A DNA stretch of 64,000 nucleotides from Silvibacterium sp. (GTDB lineage: Bacteria > Acidobacteriota > Terriglobia > Terriglobales > Acidobacteriaceae): positions 1,168-65,167 of the forward strand of contig NZ_JASGFD010000025.1 of the NCBI RefSeq assembly GCF_047605705.1, written 5' to 3'. Shown here piece by piece: positions 1 through 64,000 of this stretch. The stretch's first letter is position 1, and each line of letters starts with the position of its first letter. Under the pieces are notes generated by a model. The model searched no databases. It was not told the DNA's origin and saw only the letters and a list, made by a program, of their open reading frames with translations. The position numbers and the translations under genes were made by a program.

Positions 1-822
1 CGTGCAGCCTTCGCGGGCCTTTGCCTGTGTCTCGGCGCTCGAAAACACCTTGTGCAAATCGAAGACCGGGCAGACTTCCGGGTTGCCCACGTCGGTGCGG
101 CGGATACGCGCCGGATCGGTGACCATCCCCTTGAGCTTCTTGCGAATCTCGGGTTCGGGATCGCTGAGCCCGATCGTGTTGCCGTAGCTCTTCGACATCT
201 TGCGGCCATCGAGGCCGGGCAGCTTCGGCGAAGGTGTCAGCAGCACCTTCGGCTCAGGCAGAATCGGCACATCCGGATTCGTCTTCGACGTGTAGAACTG
301 GTTGAAGCGCCGCGCTACCTCGCGGGTCAGCTCCACGTGCGCCACCTGGTCCGCACCGACCGGCACAAAATGAGGCTGATACAGCAAGATATCAGCCGAT
401 TGCAGCAGCGGATAGCCAAGAAAACCGTAGGTCGCGAGATCCTTCTCCTTGAGCTGCTCCTGCTGGTCCTTGTAGGTTGGCACACGCTCCAGCCAACCGA
501 GCGGAGTAATCATGCTCAGCGCCAGGTGCAGTTCAGTGTGCTGCGGCACGCGGCTCTGCACGAACAGCGTCGCCTTCTCGGGATCGAGACCGGCTGCGAG
601 AAAGTCCAGCACCACATCCTTGATGCTGTCCTTGATCCTCGAGGGGTCGGCATAGTCAGTGGTCAGTGCATGCCAGTCGGCGACAAAGAAATAGCACTCG
701 TACTCGTGCTGAAGGCGCACCCAGTTGTAAAGGGCGCCCATGTAGTTACCAAGATGCAGTTTGCCGGTGGGGCGCATGCCGCTCAGCACGCGCTTGCGCT
801 GTTCAGAAGAAGTGTTCGACAC
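1..822 (-). CDS. trpS: tryptophan--tRNA ligase, N-terminal 274 codons (C-terminus lies beyond the window start)
   Basis: Not in the ORF track because it is open at the window edge. My translation from GTG 822: VSNTSSEQRKRVLSGMRPTGKLHLGNYMGAL..FVADWHALTTDY..GADQVAHVELTREVARRFN..LDGRKMSKSYGNTI. It has the class-I HIGH-type (KLHLGN) and KMSKS motifs. Confidence 0.85.
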   Translation of the reverse strand, partial: MSNTSSEQRKRVLSGMRPTGKLHLGNYMGALYNWVRLQHEYECYFFVADWHALTTDYADPSRIKDSIKDVVLDFLAAGLDPEKATLFVQSRVPQHTELHLALSMITPLGWLERVPTYKDQQEQLKEKDLATYGFLGYPLLQSADILLYQPHFVPVGADQVAHVELTREVARRFNQFYTSKTNPDVPILPEPKVLLTPSPKLPGLDGRKMSKSYGNTIGLSDPEPEIRKKLKGMVTDPARIRRTDVGNPEVCPVFDLHKVFSSAETQAKAREGCT

Positions 823-906
823 CCAGATTCCTTGCCAGAAAATGACTCGCTCTATTGTACTGCTGTGCGCTGAGCGCCCCGCCTTCGGGCACTGGCCGTC
901 CAGGCC

Positions 907-1605
907 TTAAACCGCCAGCAGGATAGCGTTCACGATGCCCAGCGCCGGGGAGACAAAGAAATTCACCAGCGGAGCGCCGATGATCAGCATCAGCAGCAGG
1001 CTGATCAGGCCCATTTTGTCGTAGATGCGCAGGGCGTTATAGGGCAAGAAGTTGCGCACTATCTGCGCGCCGTCGAGCGGCGGCAGCGGCAACAGATTGA
1101 AGACCGCGAGAAAGATGTTCAGCACCAGCGTCAGATAGAAGATCACCGCCATCGGGAATGCGGCGGACGACATCATCTCCGGATCGATCACGCCGACGAT
1201 GACCGAGCGTACTGCCATCATGCCCACCGGGCTCACCTTCGTCAGGATCACCAGCGCGATAAACGCGACGAGCGCGGCCAGCAGGTTGCTGCACGGCCCG
1301 GCCAGCGTCACCAGCGTGTCGTCGCGGCGGATGTTCTTGAAGTTGCGCGTGGTCACCGGCGTCGGCTTGGCCCAGCCCACCAGGAAGCGTCCGTACGCGC
1401 CGCCGAAGAGCATGATCAGCGGCAGAATGACCGTGCCGACCGGGTCGATGTGCCGCAGAGGATTGAGCGTCACCCGCCCCATCATCCGCGCCGTCTGGTC
1501 GCCCAGCCGCGAGGCCATCCAAGCATGCGCCGCCTCATGCAGGCTCAGCGAGAAGACAAGGATGACAAATTCGAAGATCTTGAGGAGGATTTCCTGCTGA
1601 CTCAT
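907..1605 (-). CDS. site-2 protease family (peptidase M50) membrane zinc metalloprotease
   Basis: 232-aa polytopic ORF. HEAAH zinc motif in the first hydrophobic helix (LSLHEAAHAWMA) and the second S2P motif FNLLPLPPLDGAQI. Confidence 0.8.
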   Translation of the reverse strand: MSQQEILLKIFEFVILVFSLSLHEAAHAWMASRLGDQTARMMGRVTLNPLRHIDPVGTVILPLIMLFGGAYGRFLVGWAKPTPVTTRNFKNIRRDDTLVTLAGPCSNLLAALVAFIALVILTKVSPVGMMAVRSVIVGVIDPEMMSSAAFPMAVIFYLTLVLNIFLAVFNLLPLPPLDGAQIVRNFLPYNALRIYDKMGLISLLLMLIIGAPLVNFFVSPALGIVNAILLAV

Positions 1606-1657
1606 TGCGTTGCTACGAGGATATCAGCCCGCCCGTGGACTGGCCGTCCAGGCTTTT

Positions 1658-1749
1658 CGCCTTCGGCCACCGTTCCCGCTGGTCGCGATTCAGCCCTCAA
1701 CACTCGACGGTGCCCACTCAAGCCAATTTTAGGCTTGAATGGGCCACCC
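1658..1749 (+). repeat. mosaic of dispersed repeats R4 (1658-1687) and R1 hairpin (1709-1749)
   Basis: R4: cgccttcggccaccgttcccgctggtcgcg matches the arms of the inverted repeat at 26977/27248. R1: cccactcaagcc-N7-ggcttgaatggg, the same palindrome as 10118-10148 in the opposite orientation. Confidence 0.7.
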
Positions 1750-1836
1750 AGGCATTCCGCACGAAGGCACAGGAGACTGCGCGAGGATTCGACCCTCCCG
1801 CGGATGCTCGTTTCCCAGGCGGAGAGCGCGGACGCT

Positions 1837-2472
1837 CTATCCACCCGCCTTATTTTCTCCGCCCTGCTTTTCCTCGCCGCCCACGCGCGCATACTCGGCG
1901 ACGGTCTCGCCCTTCTTAAGCGTCAGCTCGTTGCCATCCACCAGAACGGCGTGCTTCAGAATCGTCACATCGTCCTCGATCGTCACGTTGTAGCCGTAGC
2001 TGAACTCGACGCCATAGAAGATGTGCACATTCTTCCCGATGCTCTTGAAGATGTGCTTGCCCAGCATCGCCCGGAAGCGGAAGGCCAGCCAGAGATTCCG
2101 GGCTACCGGCGACTGGTCGAAGAGCCGCCAGAACCAGATCAGCGGTTTGATCTCGGCAAACTTCTCCCGGTCGAGATTCTCGTCGTACTCGGCCTCGAGC
2201 GTCACGTTTGCCGGATCGAGCGAGAGCTGCAGCACATTGAAGGGCAGCTCGCTGGTCAGGGTGAAGTTCAGCTTACCGCCATGCGGCGCGCCCAGCAGCA
2301 GCTGGTGCAGATTGTCGCGAACCATCTCGGCACGCAGCGCCGGCTTCTTGTGCTTCGTGAATGTCTGATCGAGATAGTCGATCCAGCGGAGATACACTTC
2401 CTTCGCTTCCCGCGAGGGCTCGACGACAAACTGCTCTTTCTTTTCCTGCTCTTCAGTGGTGGGCATGGCCAT
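1837..2472 (-). CDS. hypothetical protein with a short hexapeptide (left-handed beta-helix)-like C-terminal segment
   Basis: 211-aa ORF with a normal residue composition, unlike the Arg/Ala-rich antisense ORFs over it. IGKNVHIFYGVEFSYGYNVTIEDDVTILKHAVLVDG resembles an LbH acyltransferase repeat. Function not assignable. Confidence 0.55.
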   Translation of the reverse strand: MAMPTTEEQEKKEQFVVEPSREAKEVYLRWIDYLDQTFTKHKKPALRAEMVRDNLHQLLLGAPHGGKLNFTLTSELPFNVLQLSLDPANVTLEAEYDENLDREKFAEIKPLIWFWRLFDQSPVARNLWLAFRFRAMLGKHIFKSIGKNVHIFYGVEFSYGYNVTIEDDVTILKHAVLVDGNELTLKKGETVAEYARVGGEEKQGGENKAGG

Positions 2473-2661
2473 CCTTGCTGGTTGTCCGGAACGGAGTTCA
2501 AAGTACAGACCGGCCCGATCGTATCCTGCCGTGTCCTCTCAGCGCTCTTAGTTCTGATGCTTATCGACGCAGCAGGACGCTCAAAAGACCAGCCCGGAGT
2601 TTCTCTCAAGCAGCATCAGCTCGAGTCGCGAAACCTTCGCGCTACACCCTGACCCTATCCC

Positions 2662-3741
2662 CTACACCCTGTCCTTCGTATTCACAGCCGTATCCGCGGC
2701 AAACTCCCGCAGCCTTGCCACCACTGCGGTCGCGCCGCCGGAATCGATCGCTTCGGCCGCCCGCGCCAGTCCTTCGTGGAAATCCGCTGCTGTGCCTGCC
2801 GCCACCAGGGCCGCGGAAGCATTCAGCAGCACGATCTGCCGCTTCGGTCCCTGAGCTCCGGCAAGAATCCCTTCCAGCACATGGGCGCTTTCCGCCGCAG
2901 TCTCGGAAGCGGTGATATCGGCCAGGGTCGCCCGCTGCAGTCCGAAATCTTCCGGCTGAACATGGAAAAGCCGAACCGAATCCGGCCGTCCCTGCATGTG
3001 CTTCACCTCGGCCATGCTGGTCTCGCCGGTGATCGTGATCTCGTCGATGCCGTCGATGCCGTGGGCGACAAAGGCATGGCTGACGCCGAGCCGCGCCATC
3101 GCCTCGGCCACGGATGGCACCATGCGCGCGCTGGCTACGCCCATCACCTGAGCCCTGGCTCCGGCAGGATTCGTCAAAGGGCCAGCCTGATTGAAGATAG
3201 TGCGGAATCCCAGGTTGCGGCGGATGGTCATCATGCGCTTCATCGCCGGGTGAAAGACCGGAGCCAGCAGAAACATGAAGCCCGTCTCGCGCAGGCACAG
3301 CGCGGCCTGGTCCGGGGTCAGAGCCACCGGCAATCCCAGCGCTTCGACCACATCCGCTGACCCGCACTTCGAGGTCACGGCCCGGTTGCCGTGCTTGGCC
3401 ACCTTCGCACCCGCCGCCACGGCCACCAGCGCTGCACATGTCGAGATGTTGAAGGTGCCACGGCCGGTGCCGCCAGTACCACAGGTGTCTACCAGGGAGT
3501 TGCGTTCCGCGTCCGTCAACGGGATCGGCGTCGCCCGGGCACGCATCGCCTCGGCAAAGCCGGTCAGCTCATCGGCCGTCTCGCCGCGCAGGGAGAGCGC
3601 CGTGAGCAGCGCGGCAATCTCCATATCTTCCTGCCCCGGCTCGCTTTCGAGAATTTCGGTGAGAAATCTCCGCGCCTCATCGCGCCCCAGGGTCGCGCCT
3701 TGCTCCACTACCAGCCTCAGAACCTGTTTCAACCCAGCCAT
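2662..3741 (-). CDS. trpD: anthranilate phosphoribosyltransferase
   Basis: DTCGTGGTGRGTFNISTCAALVAVAAGAKVAKHGNRAVTSKCGSADVVEALG is the TrpD / glycosyl-transferase family 3 signature. Start set at the internal ATG 3741 (MAGLKQVLRLVVEQG), giving a typical 359 aa. The track ORF continues in frame to 4149. Confidence 0.85.
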   Translation of the reverse strand: MAGLKQVLRLVVEQGATLGRDEARRFLTEILESEPGQEDMEIAALLTALSLRGETADELTGFAEAMRARATPIPLTDAERNSLVDTCGTGGTGRGTFNISTCAALVAVAAGAKVAKHGNRAVTSKCGSADVVEALGLPVALTPDQAALCLRETGFMFLLAPVFHPAMKRMMTIRRNLGFRTIFNQAGPLTNPAGARAQVMGVASARMVPSVAEAMARLGVSHAFVAHGIDGIDEITITGETSMAEVKHMQGRPDSVRLFHVQPEDFGLQRATLADITASETAAESAHVLEGILAGAQGPKRQIVLLNASAALVAAGTAADFHEGLARAAEAIDSGGATAVVARLREFAADTAVNTKDRV

Positions 3742-4149
3742 AACGGTCAGTTTACCGTCCCCACTCCAGAGATTCGTCCATTCCTCTCTGGCGTGAAGCA
3801 CCCAGGGCGATGGTTTACGGAGAAAGCGCCCACACCAAAACGGCCCCCCCCCGATCAGCAAACACCCCTGTACCCAGCGCGGATAGCTCCGCTGCTGGGC
3901 CCTGATGGAATTTCGAGGGAAACACAGCCGCCAGGAGCCGGAGATTGCCAGTCCTGCGAAAAGCGTCCAGAAATACCAGCCACGCCAGAAGAGGCCTGGG
4001 ATCGCCAGAATCAACAGGCATGCGCCCACCGCCCGGATCACAGAATGCCGGCTCAACCAGGCTTCTGTGAGATCGGGAGCAAGGATGTGCCAAAGGCCGG
4101 AAACTCCCAGAAAAGCAGCCAACGCTCGGACATAGATCGTTTCCGCCAC
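3742..4149 (-). other. 136-codon hydrophobic ORF segment in frame with trpD; possibly a separate ~111-aa 4-TM membrane protein gene (3815-4149) if the G9 tract is really G10
   Basis: [60 protein letters not shown] has 3 clear TM-like helices. One extra G in the tract reads ..CLLIGGGAVLVWALSP-TAA (stop at 3815), which gives a 4th helix. Confidence 0.4.
3844..3852. repeat. C9/G9 homopolymer tract
   Basis: cggCCCCCCCCCgatc read directly. Located at codons 100-102 (GGG GGG GGG) of the 4149-start ORF. Confidence 0.95.
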
Positions 4150-4163
4150 CTCATCCCCCCGGC

Positions 4164-4191
4164 GCTAGGCGCTATTCGCTAGGCGCTATTC
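4164..4191. repeat. perfect 14-bp tandem duplication (gctaggcgctattc x2)
   Basis: Read directly in the divergent spacer between the 4149 ORF and sucC. Confidence 0.9.
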
Positions 4192-4445
4192 TATTCATGG
4201 ATGTCTGCATATTTACCCGTTCCAGGGGGTTTTCCAAGGAGGAATGTCCTCTCCCTCCCGCATCGCCTTTTCAGACAGGCAAAAGACACCGACCGCTCCG
4301 GTCCGATACACTGAAAAGTCTACGGACATGGACTTGTAACTGCGCACCACGGCGACGCCGTGTTGGCAACATTCTGCGGACGGTCGCCGGGATCGCCGTT
4401 TCACTCAGCTGCTTTTGTCTTAAGGGTCTTTCGAAACACACGACT

Positions 4446-5624
4446 ATGAAAATTCACGAGTACCAGGCAAAGGACATCCTCGCGAAGCACGGCGTTGCCG
4501 TACCGCGCGGTGAAGTGGCCAACACGCTGGACGAAGCGTTGGACGTGGCCAAGAAGCTGTTCGCCAACGGCGCGAGCGGTGTGGTCGTCAAGGCACAGAT
4601 TCACGCCGGAGGCCGCGGCAAGGGCGGCGGCGTCAAGGTCGCCAAGAACATTCAGGACGCCGAGACCTATATCAAGCAGATCCTCGGCATGCAGCTGATC
4701 ACCCACCAGACCGGCCCGCAGGGACAGAAGGTCTCGCGCCTGCTGATCGAAGAGACCGCGGCCATCGACCGTGAGCTCTACCTGGGTATCGTGCTCGACC
4801 GCGCCGCCGCGAAGCTCGTCTTCATGGCCTCCAAGGCCGGCGGTATGGAGATCGAAGAAGTCGCTGCCAAGGACCCCAAGGCGATCCATAAGGCCTATAT
4901 CGACCCGGCCGTGGGCTTCCAGCCCTACCAGGCCCGCCAGCTGGCCTTCGCGCTCGGCCTCAAGCCGACGCAGATCAACCAGGCCGTGAAGTTCATGCTG
5001 GGCCTCTACAAGGTCTACATCGATACCGACGCCTCGCTGCTCGAGATCAACCCCTTCATCACCACCAAGGACGATCAGCTCTTCGCCCTCGACTGCAAGA
5101 TCAACTTCGACGACAACGCCATGTTCCGCCACAAGGAGCTAAAGGAACTGCGTGACGTTGCGGAAGAAGATCCCCTCGAAGTGGAAGCGTCGAAGTACGC
5201 GCTCAACTACATCAAGCTCGATGGCAACATCGCCTGCATGGTGAACGGCGCGGGTCTGGCCATGGCCACCATGGACATCATCCAATATGCCGGCGGCTCG
5301 CCTGCCAACTTCCTCGACGTAGGCGGCGGCGCAAACCAGCAGCAGATCGAAGCGGCTTTCGCCATCCTGCTCGCCGACAAGAACGTTCAGGCCATCTTCA
5401 TCAACATCTTCGGCGGCATCCTGCGCGTGGATGTGCTCGCGACCGCAGTCGTCGCGGCAGCGAAGAACCTGAACGTCACCCTGCCCATCGTTCTGCGCCT
5501 CGAAGGCACCAACGTCGAAGAAGGCCGCAAGATCCTCGAAGAGTCCGGCCTGAAGTTCGCTGTCGGCGCAACCATGAAGGACGCAGCGGATATCGTTGTT
5601 GCGGCCGCGAAGGGAGGCAAGTAA
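4446..5624 (+). CDS. sucC: succinate--CoA ligase (ADP-forming) beta subunit
   Basis: [24 protein letters not shown].. is a canonical SucC N-terminus. Track ORF 4197.. trimmed to ATG 4446. The stop abuts the sucD start (TAAATG). Confidence 0.95.
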
Positions 5625-6500
5625 ATGGCAGTTCTCGTCAATAAGGAAACTCGCCTCATCGTTCAGGGCATCACCGGCAAGGAAGGCACCTTCCACGCCA
5701 AGGGCTGCGCCGAGTACGGCACCAAGGTTGTCGGCGGTGTGACCCCCGGCAAGGGCGGCACCACCCACGAGGGCTGGCCGGTATTCGACACCGTCGAAGA
5801 GGCCGTCGAAAAGACTGGCGCCAACGCGACCGTGATCTTCGTTCCGCCGCCGTTCGCGGCTGACGCCATCCTCGAAGCCAACGAAGCCAAGATCGCCCTG
5901 ATCGTCGCCATCACCGAAGGCATCCCGGTGAACGACATGGTCAACGTGTGGAGCGTGCTCAAGGATTCGAAATCGGTACTGATCGGACCCAACTGCCCCG
6001 GCGTCATCTCGCCCGGCAAGGCCAAGATCGGCATCATGCCTGGCCGTATCCACAAGGAAGGCAATGTCGGCATCGTCTCCCGCTCGGGAACCCTGACCTA
6101 CGAGGCCGTCTACCAGCTCACGCAGCGCGGTATCGGCCAGTCGACCGCGATCGGCATCGGCGGCGACCCGATCGTCGGGACTACACATATTGATGCGATC
6201 AAGCTGCTCAACGAGGACCCCGAAACCGAGGCCATCATCATGATCGGCGAAATCGGCGGCACCAACGAAGAAGCCGCGGCCGAGTACATCAAGGCTCACG
6301 TGAAGAAGCCGGTCGTCGGCTTCATCGCCGGCCAGACCGCACCTCCGGGCCGCCGCATGGGCCACGCGGGCGCCATCATCTCCGGAGGCCAGGGTACGGC
6401 CGAAGAAAAGATGAAGGCCATGACCGCCGCCGGCATCCACGTCGTCCAGTCCCCCGCCGAAATCGGCGAGACCCTGGCACGCGTGACGGGCAAGGCGTAA
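5625..6500 (+). CDS. sucD: succinate--CoA ligase alpha subunit
   Basis: [12 protein letters not shown] CoA-binding motif and [13 protein letters not shown] phosphohistidine loop. Confidence 0.95.
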
Positions 6501-6521
6501 ATCCCCGCTCTACCCGCAACA

Positions 6522-6553
6522 GAAAAGGCTGCGCTTCGGCGCAGCCTTTTCTT
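6522..6553 (+). terminator. rho-independent terminator after sucD
   Basis: 12-bp perfect stem aaaaggctgcgc / gcgcagcctttt with a ttcg loop. The 3' arm ends in TTTT. Confidence 0.8.
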
Positions 6554-6796
6554 GGAGCCAACTTCAATGCACATCACGATAGAGCAAAGAAAATCCAACG
6601 GCCTGGCCCCATTAGTCACGGCAGATGCGGAGATACGTCGGCATTATCTGCGCGCTATCTGGTAAAGATAGACGCTCCAGCCGATTACGGAACGGCTGCT
6701 GCTAAATGAATAGAGCGTATACACCCGGAATACCCGTACTCCCGACCTATGCAATACACTGGACGTAACGTCTACACGTTCCAAGGAGAAACACAG

Positions 6797-7213
6797 GTGT
6801 CCCAACGCACCTTCAGCATCATCAAGCCGGACGCAGTCCGCAAGGGTTATACCGGAGCTATCCTCGCCGAGATCGAGAAGGCCGGTTTCAAGATTGTCGC
6901 CATCAAGAAGGCCTCCATCTCCAAGGCTCAGGCCGAGGGCTTCTATCACGTTCACGCCGAGCGCCCCTTCTTCGGCGGCCTCACCGACTTCATGTCCTCC
7001 GGCCCCATCTTCCCGATGGTGCTCGAGAAGGAAAATGCCATCGCCGACCTGCGCAAGCTGATGGGCGCCACCAACCCGGCCAACGCCGAAGAGGGCACCA
7101 TCCGCAAACAGTTCGCCGGTTCGATCGAAGAGAACGCGATCCACGGCTCGGATGCCGAGGACACCGCGAAGTTTGAGATCGGCTACTTTTTTGCCGGCCT
7201 CGAACTGATCTAA
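6797..7213 (+). CDS. ndk: nucleoside-diphosphate kinase
   Basis: [30 protein letters not shown] (active-site His). Start trimmed to GTG 6797, 7 nt after AAGGAGA (6783-6789). Confidence 0.9.
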
Positions 7214-7253
7214 ATTCGAGTTCGCAAAGCCCTTCGGGTTTGCAAACAAGATC

Positions 7254-7300
7254 AAAAAAATCGCCGGCGCTCTCGTGAGCATGCCGGCGATTTTCTTTGT
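7254..7300. terminator. bidirectional terminator (ndk on +, tRNA-Arg on -)
   Basis: Stem tcgccggc..gccggcga with an inner gctc/gagc stem, flanked by A7 on the left and TTTTCTTT on the right. Confidence 0.75.
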
Positions 7301-7308
7301 CGCGAATC

Positions 7309-7385
7309 TGGTGCGCCCGAGAAGATTCGAACTTCTGACCTACAGCTTCGGAGGCTGCCGCTCTATCCAGCTGAGCTACGGGCGC
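7309..7385 (-). tRNA. tRNA-Arg (anticodon CCG)
   Basis: The reverse complement folds as a cloverleaf: GCGCCCG-TA-GCTC-AGCTGGATA-GAGC-G-GCAGC-CTCCGAA-GCTGT-AGGTC-AGAAG-TTCGAAT-CTTCT-CGGGCGC-A-CCA. 77 nt with an encoded CCA. Confidence 0.93.
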
Positions 7386-7564
7386 GCTCCTCAAGAATAC
7401 TACGGGCGGCCCCATCCTGCACCCAATCTGCGCAGAAGGAGCCGCGAAACGCACCACCGCGGAACCCTTCCCTTTGACAGATCGCCCGCCTCCGCGCTGT
7501 GATGATGGGGGACCTGCGCGTCTCTTCACCGATTGGCGCACCCGTCACACGTTAGGAGCAATTC

Positions 7565-8125
7565 ATGAAGCGTAAGCTGTTTGCCTGTCGACTCACCCTG
7601 TTCGTTCTCGTGCTCGCATTCTTCGCCGGAGTCCGCGCCAACGCGCAATGCGATCCCAAGAGCCAGAACCCTCCCAGCCCGCCCGCGCAGACCAGCGTTA
7701 CGCTCGGAGGCAAGGACGTCACCATCTACTACTGCGCGCCTTCGATGCGCGGCCGCAAGATCTTCGGCGGACTGGTGCCCTATGGACAGTGGTGGCGCAC
7801 CGGCGCCAACACCTCGACGACCATCAAGACCGAGACCAGCCTTGAGATCGGCACGCTGAAGGTTCCAGCCGGCACCTACACGCTCTACACGCTGCCTTCT
7901 GAAGCGAACTGGACGCTGATCGTCAATAAGCAGACCGGCCAGTGGGGCACCGTCTACAAGCAGGACATGGACTTTGGCCGTACCGGGATGACACGCGCAC
8001 CCGCGCCGTCCTCGCCTGTCGAGACCTTCAAGATCGACTTCGAGAACACCAAGGGCAAGAAGACCCAACTGCACCTGATCTGGGACACCACGGACGTTTA
8101 CGTGCCGGTGAAAGCCGGAAAGTAG
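7565..8125 (+). CDS. secreted DUF2911-like protein
   Basis: Signal peptide MKRKLFACRLTLFVLVLAFFAGVRANA. GQWWRTGANTSTT and LIVNKQTGQWG motifs as I remember them for DUF2911. Confidence 0.65.
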   Translation: MKRKLFACRLTLFVLVLAFFAGVRANAQCDPKSQNPPSPPAQTSVTLGGKDVTIYYCAPSMRGRKIFGGLVPYGQWWRTGANTSTTIKTETSLEIGTLKVPAGTYTLYTLPSEANWTLIVNKQTGQWGTVYKQDMDFGRTGMTRAPAPSSPVETFKIDFENTKGKKTQLHLIWDTTDVYVPVKAGK

Positions 8126-8143
8126 TCCGCCTCAACAGGAAAA

Positions 8144-8180
8144 GCAAAGGCCGCGCTGCTAGCTGCAGCGCGGCCTTTGC
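8144..8180. terminator. bidirectional hairpin between convergent genes
   Basis: 16-bp perfect stem gcaaaggccgcgctgc / gcagcgcggcctttgc with loop tagct. Confidence 0.7.
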
Positions 8181-8191
8181 GTGTCTATCGA

Positions 8192-8473
8192 CTATTTTCC
8201 GGATTCACCCGAGGCAGCCAGCTTCTGCTTCTCCAGCTCTTGCATCACGGACTGGATCAGCTCCTTCGCACCGTTGATCTCACCCAGCACCGTCTCGAGA
8301 TCGAGCGCCGGCTTCGACGGATTCCGCCGCGAGGTGCAGTACACACCGTGCTGCCCGATGAGGATCAGCGCGTCGGTCAGCATATCCAGCGTGACCGCCA
8401 AACGCCCCCGCGCCGGCCCCATCATGAATTCGTACTTCTCGATCTCGTCGCGACGATGCATCAGGGAAGACAT
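8192..8473 (-). CDS. hypothetical 93-aa protein, last gene of the gcv operon
   Basis: The ATG at 8473 lies 2 nt after the gcvPB stop (TAAACATG). High GC3 like its neighbours. No recognisable family. Confidence 0.55.
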   Translation of the reverse strand: MSSLMHRRDEIEKYEFMMGPARGRLAVTLDMLTDALILIGQHGVYCTSRRNPSKPALDLETVLGEINGAKELIQSVMQELEKQKLAASGESGK

Positions 8474-8475
8474 GT

Positions 8476-10026
8476 TTACCACTCCTTAGCGGGCGTATCC
8501 ATCTCCACCGGCGTTGAGGCAGGCGGCGCCTGCCAGCGCAATACCGGCTTGCGGGCGGCTGTCGTCTCGTCGAGGCGCGAGATGCGCGTCGAGTGCGGAG
8601 CCGAGGTCACCAGCTCGGGGTTCTCGTCCACTTCACGGGCGATCTGGCGCATCGCATCCACAAACAGGTCGAGCTCCTCACGCGACTCGCTCTCGGTCGG
8701 CTCGATCATCAGCGCGCCGGGCACGATCAACGGGAACGACGTGGTGTACGGATGGAAGCCGTAGTCGATCAGGCGCTTCGCGATGTCGCCCGTCTTCACA
8801 CCGTTCTTCGTCTGCCGTTTGTCGCTGAAAACGACCTCGTGCATGGAAGGCGTGTTGTAGGGCAGCTCGTAAAGATCCTGCAGCTTGGCGCGGATGTAGT
8901 TCGCGTTGAGCACCGCATCCTCGGTCGTCTGGCGCAGGCCGTCGGGACCGTTCGCGAGGATGTACGCGAGCGCGCGCACAAACATGCCGAAGTTGCCGTA
9001 GGTCATGCGCACGCGGCCCACTGACTCGGGACGGTCATAGTTCCAGTGCAGCAGACCGTCGGCTCCCTGAGCGACGACAGGCGTCGGCAGGAACGGCTCG
9101 AGGATCTTCTTGCAGGCCACCGGACCCGAGCCCGGACCACCACCGCCGTGCGGTGTCGAGAAGGTCTTGTGCAGGTTCAGGTGCATCACGTCCACGCCGA
9201 AGTCGCCCGGCCGCGTCTTGCCGACCAGCGCGTTCATGTTCGCGCCGTCCATGTAGAGCAGCGCGCCCTTATCGTGCAGCACGTCGGCGATGCGGTGAAT
9301 CTCGTTTTCGAAGACGCCGATGGTCGAGGGGTTGGTCAGCATCAGCGCCGCCGTGTCCTCATTCACCATCTGCGCGAGCGCGGCCACGTCCACGCCACCC
9401 TGCGCGTTCGACTTCAGGTTCACGACCTGGTAGCCGCAGCTCGCTGCAGTCGCGGGATTGGTGCCGTGCGCCGAGTCGGGGATGATGACATGCTTACGCG
9501 CATTGCCCTTCGACTGGTGGTACGCGCGAGCCAGCAGGATGCCGGTGAACTCACCATGCGCGCCGGCCGCAGGCTGCAGCGTGATCGCGTCCATGCCGCA
9601 GATCTCGATGAGGCAATCCTGCAGCAGCTTCACGATGCCGAGCGCGCCCTGCGAGAGGATCTCCGGCTGGTAGGGATGCGCCTCGGCGATGCCCTCGAGC
9701 CGCGAGACGAACTCGTTCACGCGCGGGTTGTACTTCATCGTGCAGCTGCCCAGCGGATACATGCCCAGGTCAATCGCGTAGTTCCACGTCGAGAGGCGCG
9801 TGAAGTGGCGGATGATCTCGATCTCGCTCAGCTCCGGCATCACGGCGATCTCGTCACGCACCGCGCCGCCCAGCAGCGCAGCCGCGTCGACTTCCGGCAC
9901 ATCGAGAGGCGCGAGCTTGTAGCCCTTCTTGCCAGGCGCCGACTTCTCGAAGCTCAGGTTTTCGTTCTGCGTCAGGTGCGCCGTGACCTTGCGCGGCGTG
10001 CCGACAAACTTGTCTGTAGTAGCCAT
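8476..10026 (-). CDS. gcvPB: glycine dehydrogenase (aminomethyl-transferring) subunit 2
   Basis: 516 aa. HLNLHKTFSTPHGGGGPGSGP PLP-lysine region is typical of GcvPB. Confidence 0.95.
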   Translation of the reverse strand: MATTDKFVGTPRKVTAHLTQNENLSFEKSAPGKKGYKLAPLDVPEVDAAALLGGAVRDEIAVMPELSEIEIIRHFTRLSTWNYAIDLGMYPLGSCTMKYNPRVNEFVSRLEGIAEAHPYQPEILSQGALGIVKLLQDCLIEICGMDAITLQPAAGAHGEFTGILLARAYHQSKGNARKHVIIPDSAHGTNPATAASCGYQVVNLKSNAQGGVDVAALAQMVNEDTAALMLTNPSTIGVFENEIHRIADVLHDKGALLYMDGANMNALVGKTRPGDFGVDVMHLNLHKTFSTPHGGGGPGSGPVACKKILEPFLPTPVVAQGADGLLHWNYDRPESVGRVRMTYGNFGMFVRALAYILANGPDGLRQTTEDAVLNANYIRAKLQDLYELPYNTPSMHEVVFSDKRQTKNGVKTGDIAKRLIDYGFHPYTTSFPLIVPGALMIEPTESESREELDLFVDAMRQIAREVDENPELVTSAPHSTRISRLDETTAARKPVLRWQAPPASTPVEMDTPAKEW

Positions 10027-10056
10027 GTGTTCCTCGAATCTCTATCCCACTGTTCC

Positions 10057-10094
10057 GGGTGCCCCACATCTCGTGAAGTTTGAGATGTGGGAAG
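10057..10094. repeat. R2 palindromic element (cccacatctc-N9-gagatgtggg)
   Basis: 10-bp perfect stem at 10063-10072 / 10082-10091. Flanks gggtgcccca..tgggaagg are shared with the next element. The same hairpin core recurs at 57158-57193. Confidence 0.8.
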
Positions 10095-10111
10095 GTAGAA
10101 ACCTAAACTCT

Positions 10112-10152
10112 GGGTGCCCCATTCAAGCCTGATTTCGGCTTGAGTGGGAAGG
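10112..10152. repeat. R1 palindromic element (cccattcaagcc-N7-ggcttgagtggg)
   Basis: 12-bp stem at 10118-10129 / 10137-10148 with one wobble position. Related copies at 1709, 13453, 23314 and 27146. Confidence 0.8.
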
Positions 10153-10169
10153 CACGAACCTAACCCGAA

Positions 10170-11510
10170 CTAACCTTGGATCGCTTCCGCGGCTGCTTCA
10201 ATCTGCTCGCGCGTGGTCAGCTCGGTGGCGCACCACAGCGTGGCATTGCCCAGCTCGGGATACCACTTCTTCAGACTGAGTCCGCCGATGATCTTCTTGT
10301 CGAGCAGCCGTGCATTGAGAGCCTCTGCGGTCTCGTCCGTCTGCAGCACGAACTCATGGAAGCGCGGCGTGTTCGCGAAGAGCAGCTTGCCCTGCTTGCC
10401 GATCGTCTCCGCAGCGAAGCTGCCCTTGGCCAGGTTCTGCAGCGCGAGATCGCGCATGCCCTGCTTGCCGTAGACGGTGAGGAAGATCGTCGCCATCAGC
10501 GCGACCAGCGCCTGGTTGGTGCAGATGTTCGAGGTCGCCTTCTCGCGGCGGATATGCTGCTCGCGCGTCGAGAGCGTCAGCACGAAGCCGCGGCGGCCTT
10601 CTGTGTCCTTGGTCTCGCCCACAAGGCGGCCGGGCATCTGGCGCAGGTACTTTTCCTTCGCCGCCAGCACGCCGCAGTAGGGGCCGCCGTAGCTCAGCGC
10701 CACACCGAAGCTCTGCGCTTCGATCGAGACGATGTCGGCCTCGACCGGAGGACGCATGATGCCGAGCGAAACGGCCTCGGCGATCGAGACGATCAGCAGT
10801 GCGCCCTTCTTGTGCGCGATGTCCGCAATGGCCGGGATATCTTCCGCAATGCCGAAGAAGTTCGGCGACTGCACCAGCACGCACGCGGTCTGGTCGGTAA
10901 CGGCCTGCTCCAGCGCTTCGAGATCGACGCGGCCAGCCTTGGCATGGCCCTCGGGATAGTACGTAACCTCGCTCGCATCGTGGCCCTGGTGCTGCGCGTA
11001 GGTGTGCATCACCTCGCGATACTCGGGATGCACGGTCTTCGCCACCAGCACGCCATCGCGGCCGGTGATGCGGACGGCCATCATCACGGCTTCCGCCGCG
11101 CCGGTCGAGCCGTCGTACATCGAGGCGTTGGCGATGTCCATGCCCGTCAGCTCACAGATCATCGTCTGGAACTCGAAGATGGCCTGCAGCGTGCCCTGCG
11201 TGATCTCCGCCTGGTAGGGCGTGTAGGAAGTGAGGAACTCGCCGCGCTGCACGAGCGAGTCGATGACCACCGGGCGATAGTGGCGGTACGCGCCTGCGCC
11301 AAGGAAGCTCGTGTAGCCGTTGGCGCTCTTCGCCGATGCGGCCTTGAAGTGATCGATAATCTCGGACTCGCCGAACTGGCGCGGGATGGAGAGATCGCGC
11401 GTGAAGCGGTACTCCTCAGGGATGACGGCAAAGAGCTCGTCGATCGAGGAGGCGCCGATCTCGCGCAGCATGTCTACGCGCTCGGCATCGGACTTGGGAA
11501 GATAACGCAT
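10170..11510 (-). CDS. gcvPA: glycine dehydrogenase (aminomethyl-transferring) subunit 1
   Basis: 446 aa. N-terminus [19 protein letters not shown] and [30 protein letters not shown] are typical of GcvPA. Confidence 0.95.
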
Positions 11511-11574
11511 CGGACTTCCTTTAAAAAGCGGTGAGCTTCAAACAAAATTCGTAACAGATACGACTACAAAATCC

Positions 11575-11641
11575 CTGCGCCGCGCTTTCCGCGCAGACGC
11601 AGCAATGCCCGTAGCCGCGCGCCTTGCACGCAGCTACGGGC
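11575..11641 (-). other. two intercistronic stem-loops between gcvH and gcvPA
   Basis: Hairpins ctgcgccgcg..cgcgcag (11575-11596) and gcccgtagc-N17-gctacgggc (11607-11641), read directly. Function unknown (attenuation or mRNA processing). Confidence 0.4.
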
Positions 11642-11648
11642 AGATAGG

Positions 11649-12038
11649 CTACTTGCCGGTCTCTTCGGCGATGAACGCCTCGTACTGGGCGGCCGAGAGC
11701 AGGCTGTCGAGTTCCGCAGGGTCGCTCAGCTCAACCTTGATGATCCAGGCGGTGTGCGCCTCGGTGTTGATCTTCTCGGGCGAGTCATGCAGTTCGGCGT
11801 TGACCTCGGTCACCGTGCCGCTGACCGGCGAGAAGAGATCGCTGACGGCCTTGACCGACTCGACGCTGCCAAAGACCGCGTCCTTCTCGACCTTGGTGTC
11901 CACCTTCGGCGCGTCGACGAAGACGATGTCGCCGAGCGTGTTCTGCGCGTAGTCGGTGATGCCTACGGTGCCGATGTTGCCGGCAACCTCGATCCACTCA
12001 TGTTCCTTGGTGTACTTGTACGTTGCGGGATAAGCCAT
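11649..12038 (-). CDS. gcvH: glycine cleavage system protein H
   Basis: 129 aa. Lipoyl-lysine motif SVESVKAVSDLFSPVSG. Confidence 0.95.
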   Translation of the reverse strand: MAYPATYKYTKEHEWIEVAGNIGTVGITDYAQNTLGDIVFVDAPKVDTKVEKDAVFGSVESVKAVSDLFSPVSGTVTEVNAELHDSPEKINTEAHTAWIIKVELSDPAELDSLLSAAQYEAFIAEETGK

Positions 12039-12202
12039 GCGAACAATCTCTCCGTGAAATTTCGTCTGTGGTGCCGTATAGGGTGCGTATCTTGTTGGGG
12101 TCCGTGCGATGGAACCGGACAGGGTGGAATCGCTACCTCGGCAACGCGCGGACCTGAAATCCGCCTCGTGCCTCCGGTATAAAAGTCTAAAACCTGACTC
12201 TT

Positions 12203-13342
12203 TTATGCCTGCTTCTTCGGCCGGCGATAAAACGGTGTCGGCACGATGCGCGCCTTCACCGCATTCCCGCGGATTTCGACGGCAACCTCGCCATCCACCT
12301 GCGCCACCTCTACCGGCACATACGCGAGCGCGATGTTCTTCTTGAGGAATGGCGAAGGCGAGCCGCTGGTGACTTCGCCGATCTTTACGCCGTTTGCGTC
12401 GAGCACCGGATAGCCGTCGCGGGCGATGCCGCGCTCGATCATCTCGAGGCCGACGAGCTTGCGTTGCGGACCACCATCGGCGGTGATCTTCTCAAGCGCT
12501 TCAGAGCCGACGAACGGCCCCTTCTCGAGCTTCGCATAGCGGCCAAGGCCAGCTTCGAAAACGTTGATCGTCTCGGAGATCTCATGGCCGTAGAGCGCCA
12601 TCGCCGATTCCAGGCGCAGCGTGTTGCGCGCGCCCAGGCCGCAAGGGATGATGCCGAACTCCTTGCCCGCCTCGAGCACCTCGTTCCATACGCGCTCGCT
12701 GGTGGCCTCGTCGGAAGGCACATAGATCTCGAAGCCATCTTCACCGGTGTAGCCGGTACGCGCGATCAGCGTGTTGTGCAGGCCGCAGACCGTGCCCCAT
12801 GTGAACCAGTAGTTTTTGATCGTGCTCAGGTCCACATTGGTCAGCTTGGCCAGCGTCTCGGCCGCGCGCGGGCCCTGGATGGCCAGCTGCGTGTAGTAAT
12901 CGCTGTAGTCGCTCACGTGGCAGTGGTGGAACTTCTGCGACTGGGTGCGAATCCACTGGTAGTCCTTCTCACGCGTGCCGGCGTTGATCACGATGAGGTA
13001 GTCGTTTTCGCCCAGCTTGTGCACGATGACGTCGTCCACGAAGGTGCCATTCGGATAGAGCATGGCCGAGTACTGCGCCTGGCCCACCTGCAGCTTCGAG
13101 GCATCGTTCATCGAGAAATTCTGCACAGCGGCCAGCGAATCGGGACCGCGCAGCTGGATGTCGCCCATGTGGCTCACGTCGAAGAGGCCGACACCGGTGC
13201 GCACGGCCATGTGCTCGGCGATCAGGCCCGAGTACTCGACCGGCATATCCCAGCCGCCGAAATCGACCATCTTCGCGCCCGAACGGCGATGCATAGCGTT
13301 AAGCGCAGTTTTACGAAGGGCGGCAGGTGCGGAGGTAGCCAC
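12203..13342 (-). CDS. gcvT: glycine cleavage system aminomethyltransferase T
   Basis: ..LRKTALNAMHRRSGAKMVDFGGWDMPVEYSGLIAEHMAVRTGVGLFDVSHMG. Start set at GTG 13342 (AGGA 9 nt upstream), giving 379 aa. The track extension to 13516 runs through a repeat element. Confidence 0.9.
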   Translation of the reverse strand: MATSAPAALRKTALNAMHRRSGAKMVDFGGWDMPVEYSGLIAEHMAVRTGVGLFDVSHMGDIQLRGPDSLAAVQNFSMNDASKLQVGQAQYSAMLYPNGTFVDDVIVHKLGENDYLIVINAGTREKDYQWIRTQSQKFHHCHVSDYSDYYTQLAIQGPRAAETLAKLTNVDLSTIKNYWFTWGTVCGLHNTLIARTGYTGEDGFEIYVPSDEATSERVWNEVLEAGKEFGIIPCGLGARNTLRLESAMALYGHEISETINVFEAGLGRYAKLEKGPFVGSEALEKITADGGPQRKLVGLEMIERGIARDGYPVLDANGVKIGEVTSGSPSPFLKKNIALAYVPVEVAQVDGEVAVEIRGNAVKARIVPTPFYRRPKKQA

Positions 13343-13452
13343 GGCGGGGAATCCTTTAGAGAAATATCTCGAACCTTTTAAAGTATCACCTACTGCTTCG
13401 CATGGCGCTCCCGTTGGCGCGATCCCAGTTTTATGCAGTGGAGACGAAAAGG

Positions 13453-13484
13453 GGGGCGTCCCGTCCAAGCTCCGACTAGGCGGG
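13453..13484. repeat. degenerate R1 copy inside the gcvT leader
   Basis: gcgtcccgtccaagc-tcc-gactaggcggg. The first arm matches the R1 variants at 23314 and 27146. The second arm is decayed. Confidence 0.45.
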
Positions 13485-13587
13485 AGATACCGACCTCCAG
13501 GTTCTCTAGCAGGCATGCATGCCCGTGCCGAGGAGAACCTTCAGCGCTGATGGGGATGTCTACCGCGGTACGGAACCCGGACGCAGA

Positions 13588-13616
13588 AATGCGCGCCGGA
13601 ATACCCGGCGCGCATT
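13588..13616 (-). terminator. hairpin terminator after the outer-membrane protein gene
   Basis: 12-bp perfect stem aatgcgcgccgg / ccggcgcgcatt with loop aatac. Only a weak T tract (TTCTG) follows on the minus strand. Confidence 0.6.
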
Positions 13617-13639
13617 CAAGCTAAACCTTACAGGAGAAG

Positions 13640-14413
13640 CTACTTGAGGCCGCGGCGCCAGCGGTAGACGACACCGACCGAAAGCGCGAACTGCTCTTTC
13701 AGGTTGCCTTCGCCGGCCGAGTTCTGGAAGTGCGTCAGCGTGGCGTCCGGCGAGATGCGGAAGACCCAGCGCGACGAGCGGTTCAGATCGATGGAGCCAC
13801 CGATCGCGCTCGCAAACGTGGTCTGGTTATTGAACAGGCCCAGGACTTCGGGATCGATCTGCGTACCGTTGTCCAGGTGCGTCGCGCCGTTGAAGTAGCC
13901 GTACGCGCCGCCGACCAGGGCGTGGAAGGTCATCGAGACGTGCTCGTTACTGGGACCGCGGTATTCCGGGCCGGCCAGGAACATATGCTCGCTGACGAAG
14001 GGTCCCTTGATGTCATAGACGTTCGGCTCGACGCCGCTGGTGCCGTAGTAGCCGCGGACGTTGCCCATCACGCCCCAGCGGCGGGTAAAGAAGCGCGTGG
14101 CCTGCGCATCGAAACCGCCCAGATTGGCGCCCTGCGTCAACTGCGGACCGGCGTCGAAATGCGAATAGGCCAGACCGCCATAAAACTCCCACTTGTAGTC
14201 GTAATGGACGTTGGCCAACGTGTCATTCGCAGCCAGAACCGGCTGCTGATACTGTGCCTGCGCGTACCTGGACCCGCCCAGCAGAGTTACAACCACGACC
14301 GCGATCACTGCAAAAAACTTCTTCGTTCCTTCAGTCAACAAGACTGTCCTCCAAAATCGTCTGGGCAGACTACCGGGCCGGGCCGCAATTGCCTGCAAAT
14401 TATCACGATACAT
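13640..14413 (-). CDS. outer-membrane beta-barrel protein (OmpA-like barrel / porin family)
   Basis: Signal-like KKFFAVIAVVVVTLLGGSRYAQAQ followed by alternating aromatic/Gly beta-strand patterns (FYGGLAYSHF, VMGNVRGYYG, LVGGAYGYF, FALSVGVVYRW). The real start is probably internal (about 14338, TTG). Confidence 0.6.
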   Translation of the reverse strand: MYRDNLQAIAARPGSLPRRFWRTVLLTEGTKKFFAVIAVVVVTLLGGSRYAQAQYQQPVLAANDTLANVHYDYKWEFYGGLAYSHFDAGPQLTQGANLGGFDAQATRFFTRRWGVMGNVRGYYGTSGVEPNVYDIKGPFVSEHMFLAGPEYRGPSNEHVSMTFHALVGGAYGYFNGATHLDNGTQIDPEVLGLFNNQTTFASAIGGSIDLNRSSRWVFRISPDATLTHFQNSAGEGNLKEQFALSVGVVYRWRRGLK

Positions 14414-14608
14414 GGCCGGGGCAGCCCTCGTCGCCCCTTCCTATAAGCGTTCTGCTGTGTGACGGGTGAAACCCGGTTCCGTTTCGTAAAATACGGCCTT
14501 TCGCACAAGGAAACCGGACGAAGCGCCCCTGTGCGACAATATTGGCAGCGAGTTGACCCTCGCAGTCCGGCAGGGCCGAGACCTGTCGTGTTTCCGGGAG
14601 ACATCACC

Positions 14609-14812
14609 ATGCTCGACAATCTGTTCACGCCCACCCACCTGATCATCATCCTGGTCATCGCCCTGCTCATCTTCGGGCCGCGCAAGCTTCCCGAGCTCGG
14701 CAAGGGCCTGGGCGAAGGGCTGAAGGGCTTCAAGGACGGCATCAAGGGCAACCCCGACGCCGCCAAGCAGGACAACGTCGCCAAGACCGAAGCCACCCCG
14801 CAGGCCAAGTAA
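14609..14812 (+). CDS. tatA: twin-arginine translocase TatA/TatE family subunit
   Basis: [42 protein letters not shown]. Track ORF trimmed to ATG 14609 (GGGAGA 8 nt upstream). Confidence 0.9.
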
Positions 14813-14891
14813 GCCCGGCCGCAGTGCCGCTTCGCGACAGGCCTCTCAGCCTGCCTGTTCGGTCAGGCGTGCAGGAATAAGCTCATCCGGT

Positions 14892-14937
14892 GAAAGCCCG
14901 GGCCCACGCAAGGTGGCCCGGGCTTTCCTGTCTTTAT
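14892..14937 (+). terminator. rho-independent terminator after tatA
   Basis: 13-bp perfect stem gaaagcccgggcc / ggcccgggctttc followed by ctgtcTTTatc. Confidence 0.7.
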
Positions 14938-14964
14938 CAACCGCCGGTTCCTGACAACCGCAGC

Positions 14965-15717
14965 TTACGGCGCGGAAATTACTCCCATCAAACAATTCCC
15001 ATCCTTCGTCTTCGGCTGAAAACGTCCGTTGGAAGACCCTGCTGCGCCAAGCGGAGTTTGCAAGACCCAGTCCAGTCCCACGAGCCGGGCCATCGCATCT
15101 GCGGCGCGCCGCTCGTGCTGCAACGTTGGGATATAAGGCACTTCAGAGGTCAGATAGAGGCTGACAACTCCGTCAACAGGAGTAAAAGCCGGGTTGAAGC
15201 AAGCTCCGTGAAATTTCGCACCGGTGACCTGCTTGTAGATCAGCACCTGATCGAGAGCGACCGATGCGGGAATCAACCCCACATCCTGCCCAGTGAACGA
15301 TGCGGAAGCATTCGCGACGAACTGATCGCACACCCACTCTTCGGGCGGCGCAGGCAAAGTAAAAGCAATATCCCAGCCACCCATGATCGGGCGATTCGCA
15401 GAAAGCCAGGGCGTATTCGCAGAAATGCTCGTCTTCAAATCACCGAGGGTCAGAGGCGCGGGCGTATAGCCGCTGGCGTATTGCGGATCGATGCAGTGCC
15501 AGTAGCTTTCCAACATATAGGTCGAACCGCTGTTGATGGTTGCTGCGTTTGTGTGACCGCAAACCGGCGCATAGACATCGACGCCGGTGATCTTCGCACC
15601 CGCATCGGAAGAGTTGGATTCGGTCTTCACCGAGAAAATAAAAGCCCCTTCGAAATGCAGATGCAATTCAAAGGGGGTTGAGGGAGTGGAAGCCTGCGAA
15701 CTCACTTGCTCAGTCAT
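14965..15717 (-). CDS. orphan 250-aa protein, third gene of the sigma/anti-sigma-CHAT module
   Basis: ATG 15717 overlaps the upstream stop as ATGA (15714-15717). Balanced composition, no signal peptide or TM segment, 7 Cys. The antisense ORF 14890-15681 is Arg-rich junk. Confidence 0.7.
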   Translation of the reverse strand: MTEQVSSQASTPSTPFELHLHFEGAFIFSVKTESNSSDAGAKITGVDVYAPVCGHTNAATINSGSTYMLESYWHCIDPQYASGYTPAPLTLGDLKTSISANTPWLSANRPIMGGWDIAFTLPAPPEEWVCDQFVANASASFTGQDVGLIPASVALDQVLIYKQVTGAKFHGACFNPAFTPVDGVVSLYLTSEVPYIPTLQHERRAADAMARLVGLDWVLQTPLGAAGSSNGRFQPKTKDGNCLMGVISAP

Positions 15718-18700
15718 CGAAACAGCTCCTTAAGGTTTTCCCTGCTCATGCCAAAGACGGAATAAGAGGCCCAGAAGTACGGATGGTGATATCCGGACTG
15801 TGCACTCAACTCCCGCTCAGACTCCATCAATGCGGTGGAAACACTCTTCCCTGCCGCCAACTCTCCATAAAACGCCTTCATCAACGGCACGGAAGCCGCA
15901 GAGTCCACAGCCCAGTGTGCGGCCACAGTCTGCTTTACGCCGTCAGCGGACAGGGTCTGCTCGATATCCGCTGCGCCGCCGACATCGCGATCTTCTCTGC
16001 TTCCGGTGGCGCAGGCAGAGAGCACAAACAGGCGGCATGCGGCGAGCGCGTGCGGCGGAATATTGCGCACATCGAGCTCCCCGGCCGTATCGTGCCTCTC
16101 TGCTGCCAGCATCAGTTTCGTCGCACTGTCCTTTACGGCGGCGTGTCCGGCAAAGTGCACCATGACAGATCCTGAAAGAGCCTGCTCCATGGCCTCCGGC
16201 GTCGCTCCGCGTCCAGTCAGAACCGTGGCTCCAGGCAGTGTCGCAGCCACAGCCACGGCCTCCGTCCTAGCCTCGGGCAGTCTCGCCAGATTCTCGCGCG
16301 CGGGCATCGAGGCACCGATAACCAGACTCTTCTCCCCCTCGGTGGCCCGGGACACGCCGGAACCGGCGAGAAGCGCGCGGACCTCTTCGACTGGCATCTC
16401 CAGTCCGAGGTAGCTGCCACGCCAGGGCAAAGCATTCACCGGCAGATAGTCCATGCTGTCATCGAGATCGAAAACGACCTCGTGCGCTTTCGCCAGATCG
16501 TCAACGAAAGGCCCAAACAAATGCGTAGCCAGAGAGGCTCCCAGCTCATGGATACCGCTCTCGGCGCTGGTCGGCGAGGCGACTGTATCCGCGAACGCAT
16601 GGCAAAGCAGGTCGAAGCGCGCTGAATCCAGTTCTACTTCCTGAAAGCGAACGCCGTCACTGTCCATCTTCCATAGCAAAAGAGAGCGATCCAGGCGTAT
16701 CGCGCCCAGGACAATCCCTGCGCCAAGACGTTTACGAATATTCTCCAGGGCTGGAACAAGGCAGGCAATACCAGGATCCTGTCCACACCATGGCCGCATA
16801 TCCGGAGCTACCGACAACAGCCGATAACGCTCCCAGGCAGCAAGTGCCTCCATGGCCGGCCGCCCCTCGTGAAGCTCCAGCTGCACCATGGAGGCATAGA
16901 CCGGACGGACACGTTCAACCCAGTCCTCCCGCTCCTGCCTGCTGGTCGCAGCCTTAGCGCCCTCTTCCGCTAGAGCCAAGGCACGACTGAGATTCCTGGC
17001 AGCATCCTGCTCATGATGCTCTACGAGATCGAGCTTGCCCTGAACCAGGGCATAACGCAGCTCGACATCCCGGTTACCAGCCAGATCGGCCCCCTTGCCA
17101 GCACTCGCCACAACTTGCTCAGCGTCGAGCATATCGCCGGAGGCAAGATAAGCGTCAGCCATCATGCTGCTCATGTTCACGTTCGAGCGCACGACCTTAT
17201 CGTGGTCCTGCCCGGAGCTGAAAAATGCCACTCCCCGTCGCCAGTCTTCCTTGCTGGCGGCGAGCTCTCCATCTCGAACCTCCGCCTTTGCCAGCAGTAG
17301 CTGATTCGCCGCAAGCACCTCGGGCAAATCCATCGGGACTAGCATCCGGGTTGCTTCGCGATGCAGCAAAGCTGCGCCATACACCCGATCCGACGCCCCT
17401 TCGGCGTAGACCATGTTCCCGTAAAACTGCAGCTTGCGTATGGCCGGATAATCTCCGTTCCAGTAGGTCCGCAGGCCCTCCAGGCTCATCTTCCAGGCCT
17501 GCGCGCGGTTCCCCTGCGATTCTTCGTTGCTGGCGAGAAAGCCGAGTGCCCGCAGATGCACGATGCCGTAGCCGGCCTCATCGGAGATATGCAGGGAGCG
17601 TGTCAGGCTCGCATTTACCGTGGCAAAGTCATTCTGCTGCAGGTGGCAGGAAGACTCATCGGCCCAGAACTGCGCGGCCATCCACGGGTAAGGCCGGCCC
17701 GTGGAGACACCCGTCAGCGTCGCCGCTTCCTTGAGGCAGTTGCGGTCATCGAGCAGGTGTTCATCGTCGAAGACCACTTCGAGGCCGGCCCGCAGCGCCC
17801 CGGCCTGGTCTCCTAGCGTCGTGAAACTGCGCTGCGCCTCCGAAGCGCCATGCAGGGCCTCGGAAAAGAGCGTGTGCGTCCCATCGGTCATCGCCGTGCC
17901 CAGCAGCCCAGCGGCAGCGGGAAAGCCCGGCTTATTCGAAGCAGCCAGAAGATCGATCAGCCAGCGGTCGTGGTGCCGCGACTCCAGCGAGGCGGCTATG
18001 GCGGACAGCAGCGACCGCGCCGCGCTACAGCCTGCATCGCAGTTTTCTGTGGATTCGGATGTCGGGGGAGAGATCGGGAAAGCGGCTTGCAGCAGGTGCG
18101 GGAGATGCGTCGTGGAAAGCTCTTCGTCGTGCGCGGCAAGCAGGTCCGGACTTCGCGCCAGGTGCAGCATCCCTTCCGGCGTGGCCATGTAGGGCGCAAG
18201 CTCCGACTGCTTCGCATTCTCTCGCGCCAGCCTCGCGGTCACCGCATCGAGATGGCGCTGTCCGTCGGCGTGCCATTCCGGATCGCGCTCGACAGCGAGG
18301 TATTTCTTCCAGGCATCCACCGCGGCGAGGTATTGATAGACCTGCTCAAGGAGCAGCCCCTCGTTGTAGAGCACCACGGGATCGTTCGGCGCCAGCTTCG
18401 CCGCGTGCTCGATCGCATCCAGCGCGGCGGCGCGATCGGTCGAGGTATCGGTTGCCACGGCACGCTCCTGATACGCCGTAGCCAGATCCGTAAGCACCGC
18501 GACATCGTCCGAACTCTGCACCTCGAGGCGGCGCAACGTGTCGATGGCCGAATCGTAGTTCTCGTTCAGCAGATCGGCGCGCGCTTCCAGCAGCAGCCAC
18601 TTCGGATCTTCCGGCGACTTCATCAGGGCCTGCGTAATCGCCGCCCGTGCTTCCAGCAGCGGCACGGCCTCGTGCCCCGCTTCGCCTGCGCCTCGGGTGC

Positions 18701-19271
18701 GCTCAGGTCCACTCACCGCGGCATAGCCGGCGAGGGGAATCCGCAGCTCCATCGTGCGATCGGTGGTGTACGCCTCGGCCAGCAGCCGCTCGGGGGACTT
18801 CAGACTCTGATTGCCCAGGAAGAGAAAGAGCAGCGCGCCTGCGGCAATCGCGCCGGCCACACCGAGCACCGAGCTCCACAGCAGTATGCGTCCGCCCTGC
18901 CGGGTATGGCTCTCGTGCATCTGCTGCGCCACGGCCGCCTGCCACTCTGGCTCGATGCAGCGGAGTTCCTCGAGCGCACCGCGCTCGCCCTGCACCTCGC
19001 CGTCACTCAGGACATCGGACCAGAAGAGCAGTCTTGCTCCGCAGCCTCGACACTCCGAAGCATGGAGCAGCAGCACGGCCGACGACGGCTTATCGAGACG
19101 CCCGGCAATGTATTTTTCCCAGGTGGACTCGTCCGGGCAATCCGGGCCGAAGCTGTCCCGGCCGATCGCACTCCATTGCGGAGGCTCGCCGCCCGGCAGC
19201 TCATCCAGCAGCCGCGAGAGGCGTTCTGCTGTCTTGTCATCACTGGGGCCCGGAGAAGGTTTCATATCCAC
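15714..19271 (-). CDS. anti-sigma factor (zf-HC2 type) fused to a TM helix, TPR repeats and a C-terminal CHAT caspase-like protease domain
   Basis: Hx3Cx2C (LLLHASECRGCGARL, 19041-19064). One TM helix ILLWSSVLGVAGAIAAGALLFLFLG (about 18813-18889). TPR-like repeats (..YDSAIDTLRRL..LAPNDPVVLYNEGLLLEQVYQYLAAVDAWKKYLAV..). CHAT motifs VMVHFAGHAAV (His codon 16143-16145), LFVLSACATG (Cys codon 16011-16013) and HPYFWASYSVFG. An alternative ATG at 19265 gives an ATGA overlap with the sigma stop. Confidence 0.8.
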   Translation of the reverse strand: MDMKPSPGPSDDKTAERLSRLLDELPGGEPPQWSAIGRDSFGPDCPDESTWEKYIAGRLDKPSSAVLLLHASECRGCGARLLFWSDVLSDGEVQGERGALEELRCIEPEWQAAVAQQMHESHTRQGGRILLWSSVLGVAGAIAAGALLFLFLGNQSLKSPERLLAEAYTTDRTMELRIPLAGYAAVSGPERTRGAGEAGHEAVPLLEARAAITQALMKSPEDPKWLLLEARADLLNENYDSAIDTLRRLEVQSSDDVAVLTDLATAYQERAVATDTSTDRAAALDAIEHAAKLAPNDPVVLYNEGLLLEQVYQYLAAVDAWKKYLAVERDPEWHADGQRHLDAVTARLARENAKQSELAPYMATPEGMLHLARSPDLLAAHDEELSTTHLPHLLQAAFPISPPTSESTENCDAGCSAARSLLSAIAASLESRHHDRWLIDLLAASNKPGFPAAAGLLGTAMTDGTHTLFSEALHGASEAQRSFTTLGDQAGALRAGLEVVFDDEHLLDDRNCLKEAATLTGVSTGRPYPWMAAQFWADESSCHLQQNDFATVNASLTRSLHISDEAGYGIVHLRALGFLASNEESQGNRAQAWKMSLEGLRTYWNGDYPAIRKLQFYGNMVYAEGASDRVYGAALLHREATRMLVPMDLPEVLAANQLLLAKAEVRDGELAASKEDWRRGVAFFSSGQDHDKVVRSNVNMSSMMADAYLASGDMLDAEQVVASAGKGADLAGNRDVELRYALVQGKLDLVEHHEQDAARNLSRALALAEEGAKAATSRQEREDWVERVRPVYASMVQLELHEGRPAMEALAAWERYRLLSVAPDMRPWCGQDPGIACLVPALENIRKRLGAGIVLGAIRLDRSLLLWKMDSDGVRFQEVELDSARFDLLCHAFADTVASPTSAESGIHELGASLATHLFGPFVDDLAKAHEVVFDLDDSMDYLPVNALPWRGSYLGLEMPVEEVRALLAGSGVSRATEGEKSLVIGASMPARENLARLPEARTEAVAVAATLPGATVLTGRGATPEAMEQALSGSVMVHFAGHAAVKDSATKLMLAAERHDTAGELDVRNIPPHALAACRLFVLSACATGSREDRDVGGAADIEQTLSADGVKQTVAAHWAVDSAASVPLMKAFYGELAAGKSVSTALMESERELSAQSGYHHPYFWASYSVFGMSRENLKELFR

Positions 19272-19948
19272 TCACCTTTGTGTACCGCAGGGCGGGAGGA
19301 AAACCCTTCACCGGAATTGAAATTGGCCGCCCGGGAGGCGGCGTCGGTGCGAAGATTCAGCCGGAGAAATGCCAGCATCCGGTGCAGCGCGCTCTCCACG
19401 CCCTTCACCGACAACGAGATGCCGGGCTGCGCCGCGATCGCATTCGCCGTCATGCCCTGCTGGTAATACAGCCAGAAGATGGTGCGGTGCATACGGCCCG
19501 TCACCCCGCCGCTGTAGGAGTCGAGGAGCTGATCGATCTCCCCCAGCAGGATGCTGCGCTCCATCCACTCAGCCTCGGAGAAGACCGGCGCATGAAATTC
19601 GGTGAGATCTTCCTCGACCTGGCCGTCGCCGCGCTTCTGCGTGTTCTTGCGGCGGAAGTGATCGTTGGCTACGGCGGCGCTGATGACGCGCGCATATGAA
19701 AGAAATGAGTCGGGATAACGGGGCTCGAAATCGCGCAGCAGGCGGCGGTCATCCTCACAAAACTTGAGAAAAACATCCTGCACGATGTCATCGACGGTAG
19801 CCGCGGAGCTTTCGCCCCATTGCCGGGCGACACGGAGAACCGAACGCGCAATCGGCCGAGCGAAGCGGCGAACAAACTCCTGCCACTCCTCAGCCTTGGC
19901 GCCAGCTGCACAACGCAGCGCCAGGTCGTTCGCAGTCATGGTATCCAT
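19262..19948 (-). CDS. RNA polymerase ECF-type sigma-70 family factor
   Basis: Region 2 (VDDIVQDVFLKFCED..SFLSYARVISAAVANDHFRRK) and region 4 HTH (RTIFWLYYQQGMTANAIAAQPGISLSVKGVESALHRMLAFLR). Confidence 0.85.
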   Translation of the reverse strand: MDTMTANDLALRCAAGAKAEEWQEFVRRFARPIARSVLRVARQWGESSAATVDDIVQDVFLKFCEDDRRLLRDFEPRYPDSFLSYARVISAAVANDHFRRKNTQKRGDGQVEEDLTEFHAPVFSEAEWMERSILLGEIDQLLDSYSGGVTGRMHRTIFWLYYQQGMTANAIAAQPGISLSVKGVESALHRMLAFLRLNLRTDAASRAANFNSGEGFSSRPAVHKGEWI

Positions 19949-20082
19949 ACCGGGCTTTTGCGTTCAGATTACCTCAAACCGATGTCATTCGGCAGTATCT
20001 GAAGCTACCTTTCCCGCGTAAATTCACGGAATAAAAGCGCTACCACGGAAAGGATGGGATAAATGCCGGGATATTTGCCCTG

Positions 20083-20910
20083 TCACTCCTGAGTTACTTC
20101 ATCGCTAACCACGAAGAAATGTTTCAAATTAGCGACGCCAAAGGATGTCGTGATCGCCACATCGGCGGCATCGCGCCCCACGGCCATCAGCACCCTGCCT
20201 ACGCGAGGCTGATTGTGGCGGGCGTCAAAAGTCCACCATCGGCCCTCCCCCCTGCCGTCTGCCAGATACACCTGGAACCAGGCGCTGAAGTCCATCGGGC
20301 TCGGAGCGGGCGGCACGCGGATATCGCCCAGATAGCCGGTGGCATACCGAGCCGGGATATTGAGCGCCCGCAGAAAGGTGATAGCCAGATGCTGAAAATC
20401 GCGGCAGACACCCTGGCGTTCGGTAAAGACGTCGAGGGCCGTCTTGGTGGGGCGGGCAAAGTGATAGCCGAAGGCCACCTTCTGGTGCACCCAGTCGCAG
20501 ACCGCCTGCACCCGTCCCCAGCCCGGATCGACGCCGCCGAAGAGGTCCACCGCTTCCGCCGACATCCGGTCGACCTCGCAGTAGCGGCTGCTGAGCAGGT
20601 AGCGCATCACGTCACTGGGCAGCTCGGCGACCGGAATCTCTTCGGCATCGAGACAGACCGGGTCGGGGTCGCCCGAATCCTCGACGAGGGTGCGGTTGGA
20701 GAGGCGCACGATCCCTTCCGGAGCCTCGAAGCGGGTGCAGATATTGCCGAAGCTGTCGAGGTAGCTGTCCATCTGCAGTGCGGGGTCGATGCGCAGCTCA
20801 TCCGGCTCGCGAAGATCGCCCGCGCGCGAAGGGTGCACGTGCAGCATGGCGACAAAGGCCGTGGCACGGGGAAGTTCGAAATCGATGTCATAGCCCAGGC
20901 GTAAGAGCAT
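20083..20910 (-). CDS. transglutaminase-like family protein (Bact_transglu_N + transglutaminase core)
   Basis: MLLRLGYDIDFELP.. N-terminal domain. Core GVCRDFQHLAITFLRALNIPARYATGYL (Cys codon 20404-20406) and ..DFSAWFQVYL..WWTFDARHN. Confidence 0.8.
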   Translation of the reverse strand: MLLRLGYDIDFELPRATAFVAMLHVHPSRAGDLREPDELRIDPALQMDSYLDSFGNICTRFEAPEGIVRLSNRTLVEDSGDPDPVCLDAEEIPVAELPSDVMRYLLSSRYCEVDRMSAEAVDLFGGVDPGWGRVQAVCDWVHQKVAFGYHFARPTKTALDVFTERQGVCRDFQHLAITFLRALNIPARYATGYLGDIRVPPAPSPMDFSAWFQVYLADGRGEGRWWTFDARHNQPRVGRVLMAVGRDAADVAITTSFGVANLKHFFVVSDEVTQE

Positions 20911-21149
20911 CCGTGGTTGCGACCCCTAGAAAGGAAATGAACAGCGGCCGCACGAAGACACAACCCGGCCCGCGCCCGTCGGGAATGGGGACCAGCCGCT
21001 GCCATGCGGGAGGGGCGCATCGGTAGGATGCGGTTTGCCCTCTTCGCAGCGTGGAATCACCTGCCCGTCATCTTCACCCGCCGATAGATCGTTTAAAGTG
21101 GCAGTAGCAGCCGCTGTGCGGCACACCACCACCCCACAAGAGGATTGCA

Positions 21150-21887
21150 GTGACGTATTGCCTCGGGATATTGACCCACCAGGGCCTGGTGATGGCCTCC
21201 GATTCCCGCTCCAACGCCGGTTTCGACCAGGTGAATGTCTGCCGTAAGATGCACACCTTTGTGCACCCGGGCGAGCGCTCCTTCGTCATCCTGACCAGCG
21301 GTAGCCTGTCGCTCACCCAGTCGGTCATCTCCCTGTTGCGCGACGAGTTCGAGGCCGGCGAGGGCCTGGCCAGCGTGGACTCCTTCTACGCCGCGGCGCG
21401 CGTGGTCGGCGACTGCGTACGCAAGGTCTCGGAGCTGGACCGGGCCGCACTCGAGCGCGATGGGTTCAGCTTCAACATCAACCTGCTGCTGGGCGGACAG
21501 GTGAAAGGCGAGCGCCCGGCGCTCACCATGATTTATCCCCAGGGCAATCCGCTGAGCGCCACCTATGACTCACCGTATCTGCAGATCGGCGAGGTGAAGT
21601 ACGGCCGCCCGATCCTCGACCGCGGCATTGTCTCCGGCGCCACCACGCTCGAGGATGCAGCGATGTACGCGCTGCTCTCCTTCGACGCGACCATGCGCTC
21701 GAACGTGACGGTGGGGCCGCCGATCGAGGTGCTGCTCTATGAGAACGACAAGCTGGAGTTCGACCGCTACCGCCGCTTCTCCGCCGATGATCCGGAGCTG
21801 ATGCTCATCCATCGCCACTGGGAGCAGGCGCTGCGCCGCGCTGTCGAAGAGCTGCCCAAGGTGCAGTTCAATTCCTGCCTGCCATAA
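21150..21887 (+). CDS. proteasome-type protease, Anbu (ancestral beta subunit) family
   Basis: GTG start, then TYCLGILTHQGLVMASDSRSNAGFDQVNVCRKMHTF. N-terminal Thr (21153-21155) and the Ntn-hydrolase beta-subunit pattern characteristic of Anbu. AGAGGA RBS at 21139-21144. Confidence 0.8.
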   Translation: MTYCLGILTHQGLVMASDSRSNAGFDQVNVCRKMHTFVHPGERSFVILTSGSLSLTQSVISLLRDEFEAGEGLASVDSFYAAARVVGDCVRKVSELDRAALERDGFSFNINLLLGGQVKGERPALTMIYPQGNPLSATYDSPYLQIGEVKYGRPILDRGIVSGATTLEDAAMYALLSFDATMRSNVTVGPPIEVLLYENDKLEFDRYRRFSADDPELMLIHRHWEQALRRAVEELPKVQFNSCLP

Positions 21888-21920
21888 GAGCATGCCTGCG
21901 CTGAGAGGAAAGATGCGCCC

Positions 21921-23309
21921 GTGATCGCCTTCCTGGTGGCCGGAACCGGCAGCGGTGTCGGCAAGACGACCATCGCGCTGGCGCTGATGGCGGCCTTCCG
22001 CGAGCTTGGCCACACCGTGCAGCCCTTCAAGTGCGGGCCGGACTTCCTCGATACCGGGCACCACACTGCAATCTGCGGCCGCATCTCCCGCAATCTCGAC
22101 ACCTGGATGCTGCCCCTCGAAGCCAATCGCGAGATCTTCGCACAGGCCAGCCGCGGCGCGGACGTTGCCATCGTCGAAGGCATGATGGGACTCTTCGACG
22201 GCAAATCCGGCGAAGGCGAGCGAGGCAGCGCGGCGGAGATTGCGAAACTGCTCGATCTGCCGGTAGTGCTGGTGCTCGACGCGGCGAAGAGCGCGCGCAG
22301 CATCGCCGCCGTCGTCAAAGGCTTCGAGAGCTTCGACCCGGAACTGCGCTTCGCGGGCATCGTGCTCAATGGCGTTTCGAGCGACGGGCATTCCCGCATG
22401 CTCGAATCCGCCATCACGGCCGTCACCGCGATTCCGCTGCTCGGCCGCTTCCCTGCCAATCCTGCATTGACGATTCCCGAGCGGCACCTGGGCCTACGCA
22501 CAGTAGAGGAGGAACACCCGAGCACAGATCGCAATGCGCGCTTCGCAGAGGCTGCGCGGCAATATCTCGACCTCGCCCCACTGCTCCAGCGATCGCATGG
22601 GTCGCCTACGCTCGCAGCAAGCACTCCTGTGGCGACCGAAGTGAAGGTGCGTATCGGCGTGGCGCGAGACAAGGCATTCTCCTTCTATTACGAGGACAAC
22701 TTCGACTTGCTGCGTGCGTGCGGCGCGGAGATCGTGCCCTTCAGCCCGCTCTCCGACCATGCTCTGCCACGCGATCTCGACGCTCTTTATTTCGGCGGGG
22801 GATATCCCGAGCTGCATGCGGAGCAACTGGGCGCGAACCACGCGATGATCGCGGCCATTCGCAGCTTCGCCGAATCGGGCCGTGCGATCTACGCCGAATG
22901 CGGAGGCATGATCTACCTTGGGCAATCGATTACGACACTCGATAGCCAGGCGCTGCCGATGGCAGGCGTGCTGCCGCTCTCCTTTGAGATGACCCAGAGG
23001 CTGGTGCAGTTCGGCTATGTCGATATCGAGTTCACAGAGGATTGCCTGCTCGGGCCGCGCGGGCTGACCGTGCGCGGGCACAGTTTCCACTACTCGCGCC
23101 TGACGCAGAACGACGCCCTGCCCACGTCCTACCGCGTGCAATATTCGTTATCGGGAAAGACCGAGCCGGAAGGATTCCTCTACAAAAACGTGCTGGCCAG
23201 TTACATCCACCTGCATTTTCGCGGTAATGCTGTGCTGGCCCAATCGTTCGTGCGCTCTGTTGCGAATTTGTCGCCGCGAAATCGAGATGCAGAAGATCTG
23301 GCGTTATAA
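21921..23309 (+). CDS. cobB: cobyrinate a,c-diamide synthase family (CobB/CbiA) ATP-dependent glutamine amidotransferase
   Basis: P-loop AGTGSGVGKTT, PFKCGPDFLDTGHH, and a C-terminal GATase with AIYAECGGMIYLGQ. Confidence 0.85.
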   Translation: MIAFLVAGTGSGVGKTTIALALMAAFRELGHTVQPFKCGPDFLDTGHHTAICGRISRNLDTWMLPLEANREIFAQASRGADVAIVEGMMGLFDGKSGEGERGSAAEIAKLLDLPVVLVLDAAKSARSIAAVVKGFESFDPELRFAGIVLNGVSSDGHSRMLESAITAVTAIPLLGRFPANPALTIPERHLGLRTVEEEHPSTDRNARFAEAARQYLDLAPLLQRSHGSPTLAASTPVATEVKVRIGVARDKAFSFYYEDNFDLLRACGAEIVPFSPLSDHALPRDLDALYFGGGYPELHAEQLGANHAMIAAIRSFAESGRAIYAECGGMIYLGQSITTLDSQALPMAGVLPLSFEMTQRLVQFGYVDIEFTEDCLLGPRGLTVRGHSFHYSRLTQNDALPTSYRVQYSLSGKTEPEGFLYKNVLASYIHLHFRGNAVLAQSFVRSVANLSPRNRDAEDLAL

Positions 23310-23313
23310 GATC

Positions 23314-23350
23314 GTGCCCTCCCACCCAAGCGAAGCTTGGATGGGGCCCC
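23314..23350. repeat. R1-variant palindromic element
   Basis: gtgccctcccacccaagc-gaa-gcttggatggggcccc, in the spacer between convergent cobB and the VWFA gene. Confidence 0.6.
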
Positions 23351-23383
23351 CTGATCCTCGCTTACAGAACAGCTCTGTCGTTC

Positions 23384-24472
23384 CTACTCCGCTCCCAGAG
23401 CGTAATAGCCTTTGCGCGCCTGCACCTTCAGCCCATCGCCTTTGCAGCTGATATCGAGCTTGCGATAGCTGCCGTCGAGCTTCAGATTTGTCGGCGTGTA
23501 GCTGAGCAGGTACTGTGTGCGCAGCTCCTCTTCGATCTGCGCGAAGGCGTCTTCGAGCTTCTTGCCGTTGTTGCCGACATTGATCACGCGGCCGCCTGTC
23601 TCCGAGGCGAGCTTCTGCATCTGCGAATCGCCGGTGTAGCCAAGGCCGAAGCCTCCGCCTGCGTAGAAGGGACGGTCGGCGATCATGATGACATAAATGA
23701 TGGCGTTGGCCTTCTGCGCGGCTTCGACGGCCTCGTTGGGCTTGGTCACCGAGCCCTCGTCCTCGCCGTCCGTCAGCAGGATCAGCGCCTTGCGGCCCGT
23801 CTCCGAGCGGATCTTGTCATTCGAAACCTGCGCCACGGCGTCATAAAGAACGGTTCCCTTCGGCGCGCCATGCGTGGGGACCGGTCCCTGGCCGATGCCG
23901 GGCACGCCCATGGAACCGCCGCCGGCTGCGGTGTTGATCTCGGTGTGATCGATGGCCCGCTCCAGCTGGCTGGTGTTGCTGGTGAAATCCTGCTCGAGGT
24001 TCACCCCCACGTCGAAGCTGACGACGAAGGCTTCATCCTTCTTGCGGATGACATCCTTAATGAAGGAGTCGGCCGACTGCTGTTCGAGCGGCAGCACGCG
24101 CTGCTGGCTGCCGGAGGTGTCGATGAGCAGGCCCAGCGTGAGCGGCAGATCGGTTTCAGCAGCAAAGTTCTTGATGTTCTGCGGCTGCTTGTCCTCGAAG
24201 ACCGTGCAATCGCTCTTGGCCAGCGTCGGGATGAGGCCGTTGTGCTTGTCGCGCACGGTGAAATAGAGGCTCACCAGGTTGACGTTGACCTTGAGCGTCG
24301 TCTCCGGCTTGTTCTCATCCGGCTGGTCGGGAAAATTGCTGTCCGCGGGGGGCGCATCTGCCGAGGGCGTCGTCTGGGCAAAGGCTGCGGAGGACGGCAC
24401 GAGAACAAGACCGGCGGCAACACCGGGCAACAGGGCCAGCGCCAGCAGCAGGGAGCGTCGGGAATTCAGCAT
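23384..24472 (-). CDS. VWA domain protein (acidobacterial VWFA-related family)
   Basis: Signal peptide. N-terminal beta module VNVNLVSLYFTVRDKHNGLIPTLAKSDCTVFEDKQPQNIKNF. Intact MIDAS LLIDTSGSQ. Confidence 0.8.
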   Translation of the reverse strand: MLNSRRSLLLALALLPGVAAGLVLVPSSAAFAQTTPSADAPPADSNFPDQPDENKPETTLKVNVNLVSLYFTVRDKHNGLIPTLAKSDCTVFEDKQPQNIKNFAAETDLPLTLGLLIDTSGSQQRVLPLEQQSADSFIKDVIRKKDEAFVVSFDVGVNLEQDFTSNTSQLERAIDHTEINTAAGGGSMGVPGIGQGPVPTHGAPKGTVLYDAVAQVSNDKIRSETGRKALILLTDGEDEGSVTKPNEAVEAAQKANAIIYVIMIADRPFYAGGGFGLGYTGDSQMQKLASETGGRVINVGNNGKKLEDAFAQIEEELRTQYLLSYTPTNLKLDGSYRKLDISCKGDGLKVQARKGYYALGAE

Positions 24473-24832
24473 GGTTCTACCTTACGCGTCAGAAGTGGGA
24501 GCGGCATCCTCGCCCTGCTCTGGCGGCAGGGCGTCCGGGACAGGAATTACTCCTATAGACGCGTCTGCCGGGCGAAAGTTCTGGAATGGTCCGAAGCGCC
24601 GCCGGATGGGCTATGGGCAGCAAAGAATGGCCCTCCCGCATCTGGTAGTCTGAGGTTTAGACTTTTTCTGCGACGCTGGCGTGAGAACCGGCTCTGGCGC
24701 GTCTAAGTAGTTGCGTGGCTGGGAATTGTGTTTCGGAGATACGGAGCAGATCCCGCCCGGCCGCAGAATTACCCGTGACCCATACCAGATTATTGTCGGA
24801 ACAAGTCACGGCAGGCAGTTGGAGGATTTCTG

Positions 24833-26125
24833 GTGACGCAAGGCGCCTTGGTAGTGGCATTGTCCCTTTTTATGATGGGGGCAGCACAGCAGCAGCAACA
24901 GCAGAGCATTCCGGACGCACCCGCGCCCGCTCCCTCGACCACTGGTCTTTCCGACCTGAAGGATCAGGTCACCCCCGGTTCCGGCACAAGCTCCAGCAGC
25001 CAGACCACCCAGCAGAGCGCGCCTGCAAGCCAGAGCCAGCAGCAAAGCCAGAGCCAGTCCAGTGCGCAGCAGGACAATACGCCCACCCAGCAGACGCCGC
25101 CGCAGACCTTCAATAACCAGCAGGACGCGCAGGCCTTCCTCATCCGCGTTCCGATTAACTACATCGAAGTTCCGGTCCGCGTGTGGGACAAGCATCATCA
25201 GCTCGTTGCCGGCCTGCAGCCGGAGCAGTTCCGCATCTTCGAAGATGGCGCGCCCCAGAATATCGCTACCTGGTCGGTCGACCCCGAACCCCTTTCGGTG
25301 GCCTTCGTCATCGATCAGACACTGCCTTCCGACGTGATGAAGAAGGTGAACGAGAGCCTGGCCGCGGTCACAGGCGCGTTCGCTCCCCAGGACTCGATGG
25401 CCATCGTGACCTATAACAACAGCCCCGAGCTGGTCACGACGTTCACCGGCGTACGCGGCGCCCGCCTGCCTGCGGCGCTCGAGTCGGCCAAGCGTCCGGG
25501 ACGCGACATGGGCATGCCCACCGTGACCGGCCCGATGGCCTCCGGCATGTCGATCAACGGCAATTCGCCCGATCCGAATCTTGCCCCCCAGCGCGGCAAC
25601 ATGTCCGGCTTCCTGGTCGTCCCCAAGGATACGCATCCGCTCAACGATGCCATTCTCTTCGCCGCGCATGAGCTTTCGCGCCAGCCCAGGGGCCGCCGCC
25701 GCGTGATCTACGTCATCAGCGATGGCAAGGACCAGCGCAGCAAGGTCACCCAGAAGGACGTCCTCAAATTCCTGCTGACCAACAACATCTCGGTCTACGG
25801 CACGCTGGTCGGCGACTCGGCGACCTGGGGCATCGGCTACCTCGACAAGCTGCGCCTGCCGCTGCTGCCTGCGGATAACGTGCTGCCCAAGTACACCACC
25901 TTCACCGGCGGCTACCTCGAAACGCAGTTCTCCGAGAACGGCATCCAGAAGAGCTTCATGGATATCGCCACCTCGCTCCGCACCGAGTACACGCTCGGCT
26001 ATTACAGCCACGCGCCGTCTCTGAGCGAGAAGCACCACACCATCGAAGTCAAGGTGAAGGTGCCGGACGTCGACATCTACGCCAAGGAAGGTTATTACCC
26101 CTCTCTGGCGAACGTCAGCCAGTAG
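24833..26125 (+). CDS. VWA domain protein paralog (acidobacterial VWFA-related family), Gln/Ser-rich linker
   Basis: GTG start and signal peptide. YIEVPVRVWDKHHQLVAGLQPEQFRIFEDGAPQNIATW parallels the paralog. The MIDAS position reads FVIDQTLPS (degenerate). Confidence 0.8.
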   Translation: MTQGALVVALSLFMMGAAQQQQQQSIPDAPAPAPSTTGLSDLKDQVTPGSGTSSSSQTTQQSAPASQSQQQSQSQSSAQQDNTPTQQTPPQTFNNQQDAQAFLIRVPINYIEVPVRVWDKHHQLVAGLQPEQFRIFEDGAPQNIATWSVDPEPLSVAFVIDQTLPSDVMKKVNESLAAVTGAFAPQDSMAIVTYNNSPELVTTFTGVRGARLPAALESAKRPGRDMGMPTVTGPMASGMSINGNSPDPNLAPQRGNMSGFLVVPKDTHPLNDAILFAAHELSRQPRGRRRVIYVISDGKDQRSKVTQKDVLKFLLTNNISVYGTLVGDSATWGIGYLDKLRLPLLPADNVLPKYTTFTGGYLETQFSENGIQKSFMDIATSLRTEYTLGYYSHAPSLSEKHHTIEVKVKVPDVDIYAKEGYYPSLANVSQ

Positions 26126-26976
26126 TGGCTTCGCACCTCGGTGGAGGGCCCGTCATCCTCGGGCTCTCCACTTCCGCGCTCTGGGGCTCCTCTGACTTCA
26201 CCGGAGGCTTCGCCGCCCGTCGCACCCCGCCCGCGCTCCTCGTCTCCTTCGCGCACGCACTCTCCCTGATCCTGCTGCTCGCAGCCTGTTTCCTGCACCA
26301 TGAGGCGCTGGACGCGGCCTCCGTTCGTTTCGGACTGCTGAGCGGCGTGGCCGGTGGCATCGGCCTCATGGTGCTCTACCGCGCGCTGTCACTTGGGTCG
26401 ATGGGGATCGTCGCCGCCATCTGCGGCGTCATCACCACGGTCATCCCGGTCATCGCCTCCTGGATTCTCGAAGGCCATGCCGCGCCGGGGAAGCTTGTGG
26501 GCTTTGCGCTGGCCGCGGTCTCCATCGCTCTTATCAGCCGTACCCCCTCCGAGCACGCAAACTCCCGCGCCGTCGGCCTCGCCATCCTTGCCGGTTTCTG
26601 TTTTGGAGGCATGCTCATCGCGATGCGCTTCGGGGCCGGACACTCCGTGCTCTGGACGATGGTCTGGACCCGTGCCGCCAGCACCACGATCGCGCTCGCC
26701 GCCACGGCATTGCTGCCCGCAGCGAGCCGCAGCCGGGCAGCTTTCGCCGCCGCGCTGTTGCCTGCCATCCTCGTCGGCACGCTCGACACCTCCGGCAACC
26801 TGCTCTACATGCTGGCCACCCTGGCCGGGCGTATGGATGTAGCCACCGTGCTCTCCGCGCTCTACCCCGGCACGACGATGCTACTGGCGATCTTCATCCT
26901 GCGCGAGAAGGCTACCCGCACACAGGCCGCCGGGATGGCGCTGGCGCTCGCCGCCGTAGCGCTGATCGCGCTGTAA
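26125..26976 (+). CDS. DMT superfamily (EamA-like) transporter
   Basis: 283 aa with about 10 hydrophobic helices and a duplicated EamA-like pattern. GTG overlaps the upstream TAG by 1 nt (taGtg). Confidence 0.75.
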   Translation: MASHLGGGPVILGLSTSALWGSSDFTGGFAARRTPPALLVSFAHALSLILLLAACFLHHEALDAASVRFGLLSGVAGGIGLMVLYRALSLGSMGIVAAICGVITTVIPVIASWILEGHAAPGKLVGFALAAVSIALISRTPSEHANSRAVGLAILAGFCFGGMLIAMRFGAGHSVLWTMVWTRAASTTIALAATALLPAASRSRAAFAAALLPAILVGTLDTSGNLLYMLATLAGRMDVATVLSALYPGTTMLLAIFILREKATRTQAAGMALALAAVALIAL

Positions 26977-27297
26977 CTGCTGCGCGCAGGGCGATCCGCC
27001 TTTGGCCTCCGCTCCCGCTGGTCGCGTTCAAGACTCAAGTAAAAGTCAAAAAGTCTGTCATTCCGACCGAAGCGAAGCCCAAAGGGCGAGGCGTAGTGGA
27101 GGAACCTGCAGTTCTCCCTCAACAGGCGAGGATCCGAGTTCAACATGTCCCCCACTCAAGCAAAGCCTGGACGGAACACCCTCTTTGACACAATGCGAAC
27201 GTCCCTGTCGCCTCTCAGAATCGAGAGATGCGGCACCCAAGGCTTGTCGCGACCAGCGGGAGCGAAGGCCGAAGGCGAATCGCCCTGCGCGTAGCAG
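26977..27297. repeat. 321-bp non-coding element bounded by 50-bp inverted repeats (R4 arms 26977-27026 and 27248-27297) carrying internal R3 (27055-27113) and R1-variant (27146-27181) units
   Basis: Arms aligned by hand: the 43-nt core is 40/43 identical and 7 further flanking nt are 6/7. No credible ORF inside. Confidence 0.8.
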
Positions 27298-27320
27298 TCC
27301 CGTGGGAAAATGGGGCCAGC

Positions 27321-28451
27321 ATGCGCAAGATTCTTGCTCTCTTCCTTTGCCTTCTGCCCGCACTTGCCGTCCGCGCGGAGAAGCGCCTCGTCCTCATTGA
27401 CCAGGACGGCTCCGGGCCGGGCGGCTCGAACCAGATGGCGATGATGGTCCTGCTGCAGTCGCCGGAGGTGGAGGTGCTCGGCATCACCATGGTCACCGGC
27501 AACGCCTGGCGCGACGAGGAGACAGCCCACACGCTCCGCATGCTCGAGCTGATCGGCCGGACCGACGTGCCGGTGGCGCAGGGCGCGGTCTTCCCGCTGG
27601 TGCGCACGCAGCAGGAGACCGAGCTCCAGTCCGCCCTGGTGGGCAAGGTGGCGTGGCTCGGAGCCTGGGGACAGGGCCCGAACACCCTCGTCCAGACCTC
27701 GGAGGGCCTCGCCGGGCAGGTGACTCACCCTGGCGACGCGCATGGCCCTTACTTCGTCCCGAAGCTGGCCGAGGGCGCGCCCCACACGAAGCCAATCGAC
27801 GAGGACGCCGTGCATTTCCTCATCCGGCAGGTGCATGCGCATCCACACCAGGTCACGATCTATGCCGCCGGCCCGCTCACGAACATCGCGCTGGCCATCT
27901 CCATTGATCCGCAGTTCGCCGGGCTGACCCGGGGCATCGTCATCATGGGCGGCAGCCTCAATCCGCAGACGGCCGACCCGGAGTTTTCCGCCTCGCCGCG
28001 GCATGAGTTCAACTTCTGGTTCGATCCCGAGGCAGCGCACATCACGCTGCGCGCTCCCTTTCCCCGCATCGACCTGACAACCGTGGATGTGTCGATCAAG
28101 GCGCCCTTCACCGAGGCGATGCTCAAGGAGATCGCCCAATCGCCGAACCCCGCGGCACAGTACATCGCAAAGTATTCGGAAGACCGCTACTACCTCTGGG
28201 ACGAGCTGGCCGCCTGCGCCCTGATCGATCCGACGCTGATTACGGGCGAAAAATCGGTCTACATGGACGTCGATCTGAGCCATGGCCCGTCCTACGGCGA
28301 CACATTGACCTGGTTCCAGGCGAACAAGCCCCAGACCGAACTGCAGGTCGTCCACGCCCAGACCGACGTCGATCTTGAGCGATTTGACCGGATGTTCGTC
28401 CAGCTGATGAAGGCTCCAACGCCCCCTCACAACATAACGAGCCAACACTGA
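27321..28451 (+). CDS. secreted nucleoside hydrolase-like (IUNH family) protein
   Basis: Signal peptide MRKILALFLCLLPALAVRA. LVLIDQDGSGPGG..EVLGITMVTGNAW..VTIYAAGPLTNIALA..YLWDELAACALIDP follow the IUNH fold pattern. Track ORF trimmed to ATG 27321. Confidence 0.75.
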   Translation: MRKILALFLCLLPALAVRAEKRLVLIDQDGSGPGGSNQMAMMVLLQSPEVEVLGITMVTGNAWRDEETAHTLRMLELIGRTDVPVAQGAVFPLVRTQQETELQSALVGKVAWLGAWGQGPNTLVQTSEGLAGQVTHPGDAHGPYFVPKLAEGAPHTKPIDEDAVHFLIRQVHAHPHQVTIYAAGPLTNIALAISIDPQFAGLTRGIVIMGGSLNPQTADPEFSASPRHEFNFWFDPEAAHITLRAPFPRIDLTTVDVSIKAPFTEAMLKEIAQSPNPAAQYIAKYSEDRYYLWDELAACALIDPTLITGEKSVYMDVDLSHGPSYGDTLTWFQANKPQTELQVVHAQTDVDLERFDRMFVQLMKAPTPPHNITSQH

Positions 28452-28689
28452 TCGTTTTGATTCAACGACTTAGCAGAATCCCTAACAGGACTCAGCCCCA
28501 GATGACAACCAGGATTCCGCCCCGTCCAAACCTTTAGGACGCCGCAACCTGGCCGGAACTGCCGGGTTGCTACCCAGAGGAGCGCGCCCAATCGCGTTTC
28601 CACGCCTTCCGGCTCCGGCCGGCCCGCATCCAATCCCACGAGGCCCAAGGCCTCCATCGCAGAGATCTGGAGTGACCAGAGACACGACC

Positions 28690-31347
28690 ATGAGCCCACG
28701 ATCCGTTCGATCAAGATCCGCTCGACTGCGCACTGCTGTCCTTTCCGTTGCTGTACTCGCGCTTTCCACGTTTTCCCTCCGCCTGATGGCGGACCCCGCG
28801 CCGTTCGACCTGCAGGGACCTACGCTCGAAATCAAGGTCACCCGCGGCGGCATGTCGTTGCCCATTACGCAGGTGCCGAACCTCTCCGTCGGCGACCGCA
28901 TCTGGATTCACCCGGACTTTCCCGCCACGCAGGCCGCACATTACCTGCTGATCGGCGCTTTCCTGCGCGGCACGACGAATCCGCCGCCGGATAACTGGTT
29001 CTTCAAGGCCGAAACCTGGGACAAAAAGTTCACGGGACTGAACATCACCGTCCCTGAGGGCGCGCAGCAGGTCATCATCTTCCTCGCGCCGGAGACAGGC
29101 GGCGACTTCAAGACGCTGATCAACGCTGTCAAAGGACGTCCCGGCTCGTTCGTGCGCGCCTCGCAGGATCTGAACCAGGCGAGCCTCGACCGCACGCGCC
29201 TGGATACCTATCTCGCCGCCGTCCGGCAGATCAACAGCCAGGATCCGACCAAGCTCAAGGACGCGACGCCGCTGCTGGCCCGCAGTCTGAGCGTGCAGTT
29301 CGACGACAAGTGCCTACAGCAGCAGCCTGACCTGCAGGCTTCCTGCCTCACGGCCAAGCAGGACAGCCTCATTCTCGACGATGGGCACAGCCAGTCGATC
29401 GTCTCGGCGCTCACCAACGGCTCAGCCGGTGACCTTGCGCTCGAAGCCAGCTACACGGCGCAGGCGAACTACGGCTACTACAGCCCCTATATTTCGTCGG
29501 TGATGGACATCGCACGCATCCTCGACAGCTTCCACACCGCGCAGTACCAGTACATTCCCGGCCTCGCCTCGTTCCACAACGGCAACTACGAGCTGAAGCT
29601 GAACGCGCCGCCGTCGTTCCACAACCCCAAGTCGGTCATCGTCGTGGCACTGCCTCCGGTGGAAGGCTCGCAACCGCCGCCGCTGCACCCCATCGACGAG
29701 AAGCAGGCTTTCTGCGCCGAGAAGAAGGATCTGGTGCTGCCGGTGGATGGCGCGCCGCTGGTCTTCTCTACGCCCTATGCGCATAACCTCGCGCTGCACC
29801 TTACCAGCGACGGCAAGAGTTTTGATCTGCCGCTCACACCGGACGCCATCCACGGCGGCTTCCAGGTCGATACCAAGCCCCTCGGCGGCACCGTACCCGG
29901 CCCGAACACCGAAGCCTCGGTAAAGGGCGTCTGGGGCTTCTCGCCCTTCGATGGCCCGAAGTTCCATCTGCAGGGCGCACGAGAGCAGAAGTGGGAGCTG
30001 GCTTCCACCGACCAAAGCGCGCTGGTCGTCGGTCGCGATGACACCATCCACCTCGAAGCCGAGGACGCAAGCTGCGTCGACTCGGTCGAGTTCAAGGATG
30101 CGAGCGGCAAAGAGGCCAAGGCCGACTGGAAGCTCTCGAAGCCGAACCAGCTCGAAGTGAAGCTTGCTCTCAAGGACGCGAAGCCGGGCGAACTCACGCT
30201 CGTGGTGAAGCAGGCCGGCCTCGAAAAGCCTGAGCCGATTGCGATGAAGGCCTACGCCGAAGCCGGCCATCTCGAAAGCTTCACCATCCACGCCGGCGAT
30301 CCGAATGGTCTACTCAAGGGCAGCCGTCTGGATGAAGTTGCGAGCCTGACGGTGAAGGGCGCGAAGTTCGAGCCCGGCAGCCTGTCCAGCTCCGAAGGCA
30401 GCGATGAGCTGCCCATGCTGACCAAGGACACGAAGGCCGCCGAAGGCTTTACCGCCGGGCAGTCGCTCGACGCCACGGCGACCCTGAAGGACGGCCGCAC
30501 GCAGAGCGTCAGCGTCACGGTCGATGCCTCGCGTCCGCGCATTGCGCTCATCGGCAAGAACATCGAGGCCGACAACAGCGCGAACGACAACATCCAGCTG
30601 GCCAATCAGGACGAACTGCCGCAGAACAGCAAGCTCGTCTTCTCGATCAAGGCGCAGTCGCCGAACAGCTTCAAGCGTGAGGACAAGGTCGAGGTCGCGA
30701 CCGAAGACAACTCCTACTCGACCGTGCTCTCGATGGGAGAAGGCACGCTGACGCTGCAGGACGCGAGCACCGCGCTGGCCACGCTCGACCCTGCAAAGGC
30801 CTTTGGCAGCTCGGCTTTCGGTCCGCTGCGCTTCCGCATCGTGGACGCAAGCGGCGACAAGGGCGACTGGCAGCCGCTGGCCACGCTGGTGCGCCTGCCG
30901 CAGTTCAAGACGCTGAACTGCCCCTACGACACCACGCAGCCCTGCAAGCTCACCGGCTCGAACCTCTTCCTCGTGGGCTCGGTTGCAGGCGATCAGCAGT
31001 TCAGCCATCCGGTGCAGGTTCCGGACGGCTTCCCCGGCGGCTCGCTGCCGGTGCCGCATCCTGCGGGCAGCCAGCTCTTCGTGAAGCTGCGCGACGATCC
31101 CTCGGTCGTCAACCAGGTCACGCTCACGGCGGTGGTGGCGCCCGCTCCCGCACCGGCAGCAGCGCCTGCTCAGCCTTCAGTCACGCCCGTCAACCCGTCG
31201 ATCGCGCCGGACGGCAAGCCTCGCCCGGACTACACGCAGCCCTCGAACAACTCGAGCAGCAACTCCACATCCGGCAGCCCGACAAACAATGCGGCGAGCA
31301 ATTCGACAAACAACGCGGCAACACCTTCCACGACGCAGCCGCAGTAG
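28690..31347 (+). CDS. large secreted hypothetical protein (885 aa) with a Pro/Ala then Asn/Ser/Thr-rich C-terminal tail
   Basis: Signal-like RLRTAVLSVAVLALSTFSLRLMA. No recognisable catalytic motif. Tail ..APAPAPAAAPAQPSVTPVNPS..NNSSSNSTSGSPTNNAASNSTNNAATPSTTQPQ. Confidence 0.75.
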   Translation: MSPRSVRSRSARLRTAVLSVAVLALSTFSLRLMADPAPFDLQGPTLEIKVTRGGMSLPITQVPNLSVGDRIWIHPDFPATQAAHYLLIGAFLRGTTNPPPDNWFFKAETWDKKFTGLNITVPEGAQQVIIFLAPETGGDFKTLINAVKGRPGSFVRASQDLNQASLDRTRLDTYLAAVRQINSQDPTKLKDATPLLARSLSVQFDDKCLQQQPDLQASCLTAKQDSLILDDGHSQSIVSALTNGSAGDLALEASYTAQANYGYYSPYISSVMDIARILDSFHTAQYQYIPGLASFHNGNYELKLNAPPSFHNPKSVIVVALPPVEGSQPPPLHPIDEKQAFCAEKKDLVLPVDGAPLVFSTPYAHNLALHLTSDGKSFDLPLTPDAIHGGFQVDTKPLGGTVPGPNTEASVKGVWGFSPFDGPKFHLQGAREQKWELASTDQSALVVGRDDTIHLEAEDASCVDSVEFKDASGKEAKADWKLSKPNQLEVKLALKDAKPGELTLVVKQAGLEKPEPIAMKAYAEAGHLESFTIHAGDPNGLLKGSRLDEVASLTVKGAKFEPGSLSSSEGSDELPMLTKDTKAAEGFTAGQSLDATATLKDGRTQSVSVTVDASRPRIALIGKNIEADNSANDNIQLANQDELPQNSKLVFSIKAQSPNSFKREDKVEVATEDNSYSTVLSMGEGTLTLQDASTALATLDPAKAFGSSAFGPLRFRIVDASGDKGDWQPLATLVRLPQFKTLNCPYDTTQPCKLTGSNLFLVGSVAGDQQFSHPVQVPDGFPGGSLPVPHPAGSQLFVKLRDDPSVVNQVTLTAVVAPAPAPAAAPAQPSVTPVNPSIAPDGKPRPDYTQPSNNSSSNSTSGSPTNNAASNSTNNAATPSTTQPQ

Positions 31348-31375
31348 CACCTTCCCACAAAACGCGTCGCTCCCG

Positions 31376-31416
31376 AAAAGCGGGTGGAGTAATCTGAACT
31401 CCACCCGCTTTTCTTG
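31376..31416 (+). terminator. rho-independent terminator
   Basis: 14-bp perfect stem aaaagcgggtggag / ctccacccgctttt with a T-rich tail. It ends 20 nt before the eutB ATG. Confidence 0.8.
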
Positions 31417-31435
31417 TCTCGCATTCTGATTTCAG

Positions 31436-32776
31436 ATGAGCTACCAACACACCATCCGCGGCGTCTCTTATACCTTCTCCGATCTGCGCGAGCTGCTGGC
31501 CAAGGCCACACCGGCACGCAGCGGCGATGAGCTTGCAGGCCTCGCCGCCAGCTCCGCTGCAGAGCGCGTAGCCGCGCAGATAACCCTCGCGGACCTTCCG
31601 CTGGCCGAGTTCCTCGCACATCCGCTCATCGAAGACGACGAAGTCACACGCCTGATTCACGCGCAGCATGACGCCGCGGCCTTTGCGCCGCTCGCAAGCT
31701 TCACCGTGGGCGAGCTGCGCGACTGGCTGCTGGGCGACGAAGCCACCGGCGAACGCCTCACCGCATTGCACTGGGCCTTCACGCCGGAGATGGCGGCGGC
31801 CGTCTCGAAGCTCATGCGCCTGCAGGATCTCGTCCTTGTCGCGCGCAAGATCCGCGTCGTCACGCGCTTCCGCACCACCATCGGCCTCGCCGGTACGCTC
31901 GCCTCACGACTGCAGCCAAATCATCCAACCGACGACGCAACCGGCATCGCAGCATCCATGCTCGACGGGCTCTTGTTGGGTGTGGGCGACGCGGTCATCG
32001 GCATCAATCCTGTCTCGGATAATGTTGCGACGACGACCACGCTGCTCACGCTGATCGACCGCGTACGCGAGCGCTATCGCATCCCGGTGCAAAGCTGCAT
32101 ACTCGCGCACATCACCACGCAGATGCAGGCGCTCGAGCGCGGCGCGCCCGTGGACCTGCTCTTTCAGTCGATTGCCGGAACCGGGAAGGCGAATACCTCC
32201 TTCGGCGTCTCGCTCTCGCTGCTCGATGAAGCCTATGACGCGGGCCTTTCGCTCAAGCGCGGCACACTCGGCGAGAACCTGATGTACTTCGAGACTGGCC
32301 AGGGCAGCGCGCTTTCTGCGAACGCGCACTACGGCATCGATCAGCAGACATGTGAGGCGCGCGCGTATGCCGTTGCGCGACAGTACAAGCCGCTGCTGGT
32401 GAATACCGTCGTCGGCTTCATCGGGCCAGAGTATCTATACGACGGCAAGCAGATTCTGCGCGCCGCGCTCGAAGATCACTTCTGCGGCAAGCTGCTCGGT
32501 CTGCCGATGGGCTGCGACGTCTGCTACACCACGCACGCCGAGGCCAACGACGACGACACCGACACCATCATGACCATGCTCGGCGCAGCCGGCGTGAACT
32601 ACATCATGGGCGTGCCCGGCGCGGACGACGTGATGCTCAACTATCAGAGCACCTCCTTCCACGACATCGCCTACCTGCGCACCGCGCTCGGCCTCAGACC
32701 CGCGCCGGAATTCGAAGCGTGGCTCGATGCGGGGCTGCGTGAAGAGCTTTCCCTCGCAGGGCTGCTCACCGCATGA
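31436..32776 (+). CDS. eutB: ethanolamine ammonia-lyase large subunit
   Basis: 446 aa. MSYQHTIRGVSYTFSDLRELLAKATPARSGD and ..MYFETGQGSALSANAH.. are typical of EutB. Confidence 0.92.
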   Translation: MSYQHTIRGVSYTFSDLRELLAKATPARSGDELAGLAASSAAERVAAQITLADLPLAEFLAHPLIEDDEVTRLIHAQHDAAAFAPLASFTVGELRDWLLGDEATGERLTALHWAFTPEMAAAVSKLMRLQDLVLVARKIRVVTRFRTTIGLAGTLASRLQPNHPTDDATGIAASMLDGLLLGVGDAVIGINPVSDNVATTTTLLTLIDRVRERYRIPVQSCILAHITTQMQALERGAPVDLLFQSIAGTGKANTSFGVSLSLLDEAYDAGLSLKRGTLGENLMYFETGQGSALSANAHYGIDQQTCEARAYAVARQYKPLLVNTVVGFIGPEYLYDGKQILRAALEDHFCGKLLGLPMGCDVCYTTHAEANDDDTDTIMTMLGAAGVNYIMGVPGADDVMLNYQSTSFHDIAYLRTALGLRPAPEFEAWLDAGLREELSLAGLLTA

Positions 32777-33534
32777 GTGACAAACTCGCGCACCATGATC
32801 CGGCAGCATTGCGCGATGCGCTTCGCGCGCATACACCGGCGCGCGTGGGCCTGCGCAGTGCCGGGCGATCGCTGGCGACGAGTGAAATCCTCGACCTCAA
32901 CTGGTCCCTGGCGCAGGCGCGCGATGCGCTGCACACGCCACTGAGCGTGGTCACGCTGGTGCCCGCATGCGCCGCCGAAGGCTGGATGCCTCTGCGCGCA
33001 CACAGCGCCGCGCAGGACCGCAGCGAATATCTGCGGAGACCCGACCTCGGACGCCAGCTTAGCGAAGCTTCGCGCGAAACCCTGACCACGCAGCACACAC
33101 AACCACGGCCCCTCGCCATCGTCCTCGCCGATGGTCTATCGTCGCTTGCCGTCGAGCGGCATGCCCTGCCGCTGCTTGTCGCGCTACGGAATCTGTCGCC
33201 GGAGGTGGTCACTGCTCCGCTGGTGATTGCCGAGCAGGCGCGCGTCGCCCTGGGGGATGAGATCGGCGAACTGCTGGACGCAGAACTTATCCTGTTCATG
33301 ATCGGCGAACGCCCCGGGCTCAGTTCACCCGACTCGCTCGGCGTGTATCTTACCTGGTCACCAAAAAGAGGAAGGACGGATGCCGAGCGCAATTGCATCT
33401 CGAACATCCGTCCTGAAGGCCTGCGTTATGCCGAAGCCGCGGAGAAGATCGCCTTCTATCTCCGCGCGGCGCGCCAACTGGGGCGCACCGGCGTCGATCT
33501 CAAAGAAGATTCCCTGTTACCTCACCAGACATAG
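32773..33534 (+). CDS. eutC: ethanolamine ammonia-lyase small subunit
   Basis: ATGA overlap with eutB. ..TPARVGLRSAGRSL..LILFMIGERPGLSSPDSLGVYLTW.. is typical of EutC. Confidence 0.9.
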   Translation: MSDKLAHHDPAALRDALRAHTPARVGLRSAGRSLATSEILDLNWSLAQARDALHTPLSVVTLVPACAAEGWMPLRAHSAAQDRSEYLRRPDLGRQLSEASRETLTTQHTQPRPLAIVLADGLSSLAVERHALPLLVALRNLSPEVVTAPLVIAEQARVALGDEIGELLDAELILFMIGERPGLSSPDSLGVYLTWSPKRGRTDAERNCISNIRPEGLRYAEAAEKIAFYLRAARQLGRTGVDLKEDSLLPHQT

Positions 33535-34991
33535 GTCGCAACCGCACCGGCCGGCAGCGAAGTCGTAATCGCCTTGCCGTGATCGCGGATCGCGAATTTC
33601 TGCTCGTCCTTCGAGGTGTTCGCCACGATGACGACTTCCCTGCCGCCTTCTACCTTGAAAGCCACATTCGGCAGGCTGTCCGGCTCATTCGAACCGATGC
33701 GCACCGAGCCCGTCGGAACGAACTTCGAAGCCTGTGCGACCGTGTAGTACGCGATGTTCCGTGTGATTGCGTCGCCGTCGATGGTGATTGCGCCCTCGCA
33801 GATCGGGCAGCCGCCGTCGTTCGTGTGCGGGCCAAGCTCAGGATCGGCAGCGAGGTTCCACAGCAACACGTTGCGAGCCCAGTTGCGCGGCGCGCCGACG
33901 ATGAGCCGCGACACCGAACGCGCAATGGCAAGCTGCGACTCCCCCTTCTCATCGATGGTCATCTGCTCGGTGAAGTAGAGATTCTTCTTCGGATAAGCAT
34001 CGTGCACCTTGGTCATCGCGCTGATATCGCCCTCATAAAGGTGGAAGGCCGAGCCGTCGACATACTTCGCAGCTGCGGGATCCTTGAGGATCGTCATCGG
34101 ATACTCGGGCTTGTCGCAGTTGTGGTCATAGACGATGATCTTTGTCTTCAGCTTTGCCTTTTCGAAGGCCGGACCGAGCGCGGTCGCGATGAACTTCGCC
34201 TGATCTTCGGCCTGCATCACCATGCTCGGTGTGTTGTGCGGATTCAGCGGCTCGTTCTGCACCGTGATGGCATCGATGCGGATGCCCTGCGCCCGCATCG
34301 CATCGATGTACTTCACAAAGTAGGCCGCATATGCGCCGTAATATTCCGGCTTGAGGCTGCCGTCCTTGAGCTTGCCGTTCGTCTTCATCCACGCAGGCGC
34401 CGACCACGGCGAACCAAGAATCTTGAGCTCCGGATTGATGGCGAGAATTTCCTTGAGCACCGGCACCACCGTATCCGCATCGGGGCCAAGATTAAACTTC
34501 TCGAGCTTCGGGTCCGTGTCGCCGTCCTTGAGGTCGTCATAGGTGAAGGCGTGGTCATTCATGTCCGACGATCCGATGCTCACGCGGATGTAATTCACGC
34601 CAACTTCGTTATCGCCTCGCCCAAAGAGCTCGCGCAGTAGCTCGCCGCGCTGCGGCGCGCTCATCTTCATCAGCAGCTGGGCGCTACCGCCGGTGAGTGC
34701 GAAGCCAAAACCATCCATGGACTGGAACTTCTTGCTGTCGTCGACATCGATCACCGGAAGCTTGCTGTCCTTTTCCTTATGAAATTCGAGCAGGCCCGGC
34801 TGCTTCGCCAGCAGCGAGCTGCGATCGGCGGTCGTCAGCCACTCGGTGGCGTCACTCGAGCCGGCAAAGGAAAACGAGGGCAGGGCAAGCAAAAGCAACG
34901 CGGGCAGGATGGCAGGACGGAAGCGCACAGGAGTTCCTCTCGTGAGTCGATCGATCTTCGGGCGTCGCAGGCGCGGACAGCCCGCAATCAT
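33522..34991 (-). CDS. glycoside hydrolase family 30 (glucosylceramidase / beta-1,6-glucanase-type)
   Basis: MDGFGFALTGGSAQLL, acid/base region IDAITVQNEPLNP, nucleophile region KNLYFTEQ. Signal peptide. A likelier start is GTG 34928. The 3' end overlaps eutC by 13 nt (convergent). Confidence 0.8.
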   Translation of the reverse strand: MIAGCPRLRRPKIDRLTRGTPVRFRPAILPALLLLALPSFSFAGSSDATEWLTTADRSSLLAKQPGLLEFHKEKDSKLPVIDVDDSKKFQSMDGFGFALTGGSAQLLMKMSAPQRGELLRELFGRGDNEVGVNYIRVSIGSSDMNDHAFTYDDLKDGDTDPKLEKFNLGPDADTVVPVLKEILAINPELKILGSPWSAPAWMKTNGKLKDGSLKPEYYGAYAAYFVKYIDAMRAQGIRIDAITVQNEPLNPHNTPSMVMQAEDQAKFIATALGPAFEKAKLKTKIIVYDHNCDKPEYPMTILKDPAAAKYVDGSAFHLYEGDISAMTKVHDAYPKKNLYFTEQMTIDEKGESQLAIARSVSRLIVGAPRNWARNVLLWNLAADPELGPHTNDGGCPICEGAITIDGDAITRNIAYYTVAQASKFVPTGSVRIGSNEPDSLPNVAFKVEGGREVVIVANTSKDEQKFAIRDHGKAITTSLPAGAVATYVW

Positions 34992-35059
34992 TAGGCATTT
35001 GAGCGAAGCAGGCTGTCAAGCCAATGCGCACCCTGCACGCAGAAAACAAACGTTTGTCT

Positions 35060-36874
35060 CTACGGGACGATCAATTTATCCGGCGATGACGAGGCAGCCT
35101 TCTTCGAAACCACTCCCGCGCCCTCGCGAACCGTATAAAAATGCTCGCCGTCTAGGTTCGTGAGCGTGTCCTTGGCGCCATCCGGCCATCGGACTTCGAC
35201 CTTCTCTGCGCGCGCATGTGCTCCGAGGCCGAAGTGCAGACGCAGGTCGCTCTGCGAGAGATAACTGCCGCCGCTCAGCACCTCACCGTTCTGCGTGAGG
35301 TCGCCACTCGTCACGCGCACGCGCGTGTTCAGCGCGAGGCGGTTGCTCTTCGTTCCTTCGAGCGTAAAGCTGATCCAGTGATTCTCCTCGCCGCCCTTCG
35401 GCCTCAGGATCATCGGAGGTCCGGTGAGGTTTTCAACGATCAGCTCCTGCTTGCCATCATTGAAGAGATCGGCCACAGCAAGCCCGCGGCTCACCTGCGG
35501 CGTTTCGATCGCCGGCCCTGCGTCCTGGCTCACATTGCGAAACGTCCCGTCGCGCTGGTTGCGCAGCAGCAGCTTCGGCTCGCGATAACGCGCCGCCGTA
35601 TGCGCGTCATCCACCTGTGGGTACACGTGCCCATTCACCAGGAAAAAGTCGAGCCATCCGCTATTGTCGAGGTCGACGAGCGCATCGCCCCAGCCGACAT
35701 AACCTTTACTCGCGAGCTCGATGCCACTCGCAGCCGAGATATCGCTGAAACTCATATTTCCATCATTGCGATATGCAGCCGCGTATTCATTGTCGAAGTG
35801 AGAGAGGATGATTACGGAGCGCCCCGAGTGCAGAGCATCGCCATACGCGACGCCCATGTTGGCCTGCTCCACACCATCTTCGCTCGCCGCTACGCCTGCG
35901 GTGTAAGCCACGTCAGAGAAGGTGCCGTCGCCGTGGTTGCGATAGAGGTAGTTTTGCTCGCCATCGTTGGTCACAAATAAATCGAGATGCCCGTCATCGT
36001 CGAAGTCGGACCAGATCGCGGTGAGACCGAAGAGCTTCTGCTCATCCGCAACACCTGCCTTCACCGAAACATCGGTGAAGGTGCCGTCATGATTGTTGTG
36101 ATAAAGATTATCCGGCGATCCCTTCAGTCCGCGCGGACCGCACTGCACCTCGACACCGAGATACCGGCACGTCTTGCTTGAGCCGAAGACCGGGAGCGCC
36201 TTCAGATCCAGATCGACATAATGCGAGACGAAGAGATCGGCATAGCCATCCTTGTCGTAATCGCCAAAAGCCGCACCCGTGGCCCAGAGCTTGTCGTCTG
36301 CGAGTCCAGCAGCCTTCGTCACATCGGTGAATGTGCCATCGCCGTTGTTACGATAGAGCACCACACCGCCGAAGCATGTCACCAGCAGGTCGGGCAAACC
36401 GTCGTTGTTGTAGTCACCCACCGCCGCGCCCATCGCCCAGCATGGTGTCGCAACCCCGGCCTTCTCGGAGACATCAGTAAATGTGCCATCGTGATTGTTA
36501 CGATAGAGCGCACTGCGCGCCGGCTTGCCTGCCAGCGCCATCTCCACGCTTTGTGCGCCGGTAAAGTAGAGGTCAGGCCAGCCATCGTGATCGTAGTCGA
36601 TCACCGCAACACCGCCGCTCATCGACTCCACAATATAGCGCTGCGCGGGGCTGGAAAGATGCTCCCAGTGGATGCCGGTCGACGCGGTGATGTCGATCAG
36701 CTGCACAGAAGAAGTCTTTTCGCGGCGCGCGGACTCCTGCGCAGGCTCCTGCGCTCGCGCACGTGAAGGGCCGCAACATGCGGCCATCAGCGCGAAGATG
36801 ACAATCCGCAGCGCAAGCCGAATTCCGTGCAGAGCGTTAGTTCTTCGGGAGTGACGCGTCGTCTTTCGGGTCAT
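35060..36874 (-). CDS. CRTAC1 family protein (FG-GAP/VCBS repeats + ASPIC/UnbV domain)
   Basis: Repeats DYDHDGWPDLY, DYNNDGLPDLL, DYDKDGYADLF, DFDDDGHLDLF. C-terminal GGSYLSQSDLRLHFGLG. Confidence 0.85.
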   Translation of the reverse strand: MTRKTTRHSRRTNALHGIRLALRIVIFALMAACCGPSRARAQEPAQESARREKTSSVQLIDITASTGIHWEHLSSPAQRYIVESMSGGVAVIDYDHDGWPDLYFTGAQSVEMALAGKPARSALYRNNHDGTFTDVSEKAGVATPCWAMGAAVGDYNNDGLPDLLVTCFGGVVLYRNNGDGTFTDVTKAAGLADDKLWATGAAFGDYDKDGYADLFVSHYVDLDLKALPVFGSSKTCRYLGVEVQCGPRGLKGSPDNLYHNNHDGTFTDVSVKAGVADEQKLFGLTAIWSDFDDDGHLDLFVTNDGEQNYLYRNHGDGTFSDVAYTAGVAASEDGVEQANMGVAYGDALHSGRSVIILSHFDNEYAAAYRNDGNMSFSDISAASGIELASKGYVGWGDALVDLDNSGWLDFFLVNGHVYPQVDDAHTAARYREPKLLLRNQRDGTFRNVSQDAGPAIETPQVSRGLAVADLFNDGKQELIVENLTGPPMILRPKGGEENHWISFTLEGTKSNRLALNTRVRVTSGDLTQNGEVLSGGSYLSQSDLRLHFGLGAHARAEKVEVRWPDGAKDTLTNLDGEHFYTVREGAGVVSKKAASSSPDKLIVP

Positions 36875-38060
36875 CGCGGATCTGGTCCGGCTGAATCTGG
36901 AGCTCTTTATACATCGCGCGGAGCTTGTCTTTCATCTGCCGGTATTTTTGAAACTGCTCGAGCTCGGCCTTTGCCTGTTCTGCGTTGCCTTGTTCGCGAA
37001 AGAGCGTACTCAGGCGATAGTGCGCGGTCGCGTTCGTCGGATCGACCTGCACCACGTGCTCAAGCAGCGGTAGAGCCTTATCCTTCTGGTCGAGCGCAAT
37101 GTACGTCTTCGCGAGTCCGAAGTTTGCCTCGGCATCGTCGGGACGAAGCGCGACGGCCTTTTCATACGCCGGCTTCGCCTGCGTCCAGTCATTCTTCGCG
37201 GCCGCCGCATCCCCGATGCGCTCAAGCGACTTCTCATCGCCGGGGTTCTGCTTCAAAGCTTCTTCGTACTCGGCAATCGCCTCCTGCTTCAACTTCGGAT
37301 CGGACGAGGTGTTCAGCAGTTCGGCCAGCTCGAAGTGCACACCGGGCAGTTTCGGATCGAGCGCGATGGCCTTGCGGTATTCGGCGATGGCTTCGTTCGT
37401 CTTGCCTTCGCGCGTCTCCTCGTGCGCCATCACCTGGTGCATCTGCGGCGAGTCGGGATCGACCAGCGAGAGGCTCACGATAGACTCCGCCGCAAGATCG
37501 GAGTGAATACGATAGGCCGCGTAGAGAACCTCTACGTTCTCAGGATCGTTTCTGCGCAACTCGGCAACCGTCGCGGCTGCCTTATCCAGCTCGCCTGTTG
37601 CGGAATACAGCTCGATCAATGACAGCCCGAGTTGCGTTTTGAATTTCGTCTCGGTAATCAGCGGAAATGCGGCTTCCATGTCGATACGTGCTGCGGCCAG
37701 GTCGCCGGTGTTGCGCTCCGTGATGCCCAGCAATCCCTGGATCTTCGCCAGCCCCGGCTGCAGCGCAACAGCCTGCCTCAGATGCGGCAGCGCGCCGGCG
37801 TAATTGCCGCGGAAGAAGAGCAGCACGCCCAGATTCGCCTGCACATCGACGTTCTGGGGATCGAGCTTTACCCACGCTTCGAGTTCAGGAATAGCCAGCT
37901 CAGGCTTCTTCTCACGCAGATACTCCTGCGCTTTGCGGGCATGCGCGGCGATCTCGGCCTGCGTGCCAGTAGCCGGCGTGGTTGCGGTCTGCGCGAAGAG
38001 CGGAGCGGCGAGGAGGAGGGCGCCGGCAAAAAAGAGGCAGGGGCGCGATAGGAATTTCAT
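36837..38060 (-). CDS. secreted tetratricopeptide repeat protein
   Basis: Signal peptide MKFLSRPCLFFAGALLLAAPLFAQ, then about 10 TPR units (..AIAEYRKAIALDPKLPGVHFELAELL..). The 3' end overlaps the next gene by 38 nt. Confidence 0.85.
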   Translation of the reverse strand: MKFLSRPCLFFAGALLLAAPLFAQTATTPATGTQAEIAAHARKAQEYLREKKPELAIPELEAWVKLDPQNVDVQANLGVLLFFRGNYAGALPHLRQAVALQPGLAKIQGLLGITERNTGDLAAARIDMEAAFPLITETKFKTQLGLSLIELYSATGELDKAAATVAELRRNDPENVEVLYAAYRIHSDLAAESIVSLSLVDPDSPQMHQVMAHEETREGKTNEAIAEYRKAIALDPKLPGVHFELAELLNTSSDPKLKQEAIAEYEEALKQNPGDEKSLERIGDAAAAKNDWTQAKPAYEKAVALRPDDAEANFGLAKTYIALDQKDKALPLLEHVVQVDPTNATAHYRLSTLFREQGNAEQAKAELEQFQKYRQMKDKLRAMYKELQIQPDQIRDDPKDDASLPKN

Positions 38061-38101
38061 GACAGACGATGATAGCCGGTGAAGACGTGAGCACGCAGCG
38101 C

Positions 38102-38132
38102 ATAAAAGAAGGGAGACGGCGAACCGTCTCCC
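38102..38132 (-). terminator. intra-operon terminator-like hairpin between the TonB receptor and TPR genes
   Basis: gggagacgg-cgaa-ccgtctccc (38111-38132), followed on the minus strand by TTCTTTTAT. Confidence 0.55.
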
Positions 38133-38158
38133 CGGTTTTCATGTGATGCAGTGGAAGG

Positions 38159-41100
38159 TTAGAAGTTGATGTGAGCCGCCAGCTGCACGGTACGGCCACC
38201 GACCGTCGTACCCGTGATCTGCTGCTGACCGGTCCAGGTGTAGGGCTGCCCCGCCTCCTGACCGGAGGGTCCGGTCAGCTGCTGCGTGGGCATGCCGAAG
38301 CTGGCATGGTTGAAGGCGTTCGACGCATCGGCGCGGATGTTCAGCTTGACGTTCTCGTAGATCGAGAAGGTCTTGCCGGCCGAGAGGTTGACCTGGTCGA
38401 TGCCGGGGCCATAGAGGGAGTTGCGGCGAACATTGCCGAAGGCACCATCCGCCGGCTTGATGAAGGCTTCCGGGTTATACCACTCGTTCGCGCAACCCGG
38501 ATAGCCAGGTTCGCAGCGAGCCGAACGATGAGCCGGCTTGACGTCCTTCACAGCCGGGTTCCAGTCGGGGAACACCGAACCGGCCTGCTGGTAGTTGGCC
38601 TGTGTGCCGTACACGGTGAACGGATTGCCCGAGGAGAGCACAATGGTGCCGGAAAGCTGCCATCCACCGATGACCTCATCCAGCAGCGCATTGTGGTTCA
38701 GGAATAAGCGTCCCTTGCCGAAGGGCAGTTCGTACAGCGCATAGCCCTTGAAGGCGTTGCGGATGTCGAAGTTCGAGTTGCTGTAATTGCCACTCGGGTT
38801 GTTGGCCTGCTGGTAGTTCTGCTGGCCGGAACGGCTGCCCCAGGCAGACGAGTCCTGGTCGTCGAGGAAGTGCGACCAGACGTAGTTGAAGCTGTAGCTG
38901 AATCCCTGTGCCAGACGGCGGGAGATCGTAGCCTGCAGCGAGTTGTAGTTGGAGATACCGTTGTTCGAGCTGCCAGTGATGCCCTGGTAGGCCGAGTACG
39001 GACGATACGCGGTGTCATTCGTCGAGAAGTACTGCTCCGGCACCGCATTCAGATCGGTCGGATAGTTCAGATTGAAGCCGTGGCTGCCTACATAGGAGAG
39101 CTCGGTCATCATGTTCGAGCCGATCATTTTCTGCAGAGCGACGTTGTACTGGTAGATCTTGGGAACAGGGGTGTGGAACTCGTTGTACGTCACGGCCTGG
39201 CCGTTGAAGCGTGTGGGAGAAGTGCTGGCCGCGGAATACGGCAACGGGGTGCTGGTGCCGTAGATGGTGCCAGGGCCGTCCAGCTTGGTGATCGGCGTGA
39301 TGCCGTTGGTCTGATCGGAGTCGTTACCGCTCGAAAGCACAGCTCCGCCCATACCGCCGCCGTAAGTATCCAGGCTCCAGTTATAGGAGTAGACACCAAA
39401 GCCACCGTTCAGCGTGGTGTCCTGCTTCGGCTGCCAGGAGAAGCCCACACGAGGCAGGATGGTGTTGTAGACATCGGCCTGCAGTGCGCCGCGGCCATGG
39501 GCCTTGGTGCTGCCATACCAGTACGCGCCGTCCTGATTGGTTGCCGTGTTCAGCACTTCCGGATCCCACACGGCTTCGTTGCCGGTAATTTCATTCCAGC
39601 CGTGGTTGATCTGGTAGCGGAGGCCGAGGTTGATGGTCAGGTTCGGACGCAGCTTCCAGTCATCCTGGATAAAGACCTGCGGGCTCTTGAGGCGTGCGCC
39701 ATATTCCGGCGATACGCTCGCGTTCCAGCTGTTCGGGAGACCGAGCAGGAAGTCGGCGTATTCCAGACCGGTGGAGGTGTCGGGCGAGGCGACGCCATTC
39801 GCGTCCAGCGTCCACTGTTCGGTGTACTGGCCGGCGAAGGTCATGGTGCCTGCGTTGGTGTTGCCCCAGGCCGTCGAGTCATCGCGATAGATAAGGAACT
39901 CGCCGCCGAAGTGGAGGATGTGACGGCCGCGGATCATCGTGACGACATCCGACGGATCGAAGACATGCTCCTTATAGACGGCATTCGCGCTGGGCTCAAT
40001 CCAGGCATAAGGATAGTTGCGGTCGTACTGGATGTTCGGGATGCTGTCCGCCTTGGCGAACTGCCAGCCGAGTGCCGAAGGATATCCCTGTCCGAGAGTC
40101 AGGTCCTGATAGAAGTTGCCCTGCCAGGTGTAGCCGAGGCGCGCTTCGTTGATGGTGGTCGGGCTGATGTTCCAGACGTCGGTCACCTGCGCGTTGTTGT
40201 TGTCCACATCGCCCGACTGGCAGCCGATCGGGCAGGCGGTCACACCGTTCGGATACACCACCGGCGTATCGCTCTGCGTGTCGGACAGCGTGAGGCGGTT
40301 GGTCTTGGTGATGTCAAAATCCAGGCGGCCGAAATACTTCCGGTAAGGCGTCGACTGCGGAACGCTGGAGTAGAAGTTATTCTGCAGTTCGCCATCGGAG
40401 CCGATGCTGCCGGGAATGAACTTGCCACCCGCGATGTGATTGGAAGCGGTCGGGTAGAACTGCTGGAACTTGTTCGCCACCGAATCAATCATTGCCGCCG
40501 GAATGGCGTTCGATCCGTATTCCTCCTGGAAGGACTTACGAACCGGGTAAGGATTGCCCTTCGAGTCATAGGCAATGGTCTGCGTCGTGGGATCGTAGAT
40601 GGTGTACTGGCCGGTGAAATCGCCGCCCATGACCGCCGCGGTCGGAATCGAATTGGTGGCGTTGCTGGCCGCACCGTGATTCACGATCTGGTCATAGTTG
40701 AAGTAAAAGAACATCCGCTTCTTGAGGATCGGACCACCGATCGATCCACCGAAGTCGTTGTAACGCGAGAAGGGCACGGTCGGCTGGCTGGCAAAGCCGA
40801 AATTGTTCGCATTCAGCTTGTCGTTCTGCCAGTAGTCGTAGGCTGTGCCGTGGAACTGGCTGGTGCCGCCCTTGGAAATCTGGTTGAAGACCGCGCCGCC
40901 GATGCCGTACTGCGCCGAGAAGGTCGAGGTGTTCACCTGCAGCTCGGCCACATTCTCAAAGACTTCAGGATTGGCGTTCGAGCTGTGCGAGAGCGTCGTC
41001 GAAGCACCGTCTGCTAGCACGTTGCTGTAAGGCAGGTTGCCGTTGATGGCCACTTCCTGGCCGGGGTTGTTGGCGCCTGCACTCGAAGCCGGAGTACCGG

Positions 41101-41596
41101 TTGCGCCCGGCAGCAGGATCATGAAGTTTTCCCAGTCCTGCGTGGTCTGGGGCAGCTGCGCCATCGACTTCGCATCGAGGGTCGTCTTCTGCTCACCCGA
41201 TTCGGTCTGCAGCAGCGGAATGTCGGTGTTGACCACAACCTTCTGGCTGACAGCGCCCACTTTGAGGTTGCCGTTGACCGTGCTGTAGCCCACCTGGAGG
41301 GTGATGGGGCCGCGGACGAGCTGCTCAAAGCCGTCCTTAGTGAAGGTCACCGTGTAGTTGCCGGTCACGATCGAGCCGGTGTCAAAAACACCCGCGTCAT
41401 CCGAAGTGAAAGATTTCGATACGCCGGTATCGACATTCAGAACCGTAATCGTCGTACCGGGGATAACCGCTCCGGTTGCGTCCGTAATGGTTCCGCGGAT
41501 GTCGCCCGCGTTCATGCTCTGCGCCCATACAGGTGCGCTGCCCGCACCCATGGCCACGGCGAGTATCGCCGCTCCAAGGCGTCCCAAATTCTTCAT
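38159..41596 (-). CDS. TonB-dependent receptor with an N-terminal carboxypeptidase-regulatory-like domain
   Basis: 1145 aa. Signal peptide, then GDIRGTITDATGAVIPGTTITVLNVDTGVSKSFTSDDAGVFDTGSIVTGNYTVTFTKDGFEQ. Barrel ends ..VQLAAHINF (terminal Phe). Confidence 0.9.
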   Translation of the reverse strand: MKNLGRLGAAILAVAMGAGSAPVWAQSMNAGDIRGTITDATGAVIPGTTITVLNVDTGVSKSFTSDDAGVFDTGSIVTGNYTVTFTKDGFEQLVRGPITLQVGYSTVNGNLKVGAVSQKVVVNTDIPLLQTESGEQKTTLDAKSMAQLPQTTQDWENFMILLPGATGTPASSAGANNPGQEVAINGNLPYSNVLADGASTTLSHSSNANPEVFENVAELQVNTSTFSAQYGIGGAVFNQISKGGTSQFHGTAYDYWQNDKLNANNFGFASQPTVPFSRYNDFGGSIGGPILKKRMFFYFNYDQIVNHGAASNATNSIPTAAVMGGDFTGQYTIYDPTTQTIAYDSKGNPYPVRKSFQEEYGSNAIPAAMIDSVANKFQQFYPTASNHIAGGKFIPGSIGSDGELQNNFYSSVPQSTPYRKYFGRLDFDITKTNRLTLSDTQSDTPVVYPNGVTACPIGCQSGDVDNNNAQVTDVWNISPTTINEARLGYTWQGNFYQDLTLGQGYPSALGWQFAKADSIPNIQYDRNYPYAWIEPSANAVYKEHVFDPSDVVTMIRGRHILHFGGEFLIYRDDSTAWGNTNAGTMTFAGQYTEQWTLDANGVASPDTSTGLEYADFLLGLPNSWNASVSPEYGARLKSPQVFIQDDWKLRPNLTINLGLRYQINHGWNEITGNEAVWDPEVLNTATNQDGAYWYGSTKAHGRGALQADVYNTILPRVGFSWQPKQDTTLNGGFGVYSYNWSLDTYGGGMGGAVLSSGNDSDQTNGITPITKLDGPGTIYGTSTPLPYSAASTSPTRFNGQAVTYNEFHTPVPKIYQYNVALQKMIGSNMMTELSYVGSHGFNLNYPTDLNAVPEQYFSTNDTAYRPYSAYQGITGSSNNGISNYNSLQATISRRLAQGFSYSFNYVWSHFLDDQDSSAWGSRSGQQNYQQANNPSGNYSNSNFDIRNAFKGYALYELPFGKGRLFLNHNALLDEVIGGWQLSGTIVLSSGNPFTVYGTQANYQQAGSVFPDWNPAVKDVKPAHRSARCEPGYPGCANEWYNPEAFIKPADGAFGNVRRNSLYGPGIDQVNLSAGKTFSIYENVKLNIRADASNAFNHASFGMPTQQLTGPSGQEAGQPYTWTGQQQITGTTVGGRTVQLAAHINF

Positions 41597-41715
41597 ACTG
41601 CCTCCCGAAAAGATCTTGCCCTTCCGTCTCTTCTGTAAAACTCATGAGGTTCTGCCCGTTACTATCCGGCAACTCCGGTGGGGAGAAACTGGCAGCCCCT
41701 GGCGTCCTTCCCATA

Positions 41716-41895
41716 GACAATCGCTTGTCTTAACACTGGACAGGAATGCGTTGCAGATTACAGCGCCTTCGAACAACGATTGTCAAGCGGGGCCCGAAAT
41801 GATTTTTCAGACTAGACAAACGTTTTCCTCCGGAAGGCGGGAAAAAGCCCGGTCCTCTGATCTGGCCGGCGGCACGATTCTCCGCAATCGTTTGC
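41716..41895. promoter_or_regulatory. four candidate LacI-family operators in the divergent promoter region
   Basis: gacaatcgcttgtc (41716-41729), gaacaacgattgtc (41771-41784), gacaaacgttttcc (41815-41828), gcaatcgtttgc (41884-41895). All are variants of the pseudo-palindrome ACAAnCGnTTGT with the central CG typical of LacI/GalR operators. Confidence 0.45.
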
Positions 41896-42007
41896 CTGAA
41901 TTTTGCGCGAGGACGCTGCAAAATCCCATCGGGCACCCAATTATTTGCTACACTCCACAGGACATCAGGCGCTTAGGCAGCAGGTTCACAGGCAGGTTCA
42001 GAGGTAG

Positions 42008-43063
42008 ATGGCAGCAAAATCCGAGAGTGGAAAAAAGGGCAGGCAGCCGCTTCGCGATAAGCCGGTTCGCCTGAAGGAGCTGGCCGAGTACCTGGGCCTG
42101 AACCCGTCCACCATCTCCGTCGTGCTCAATGACACCCCGGGACGCTCGATCCCGGAAGCGACCCGCCAGCGCATCAAGGAAGCCGCGCAGAAGCTCAACT
42201 ACCAGCCGAACCTGGTGGCGCGCTCCTTCCGCAACCGCCGCACCCTCACCATCGGCATCATGGTGCCGGTGCTCAGCGACGGCTATCACACCGAGATCAT
42301 GACCGGCGCCGGCGATTGCCTGGTCAACGCCGGCTACTTCTACTTCACGGCACACCACCGCCATCGCCCGGCACTGGTCGACCAATACAGCCGCCAGCTG
42401 GTGGCCAAGGGAGCCGAGGGGCTGATCTGCATCGATACTGCGATCGAGCACCCGATGTCCGTGCCGGTGGTCGCCGTCGCCGGTCATCGGCACGTCCGCA
42501 ACGTCACGAACGTCGTGCTCGATCATCGACGGGCAGCGGAGTTGGCCATCCAGCACCTGTATTCTCTGGGCCACCGGCGCATTGCTTTCATGCACGGCCA
42601 GCCCTTCAGCTCGGACTCGAACGACCGCTGGCAGAGCATGGTCGATGTCTGCAGGGAACTTGGCCTGCCCATGCATCCCGAGCTCATCATGCAGCTGGAT
42701 CGCGACATCAGCACGCCGGAACTCGGCTATCCGGTGGTCGAGCAGCTGGTGAAGGCTCGCCGCAAATTCACCGCGCTGGTCTGCTTCAACGACATTGCCG
42801 CCATCGGCGCCATCCGCGGCCTGCGCGATCTCGGACTGCGCGTGCCTGAGGATGTCTCGGTCATCGGCTTCGACGACATCAAGGCTGCCGCCTTCCTGAC
42901 ACCGGGCCTCACCACCATCCGCCAGCCGCTGGCCGAGATGGGTCGCTTCGCCGCGCAGTACATGGTCAACCGGCTGAACCAGACGGAAGAATTCCGCGAG
43001 CAGGTTGCCTTCGAGCCCGAGTTGATCGTTCGCGAGTCGACCGCGCCACCGCACCGCAGCTGA
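42008..43063 (+). CDS. LacI family transcriptional regulator
   Basis: HTH VRLKELAEYLGLNPSTISVVLND..TRQRIKEAAQKLNYQPNLVARS plus a periplasmic-binding-protein-like sugar-binding core. Confidence 0.9.
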   Translation: MAAKSESGKKGRQPLRDKPVRLKELAEYLGLNPSTISVVLNDTPGRSIPEATRQRIKEAAQKLNYQPNLVARSFRNRRTLTIGIMVPVLSDGYHTEIMTGAGDCLVNAGYFYFTAHHRHRPALVDQYSRQLVAKGAEGLICIDTAIEHPMSVPVVAVAGHRHVRNVTNVVLDHRRAAELAIQHLYSLGHRRIAFMHGQPFSSDSNDRWQSMVDVCRELGLPMHPELIMQLDRDISTPELGYPVVEQLVKARRKFTALVCFNDIAAIGAIRGLRDLGLRVPEDVSVIGFDDIKAAAFLTPGLTTIRQPLAEMGRFAAQYMVNRLNQTEEFREQVAFEPELIVRESTAPPHRS

Positions 43064-43074
43064 CTTTCCTATCC

Positions 43075-43105
43075 CAAAAGAAAAGGCCCGGGATCGATCC
43101 CGGGC
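43075..43105 (-). terminator. rho-independent terminator of the RND operon
   Basis: Perfect 20-nt palindrome gcccgggatcgatcccgggc (43086-43105), followed on the minus strand by CTTTTCTTTT. Confidence 0.8.
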
Positions 43106-43153
43106 TCAAAGCCGTTCAGTTCTGCCTGTGCGGTCACTCCCATAGGACCGCGC

Positions 43154-44644
43154 TTACGGTTTCTTCGTTACCTCGGAAACCGTTGGCAGCTTGGAGGTGT
43201 CCCAGCCTCCGCCGAGTGCTGCGATCAGCTCGACGGCGGACACCATCTGGTTCATCTGGAGAGTCGTCAGCGACTCACGATCCGTCAGCAGCGTATTCTG
43301 CGCGGTCAGCACATTCAGGTACGTATCGACGCCCGACTTGTAGCGCGTCGTCGCGATGTCCTGATAGCGCTGCGCGGCATCGACCGCGAGCTGCTGCTTC
43401 TGGATTTGCTCGGAGAGCAGCCGGCAGGAGACGAGATAGTCTTCCACCTCCTTGAACGCCGTCAGCACCGTCTCACGATAGCTCGCCACATCCGCGTTGT
43501 ACTGCGCCTCGTAGTTCTGCACATTGGCCTTGCGCGAGCCCCAGTCAAGCAGCGTCTCCGAGGCTGATGCCCCGATAGACCAGAAGCGCGCAGGCCAGCC
43601 CAGCAGCTGCGTAATGTCCGAGCTCTGCGTACCGCCGGAGCCAGTGAGCGAAATCGTCGGATAATACGCCGCCTTCTGTACTCCGATGTACGCATTCGCC
43701 TCAGCCATGGTGCGCTCGGCCGCGGCGATATCCGGACGCCGCTCCAGCAGCTGCGAAGGCAGCCCTGTGGGGATCTGCGGCAGCTTCGCCGAGAGTGGCT
43801 TCACCGCAAGAGAGAAGCTGCTCGCCGGTTTGCCCAACAGCAGCGCGATGGCGTGCTCGTACTGCGCGCGCGTGATGCCGACCGCGACAGCGTTTGCCTC
43901 AGCGCCGCGCAGATTCGTTTCGGCCTCGGCAACATCCTCATCGGTGTCGACGCCCGACTTGAAGAGTGTCTTCGTCAGCTCGAGGTATTGCTTGTAGCTT
44001 TCGACCGTATTGTCGTAGACCTGCTGCAGCGCGTCTTCCCCGCGCAGCTCGAAGTAGTACTGCGCCAGGCTCGACTGCTCGCTTAATGTCTCATTCGCGA
44101 GATTCGCCGCGCTCACCTGCGCCGCATTCTGGTCGGCGCGCAGCGTGTTGCGCACGCTACCCCAGAGGTCCGGCTCCCATGAGACATCGCCTACCAGTTC
44201 GGTGCTGGTCGAGCTGCTGCTCGACTCCAGCTTGGCCGTGCTGGCGCTGCCCGTGCCCTGCCGAGAGTACGAAGGCGCAGCGGTGACCGAGGGAAACAGC
44301 GAAGCATGTTCCGAACGCACAACGGCGCGCGCCGCCATGTAGTTCTGGAAATACTCCTTGAGGTTCTGGTCGTTGATCAACAGAGACTCCTCAAGCTGAT
44401 TCAGCTCGGGATCGCCGAAGATCTCCCACCACTTGCCGCGCAGCATGGCATCCTGCGGATCGGCCTGCTTCCAGCCGCCGGCCTGCGCATCGGACGAGCC
44501 CGGCTGGCTTTCCTTGTAAGCCGGAGGCGCGGGTACGCTGGCGCGTTGATATTTGGGTCCGACGTTGCAGCCGGCCACGAAGACAAGCAGAGCCGCGCAC
44601 GCAGATTTCATCAGCAGACTTTGTGCAGGGGTTCGGGCGTTCAT
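43154..44644 (-). CDS. efflux transporter outer-membrane factor lipoprotein, NodT family
   Basis: Start set at ATG 44644 (ATGA overlap with the upstream stop). Lipobox LLVFVAGC. The two-repeat OMF pattern ends ..LIAALGGGW. Confidence 0.88.
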   Translation of the reverse strand: MNARTPAQSLLMKSACAALLVFVAGCNVGPKYQRASVPAPPAYKESQPGSSDAQAGGWKQADPQDAMLRGKWWEIFGDPELNQLEESLLINDQNLKEYFQNYMAARAVVRSEHASLFPSVTAAPSYSRQGTGSASTAKLESSSSSTSTELVGDVSWEPDLWGSVRNTLRADQNAAQVSAANLANETLSEQSSLAQYYFELRGEDALQQVYDNTVESYKQYLELTKTLFKSGVDTDEDVAEAETNLRGAEANAVAVGITRAQYEHAIALLLGKPASSFSLAVKPLSAKLPQIPTGLPSQLLERRPDIAAAERTMAEANAYIGVQKAAYYPTISLTGSGGTQSSDITQLLGWPARFWSIGASASETLLDWGSRKANVQNYEAQYNADVASYRETVLTAFKEVEDYLVSCRLLSEQIQKQQLAVDAAQRYQDIATTRYKSGVDTYLNVLTAQNTLLTDRESLTTLQMNQMVSAVELIAALGGGWDTSKLPTVSEVTKKP

Positions 44645-47600
44645 AGAGCCTCCTGAGGCCGTGCCATGGGAGCAACGGTGCGATGGCCCTTGAGGCGCAT
44701 CCGCAACCGGTCCAGCACGAGATAAACCACCGGCGTGGTGTAGAGCGTGAGCACCTGGCTCACCACCAGACCGCCGAGAATCGTGTACCCGAGCGGCTGA
44801 CGCAGCTCGTGTCCAAGCCCCGTACCGAAGGCCAGCGGCACCGCGCCGAAGAAGGCGGCGGCCGTGGTCATCAGAATGGGGCGGAAGCGCAGCAGGCATG
44901 CGTGGAAGATCGCATCTTCGGTCTTCAAGCCCTGCTCGCGCTCCAGTTGCAGCGCGAAGTCGATCATCATGATCGCGTTCTTCTTCACAATGCCGATCAG
45001 CAGGATGATGCCGATGATCGAGATCACATCCAGCTCGGAGTTGAAGAGGATGAGCGTGATCACCGCGCCCAGGGAAGCCGAGGGCAGCGTGGTCAGAATC
45101 GTAATGGGGTGAATGAAGCTTTCATAGAGAATGCCCAGCACGATGTAGACCGCGCCGATGGCGGCGGCAATCAGGATCGGCTCATTGCTGAGCGAACTTT
45201 GGAAAGCCTGCGCCGTGCCGGTGAAGCTGCCATGCACGCTCTTCGGAATATGCAACCTGTCTTCGATCGCTTCCACCTGCTGCGTCGCCTGTTCCAGCGA
45301 GACACCGGGCGCGAGATTGAAGGAGATCGTCGACGAGGGATAGAGCCCGGTGTGGTTCACCTGCAGCGGCCCGGTACGCGCCTGGTAGCTGCTGATCGTG
45401 CTGATAGGCACCGCGCCCTCGGAGCTGGTGACATAGGTATTGCGCAGCGCATCCGGACCGGTGCTGAAGTGTGGATCGGCCTCGAGCACGACGTGATATT
45501 GATTCAGCGGCTTGTAGATCGTCGAAGGCTCGGCCTGCGAATAAGAATAGTTCAGCACGTTATCGATATCGTTCGGCGTGAGCCCGAGCCGAGCCGCCGT
45601 GAGTCGATCGTAGGTCAGGTACGACTCAAGACCGCCCGCGAGCAGATCCGACTCCACATCCGTCACCGAGGACAGCTTCTTCATCTCGCGCGTCAGCATC
45701 GGTGCGTACTTCTTCAGCTCGTCCTCCGAGTCAGCCTGCATCGTGTACTGATACTGCGCGTTCGACTGCCGACCACCGATATGCAGATCCTGCGCGGCCA
45801 TGAGGAAGGTCTGCGCCTCCTTGATCTGCATCAGCTGCGGACGCAGGCGGTTCACAATGTCCGTCGCACTCACCTTGCGCTCTTCGAGCGGCTTGAGCGC
45901 GATGAACATAAAGCCGCTGTTCGAGGAGCCCATGCCGCCACCGGTAAAGGCGACAACATTCTTTACACCGGGGTCCGAACGCACGATGTTCACAGCACGG
46001 GTCACGGCGGCATGCATCTTGTCGTAGGAAGCATCCTGCGAACCCTGCAAACCGCCCATCAGGACACCGGTATCTTCCTGCGGAAAGAATCCTTTTTGTA
46101 CCCGTGCGAGATACAAAACATTCAGAGCGATGGTGCAGAGAAAGAGCAGCAGCACAAGGCCCGCATGATCGCGGATGACCCAGCGCAGGCTGCGCTCATA
46201 GCCACGCACCAGCGCGTTGAACATGCGCTCGCTCGCGTAATAGAGGCGCCCATGCTCTTCCTTCTTCTCTGTCTTCAGCAGTACCGAGCAGAGCATCGGC
46301 GTCGTCGTCAGCGAGAGAACCATCGAGATCAGGATGGCAATCGCCAGCGTCACCGAGAATTCATGAAAGAGACGGCCCACGATGCCGCCCATCATCAGGA
46401 TGGGAATGAAGACCGCGATGAGCGAGATGGTGATCGAAAGGACCGTAAAGCCGATCTCCTTCGAGCCGCGCAAGGCTGCTGCCACCGGCGACATCCCCTC
46501 CTCGAGATAGCGCGCGATGTTCTCCATCACCACGATGGCGTCGTCGATCACAAAACCGGTCGAGATGGTGAGCGCCATCAATGAGAGATTGTCGAGCGAG
46601 TAGCCGAGGAAATACATCGCAGCGAACGTGCCGATCAGCGAGACCGGAACAGCGATGCCTGGAATCAGCGTCGCCCGCCAGTTCCTCAGGAAGACGAAGA
46701 CCACCACGACAACCAGGCAGATGGAGATGATAAGCGTCCGCTCGACATCGTGCAGAGAGGCTCGGATGGTCGTTGTCTGGTCGAGCGTGAGCGTCAGCTT
46801 CTGGTTCTGCGGGATCGCGGCCTGCAGCGCCTTGAATTCACTCTTGATCTGGTCGACCGTATCGATGACATTGGCGCCCGGCTGCTTGAAGATAATCAGA
46901 TCGACCGTCTGCTGGCCGTTCATCATGCCGCCGGAACGAATGTTCTCAGTCGAGTCGACCACATCGGCGACATCTTCAAGGCGCACAACGGTACCGTTGT
47001 GCTGTGCGATCACCAGCTCTTTGTAGTCGTTGGCCTTCGAGAGTTGATCGTTCGTGCGAATGTAGCTGACCGTCTGCCCGTTCTTGAAGGACCCGGTAGG
47101 CGTGTGCGCATTCTGGTTCTGCAGGAACGTAGCCACCGTCGCCAGGCTGATGCCGTAGTGCTGCAACTGGAGCGGATTGATTTCGACGCGCACCGCGGGC
47201 AGCGCACCGCCGCCGATTTCTACCTGCCCCACTCCCTGGATCTGTAACAGCTTCTGTTCCAGAATCGTCGATGCCGAATCGTACCGGTCTCCTACGCCCG
47301 CTGAATCCGACGTGATGCTGATGATCGCGATCGGAGAATCCGACGAATTCATCTTGCGATAGGTTGGATTCGATGGCAGATCCGAGGGCAGATAGGTACG
47401 CGCCGCTGCAATCGCCGCTTCCACATCGCGCGCCGCGCCGTTGATGTCGCGGTTGAGCTCGAACTGCAGCGAGATCGACGCAGAGCCGGTCGAGCTCTGC
47501 GAAAGCATCTCCGTCACGCCGGCGATGTGCCCCAGCTGGCGCTCGAGCGGAGTCGCCACCGAAGAGGCCATCACATCCGGGCTCGCGCCCGGCAGTGACG

Positions 47601-47745
47601 CCTGGATGACGATCGTCGGCGAGTCGACCTGCGGCAGCGGAGCCACTGGCAGCACGGCAAAGGCGATGATGCCGGCGATCGCCACCGCCGCAGTCAGTAG
47701 CGTAGTGGCAATGGGCCGCCGGATCGCAGGCGCGGAGAGGTTCAT
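44641..47745 (-). CDS. mdtC: RND multidrug efflux permease, MdtC-like
   Basis: 1034 aa. Collinear with E. coli MdtC as I remember it (..[68 protein letters not shown]..). Confidence 0.88.
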
Positions 47746-50700
47746 GCCTGGCCTTCCAGTGGCAGTTCACCCTGGGCCGGTACGCCGCGGCGCACGCCCA
47801 TCTTTTCACCCAGCCAGTCGAAGAAGAGATAGATCACCGGAGTGGTGTAGAGCGTAAGCAGCTGGCTCAGCAGCAAGCCGCCCACCATGGCAATGCCCAG
47901 CGGACGGCGCAGCTCTGCGCCGATGCCGTGACCAAGCGCGAGCGGCAGCCCGCCGAAGAGCGCGGCCAGCGTCGTCATCAGAATCGGACGGAAGCGCAGC
48001 AGCGAAGCCTCGAAAATCGCTTCCTTCGGCGACTTGCCGTGATGCCGCTCCGCTTCGAGCGCGAAGTCAACCATCATGATGCCGTTCTTCTTCACAATGC
48101 CGATGAGCAGCACGATACCGATGATGCCCACGATGCCGAGGTCCTGCTTGAAGAGCATTAGCGCAAGCAGCGCGCCCACACCTGCTGAAGGCAGCGTGGA
48201 AAGAATCGTCAGAGGATGGATGAAGCTCTCGTAAAGCACGCCGAGCACGATATACACCGTGACCAGCGCCGCAATGACCAGCCATCCCTCATTGCTCAGC
48301 GAGTTCTGATACGACGCTGCTGTGCCCTGGAACTTCGCCTGCACGTTGATCGGCAGGTTCAAATCCTTCTGTGCCTTCTCGATCGCATCCACTGCCTGGC
48401 TCAGGTGGTAGCCCGGCGCCAGATTGAAGGAGACAGTGATGACCGGAAACTGCCCCTGGTGCGCAACTGTCAGCGGCGCGAGCCCCTTCTTCATCGTTGT
48501 GAAGGCCGCGAGCGGAATCGGCTGCGCCGCGCTCGTCGCGGACGAAGTGCTTGAACTGCTGCTGCCGCTCGAAGAGCTGAGAGCGGAAGTGGTACCGCTG
48601 GTCGAAGCCGCCTGCAGCACCGTGCTGTTCGTCGAAGTCGACGAGAGGGATCCAGTCGAGGACGAAGTACCAAGCGAGGTCGAATTGCTGGTCGTGCCCA
48701 GCGTGGTGCTGTTCGAGGTCGTGGAGGAAACGCCCGAGGTCGACGAAGCACTGAGCTGCGTTGTCCCGGTAGAGCTTGTACTGCTGCTCGAAGACGAGCT
48801 GGACGAGGAACTCGACGAAGAGCCGGACCCGCCAGAGCTCGTGCTCGACGAGCTGGTGGTCGAAGCGGGCAGATAAATCTCTTCGAGATCCTGCGGGCTC
48901 GTCTGGAACTTTGGATCGACCTCGAGAATCACGTGATACTGATTCGTCTGCGTGTACAGCGTCGTTACCTGGCGCTGCCCGAAGGCGTCATAAAGCGTGT
49001 CGTCGATGGTTTGCGGCGTGATGCCGAGGCGCGATGCAGTCACGCGATCGATATCGAGGTTCACAGCGTTGCCGTTCGGCTGCTCGTCCGTGACCACGTC
49101 TTCAATCTGCGGCAGCGTCTTCAGCTTCGCCAGCAGCTTTGCCGTCCATGTCGAGAGCTCCTGCTGGTTCGGATCGCTGACCGTGTATTGATACTGCGTA
49201 CGGCTCACGCGATCTTCCACCGTGAGGTCCTGCACCGGCTGCATATAGGTCTGGATGCCCGTGACCTGCGCGAGCTTTGGCTTCAGCCGCTCGATTACAT
49301 CCGACGCGCTGATGCCGCGTGTCGAAAGCGCTTTGAGGTTGATCTGCATGCGGCCGCTATTGAGCGTGGTGTTGGTGCCGTCCACGCCAATGAACGAGGA
49401 AAGCGAATCGACAGCCGGATCTTCCAGGATGACGCGCGCCACGGCGCGCTGCCGCGTGACCATCGCATCGAAGCTGGTGGCCTCGGGAGCCTGCGTAATG
49501 GCCTGGATGATGCCCGTATCCTGCGTCGGGAAAAAGCCCTTTGGGATCACGTAGTAGAGCGCCACGGCGCCTACCAGCGTGACGACGGCCACGATGAGCG
49601 CCAGCGCCTGCCGCGCCAGCACCCAGCTCAACGTGCGTCCATAGAAGGCGATGATGTCCTTGAACAGCTTCTCGGACCAGTGGTAGAAGCGGCCTTGCTC
49701 GGATTCCGGTGTGTGCTTCAGCAGCTTCGAGCACATCATCGGCGTCAGCGTCAGCGATACGACCGCCGAGACGATGATGGTCACTGCCAGCGTCACCGCG
49801 AATTCGCGGAAGAGGCGGCCAGTGATGTCGCCCATGAAGAGCAGCGGGATGAGCACTGCGATCAGCGAAATGGTGAGCGAGAGAATGGTGAAGCCGATCT
49901 CGCTTGCGCCCTTCAGCGCCGCTTCGAGCGGTGCCATTCCCTCTTCGAGATAACGGCTGATGTTCTCGATCATCACGATCGCGTCATCGACAACGAAGCC
50001 GGTCGAGATGGTCAGCGCCATCATGGTGAGGTTGTTGAGGCTGTAGCCCATCGCATACATCACCGCGAAGGTGCCCACCAGCGAGAGCGGCACAGCGACG
50101 GACGGGATGATCGTCGCACGCCAGCTGCGCAGGAAGAGGAAGATGACCGCGACCACGAGGCAGATCGTCAGCATCAACTCGAATTCGACATCATCCACCG
50201 AGGCGCGGATCGTCGTAGTGCGATCCGTCAGCACCGTCACCTTCACCGAGGCAGGCAGGGACTCTTCCAGCTGCGGCAGCAGGGCCTTGACCGAATCGAC
50301 CACCTGGATGGTGTTCGCATTCGACTGGCGCTGGATATTCACGATGATCGCCGGCGTCTGGTTCATCCACGCGGCGAGCTGCGAGTTCTCAACGCCGTTA
50401 TAGACATTCGCCACGTCGCTCAGCAGAACGGGCGAGCCATTCTTATAGGCGACGACGATGTTCTTATACTGACTCGCGTCCTGAATCTGGTCATTCGCGT
50501 CGAGCGTGTAGGCCTGCTGCGGTCCGTTGAAGGTTCCCTTCGAGCCGTTCACGCTGGCATCGCTGATCGCCGTGCGCACATCTTCGAGCGCAATGCCATA
50601 GGACGAAAGCGCTGCGGGGTTTGCCTGGATGCGCACCGCGGGCTTCTGTCCGCCCTGGATCGAAACAAGGCCCACACCGCTGAGCTGCGAAATCTTCGGC

Positions 50701-51188
50701 GCGAGGCGCGTGTCGGCCAGGTCCTGGATATCGGAGAGCGTCATCGACTTCGAGGTCAGAGCCAGCGTGAGCACCGGCGCATCGGCCGGGTTCGTCTTGC
50801 TATAGACCGGAGGCACCGGCAGATCGGTAGGCAGATAGCTGTTCGCCGCGTTAATGGCGGCCTGCACTTCCTGCTCTGCAACGTCGATGTCCTCTTTGAG
50901 GACAAACTGCATCACGATGACCGACGCGCCACCCGAGCTCGTCGACGTCATCTGCGCAAGCCCTGGAATCTCACCGAACTGTTTTTCGAGCGGGCCGGTC
51001 ACCGTCGATGACATCACGTCGGCGCTCGCGCCCGGATAGAGCGTCTGCACCTGGATGGTCGGGTAGTTCACCTCCGGCAGAGCGGAGATAGGCAGCTGAA
51101 AATACGCCACCGCGCCCACCAGGAGGATGGCGACCATGAAGAGAATGGTCGCCACCGGGCGAAGAATGAATGGACGCGAAAGGCTCAT
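47742..51188 (-). CDS. mdtB: RND multidrug efflux permease, MdtB-like, with a 111-codon Ser/Thr-rich insertion
   Basis: 1148 aa. Collinear with E. coli MdtB as I remember it ([50 protein letters not shown].., [16 protein letters not shown]..). ATGA overlaps at both ends. Confidence 0.88.
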
Positions 51189-52396
51189 CGAGGTCCCGGT
51201 CCTGCGGGGGCCGTGCTCACCTTGGCGCCGTCCTGCAGGCGATCGAAGTTACTCGTCACCACCGACTGGCCGGGCGTGATGCCGGTAACGGCGGTCTTGT
51301 CTTCGTCAGAATCCACAACCGTGATGTTGGTCAGCGCGACGGTGTTATCGGACTTCACCACATACACAAAGGCCTGCTGGCCGTTGTACTGCACCGCCAC
51401 GGTCGGAATCAGGTTCGCGTTCTGCAGCGTCTCCACATCCAGCTTCGCGTTCACAAACTGGTTCGGGAAGAGCGCATTCGTTGCGTTATCAAAGATTGCG
51501 CGCAGCTTCACGGTGCCGGTGGTCGTGTCCACCTGATTGTCGAGCGTAAGCAGCTTGCCGGTAGAGATGCGGGTCAGCTGCGCGCGATCGTAGAGGTCCA
51601 CCTTGAGCGTCGCATGCTTCACCGCCGCGAGCACCTTCTGCACGTGATCTTCGGCGATGGCGAAGACAACCGTCATCGGGTTGAGCTGCGTGATCGTCGC
51701 AATCGTGCTCGAAGAGCCGGAGAAGATGATGTTGCCCGGGTCCACAAGGCGCAGCCCGATACGGCCAGAGAGCGGCGCGCTGATATGGCAATAGCTGAGC
51801 TGCACCTTGTCATAGGCCACGGTGCCTTCGTCATTCTCGACTGTGCCTTCGTCCTGCTTGACCGTGCCCAGCTCGTCGTCGTACGTCTGCTGGCTGACGG
51901 CGTTGCCCTTGAGGGCGATCTCATATTTCTTCAGGTCGTTCCGCGCCTGGTCCAGCGCCGCCTGGTCGCGCTTGAGCGAGCCCTCGGCCTGTTGCAGCTG
52001 CGTCTCATAGGGGCGCGGATCGATCTCGACCAGCGACTGGCCCTTGCTCACCATCTGGCCTTCGCGATAGTTCACTGCGAGCACCTGGCCGCTCACCAGC
52101 GGGTAGACATTCACCGTGTGCTCAGGCGTGACGGTGCCCAGCGCATTGAGGTAAACATCCATCGAGCCCTGCTCGACCTTCGCCTCGGTAATCGATACAC
52201 CGGCATTCTTCGCGCCCTGCCCGCCCGGGCCAGCGCCCGGAGGTCCGCCGCCGGGCATGCCGCCCGGGGCCGCGCCATGATGCAGAAGGGGCAACAGCAG
52301 CACGCCCACAACCAGGATCACCAGCAGCCATGCCAGCCAATGTTTCTTCTTTCGAGAGGAGGAAGCCTTGTCCTGTGGTGCGAGTTCGTCGGTCAT
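51185..52396 (-). CDS. mdtA: RND efflux periplasmic adaptor subunit, MdtA-like
   Basis: 403 aa. N-terminal TM anchor, ..[34 protein letters not shown].., ..[11 protein letters not shown].. as in MdtA. Confidence 0.88.
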
Positions 52397-52612
52397 CTTT
52401 ATCCTTAGGGTGCTACGCCATCATCCCAGTGAGGGTGCGCGGTCGTTCTGGCAGCTGCGAGCGAGGCAGCGTGCTCTTTTAGAAGACTTCAGAAATCGCG
52501 AAATGAACGTAATACTGTGTCACGGTTCGTCATCGTATGTAACAGATCGTCACCGGATAGCCGCTGCACGAGTTTCCGGCGCAAACTAGGAGGAGTGACC
52601 GCAGACGAAACG

Positions 52613-53350
52613 ATGAGTACGCCACCGGTGTCCACCGAACTCGAACATGTACTGCTCATCGACGATGACGTCGAGCTGTGCCGCATGCTGCAGGACTATC
52701 TCAGCCGCCACGGCTGGGAGGTCTCAATGGCGCATCGCGGCTCAAGCGGCCTGGCCGCCGCGCTCGAGATGCGTCACGGTCTCATCGTGCTCGACGTGAT
52801 GCTGCCCGACTTCGACGGCTTCGAGCTGCTGCGCCGCCTGCGCCGCGAAGCCGATGTCTACGTGCTGCTGCTGACCGCGCGCGGCGAGGAGATCGATCGC
52901 ATCGTGGGGCTCGAGCTGGGCGCAGACGACTATCTGCCCAAGCCCTTCAATCCGCGCGAGCTGCTGGCCCGCATGCGCGCCATCGTGCGGCGCGGCACAC
53001 GCACCGGCAACAACGGCGAGCCATCACGGGAGTCGCAGCCAGCGATTGCCGGTTTTACCGTCGACCACGCCGTGCGCAGCGTGCGCTTCGGCGAACAGCC
53101 ACTGGAGCTCACCGACCTCGAATTCGATCTGCTTCACCAGTTTCTGACGCACCCCGGCGAGGTCCTCAACCGCGAGCAGCTGGTCGAGCGCGTGCTCGAA
53201 CGGCCATTCCGCCCGCTCGACCGCAGCCTCGACATGCTGGTTTCGCGCCTGCGCCGCAAGCTTGAAACACTGCCCGGTTTTTCGGGAGGCATCAAGGCCG
53301 TTCGCTCGAACGGCTATCTCTTCTTCACCGAAGGATCAAGCAGAGGCTGA
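52613..53350 (+). CDS. OmpR-family response regulator (CpxR/BaeR-like)
   Basis: Receiver VLLIDDDVELCRML..LIVLDVMLPDFDGFELL..LLLTARGEEIDRIVGLELGADDYLPKPFNPRELLARMRAIVRR plus a winged-helix C-terminus. ATG 52613 chosen. An in-frame GTG at 52595 follows AGGAGG but with a spacer of only 1 nt. Confidence 0.88.
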   Translation: MSTPPVSTELEHVLLIDDDVELCRMLQDYLSRHGWEVSMAHRGSSGLAAALEMRHGLIVLDVMLPDFDGFELLRRLRREADVYVLLLTARGEEIDRIVGLELGADDYLPKPFNPRELLARMRAIVRRGTRTGNNGEPSRESQPAIAGFTVDHAVRSVRFGEQPLELTDLEFDLLHQFLTHPGEVLNREQLVERVLERPFRPLDRSLDMLVSRLRRKLETLPGFSGGIKAVRSNGYLFFTEGSSRG

Positions 53351-53353
53351 CCC

Positions 53354-54739
53354 ATGCGCAGCTTTTTCCTGCAGTTCTTCCTCTCCTTCTGGGTCATCAC
53401 CTGCGGCATCTTCATCGCCGCCACCCTGCTCTCTCCGCAGGACGACCCTGGCTCGCCGGGCGAGGTACGATCCGCGCTCGACCTCTCTGCCGATGCGCTC
53501 GCGACCACATCTATCGCGCAATATCGCGAGCATGGCTGCGCAGGCCTTGCGCCGCTCGGCAAAGAAAGCACCTTCGCTGACAGCAACGGCAATCCCATCT
53601 GCGCACCGCCCTTTGAAAAGCCGGTGGCAGAACTGCTGCGGCAGACGCGCAAAGAAGGACACCCCGTTTCCTTGCGCGCCGACGGCATCTGGGTACAGGT
53701 ACGCCAGGTAAGCATCGGCAACAACGAGCGCTATTACCTGGTGCAGCGCATCAGCGGCGAGCACCGTCCCTGGTGGCCTCACCTGCCCGTGGTCGCCATT
53801 CCGGTATCGCTGCTCGTCACCTTTCTCTTCGCCTACATCCTTACGCGGCCGGTGCGCGCATTGCGTCTCGCCTTCCGCCGCTTCTCGGCCGGCGACATGG
53901 ACGTCCGCCTCGATGTTCCGCCCTCGCGCTGGAAGGATTTCGGCGGAGCCGACGTGCGCACGCTCATGATCGACTTCAACCACATGGCCGACCGCGTAAA
54001 GGAGCTGGTCGAGGCGCAAAAACTGCTCATTCGCGATATCTCGCACGAGCTGCGCTCGCCTCTGGCGCGCCTGCAGGTGGCCCTCGAGCTCGCGCGCGAA
54101 GAAGCGCCCGAATCCACCGGCCTGCTCGATCGCGTCGGCGTGGAGGCCGACCGCCTGAATGCGCTTATCGGTGAAACGCTGCGCCTGTCCCTGATGGAGT
54201 CTCTGCGCCAGCCGCCGAGCGACGAGACCTTTGCCCTGGGAGAAATCTTCGCGCTGCTGCTGCCGGACATGCGCTTCGAAGCCGAGGCTCGCGGATCGCG
54301 CGTCGTCTACAGCTCGGCATGCGACGCCGTGATGCTGCGGGGCCAGGGGGAGATGCTGCGCCGCGCGCTCGAGAACATCGTCCGCAACGCCATCCGCTAC
54401 ACCCCTGCGGGCGGCACGGTGGAGATTGCCGCCACCTGCGACGCGCACGCCGGCAACCCCCTCGGCGTCTCTACCGCTACGCCCATTCCAATCTGGATCG
54501 ACATCGTCATCGCCGACCGAGGCCCCGGCATTCCCGAGCAGTATCTCTCGGACATCTTCCGGCCTTTCTATCGTGTGGACATGGCCCGCGAGGGCACTAC
54601 GGGCGGCTTCGGCGTAGGACTGGCCATCGCCGAGCGCGCAGTCCATCTGCATTCGGGCTCCATCCGCGTGGAGAATCGCCGTGGTGGCGGCCTCTCGGTC
54701 ATCGTGCAGCTGCCAGGGCTTGCACCGGCCATAAGCTAG
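53354..54739 (+). CDS. sensor histidine kinase (CpxA/BaeS-like)
   Basis: Two TM segments flank a periplasmic loop, then a HAMP domain. H-box LIRDISHELRSPLARLQVALELAR. HATPase motifs NAIRYTP, DRGPGIP, GGFGVGLAIA. Confidence 0.9.
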   Translation: MRSFFLQFFLSFWVITCGIFIAATLLSPQDDPGSPGEVRSALDLSADALATTSIAQYREHGCAGLAPLGKESTFADSNGNPICAPPFEKPVAELLRQTRKEGHPVSLRADGIWVQVRQVSIGNNERYYLVQRISGEHRPWWPHLPVVAIPVSLLVTFLFAYILTRPVRALRLAFRRFSAGDMDVRLDVPPSRWKDFGGADVRTLMIDFNHMADRVKELVEAQKLLIRDISHELRSPLARLQVALELAREEAPESTGLLDRVGVEADRLNALIGETLRLSLMESLRQPPSDETFALGEIFALLLPDMRFEAEARGSRVVYSSACDAVMLRGQGEMLRRALENIVRNAIRYTPAGGTVEIAATCDAHAGNPLGVSTATPIPIWIDIVIADRGPGIPEQYLSDIFRPFYRVDMAREGTTGGFGVGLAIAERAVHLHSGSIRVENRRGGGLSVIVQLPGLAPAIS

Positions 54740-54799
54740 CCAGATTCACCGTACGAAGATCCGGCATGGGTAGACTGAAGAAGATCGTTCGGTTCCCCC

Positions 54800-57073
54800 A
54801 TGAAGAGACTTGTATTCCTCCTTGCCTTTTCTTCTGTTGCGGTTGCCCAGGCTCCGCAGCACGCTGACGACACACTCATCTTCCAGACGTCACAGGGCTG
54901 GTCGCCCCGCGTCAACGTCGAAGCCGGCACGGTAATGACCTACGGCATCAACGAAGACCTGCCCGATCGCATCCGCAGCTGGAAGAACCATGGCTACCGC
55001 GTCGCGCTCATGACCGGCGTGGCCTGGGGCACCTATGGCGACTACCTGCGCGGCGACTTCGACGGCAAGGAGCACTGGAACGAGACGCAGCAGGAGGCCA
55101 GCGGCAACCTGATCCTGCACAGCGGCCGCGAAGTTCCCTACATCGCGCCCTCGGAAAGCTACGGCAAATATCTGAGCCGCGGTGTGCTGCGCGCGCTCGA
55201 TGCCGGCGCCGATGCCGTCTACCTCGAAGAACCCGAATTCTGGGCCCGCGCCGGATGGTCCGATTCCTTCAAGAAGGAATGGGAGAGCTACTATCACGAG
55301 CCCTGGCGTGCGCCGGACTCCTCGCCCGACGCGCAGTATCGCGCCAGCAAGCTGAAGTACTTCCTCTATCGCCGCGCGCTCGCGCAGGTCTTCGCCGCCG
55401 TGCATGACTGGAGTCAGCAGCATGGCAGGCAGATCCCCTGCTACGTGGCCACACACTCGCTGCTGAATTACGCGCAATGGCAGATCGTCTCGCCCGAGTC
55501 GTCCCTGCTCGACGTGGGCGCGGATGGCTACATCGCGCAGGTGTGGACCGGCACCTCGCGCGCCGAGAATATCTACGAAGGCATCCGCGCCGAGCGCACC
55601 TTCGAGACCGCCTTCCTCGAGTACGGCGCGCTGCAGAACATCGCCCGCTCCTCCGGCAAGCGTATCTGGTACCTGAACGATCCCATCGAGGACAACCCGA
55701 ACCACTCCTGGTCCGACTACCGGCACAACTGGGAGTCGACGCTGGTGGCCTCGCTGCTGCAGCCCGACGTCTCGAACTACGAGATTCTTCCCTGGCCCGA
55801 TCGCATCTTCGGACCGCACGGACTCTATCCCTCGACGGAGCCGACCGACGCAGATCCGAAACCGGAAAAGACAGCGATTCCCTCGGCGTATGAGACAGAG
55901 CTGCAGAGCGTCTTCCATGCGCTCGGCGAGATGCATGGGCAGCCATCGCAGTGGCAGGTCTCGGGCACACAGCATGTCGGCGTGCTGGTCTCCGACACAC
56001 TGATGTTCCAGCGCGCGAATCCGCAGCCCTCGGATGCTTACCTGAGCAATATTTACGGACTCGCGATGCCACTGCTCATGCATGGCCTGCCGGTCGAGCC
56101 GGTGCAGATCGAGAGCACCTATCGCGGCGACGGCGCGGCGAACTTCCTCAGCCAATATAAAGTTCTATTGCTTACGTATGAGGGGCAGAAGCCGCCTTCG
56201 GATAAGTTTCACGCTGCGATCGCCGCGTGGGTGAAAGCTGGCGGATCACTGGTCGTCGTCGACAAGGACAGTGACCCCTACAACCACGCGCAGGACTGGT
56301 GGGACGAGAACGGCAAGACGCAGACCATCCCGCGCGAGCTGCTGTTTCGCGCGTTAGGCCTCGATCCCGAAGCCGAAGGTCTGCATCACGTCGGCAAGGG
56401 AGTCGTGATCTTCCGCAAGGCTTCGCCTTCCGCGCTCGCGGCCGATCCGCAGGGTGCGGCCGAAGTGCTGTCCTGGGCGAAGGAAGCCGCTGCCCACGCG
56501 AAGCAGCCGTGGAAGGAATCCTCCGCACTCATCCTGCGTCGCGGCCCGTTCGTCGTTGCCTCGGGTCTCGATAAACCCGAGGGCCAGCCCGAGCCTTCGG
56601 CGGCAACGCGGGTAAAGAACTCGACGGTGCAGGACCTGCCTTCGTCGAGCCCCGCAACGCCGGTTCAGGCACCCGCGAATGAATCGGTCCTGCAGGCCAC
56701 TGTCCTTCGTGGCCGGTTCATCGACCTTTTCGACCCGCAACTCGGCTTTGTCATCGATCCACGCATTCAGAGCGGCGAGCGGCGCCTGCTCCTCGACCCG
56801 TCATTCTTCCCGCACGGCAGCGCGCGCGTGCTCGCAGCCAGCGCAAGAGTCATTGACGAGCAGTCCGCTGCCGGCTCTCTGAGCTTCTCGGTAAGCAACA
56901 TCGAAGCGCGTGATACGCAGGACCTGACGGCCATCCGTCTGCTGCTGCCGCGCGCGGCGAAATCGGTCACACTCGACGGCAAACCACTGGAAACCAGGGG
57001 ATGGGAAAACGGCACGCTGCTGCTGGAATTCCCCGCCAGCGCCATGCCTCAGAGGATAGCTGTGCAGTTCTGA
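54800..57073 (+). CDS. secreted hypothetical protein (757 aa), possibly carbohydrate-active
   Basis: Signal peptide MKRLVFLLAFSSVAVAQA. Trp/Tyr-rich N-terminal half (YLEEPEFWARAGWSDSFKKEWESYYHEPW). No family I can name. Confidence 0.7.
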   Translation: MKRLVFLLAFSSVAVAQAPQHADDTLIFQTSQGWSPRVNVEAGTVMTYGINEDLPDRIRSWKNHGYRVALMTGVAWGTYGDYLRGDFDGKEHWNETQQEASGNLILHSGREVPYIAPSESYGKYLSRGVLRALDAGADAVYLEEPEFWARAGWSDSFKKEWESYYHEPWRAPDSSPDAQYRASKLKYFLYRRALAQVFAAVHDWSQQHGRQIPCYVATHSLLNYAQWQIVSPESSLLDVGADGYIAQVWTGTSRAENIYEGIRAERTFETAFLEYGALQNIARSSGKRIWYLNDPIEDNPNHSWSDYRHNWESTLVASLLQPDVSNYEILPWPDRIFGPHGLYPSTEPTDADPKPEKTAIPSAYETELQSVFHALGEMHGQPSQWQVSGTQHVGVLVSDTLMFQRANPQPSDAYLSNIYGLAMPLLMHGLPVEPVQIESTYRGDGAANFLSQYKVLLLTYEGQKPPSDKFHAAIAAWVKAGGSLVVVDKDSDPYNHAQDWWDENGKTQTIPRELLFRALGLDPEAEGLHHVGKGVVIFRKASPSALAADPQGAAEVLSWAKEAAAHAKQPWKESSALILRRGPFVVASGLDKPEGQPEPSAATRVKNSTVQDLPSSSPATPVQAPANESVLQATVLRGRFIDLFDPQLGFVIDPRIQSGERRLLLDPSFFPHGSARVLAASARVIDEQSAAGSLSFSVSNIEARDTQDLTAIRLLLPRAAKSVTLDGKPLETRGWENGTLLLEFPASAMPQRIAVQF

Positions 57074-57102
57074 CGAAAAAAACGCGAACCGCAGCAGAGG
57101 CG

Positions 57103-57147
57103 CTGTCATTCCGACTGGAGCGAAGCGCAATGAAGGGACCTGCTGTT
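57103..57147. repeat. R3 dispersed repeat copy
   Basis: ctgtcattccgactggagcgaagcgcaatgaagggacctgctgtt. Matches 27055-27113 (ctgtcattccgaccgaagcgaagc..ggaacctgcagtt), which carries about 14 extra internal nt. Confidence 0.7.
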
Positions 57148-57157
57148 GATTCTTCAC

Positions 57158-57193
57158 AAAGGCCCACATCTCAACGTCGAGATGTGGGCCTTT
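57158..57193. repeat. R2 palindromic element / bidirectional terminator-like hairpin
   Basis: 15-bp perfect stem aaaggcccacatctc / gagatgtgggccttt with loop aacgtc, between convergent genes. The core is identical to 10063-10091. Confidence 0.8.
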
Positions 57194-57219
57194 CTATACC
57201 AAGAGGACTGAGTCGCCCG

Positions 57220-58569
57220 TTACGCCTTCGTCCGGTACGCCACAACCGACCAGCTCGGGACATTGCCGCCGAGATTGCGGCCAACCAGCAGCAGCTCGAA
57301 GTGCGGAATCGAGCCGTCAGGCCGCACGATGGTTCGCAGGAACTGCTCAAGCGTCCTGGCATTGAGCAGGAAGTCGGCAGCCGCCTGCGTTCCGGCGCTC
57401 GTGGTGCCGGAGACCAGCAGCGTGTCTCCCTGATGGTCGAGGCTCGGCTGGAAGGCGATCAGTCCGTAGGCCGAGCTCTGCGGCCCTCCGAGGCTTTCCG
57501 CGTAGGTGGCAGATTCGCCCGGATGCGGAGCCTTGTTCACGACCGTGTTCTGCCGCGTGCTCCAGTTGTAGTCGACGGCGAAGTTCATCTCCGGGGCGAA
57601 GAGCTCGACCCATGGGTTTGCACGCGCGCCTCCGATCAGGATGAGGTTGTCTTCCTTGGCGTCGCTCATGCTCAGCTCGCGCGCATATCGCACCTGCACC
57701 TGTCCATGCGAGATCTCCGGCACCGTCATCAGGCGCGCAACCAGGTTCAGGTCGGCCATGCTCGTGTATTGCGAGCTCTCAAGGTCACCCGGCTGGATCG
57801 TCGTAATCGACTTCGGCAGGTCGAGCGAGCGCAGGTCATCGTGGTTCAGGTAATGGCCCAGCGTGACCGGCTTCGCGGTGAGCTCCTCGATCAGGATCAG
57901 CGTGCTGTCCGCCGGAACGATCACTGCCCGCCGCGTCGGGTCGAAGAGCCGCCCCCAGAAGCGGGCTTCGAGGTCGCGAGGCTGCTCGTGATGGCGGGCC
58001 GTTTGCCACAGATACAGAGATCCGGCTCCGGCGATCAGCAGAAGGACAGCGGCAACCAGCCACCATACAGGCCGGCGCAGACCGACGGCCTTCTCCGGCG
58101 CAAAAGCCGGTGGAGGCAACGGCGTGGGCGCAGGGATCTCCGGCACGGCAATGGCGGGAAGAGCAACCAACGGCTGCGTAGCGGCAGGAACCGGCTCAGG
58201 CTCGACCGCATTCGCCTCGAAAAACGGCACGTAACTGCCCTTGGGGATATCGATGCGCAGCAGCGCATTGCGCCCTGCGACCCGGAAATATTCTTCGAGC
58301 CGCTGGCGCAGCAGACGCGCCTGCGAACGCACGATGCTGTCGTCGCCGGGGTTGTAACCGGGCGCACGGCCAAAGACGTGGATACCGATCTGCTGCTCGT
58401 TGATCTCGAGCCTGCGGCCGGAAAGCTCAAGCTCGCAGATGAAGAGCAGGAAGGAGCGCAGCCGGGGAGAGCGCTCGAAGGCAGGCGAGTTCGCGACCTC
58501 GAGGGTAAGCTGCCACCTGGGATCTGACTTGGGATCGGATTTGAGATCGGACTCCGGACCAGTACTCAT
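57220..58569 (-). CDS. single-pass membrane protein with an N-terminal cytoplasmic regulator-like domain
   Basis: 449 aa. N-terminus FERSPRLRSFLLFICELELSGRRLEINEQQIGIHVFGRAPGYNPGDDSIVRSQARLLRQRLEEYF. I remember this motif as an N-terminal module of uncharacterised signalling proteins. TM helix VWWLVAAVLLLIAGAGSLYLW. About 260-aa external domain. Confidence 0.7.
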   Translation of the reverse strand: MSTGPESDLKSDPKSDPRWQLTLEVANSPAFERSPRLRSFLLFICELELSGRRLEINEQQIGIHVFGRAPGYNPGDDSIVRSQARLLRQRLEEYFRVAGRNALLRIDIPKGSYVPFFEANAVEPEPVPAATQPLVALPAIAVPEIPAPTPLPPPAFAPEKAVGLRRPVWWLVAAVLLLIAGAGSLYLWQTARHHEQPRDLEARFWGRLFDPTRRAVIVPADSTLILIEELTAKPVTLGHYLNHDDLRSLDLPKSITTIQPGDLESSQYTSMADLNLVARLMTVPEISHGQVQVRYARELSMSDAKEDNLILIGGARANPWVELFAPEMNFAVDYNWSTRQNTVVNKAPHPGESATYAESLGGPQSSAYGLIAFQPSLDHQGDTLLVSGTTSAGTQAAADFLLNARTLEQFLRTIVRPDGSIPHFELLLVGRNLGGNVPSWSVVAYRTKA

Positions 58570-58710
58570 CGCGCTCCATCAAGGCAGGAGCATACGCAAC
58601 CGGGCGGCAAAGAAGCCGGCTCGCTTGACTTGCACTGCGGCGGACAAGGGATCATTGCTCTCCACGCTAGCAGCGCCGGTGACGATGAGCAAGTGGCGCC
58701 AAAACAGGTG

Positions 58711-58775
58711 TTTCACTGTGAAATGCACAGGCCCACCAGGCGCAAAGCTGTGGGGCCGTGATTATCACAGTGAAA
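58711..58775. promoter_or_regulatory. two copies of the palindrome TCAC-N-GTGAAA in a divergent promoter region
   Basis: tttcacTgtgaaa (58711-58723) and atcacAgtgaaa (58764-58775), 53 bp apart. Confidence 0.35.
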
Positions 58776-58900
58776 AGACCTTACCCCGCGCCCACCGCGA
58801 TGCGACTCTCGAGCTGAGCCGGCGAGTTTCCGACCGGCCTGCAGCCGAATTCCTTGACTGGTGAAGCGATTTGCGAAGGTTCGCGTTATGGGCGCCGCAG

Positions 58901-61309
58901 ATGAGCCGGCGTACCGCTGTTTGCCTCGTTATGCTGCCAAGCTGGGCCATGGTGGCCCACGCGCAGATGGTGTCGCCGGAGATCGACCGTCCCGGCCAGC
59001 CTTTTTCCTACTTCAGCAAGCCGGTCGACGTGATCGGGGTGATGAATGCTCCCTCCGGCACCGAGATTTCTCCGGAAGGCTTTCTCTACACCGGCTACGG
59101 CGAGCTGATGTTCTTCACCGGGCCGGAACAGACTCCGCTCGACGAGCGCCTGCGCACCCTCAAGGACGGCTACGTGCCGATCATCGAGGGCACGGTCCAG
59201 CAGCTCGGCATCGACTACACCTTCACCTCGTTGGCCTCCGAGGTTCCAGTGCAGAGCACGGTCGATCCCGACCATGCACCGGGGCAGGTGATCAATTTTG
59301 TGCGCGTCCGGTTACATAATCCCGGCACGATGCCACGCGCGGCCTTCCTGACCACGGCCATCCGCTACCAGGCCCCGCAGACCACCGCCGAGCCCCTGGC
59401 CGACAATCGCTTTCGCAGGCCGGCGACAGCCGAGCATGTCGGCGACTACCAGCAGCCCGGCGAGGCCTTCAATCCGAACTGGAGCTACCGCATCGGCGAC
59501 GGCGCATGCCAGCGCGAAGACCGGGTACTGTACTTCTACCCGCAGCAGCCCAAGCCGCAGCTGGCGCTCACGCTCAAGACACACTACAACCGCATCGGAC
59601 CTCTGGACTCGAGCAAGCTCACCAACAAGATCGAGCTGACGCCCACGACGCCCGCCTGCCGCGTGAGCTATACGGTGCCGCTGCAGCCGGGCGAGACCGT
59701 CACGCTCGACCTGCGCATGCCGCTGATCCCTGTAAAGCAGGATTCACCCGAAGCAAAGCAGTCGCTTGCGGCCAGCTACGAAGCGGCCTATCAGCACACC
59801 GTCGATTACTGGCACACGCTCATTGCGCGCGGCATGGGCATCGACATACCCGAGGCGAAGGCCGTCGACACCTTCCGCGCCAGCCTGATGTACGACCTGC
59901 TCTATCGCAACATCGTCGACGGGCAGTATGTACAGACAGCGAGCCAGTTCCAGTACCACCGCTTCTACCTGCGCGACTCGGCCGATTACGTGCGCATGTA
60001 CGACGCGACAGGCTACCCCGAGATCGGCTCGCAGGTCATCCGCTTCTTCCTCACGCGGCAGCAGCCGGACGGTAACTTCCTCTCGCAGCCGCAGCAGTAC
60101 GACGGCTGGGGCGAGGCGCTCTGGGCCTTCGGCGAGCACTTTCGCCGTACGCACGACATGGAGTTCGCGCGGCTGGTCTATCCCCACGTCGTAAAGGCGG
60201 TGGACTGGCTCCAGGCAGCACGCGCGAAAGACCCTCTCCACGTAATGCCCGCCAGCGATGTTCGCGACAACGAGTACGTCTCCGGACACCTCACCGGCTA
60301 TAACTTTCTCGCGCTCGATGGACTCCAGGGCGCGATCACGCTCGCACACGCGCTGGGCCATGAGGACGACGCCGCTCGCTTTCAGCGAGAGTACGACGAC
60401 TATCGCGCAACCTTCTTCGCGCTGCTCGACAAAGCTTCCAAGGAAGAAGGCGGCGTGCTTCCTCCGTCGCTCGATGCAGGCGAATGGAAGGGCACGGACT
60501 GGGGCAACCTGCTCTCGATCACGCCAGAACCGGTGCTCGATCCCTTCGACCCGCGCGTGACTGCGACGCTGCACAGCACGCAGGCGCGCTATCAGGAAGG
60601 CATCACCACCTATGCCGAACCCGACGACGGCATCTTCCTGCACCACTATCTCACCATCAAGAACACGCTGACAGAGCTGGTTCGCGGCGAAGATCATCAG
60701 GCCATCCGCGAGTTCTATGCCGAACTGCTGCACACCAGCTCCACGCAGGCCGGCTTCGAATACGCCATCCGCCCATGGGGCTCGCGCGACTTCGAAGGGA
60801 ACCTCTCGCCACACGGCTGGTTCGCCGCCGACTACCGCAACCTGCTGCGCAACATGATGGTGCGCGAGCAGGGCGACAGCCTGCACCTGCTCTCAGCCAT
60901 CTCGCCGGAATGGCTGGGCCCAGGCAAGCAGATTCATGTCACGCATGCGCCGACTTACTTCGGCTCGCTTGACTTCACCCTGCGCGAGACCGGCGCTGAC
61001 TCCGCAGAGCTGAACATCGCAAGCAATTTCACCCAGGCACCCAAAGAGATCGTGCTGCACGTGCCGTGGTTCAAACACCTCGAATCAGCAACCGTGAATG
61101 GCGTTGCGGTGAAAGCCGAAGCCGACGGCCTGCATCTGGCCGCAAATACGCGGCTGGTACAGCTCAAGTGGCAGACAGTCGGCGATCCGCACATGAGCTT
61201 CGAGCGCACGGTCGACTCCTGGAAGCAGGAATACCGGCGGCGCTGGGAGAGTTTTTTAAACGATGGACGGGAGTCCTCGTCACCGGACACCTGGCGGGTT
61301 CCTGAATAA
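58901..61309 (+). CDS. secreted putative (alpha/alpha)6 six-hairpin glycosidase-like protein
   Basis: Start set at ATG 58901 (MSRRTAVCLVMLPSWAMVAHAQ signal peptide). RFYLRDSADYVRMYDATGYPEIGSQVIRFFLTRQQPDGNFLSQPQQYDGWGEALWAFGEHF resembles GH15/GH63-like six-hairpin enzymes. Confidence 0.65.
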   Translation: MSRRTAVCLVMLPSWAMVAHAQMVSPEIDRPGQPFSYFSKPVDVIGVMNAPSGTEISPEGFLYTGYGELMFFTGPEQTPLDERLRTLKDGYVPIIEGTVQQLGIDYTFTSLASEVPVQSTVDPDHAPGQVINFVRVRLHNPGTMPRAAFLTTAIRYQAPQTTAEPLADNRFRRPATAEHVGDYQQPGEAFNPNWSYRIGDGACQREDRVLYFYPQQPKPQLALTLKTHYNRIGPLDSSKLTNKIELTPTTPACRVSYTVPLQPGETVTLDLRMPLIPVKQDSPEAKQSLAASYEAAYQHTVDYWHTLIARGMGIDIPEAKAVDTFRASLMYDLLYRNIVDGQYVQTASQFQYHRFYLRDSADYVRMYDATGYPEIGSQVIRFFLTRQQPDGNFLSQPQQYDGWGEALWAFGEHFRRTHDMEFARLVYPHVVKAVDWLQAARAKDPLHVMPASDVRDNEYVSGHLTGYNFLALDGLQGAITLAHALGHEDDAARFQREYDDYRATFFALLDKASKEEGGVLPPSLDAGEWKGTDWGNLLSITPEPVLDPFDPRVTATLHSTQARYQEGITTYAEPDDGIFLHHYLTIKNTLTELVRGEDHQAIREFYAELLHTSSTQAGFEYAIRPWGSRDFEGNLSPHGWFAADYRNLLRNMMVREQGDSLHLLSAISPEWLGPGKQIHVTHAPTYFGSLDFTLRETGADSAELNIASNFTQAPKEIVLHVPWFKHLESATVNGVAVKAEADGLHLAANTRLVQLKWQTVGDPHMSFERTVDSWKQEYRRRWESFLNDGRESSSPDTWRVPE

Positions 61310-61335
61310 CGTTCCCGCCCGCCACGTGTCCTTTT

Positions 61336-62454
61336 TTAAAGCTTCAGAAAGATGCGTCTCCGGTAGAGCACGGCAATCGGCACAAAACAGGCACCGACAA
61401 ACAGCACCGACCAGACCAGCGAACGGAATGGTCCGGGCGCAAGAAAGCCGGGCAGCAGCAGATAACTAAAACGTTGCGCGGTGCCCGCGTTGCCTGCCGG
61501 GATCGCTCCCAACACGATCGACAGCACCTCGGAGAGCACATACGCCGTCAGCGCATTGGACCCGAAGATGCGCCCCACCAGGGCCAACGGTTGAAGCCAT
61601 CGCCGCGCTCCTGTCTCTTCTCCATCAAAGAACAAAGCGCAGACAGCCAGCAGCAGCAGGGAGACGCCCGCGGTGACAAGCACGAACGAACTTGTCCAGA
61701 GCCGCTTGTTCAGCGGGAACGACTCACTCCATAGCAGCCCCAACACAAGCGAGATTGCGCCGGAAGCAGCGAGGCCGCCAAGCTTTCGCGTCTGCGCGAC
61801 AGAAGCACGCAGCCACGAAGCGGTGAGCACCCCGATGAGCACCGAGGCCAGCGCAGGCAGCGTGCTCAGCAGGCCTTCGGGATCGTAAAACGTGTGGTGA
61901 TAGCGATGCGCTACCGGGATCGCGATGCGATCGATCGCGCTCGCGAGATTGCAAGGCTGATTGGTGATGCCAGGCGTCACACCCTCGCCGCCGCACCCTG
62001 GAACCGGCACCCAGCTCATCAACGCCCAGTAGCCCGCGAGCAGAACGAGTGTCGAGATCGCAACTGTGCGCGTGCGGCCATAGAGTGCGATCAACGCCGC
62101 AAGCAGATAGCAGACGCCGATCCGTTGCATCACCCCGCAGAAACGCAGCGTGCTCAGGTGAAAGAACGGCAGCGCATTCAGAATCAGCCCGATCAAAACA
62201 ATCACAGCTGCGCGGCGTACGGCTTCAGCGACAATCTCGCCACGGCTGCGCCCCTTGCGCAGCCGTGACTCGAACGAGAGCGCCATCGAGATCCCCATGA
62301 TGAACAGAAACATGGGAAAGACGAGATCGGTCAGCGTGCAGCCATTCCATGCTGAGTGGCGCAGCTGCGCATACGACGCAGCGCCATCGCCCGCGTTATT
62401 GACCAGGATCATAAACGCGACGGTAAGGCCGCGCAGGATATCGAGCGAAACCAT
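61336..62454 (-). CDS. heparan-alpha-glucosaminide N-acetyltransferase-like membrane acyltransferase (DUF1624/DUF5009)
   Basis: MVSLDILRGLTVAFMILVNNAGD.. plus about 10 TM helices. ATG 62454 preferred over the track start 62508, because a strong terminator ends at 62524, only 16 nt upstream of 62508. Confidence 0.7.
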   Translation of the reverse strand: MVSLDILRGLTVAFMILVNNAGDGAASYAQLRHSAWNGCTLTDLVFPMFLFIMGISMALSFESRLRKGRSRGEIVAEAVRRAAVIVLIGLILNALPFFHLSTLRFCGVMQRIGVCYLLAALIALYGRTRTVAISTLVLLAGYWALMSWVPVPGCGGEGVTPGITNQPCNLASAIDRIAIPVAHRYHHTFYDPEGLLSTLPALASVLIGVLTASWLRASVAQTRKLGGLAASGAISLVLGLLWSESFPLNKRLWTSSFVLVTAGVSLLLLAVCALFFDGEETGARRWLQPLALVGRIFGSNALTAYVLSEVLSIVLGAIPAGNAGTAQRFSYLLLPGFLAPGPFRSLVWSVLFVGACFVPIAVLYRRRIFLKL

Positions 62455-62523
62455 GCGTGCGGCGGGCTTCCCGGTATTTGCAACAACAGTCGTCACACAT
62501 TCACCCACAGAAGTTTGGCTTTC

Positions 62524-62560
62524 GAAAAAACGCCCTCCCGGAGTTTTCTCCGGAAGGGCG
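62524..62560 (-). terminator. rho-independent terminator after the TonB-dependent receptor
   Basis: Stem cgccctcccggag / ctccggaagggcg (1 mismatch), followed on the minus strand by TTTTTT. Confidence 0.8.
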
Positions 62561-62618
62561 AACTGGCCACTGCATTGTACGGTCCTGTCGTACGGCTGCC
62601 CTTGCAGGCCGCCGGCAA

Positions 62619-64000
62619 CTAGAACTCGACGCGAGCCCCGAACTGGATCGTACGGGGACCGACACTGGTGGTTGAGGTCGTCTGCCCGAAGGCAGAGTCA
62701 CCCAGGTTGACATCCGGAAGCGAGAAGGCCGAGGCCGTGTTGATGACGTTGTAAGCTTCAGCACGGAACTTGAAGATCGCGCTCTTGTAGATAGCGAAGT
62801 TCTTTTCGAGCGCCGTGTCCACGTCGTGGGTGATCGCGTAACGGACGCTGCCGATATAGCGGGGAGCATTGCCGATCGCGAGACTGTTACCACTGCTCGC
62901 ATAGCTGACCGCCGCGGTGTTGAAGTATCCGCCGGTGATGCTGCCCTTATGCTTGGCAAGGTCCTTCTCCGAGGTGATATTCGGACGGGCCACACCATAG
63001 TTGAAGTTGGTCAGCGAGCTGGTTTCGGTCAGGTGGATCGGCAGGCCGTCGTTGAAGCGCAGAATCGTGCTCCACTTCCAGCCGCCGATGGCGCCATCGA
63101 GCCAGCGGTTCATATCGCCGCCCCACTGCTTGCCACGGCCGAAGGGGAGATCCCAGTTCAGCGTGCCGGCAAAGGACTGCGGCATGTCGTGCGCAGAGAT
63201 GGAGCGGTCGAGTCTTGGGTTGAAGACATCGCGAACCGCATCCGAGACCTCCCAGCTGTTGTTCTCGGAGGTGTTGTCAATCGCCTTCGACCACTGGTAG
63301 GTGAAGAGGGCGCTGACGCCATAGGCCATCCGCTGGTTGTACTTTACGGAGAGCGCATTGAAGCTGGAGCTGGAACCCGGCGTATCCGGCAGCTGGTTTA
63401 CGCTGCTGAACTGCGGGTACTTCACCAGCGTCCGCCAATAGGGGATAGTCGAACCGTACAGAGAGCTGGTGGTGTCCGTGATCACATTCGCATACGGATT
63501 GGCCACTGTCTGGGTAAGTGCGGTGATGCCCTTGCTCAGCTGAGACGAGGGCAGCTGATCCAGGTTCTCAAAGACGCCACGGAGTAGCTGGCGGCCGAGG
63601 CTGCCGGCATAACCGACTTCGAGAACGCCGGCGCTGCTCAGCTGGTATTGCAGGTCGAGGCTGAAGTCCTGCACATACGGATTGTGGTGCTTGCGGAAGG
63701 TCGCATTCACGGCGTCACCGAGATCGGTGAGCGCGCCGAGGCTGCTGCCCGTGGGCTGCGTCAATCCATTCGGATAGGGGTTCGCAAGCAGGTTGGCAGG
63801 CGTCACACCGTCGCCGTTCTGCGTTGCCTCCCAGGTCGTGGTCGACGAGTAGCCATCGGAGCTGTCCTGCGCGTCGGAGCTGTAGGCGTAGGTGTTGGGG
63901 TTGTAGATGCCATAACCGGCGCGCGCTACCAGCTTGTCGGTGACCTTGAAGGCGAACGAGATGCGCGGATCGAAGTTCAGGTAGTTGGTATCCCACAGCC
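62619..64000 (-). CDS. TonB-dependent receptor, C-terminal barrel portion (N-terminus beyond the window end)
   Basis: I checked by hand that the frame stays open upstream of the track start (63806) to the window end (..LWDTNYLNFDPRISFAFKVTDKLVARAGYGIYNPNTYAYSS..). Ends ..TIQFGARVEF (terminal Phe). Paralogous in style to 38159-41596. Confidence 0.85.
   Translation of the reverse strand, partial: LWDTNYLNFDPRISFAFKVTDKLVARAGYGIYNPNTYAYSSDAQDSSDGYSSTTTWEATQNGDGVTPANLLANPYPNGLTQPTGSSLGALTDLGDAVNATFRKHHNPYVQDFSLDLQYQLSSAGVLEVGYAGSLGRQLLRGVFENLDQLPSSQLSKGITALTQTVANPYANVITDTTSSLYGSTIPYWRTLVKYPQFSSVNQLPDTPGSSSSFNALSVKYNQRMAYGVSALFTYQWSKAIDNTSENNSWEVSDAVRDVFNPRLDRSISAHDMPQSFAGTLNWDLPFGRGKQWGGDMNRWLDGAIGGWKWSTILRFNDGLPIHLTETSSLTNFNYGVARPNITSEKDLAKHKGSITGGYFNTAAVSYASSGNSLAIGNAPRYIGSVRYAITHDVDTALEKNFAIYKSAIFKFRAEAYNVINTASAFSLPDVNLGDSAFGQTTSTTSVGPRTIQFGARVEF

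Follow-up and report, generated by a model that had tools for sequence, protein, structure and literature searches.

The closest described counterpart of the locus analysed here is the DdvS/DdvA pair of Myxococcus xanthus, an ECF sigma factor and its transmembrane ZAS-TPR-CHAT anti-sigma factor, which has been studied both genetically and structurally (cryo-EM structure 8ROT and NMR structure 8RLZ; also PDB entry 8RW5) and which controls a CBASS/CRISPR-Cas anti-phage defence island in that species (PMC6061681, PMC11506125). The DdvA assembly is dimeric and arrow-shaped, and its CHAT active site, which is without the three-helix motif, was described as incomplete; mutants of the catalytic dyad had no phenotype in unperturbed cells (PMC6061681, PMC11506125). 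Loss of the periplasmic domain is followed by RseP-dependent intramembrane proteolysis of DdvA, and a model of autoproteolysis followed by RseP cleavage was proposed, not demonstrated (PMC6061681, PMC11506125). DdvA-like proteins have been reported only from Myxococcota and one Comamonas (PMC6061681, PMC11506125).

The window, a 64-kb stretch of DNA from a Silvibacterium species, a soil bacterium of the Acidobacteriota, contains a genuine three-gene operon on the minus strand. Direct reading of the sequence bore out the three ATGA-coupled open reading frames of the first-pass annotation: the stop of the sigma gene overlaps the start of the anti-sigma gene at 19262-19265, and the stop of the anti-sigma gene overlaps the start of the third gene at 15714-15717. 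An alternative GTG start would place the anti-sigma gene at 15714-19271(-). The genes and the element upstream of them are as follows.

19964-19972, minus strand: GTAATCTGA, candidate promoter element, roughly 17 nt ahead of the sigma start
19262-19948, minus strand: ECF-type sigma factor, 228 aa, above the cutoffs of TIGR02937 and Sigma70_r2
15714-19265, minus strand: ZAS-TM-TPR-CHAT anti-sigma factor, 1183 aa from the ATG (the form in the public annotation)
14965-15717, minus strand: third gene, 250 aa, uncharacterised beta-rich family

The sigma factor scored 54.6 bits against TIGR02937 (cutoff 42.9), with the match spanning aa 32-197, and 28.6 bits against Sigma70_r2 (PF04542, cutoff 24). 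Both sigma-70 regions had been annotated at first; region 2 was confirmed by its own profile, while Sigma70_r4_2 (PF08281) reached only 14.3 bits against a cutoff of 25.7, in a region that TIGR02937 also spans and in which the orthologous sigma factors keep the segment FWLYY..G.TA..IA..P.I.LS.KGVES. All NCBIfam sigma subfamily models fell far below their cutoffs for this protein, and the searches gave no significant similarity to any solved ECF sigma factor and no specific similarity to DdvS. Upstream of the gene, GTAATCTGA is the form taken here by a -10-like element, GTAnA[ACT]T, which is kept in the Silvibacterium loci; 48 of 75 regions upstream of sigma genes contain it, compared with 8.2 in shuffled sequences. 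The analysis yielded no definable ECF-type -35/-10 promoter.

The anti-sigma factor was divided into the following parts, all encoded on the minus strand.

18966-19160, minus strand: cytoplasmic zinc-type anti-sigma domain, aa 36-100
19137-19139, 19062-19064, 19050-19052 and 19041-19043, minus strand: putative zinc ligands C43, H68, C72 and C75, invariant
18813-18869, minus strand: single transmembrane helix, aa 133-151
18666-18797, minus strand: conserved juxtamembrane segment (SPERLLAEAYT..R..ELRIP, aa 157-185) and the loop after it
16728-18665, minus strand: TPR-like alpha-solenoid, aa 201-846, all-helical in the model
15717-16718, minus strand: CHAT caspase-fold protease domain, aa 850-1183

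The arrangement C43-x24-H68-x3-C72-x2-C75 was invariant across 28 homologues sharing 24-65% identity, and about 62 of 67 homologues carried the Hx3Cx2C motif, which reads HASECRGC in the window protein. When the N-terminal 130 aa were searched, the Pfam profile zf-HC2 (PF13490) remained below threshold (13.8 bits vs 22.2, E 0.066). The ZAS signature noted at first is present, and the Cys-His-Cys-Cys set is typical of zinc anti-sigma domains. The single transmembrane helix was confirmed at aa 133-151, with a hydropathy maximum of 2.36 at the same location in all homologues and a helix at 134-151 in the AlphaFold model. On its far side, A163, A165, Y166, R170, R175 and R191 were invariant in the homologue alignment, the last of these (18693-18695) lying in a low-confidence loop after the juxtamembrane segment (pLDDT below 50 at aa 188-196). 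We infer that this segment and the R191 loop form a candidate site-1 cleavage region.

The extracytoplasmic part was modelled as a monomer together with the rest of the protein (pLDDT 83.9, pTM 0.79). Individual Pfam TPR matches were all sub-threshold, and the family profile matched consensus TPR proteins with an E-value of 1e-31, in agreement with the TPR-like repeats first annotated; the length given for them, about 750 aa, was too great, since the model is all-helical over aa 201-846 and the solenoid thus measures about 650 aa. The CHAT domain was matched by PF12770 at aa 907-1172 (E 2.9e-40, 139 bits vs a cutoff of 24), with both the HFAGHA and LSAC motifs present. The predicted catalytic residues H1041 (16143-16145) and C1085 (16011-16013) were invariant across the 28 homologues, so the annotated intact His/Cys dyad was retained.

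Comparison of the anti-sigma model with the PDB by Foldseek returned 8rot_A as the top match (E 2e-17, target-normalised TM-score 0.72, 1072 aligned columns), compared with scores of about 0.40 for Csx29 and about 0.23 for separase. By family profile, the best natural match in the PDB was again DdvA (8rot_B, E 5e-16), and the CHAT domain alone matched DdvA with an E-value of 8e-8; H1041 and C1085 aligned with DdvA region 832-948, which contains H862 and C907. A single-sequence search with the anti-sigma factor found nothing. The window protein is a distant member of the DdvA kind, and the data make it very probable that the pair is a DdvS/DdvA-like sigma/anti-sigma system; they do not prove that the full architecture descends from an ancestor shared with DdvA instead of having arisen by convergence. 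The first-pass statement that no experimentally characterised example of this layout exists was wrong, since DdvS/DdvA has the same layout with genetics and a cryo-EM structure. The idea of an anti-sigma factor with its own protease is likewise not new, and the architecture had largely been described together with its mechanism, of which self-cleavage by DdvA is only a proposal.

At least 517 relatives of the CHAT anti-sigma family were found, and the best 80 loci were all from Acidobacteriota. Within that phylum the family extends through Terriglobia, among them Acidobacteriaceae, Bryobacteraceae, Ca. Solibacter and Ca. Angelobacter, to Blastocatellia. In 65 of 72 genome loci, drawn from several orders and with unrelated flanks, the gene immediately upstream of the CHAT gene encodes an orthologous sigma factor; orthologues in this position share 35-58% identity with the window sigma factor. 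The triad was found in every homologue context examined on long contigs. Dozens of genomes have the three genes together although their flanks are unrelated, an association far beyond chance. Fortuitous adjacency, or a large protein that is a generic TPR-CHAT protein and no anti-sigma factor, would fit the sub-threshold zf-HC2 score, and TPR-CHAT proteins are common; the adjacent sigma gene in 65 of 72 loci, the invariant Cys-His-Cys-Cys residues and the modelled overall fold, which matches DdvA with the N-terminal region included, all argue against such a reading. It is very improbable and, judged from the conservation data, already close to refuted. What is new here is the wide spread of a DdvA-like module across Acidobacteriota and its conserved third gene: the range reported for DdvA-like proteins, Myxococcota and one Comamonas, is an undercount, since Acidobacteriota commonly have a deep-branching family of the same kind.

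The genes flanking the module in the window were housekeeping genes (glycine cleavage, transglutaminase-like, CobQ-like and VWA), and the flanks varied among genomes. A PADLOC search with the three module proteins and four neighbouring proteins gave no match, and no CRISPR array was found within the window. Control of an anti-phage defence island (CBASS/CRISPR) is the role known from M. xanthus, the source of the only homologue that has been characterised; these results and the differing housekeeping flanks make it improbable for the window pair, and even among DdvA-like pairs defence systems lie near only a subset (PMC6061681, PMC11506125). The occurrence of copies in varied non-defence contexts points instead to a general envelope-signalling device whose use is not confined to phage defence.

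The third protein had been annotated as belonging to no recognised family, and searches of Pfam, NCBIfam, PADLOC and the PDB likewise gave no match; its AlphaFold model was poor (pLDDT 51). The family is rare: 1.84 billion proteins include 156 representatives of it. A CHAT anti-sigma gene is present in each of its contexts that were examined, a linkage that extends down to the weakest relatives. In 51 of 74 loci the gene immediately follows the CHAT gene, with the two either overlapping or separated by 21-33 nt with a Shine-Dalgarno sequence. It is absent from 21 of the 74, mostly from a Terracidiphilus subclade that retains the sigma and anti-sigma genes. The third gene is co-transcribed with the sigma/anti-sigma module and tied to it. 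Co-conservation held for sigma and anti-sigma factor and for the most part for the third gene. In an alignment of 42 sequences of forms without an export signal, G24, C53, P122, H201 and C242 were invariant, while C53 was not conserved in the exported forms. About one-third of the family members carried Tat or lipoprotein signals, and 31 of 56 CHAT-adjacent copies carried Tat, lipobox or hydrophobic N-terminal signals. The third protein of the window had no signal peptide or other export signal.

Our main reading, at a probability of about 70%, is that the operon is a DdvS/DdvA-type signalling operon that, by analogy with DdvA, works in the following way. A signal from the periplasm, probably in the form of a protein that binds to the TPR solenoid, would activate the CHAT domain, which would then cut the anti-sigma factor between membrane and solenoid. 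The candidate cut site is the disordered loop with the invariant Arg191, just past the SPERLLAEAYT segment. RseP and cytoplasmic proteases would clear the remainder and set the sigma factor free, and the released sigma factor would drive transcription, probably that of its own operon included. CHAT self-cleavage as the releasing step is a tentative part of this scheme, which we hold at somewhat less than even odds. The structural reading of the first pass is right, and its suggestion that a protease embedded in the anti-sigma factor frees the sigma factor is reasonable as a mechanism, self-cleavage being a proposal for DdvA too. For the third gene, a role as accessory partner or as output is the most likely, given its loss from the Terracidiphilus subclade that keeps the sigma/anti-sigma pair.

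Alternatively, the sigma factor could be released by classical regulated proteolysis, through a distinct site-1 protease or a different trigger, with the CHAT domain cutting another substrate or acting mainly as a sensor and steric block and the third protein serving as CHAT substrate, securin-like pseudosubstrate inhibitor or co-sensor. The unaffected phenotype of the DdvA dyad mutants and the incomplete DdvA active site are consistent with this, as are the linkage of the third gene down to the weakest relatives and the export signals in one-third of the family and in 31 of 56 CHAT-adjacent copies, which would place those third proteins in the compartment of the TPR-CHAT part. The third protein of the window and most members of its family, however, have no export signal, so a periplasmic partnership fits the window copy badly, and the 21 loci without the gene mostly keep sigma and anti-sigma factor. 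We regard this alternative as unlikely.

Targets of an ECF sigma factor are often encoded in its own operon. The third gene may be merely a local output, an effector made on sigma release and devoid of a signalling role, in keeping with its position downstream of the regulators in one transcript and its dispensability in one subclade; the linkage is unusually tight for this, the family seems confined to the sides of the CHAT anti-sigma module, and exported members alongside non-exported ones would be odd for a single effector function. An output role alone is about as unlikely as classical proteolysis. Somewhat less likely still is that the third-gene family acts as the missing partner of CHAT-type anti-sigma factors, as a dedicated substrate, securin-like pseudosubstrate inhibitor or co-receptor that times the protease. 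If true, the operon would be a proteolytic signalling system complete in three components, found widely in Acidobacteriota and without a connection to phage defence. The partner would also offer a direct experimental handle on how anti-sigma factors of this class are activated. The ligand, substrate or regulator of CHAT is the main open question from the DdvA work, and a family with many Tat substrates and lipoproteins is a candidate for that role.

Among the other systems compared, ECF54 of Actinobacteria has genes for CHAT, subtilase and carboxypeptidase proteins in its neighbourhood (PMC8999054, PMC7826278). It shares with the window module an ECF sigma factor genomically tied to a CHAT-domain protein and a proposed proteolytic control, and differs in its phylum, in having no recognisable anti-sigma factor and in a CHAT protein that is not fused to an anti-sigma domain. 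The classical anti-sigma factors (RsrA, ChrR, RslA and RsiW, and RseA with DegS/RseP) share the Hx3Cx2C motif and a fourth ligand upstream of it, the N-in single-pass topology and co-transcription with an ECF sigma factor. Their extracytoplasmic domains are small and their site-1 proteases separate, whereas the window protein has in this place a TPR-CHAT domain of about 1000 aa, which is itself a protease by sequence.

Craspase of type III-E combines Cas7-11 (gRAMP) with the TPR-CHAT protease Csx29, with Csx30 and with an RpoE-like sigma factor; RNA-bound Cas7-11 activates Csx29, which is soluble and cytoplasmic and whose substrate, Csx30, is a protein of its own. The type III-E system and the window module both link a TPR-CHAT caspase-fold protease to the control of an ECF-type sigma factor, and the parallel drawn at first proved generic only: the window anti-sigma factor is membrane-anchored, unlike Csx29, which is the weaker fold match; the type III-E sigma model NF041236 scored 18.4 bits (cutoff 100); and there are no cas domains in the neighbours and no CRISPR array.

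The likeness to DdvS/DdvA is more extensive. Both loci have the gene order sigma factor, anti-sigma factor and protein of unknown function, and in both anti-sigma factors an N-terminal CHCC zinc domain is followed by a single transmembrane helix, then by a long TPR solenoid in the periplasm and, at the C-terminus, by a CHAT domain that has a His/Cys dyad. They differ in sequence (about 16% identity), in length (1183 aa in the window vs 991 aa, about 190 longer) and in phylum, with the window module in Acidobacteriota. In addition, the window sigma factor is not detectably close to DdvS, the window module has no CBASS/CRISPR island nearby, and the triad is followed by two open reading frames without a Pfam match and not by a C25-type peptidase gene.

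Three consecutive minus-strand ORFs joined by ATGA had been described in the first-pass annotation, and the coordinates agreed with that description. Identical proteins carry public names that assign the window to Silvibacterium sp. of the Acidobacteriaceae. The features read in the window were as follows.

19262-19948, minus strand: ECF-type sigma factor, 228 aa
15714-19271 from GTG, or 15714-19265 from ATG, minus strand: anti-sigma factor
14965-15717, minus strand: third protein, 250 aa
19964-19972, minus strand: GTAATCTGA, the window version of a -10-like motif upstream of the sigma gene

The ATGA overlaps were read directly in the sequence at both junctions (19262-19265 and 15714-15717), and the ATG form of the anti-sigma factor, with 1183 aa, is the version in the public annotation. 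The description of the first gene as an ECF sigma factor with regions 2 and 4 was upheld for region 2, with Sigma70_r2 (28.6 bits versus a cutoff of 24) and TIGR02937 (54.6 bits versus 42.9) above their cutoffs, whereas region 4 stayed below the Pfam threshold (14.3 bits versus 25.7). The group ECF54 was considered as a matching described ECF group and rejected, since its sigma factors are actinobacterial and lack an anti-sigma factor.

The anti-sigma factor combines a zinc-type domain, a TM helix, TPR and CHAT in one protein, as had been read from the sequence. The CHAT domain was detected by Pfam (PF12770, E 2.9e-40, aa 907-1172), and its His/Cys dyad is intact: G1040-H1041 and C1085 were invariant in an alignment of 28 sequences spanning 24-65% identity. 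Single TPR matches were sub-threshold, and the family profile matched consensus TPR proteins with E 1e-31. The protein carries the HASECRGC motif and one hydrophobic helix at aa 133-151. The zinc anti-sigma signature scored below threshold with the Pfam zf-HC2 profile (13.8 bits versus 22.2), but roughly 62 of 67 full-length homologues had Hx3Cx2C about 60 residues ahead of their TM helix, and C43, H68, C72 and C75 were invariant in the 28-sequence alignment; this conservation across homologues settled the zinc-finger question. In one subgroup of the anti-sigma proteins (P0075-P0078, P0080 and P0091), two Hx3Cx2C motifs lie about 60 residues apart within the N-terminal 110 aa, and these sequences suggest a duplicated zinc-finger region. 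The anti-sigma ORF of one Acidobacteriota MAG (L050 3791-10750) apparently extends to about 2300 aa, perhaps because it is fused to sequence downstream, or perhaps as an artefact of assembly or of a frameshift.

In DdvA, the transmembrane anti-sigma factor of Myxococcus xanthus, a CHCC zinc domain lies in the cytoplasm and a TPR-CHAT domain of about 900 residues in the periplasm, with a single TM helix between them; the His-Cys dyad of the CHAT part is canonical (PMC11506125). Its complex with the sigma factor DdvS was solved by cryo-EM (8ROT, 8RW5) and its N-terminal domain by NMR (8RLZ) (PMC11506125). A single-sequence search of the PDB with the anti-sigma factor of the window gave no relevant match, and DdvA was found by family profile and fold search only. 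The best natural protein matched by the family profile was DdvA (8rot_B, E 5e-16), and with a profile of CHAT alone DdvA (E 8e-8) again outranked separase and a further CHAT protein. The AlphaFold model of the anti-sigma factor, built on the 28-sequence alignment, was confident (pLDDT 83.9, pTM 0.79). When this predicted model was compared with the PDB by Foldseek, 8rot_A ranked first (E 2e-17, 1072 aligned columns, 16% identity) with a TM of 0.72, normalised to DdvA; the TM was about 0.2-0.3 for separases and about 0.40 for the Craspase protease Csx29, to which a likeness had been drawn earlier. As modelled, the likeness to DdvA covers the whole anti-sigma architecture, beyond the protease domain. 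Unlike the anti-sigma/DdvA match, no specific similarity to DdvS was detected from the sigma factor, which had no significant match among solved sigma factors including DdvS. The data strongly suggest that the sigma and anti-sigma factors of the window form a DdvA-like pair, with a probability of roughly 0.85-0.9.

A protein search yielded about 65 full-length anti-sigma relatives down to 25% identity, the named ones being from Silvibacterium or Terracidiphilus, and at least 517 came from a scan in which each GTDB species was represented by one genome. The best 80 of these loci were all Acidobacteriota, including Acidobacteriaceae, Terracidiphilus, Silvibacterium, Terriglobales, Ca. Angelobacter, Ca. 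Acidiferrales, Ca. Solibacter, Bryobacteraceae, Pyrinomonadaceae and Blastocatellia. In an HMM search of locus ORFs, an orthologous sigma gene was located directly upstream of the anti-sigma gene in 65 of the 72 loci with enough upstream sequence; frameshifted ORFs explain some of the other seven. The flanking genes of the module are unrelated between clades. The expected co-conservation of sigma and anti-sigma genes was thus borne out, and a fortuitous adjacency of the two, which these conservation data contradict, is essentially excluded. Some loci (L056, L071, L074, L078) contain a second sigma and CHAT anti-sigma copy in tandem or divergent orientation.

Co-conservation of the third gene held for the most part. 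Of the 74 loci that continue for 900 nt or more beyond the CHAT gene, 51 had its superfamily as the next gene by an iterated HMM, and it was missing in 21, mostly from one Terracidiphilus subclade. Because this subclade lost the third gene and kept the pair, the third gene is dispensable for keeping the sigma/anti-sigma pair. The junctions between the CHAT gene and the third gene are either overlaps or gaps of 21-33 nt with a Shine-Dalgarno sequence. Look-ups started from third-gene homologues recovered the triad every time on long contigs, also around a very distant Tat-type relative. The protein P0024, a 345-aa homologue at L004 3151-4633, was a candidate for a third gene without a CHAT neighbour and was rejected, as a C-terminal remnant of CHAT lies directly upstream; this locus resembles a degenerate module. 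In the Terracidiphilus subclade, a gene for a secreted protein of about 785 aa directly follows the module (L005 10488-12851; L018, L025, L027, L042, L089), and the L005 copy has no Pfam match on record. It was rejected as a fourth component of the module: its window orthologue (about 52% identity) is separated from the module by about 40 kb (58907-61261, plus strand). The gene is a flanking gene and a marker of the subclade that lost the third gene.

The third protein had been noted as belonging to no recognised family, and it indeed had no match in Pfam, NCBIfam, PADLOC or the PDB (sequence and profile). Its distant relatives had no Pfam domain except for two chance-level repeat proteins. 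The close homologues are few and form 24 clusters, and the wider set was reached by a profile extended with genes located downstream in divergent loci. No more than 156 relatives turned up when 1.84 billion representative proteins were searched exhaustively by profile, and each is a stand-alone protein of about 230-330 aa. Conserved across the family are an N-terminal strand whose Gly is invariant, two prolines, a histidine that corresponds to H201 of the window protein, and a cysteine that precedes the C-terminus by 8-10 residues. By a rough heuristic, Tat-like, lipobox or other hydrophobic N-terminal signals are carried by about a third of 219 members and by 31 of 56 CHAT-adjacent copies; lipoprotein or Tat signals occur, for example, at L041 7481-8521, L055 7528-8463 and L064 6396-7544. 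The window protein and other forms of about 240-290 aa, among them those of 242-260 aa, are without a signal, and their ORFs cannot be extended upstream. Among 17 aligned sequences, the Cys of the PxCGH motif (C53) was retained solely in signal-less forms, and not in all of those. The AlphaFold model of the third protein was poor (pLDDT 51), and the Foldseek search with it (best E 0.27) was therefore uninformative. One rival explanation is that the third protein, though tightly linked, is a mere output of the sigma factor.

Upstream of the sigma gene, the -10-like motif GTAnA[ACT]T was found in 48 of 75 regions, compared with 8.2 in shuffles, and its wider consensus is TGnnGTAAAATCCGCCC. These regions contained no consistent -35 partner. 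The window version, GTAATCTGA, is not enriched elsewhere and occurs at chance level. Its sole other exact copy, at 31389, sits in the loop of an intrinsic-terminator-like hairpin (31372-31412, plus strand; gcgggtggag-taatctgaa-ctccacccgc, followed by T-rich sequence), which comes after a 926-aa ORF at 28567-31347. Two elements are specific to the Terracidiphilus clade (L008, L019, L025, L060, L082 and others) and may serve as binding sites of a further regulator: the near-palindrome ATTTGTAAACAAAT, which precedes the -10-like motif by about 20-40 nt, and GGGATACTAGCACAG, which precedes the sigma start by about 105-112 nt.

The flanks of the module in the window are housekeeping genes. A glycine cleavage operon (gcvT, gcvH and two gcvP subunits; 8476-13516, minus strand) lies just downstream, an arrangement shared with other Silvibacterium genomes (L001, L002). 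On the upstream side of the sigma gene, transglutaminase-like, proteasome-type, CobQ-like amidotransferase and VWA-domain genes are clustered at 20083-24472; the transglutaminase-like gene adjoins the sigma gene within Silvibacterium only, and the three genes tested with PADLOC (transglutaminase-like, proteasome-type and VWA) gave no match. Neither a PADLOC match for the module and its neighbours nor a CRISPR array was found in the window, where the context of the module is non-defence. The rival proposal in this respect is that the pair controls a defence island at another genomic location.

The best supported reading of the module is a DdvS/DdvA-like switch. The zinc domain would hold the sigma factor, and the periplasmic TPR-CHAT domain would sense a signal and block RseP; on activation the periplasmic domain would be removed, by the built-in CHAT or another protease, and intramembrane proteolysis would then release the sigma factor. 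For DdvA, it was proposed that a signal induces autoproteolysis by CHAT in trans and that RseP then cleaves and DdvS is freed (PMC11506125; PMC6061681), and RseP dependence was shown with truncated DdvA (PMC11506125). Self-cleavage of DdvA could not be shown because the trigger is unknown and the dyad mutants behaved like the wild type (PMC11506125). In the DdvA dimer a flexible linker faces the CHAT site. The window protein has a strongly conserved, confidently modelled segment right after the TM helix (SPERLLAEAYT..R..ELRIP; A163, A165, Y166, R170 and R175 invariant), followed by a low-confidence loop at aa 188-196 with an invariant R191, which is proposed by analogy with the DdvA linker as a candidate site at which the protein might cut itself. 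Release of the sigma factor through CHAT self-cleavage is tentative, with the odds leaning somewhat against it. Alternatively, CHAT might cut another substrate or only sense, and the third protein might be that substrate, an inhibitor or a co-sensor.

The first-pass annotation knew of no experimentally characterised example of this layout; DdvS/DdvA has it, with solved structures (PMC11506125, PMC6061681). Since the DdvS/DdvA model is published, the earlier idea of a built-in protease that frees the sigma factor is an existing hypothesis. The tightly linked, uncharacterised third-gene family might lead to the trigger of the DdvA-like anti-sigma class. DdvA-like anti-sigma factors had been reported in Myxococcota and one Comamonas only (PMC11506125), and their presence in Acidobacteriota makes the distribution much broader. 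M. xanthus has three DdvA-like proteins, and likewise one Ca. Solibacter MAG has two modules (L049 and L055). The window module is a very distant DdvA-like member, and the central idea drawn from it had been described before and characterised by structures.
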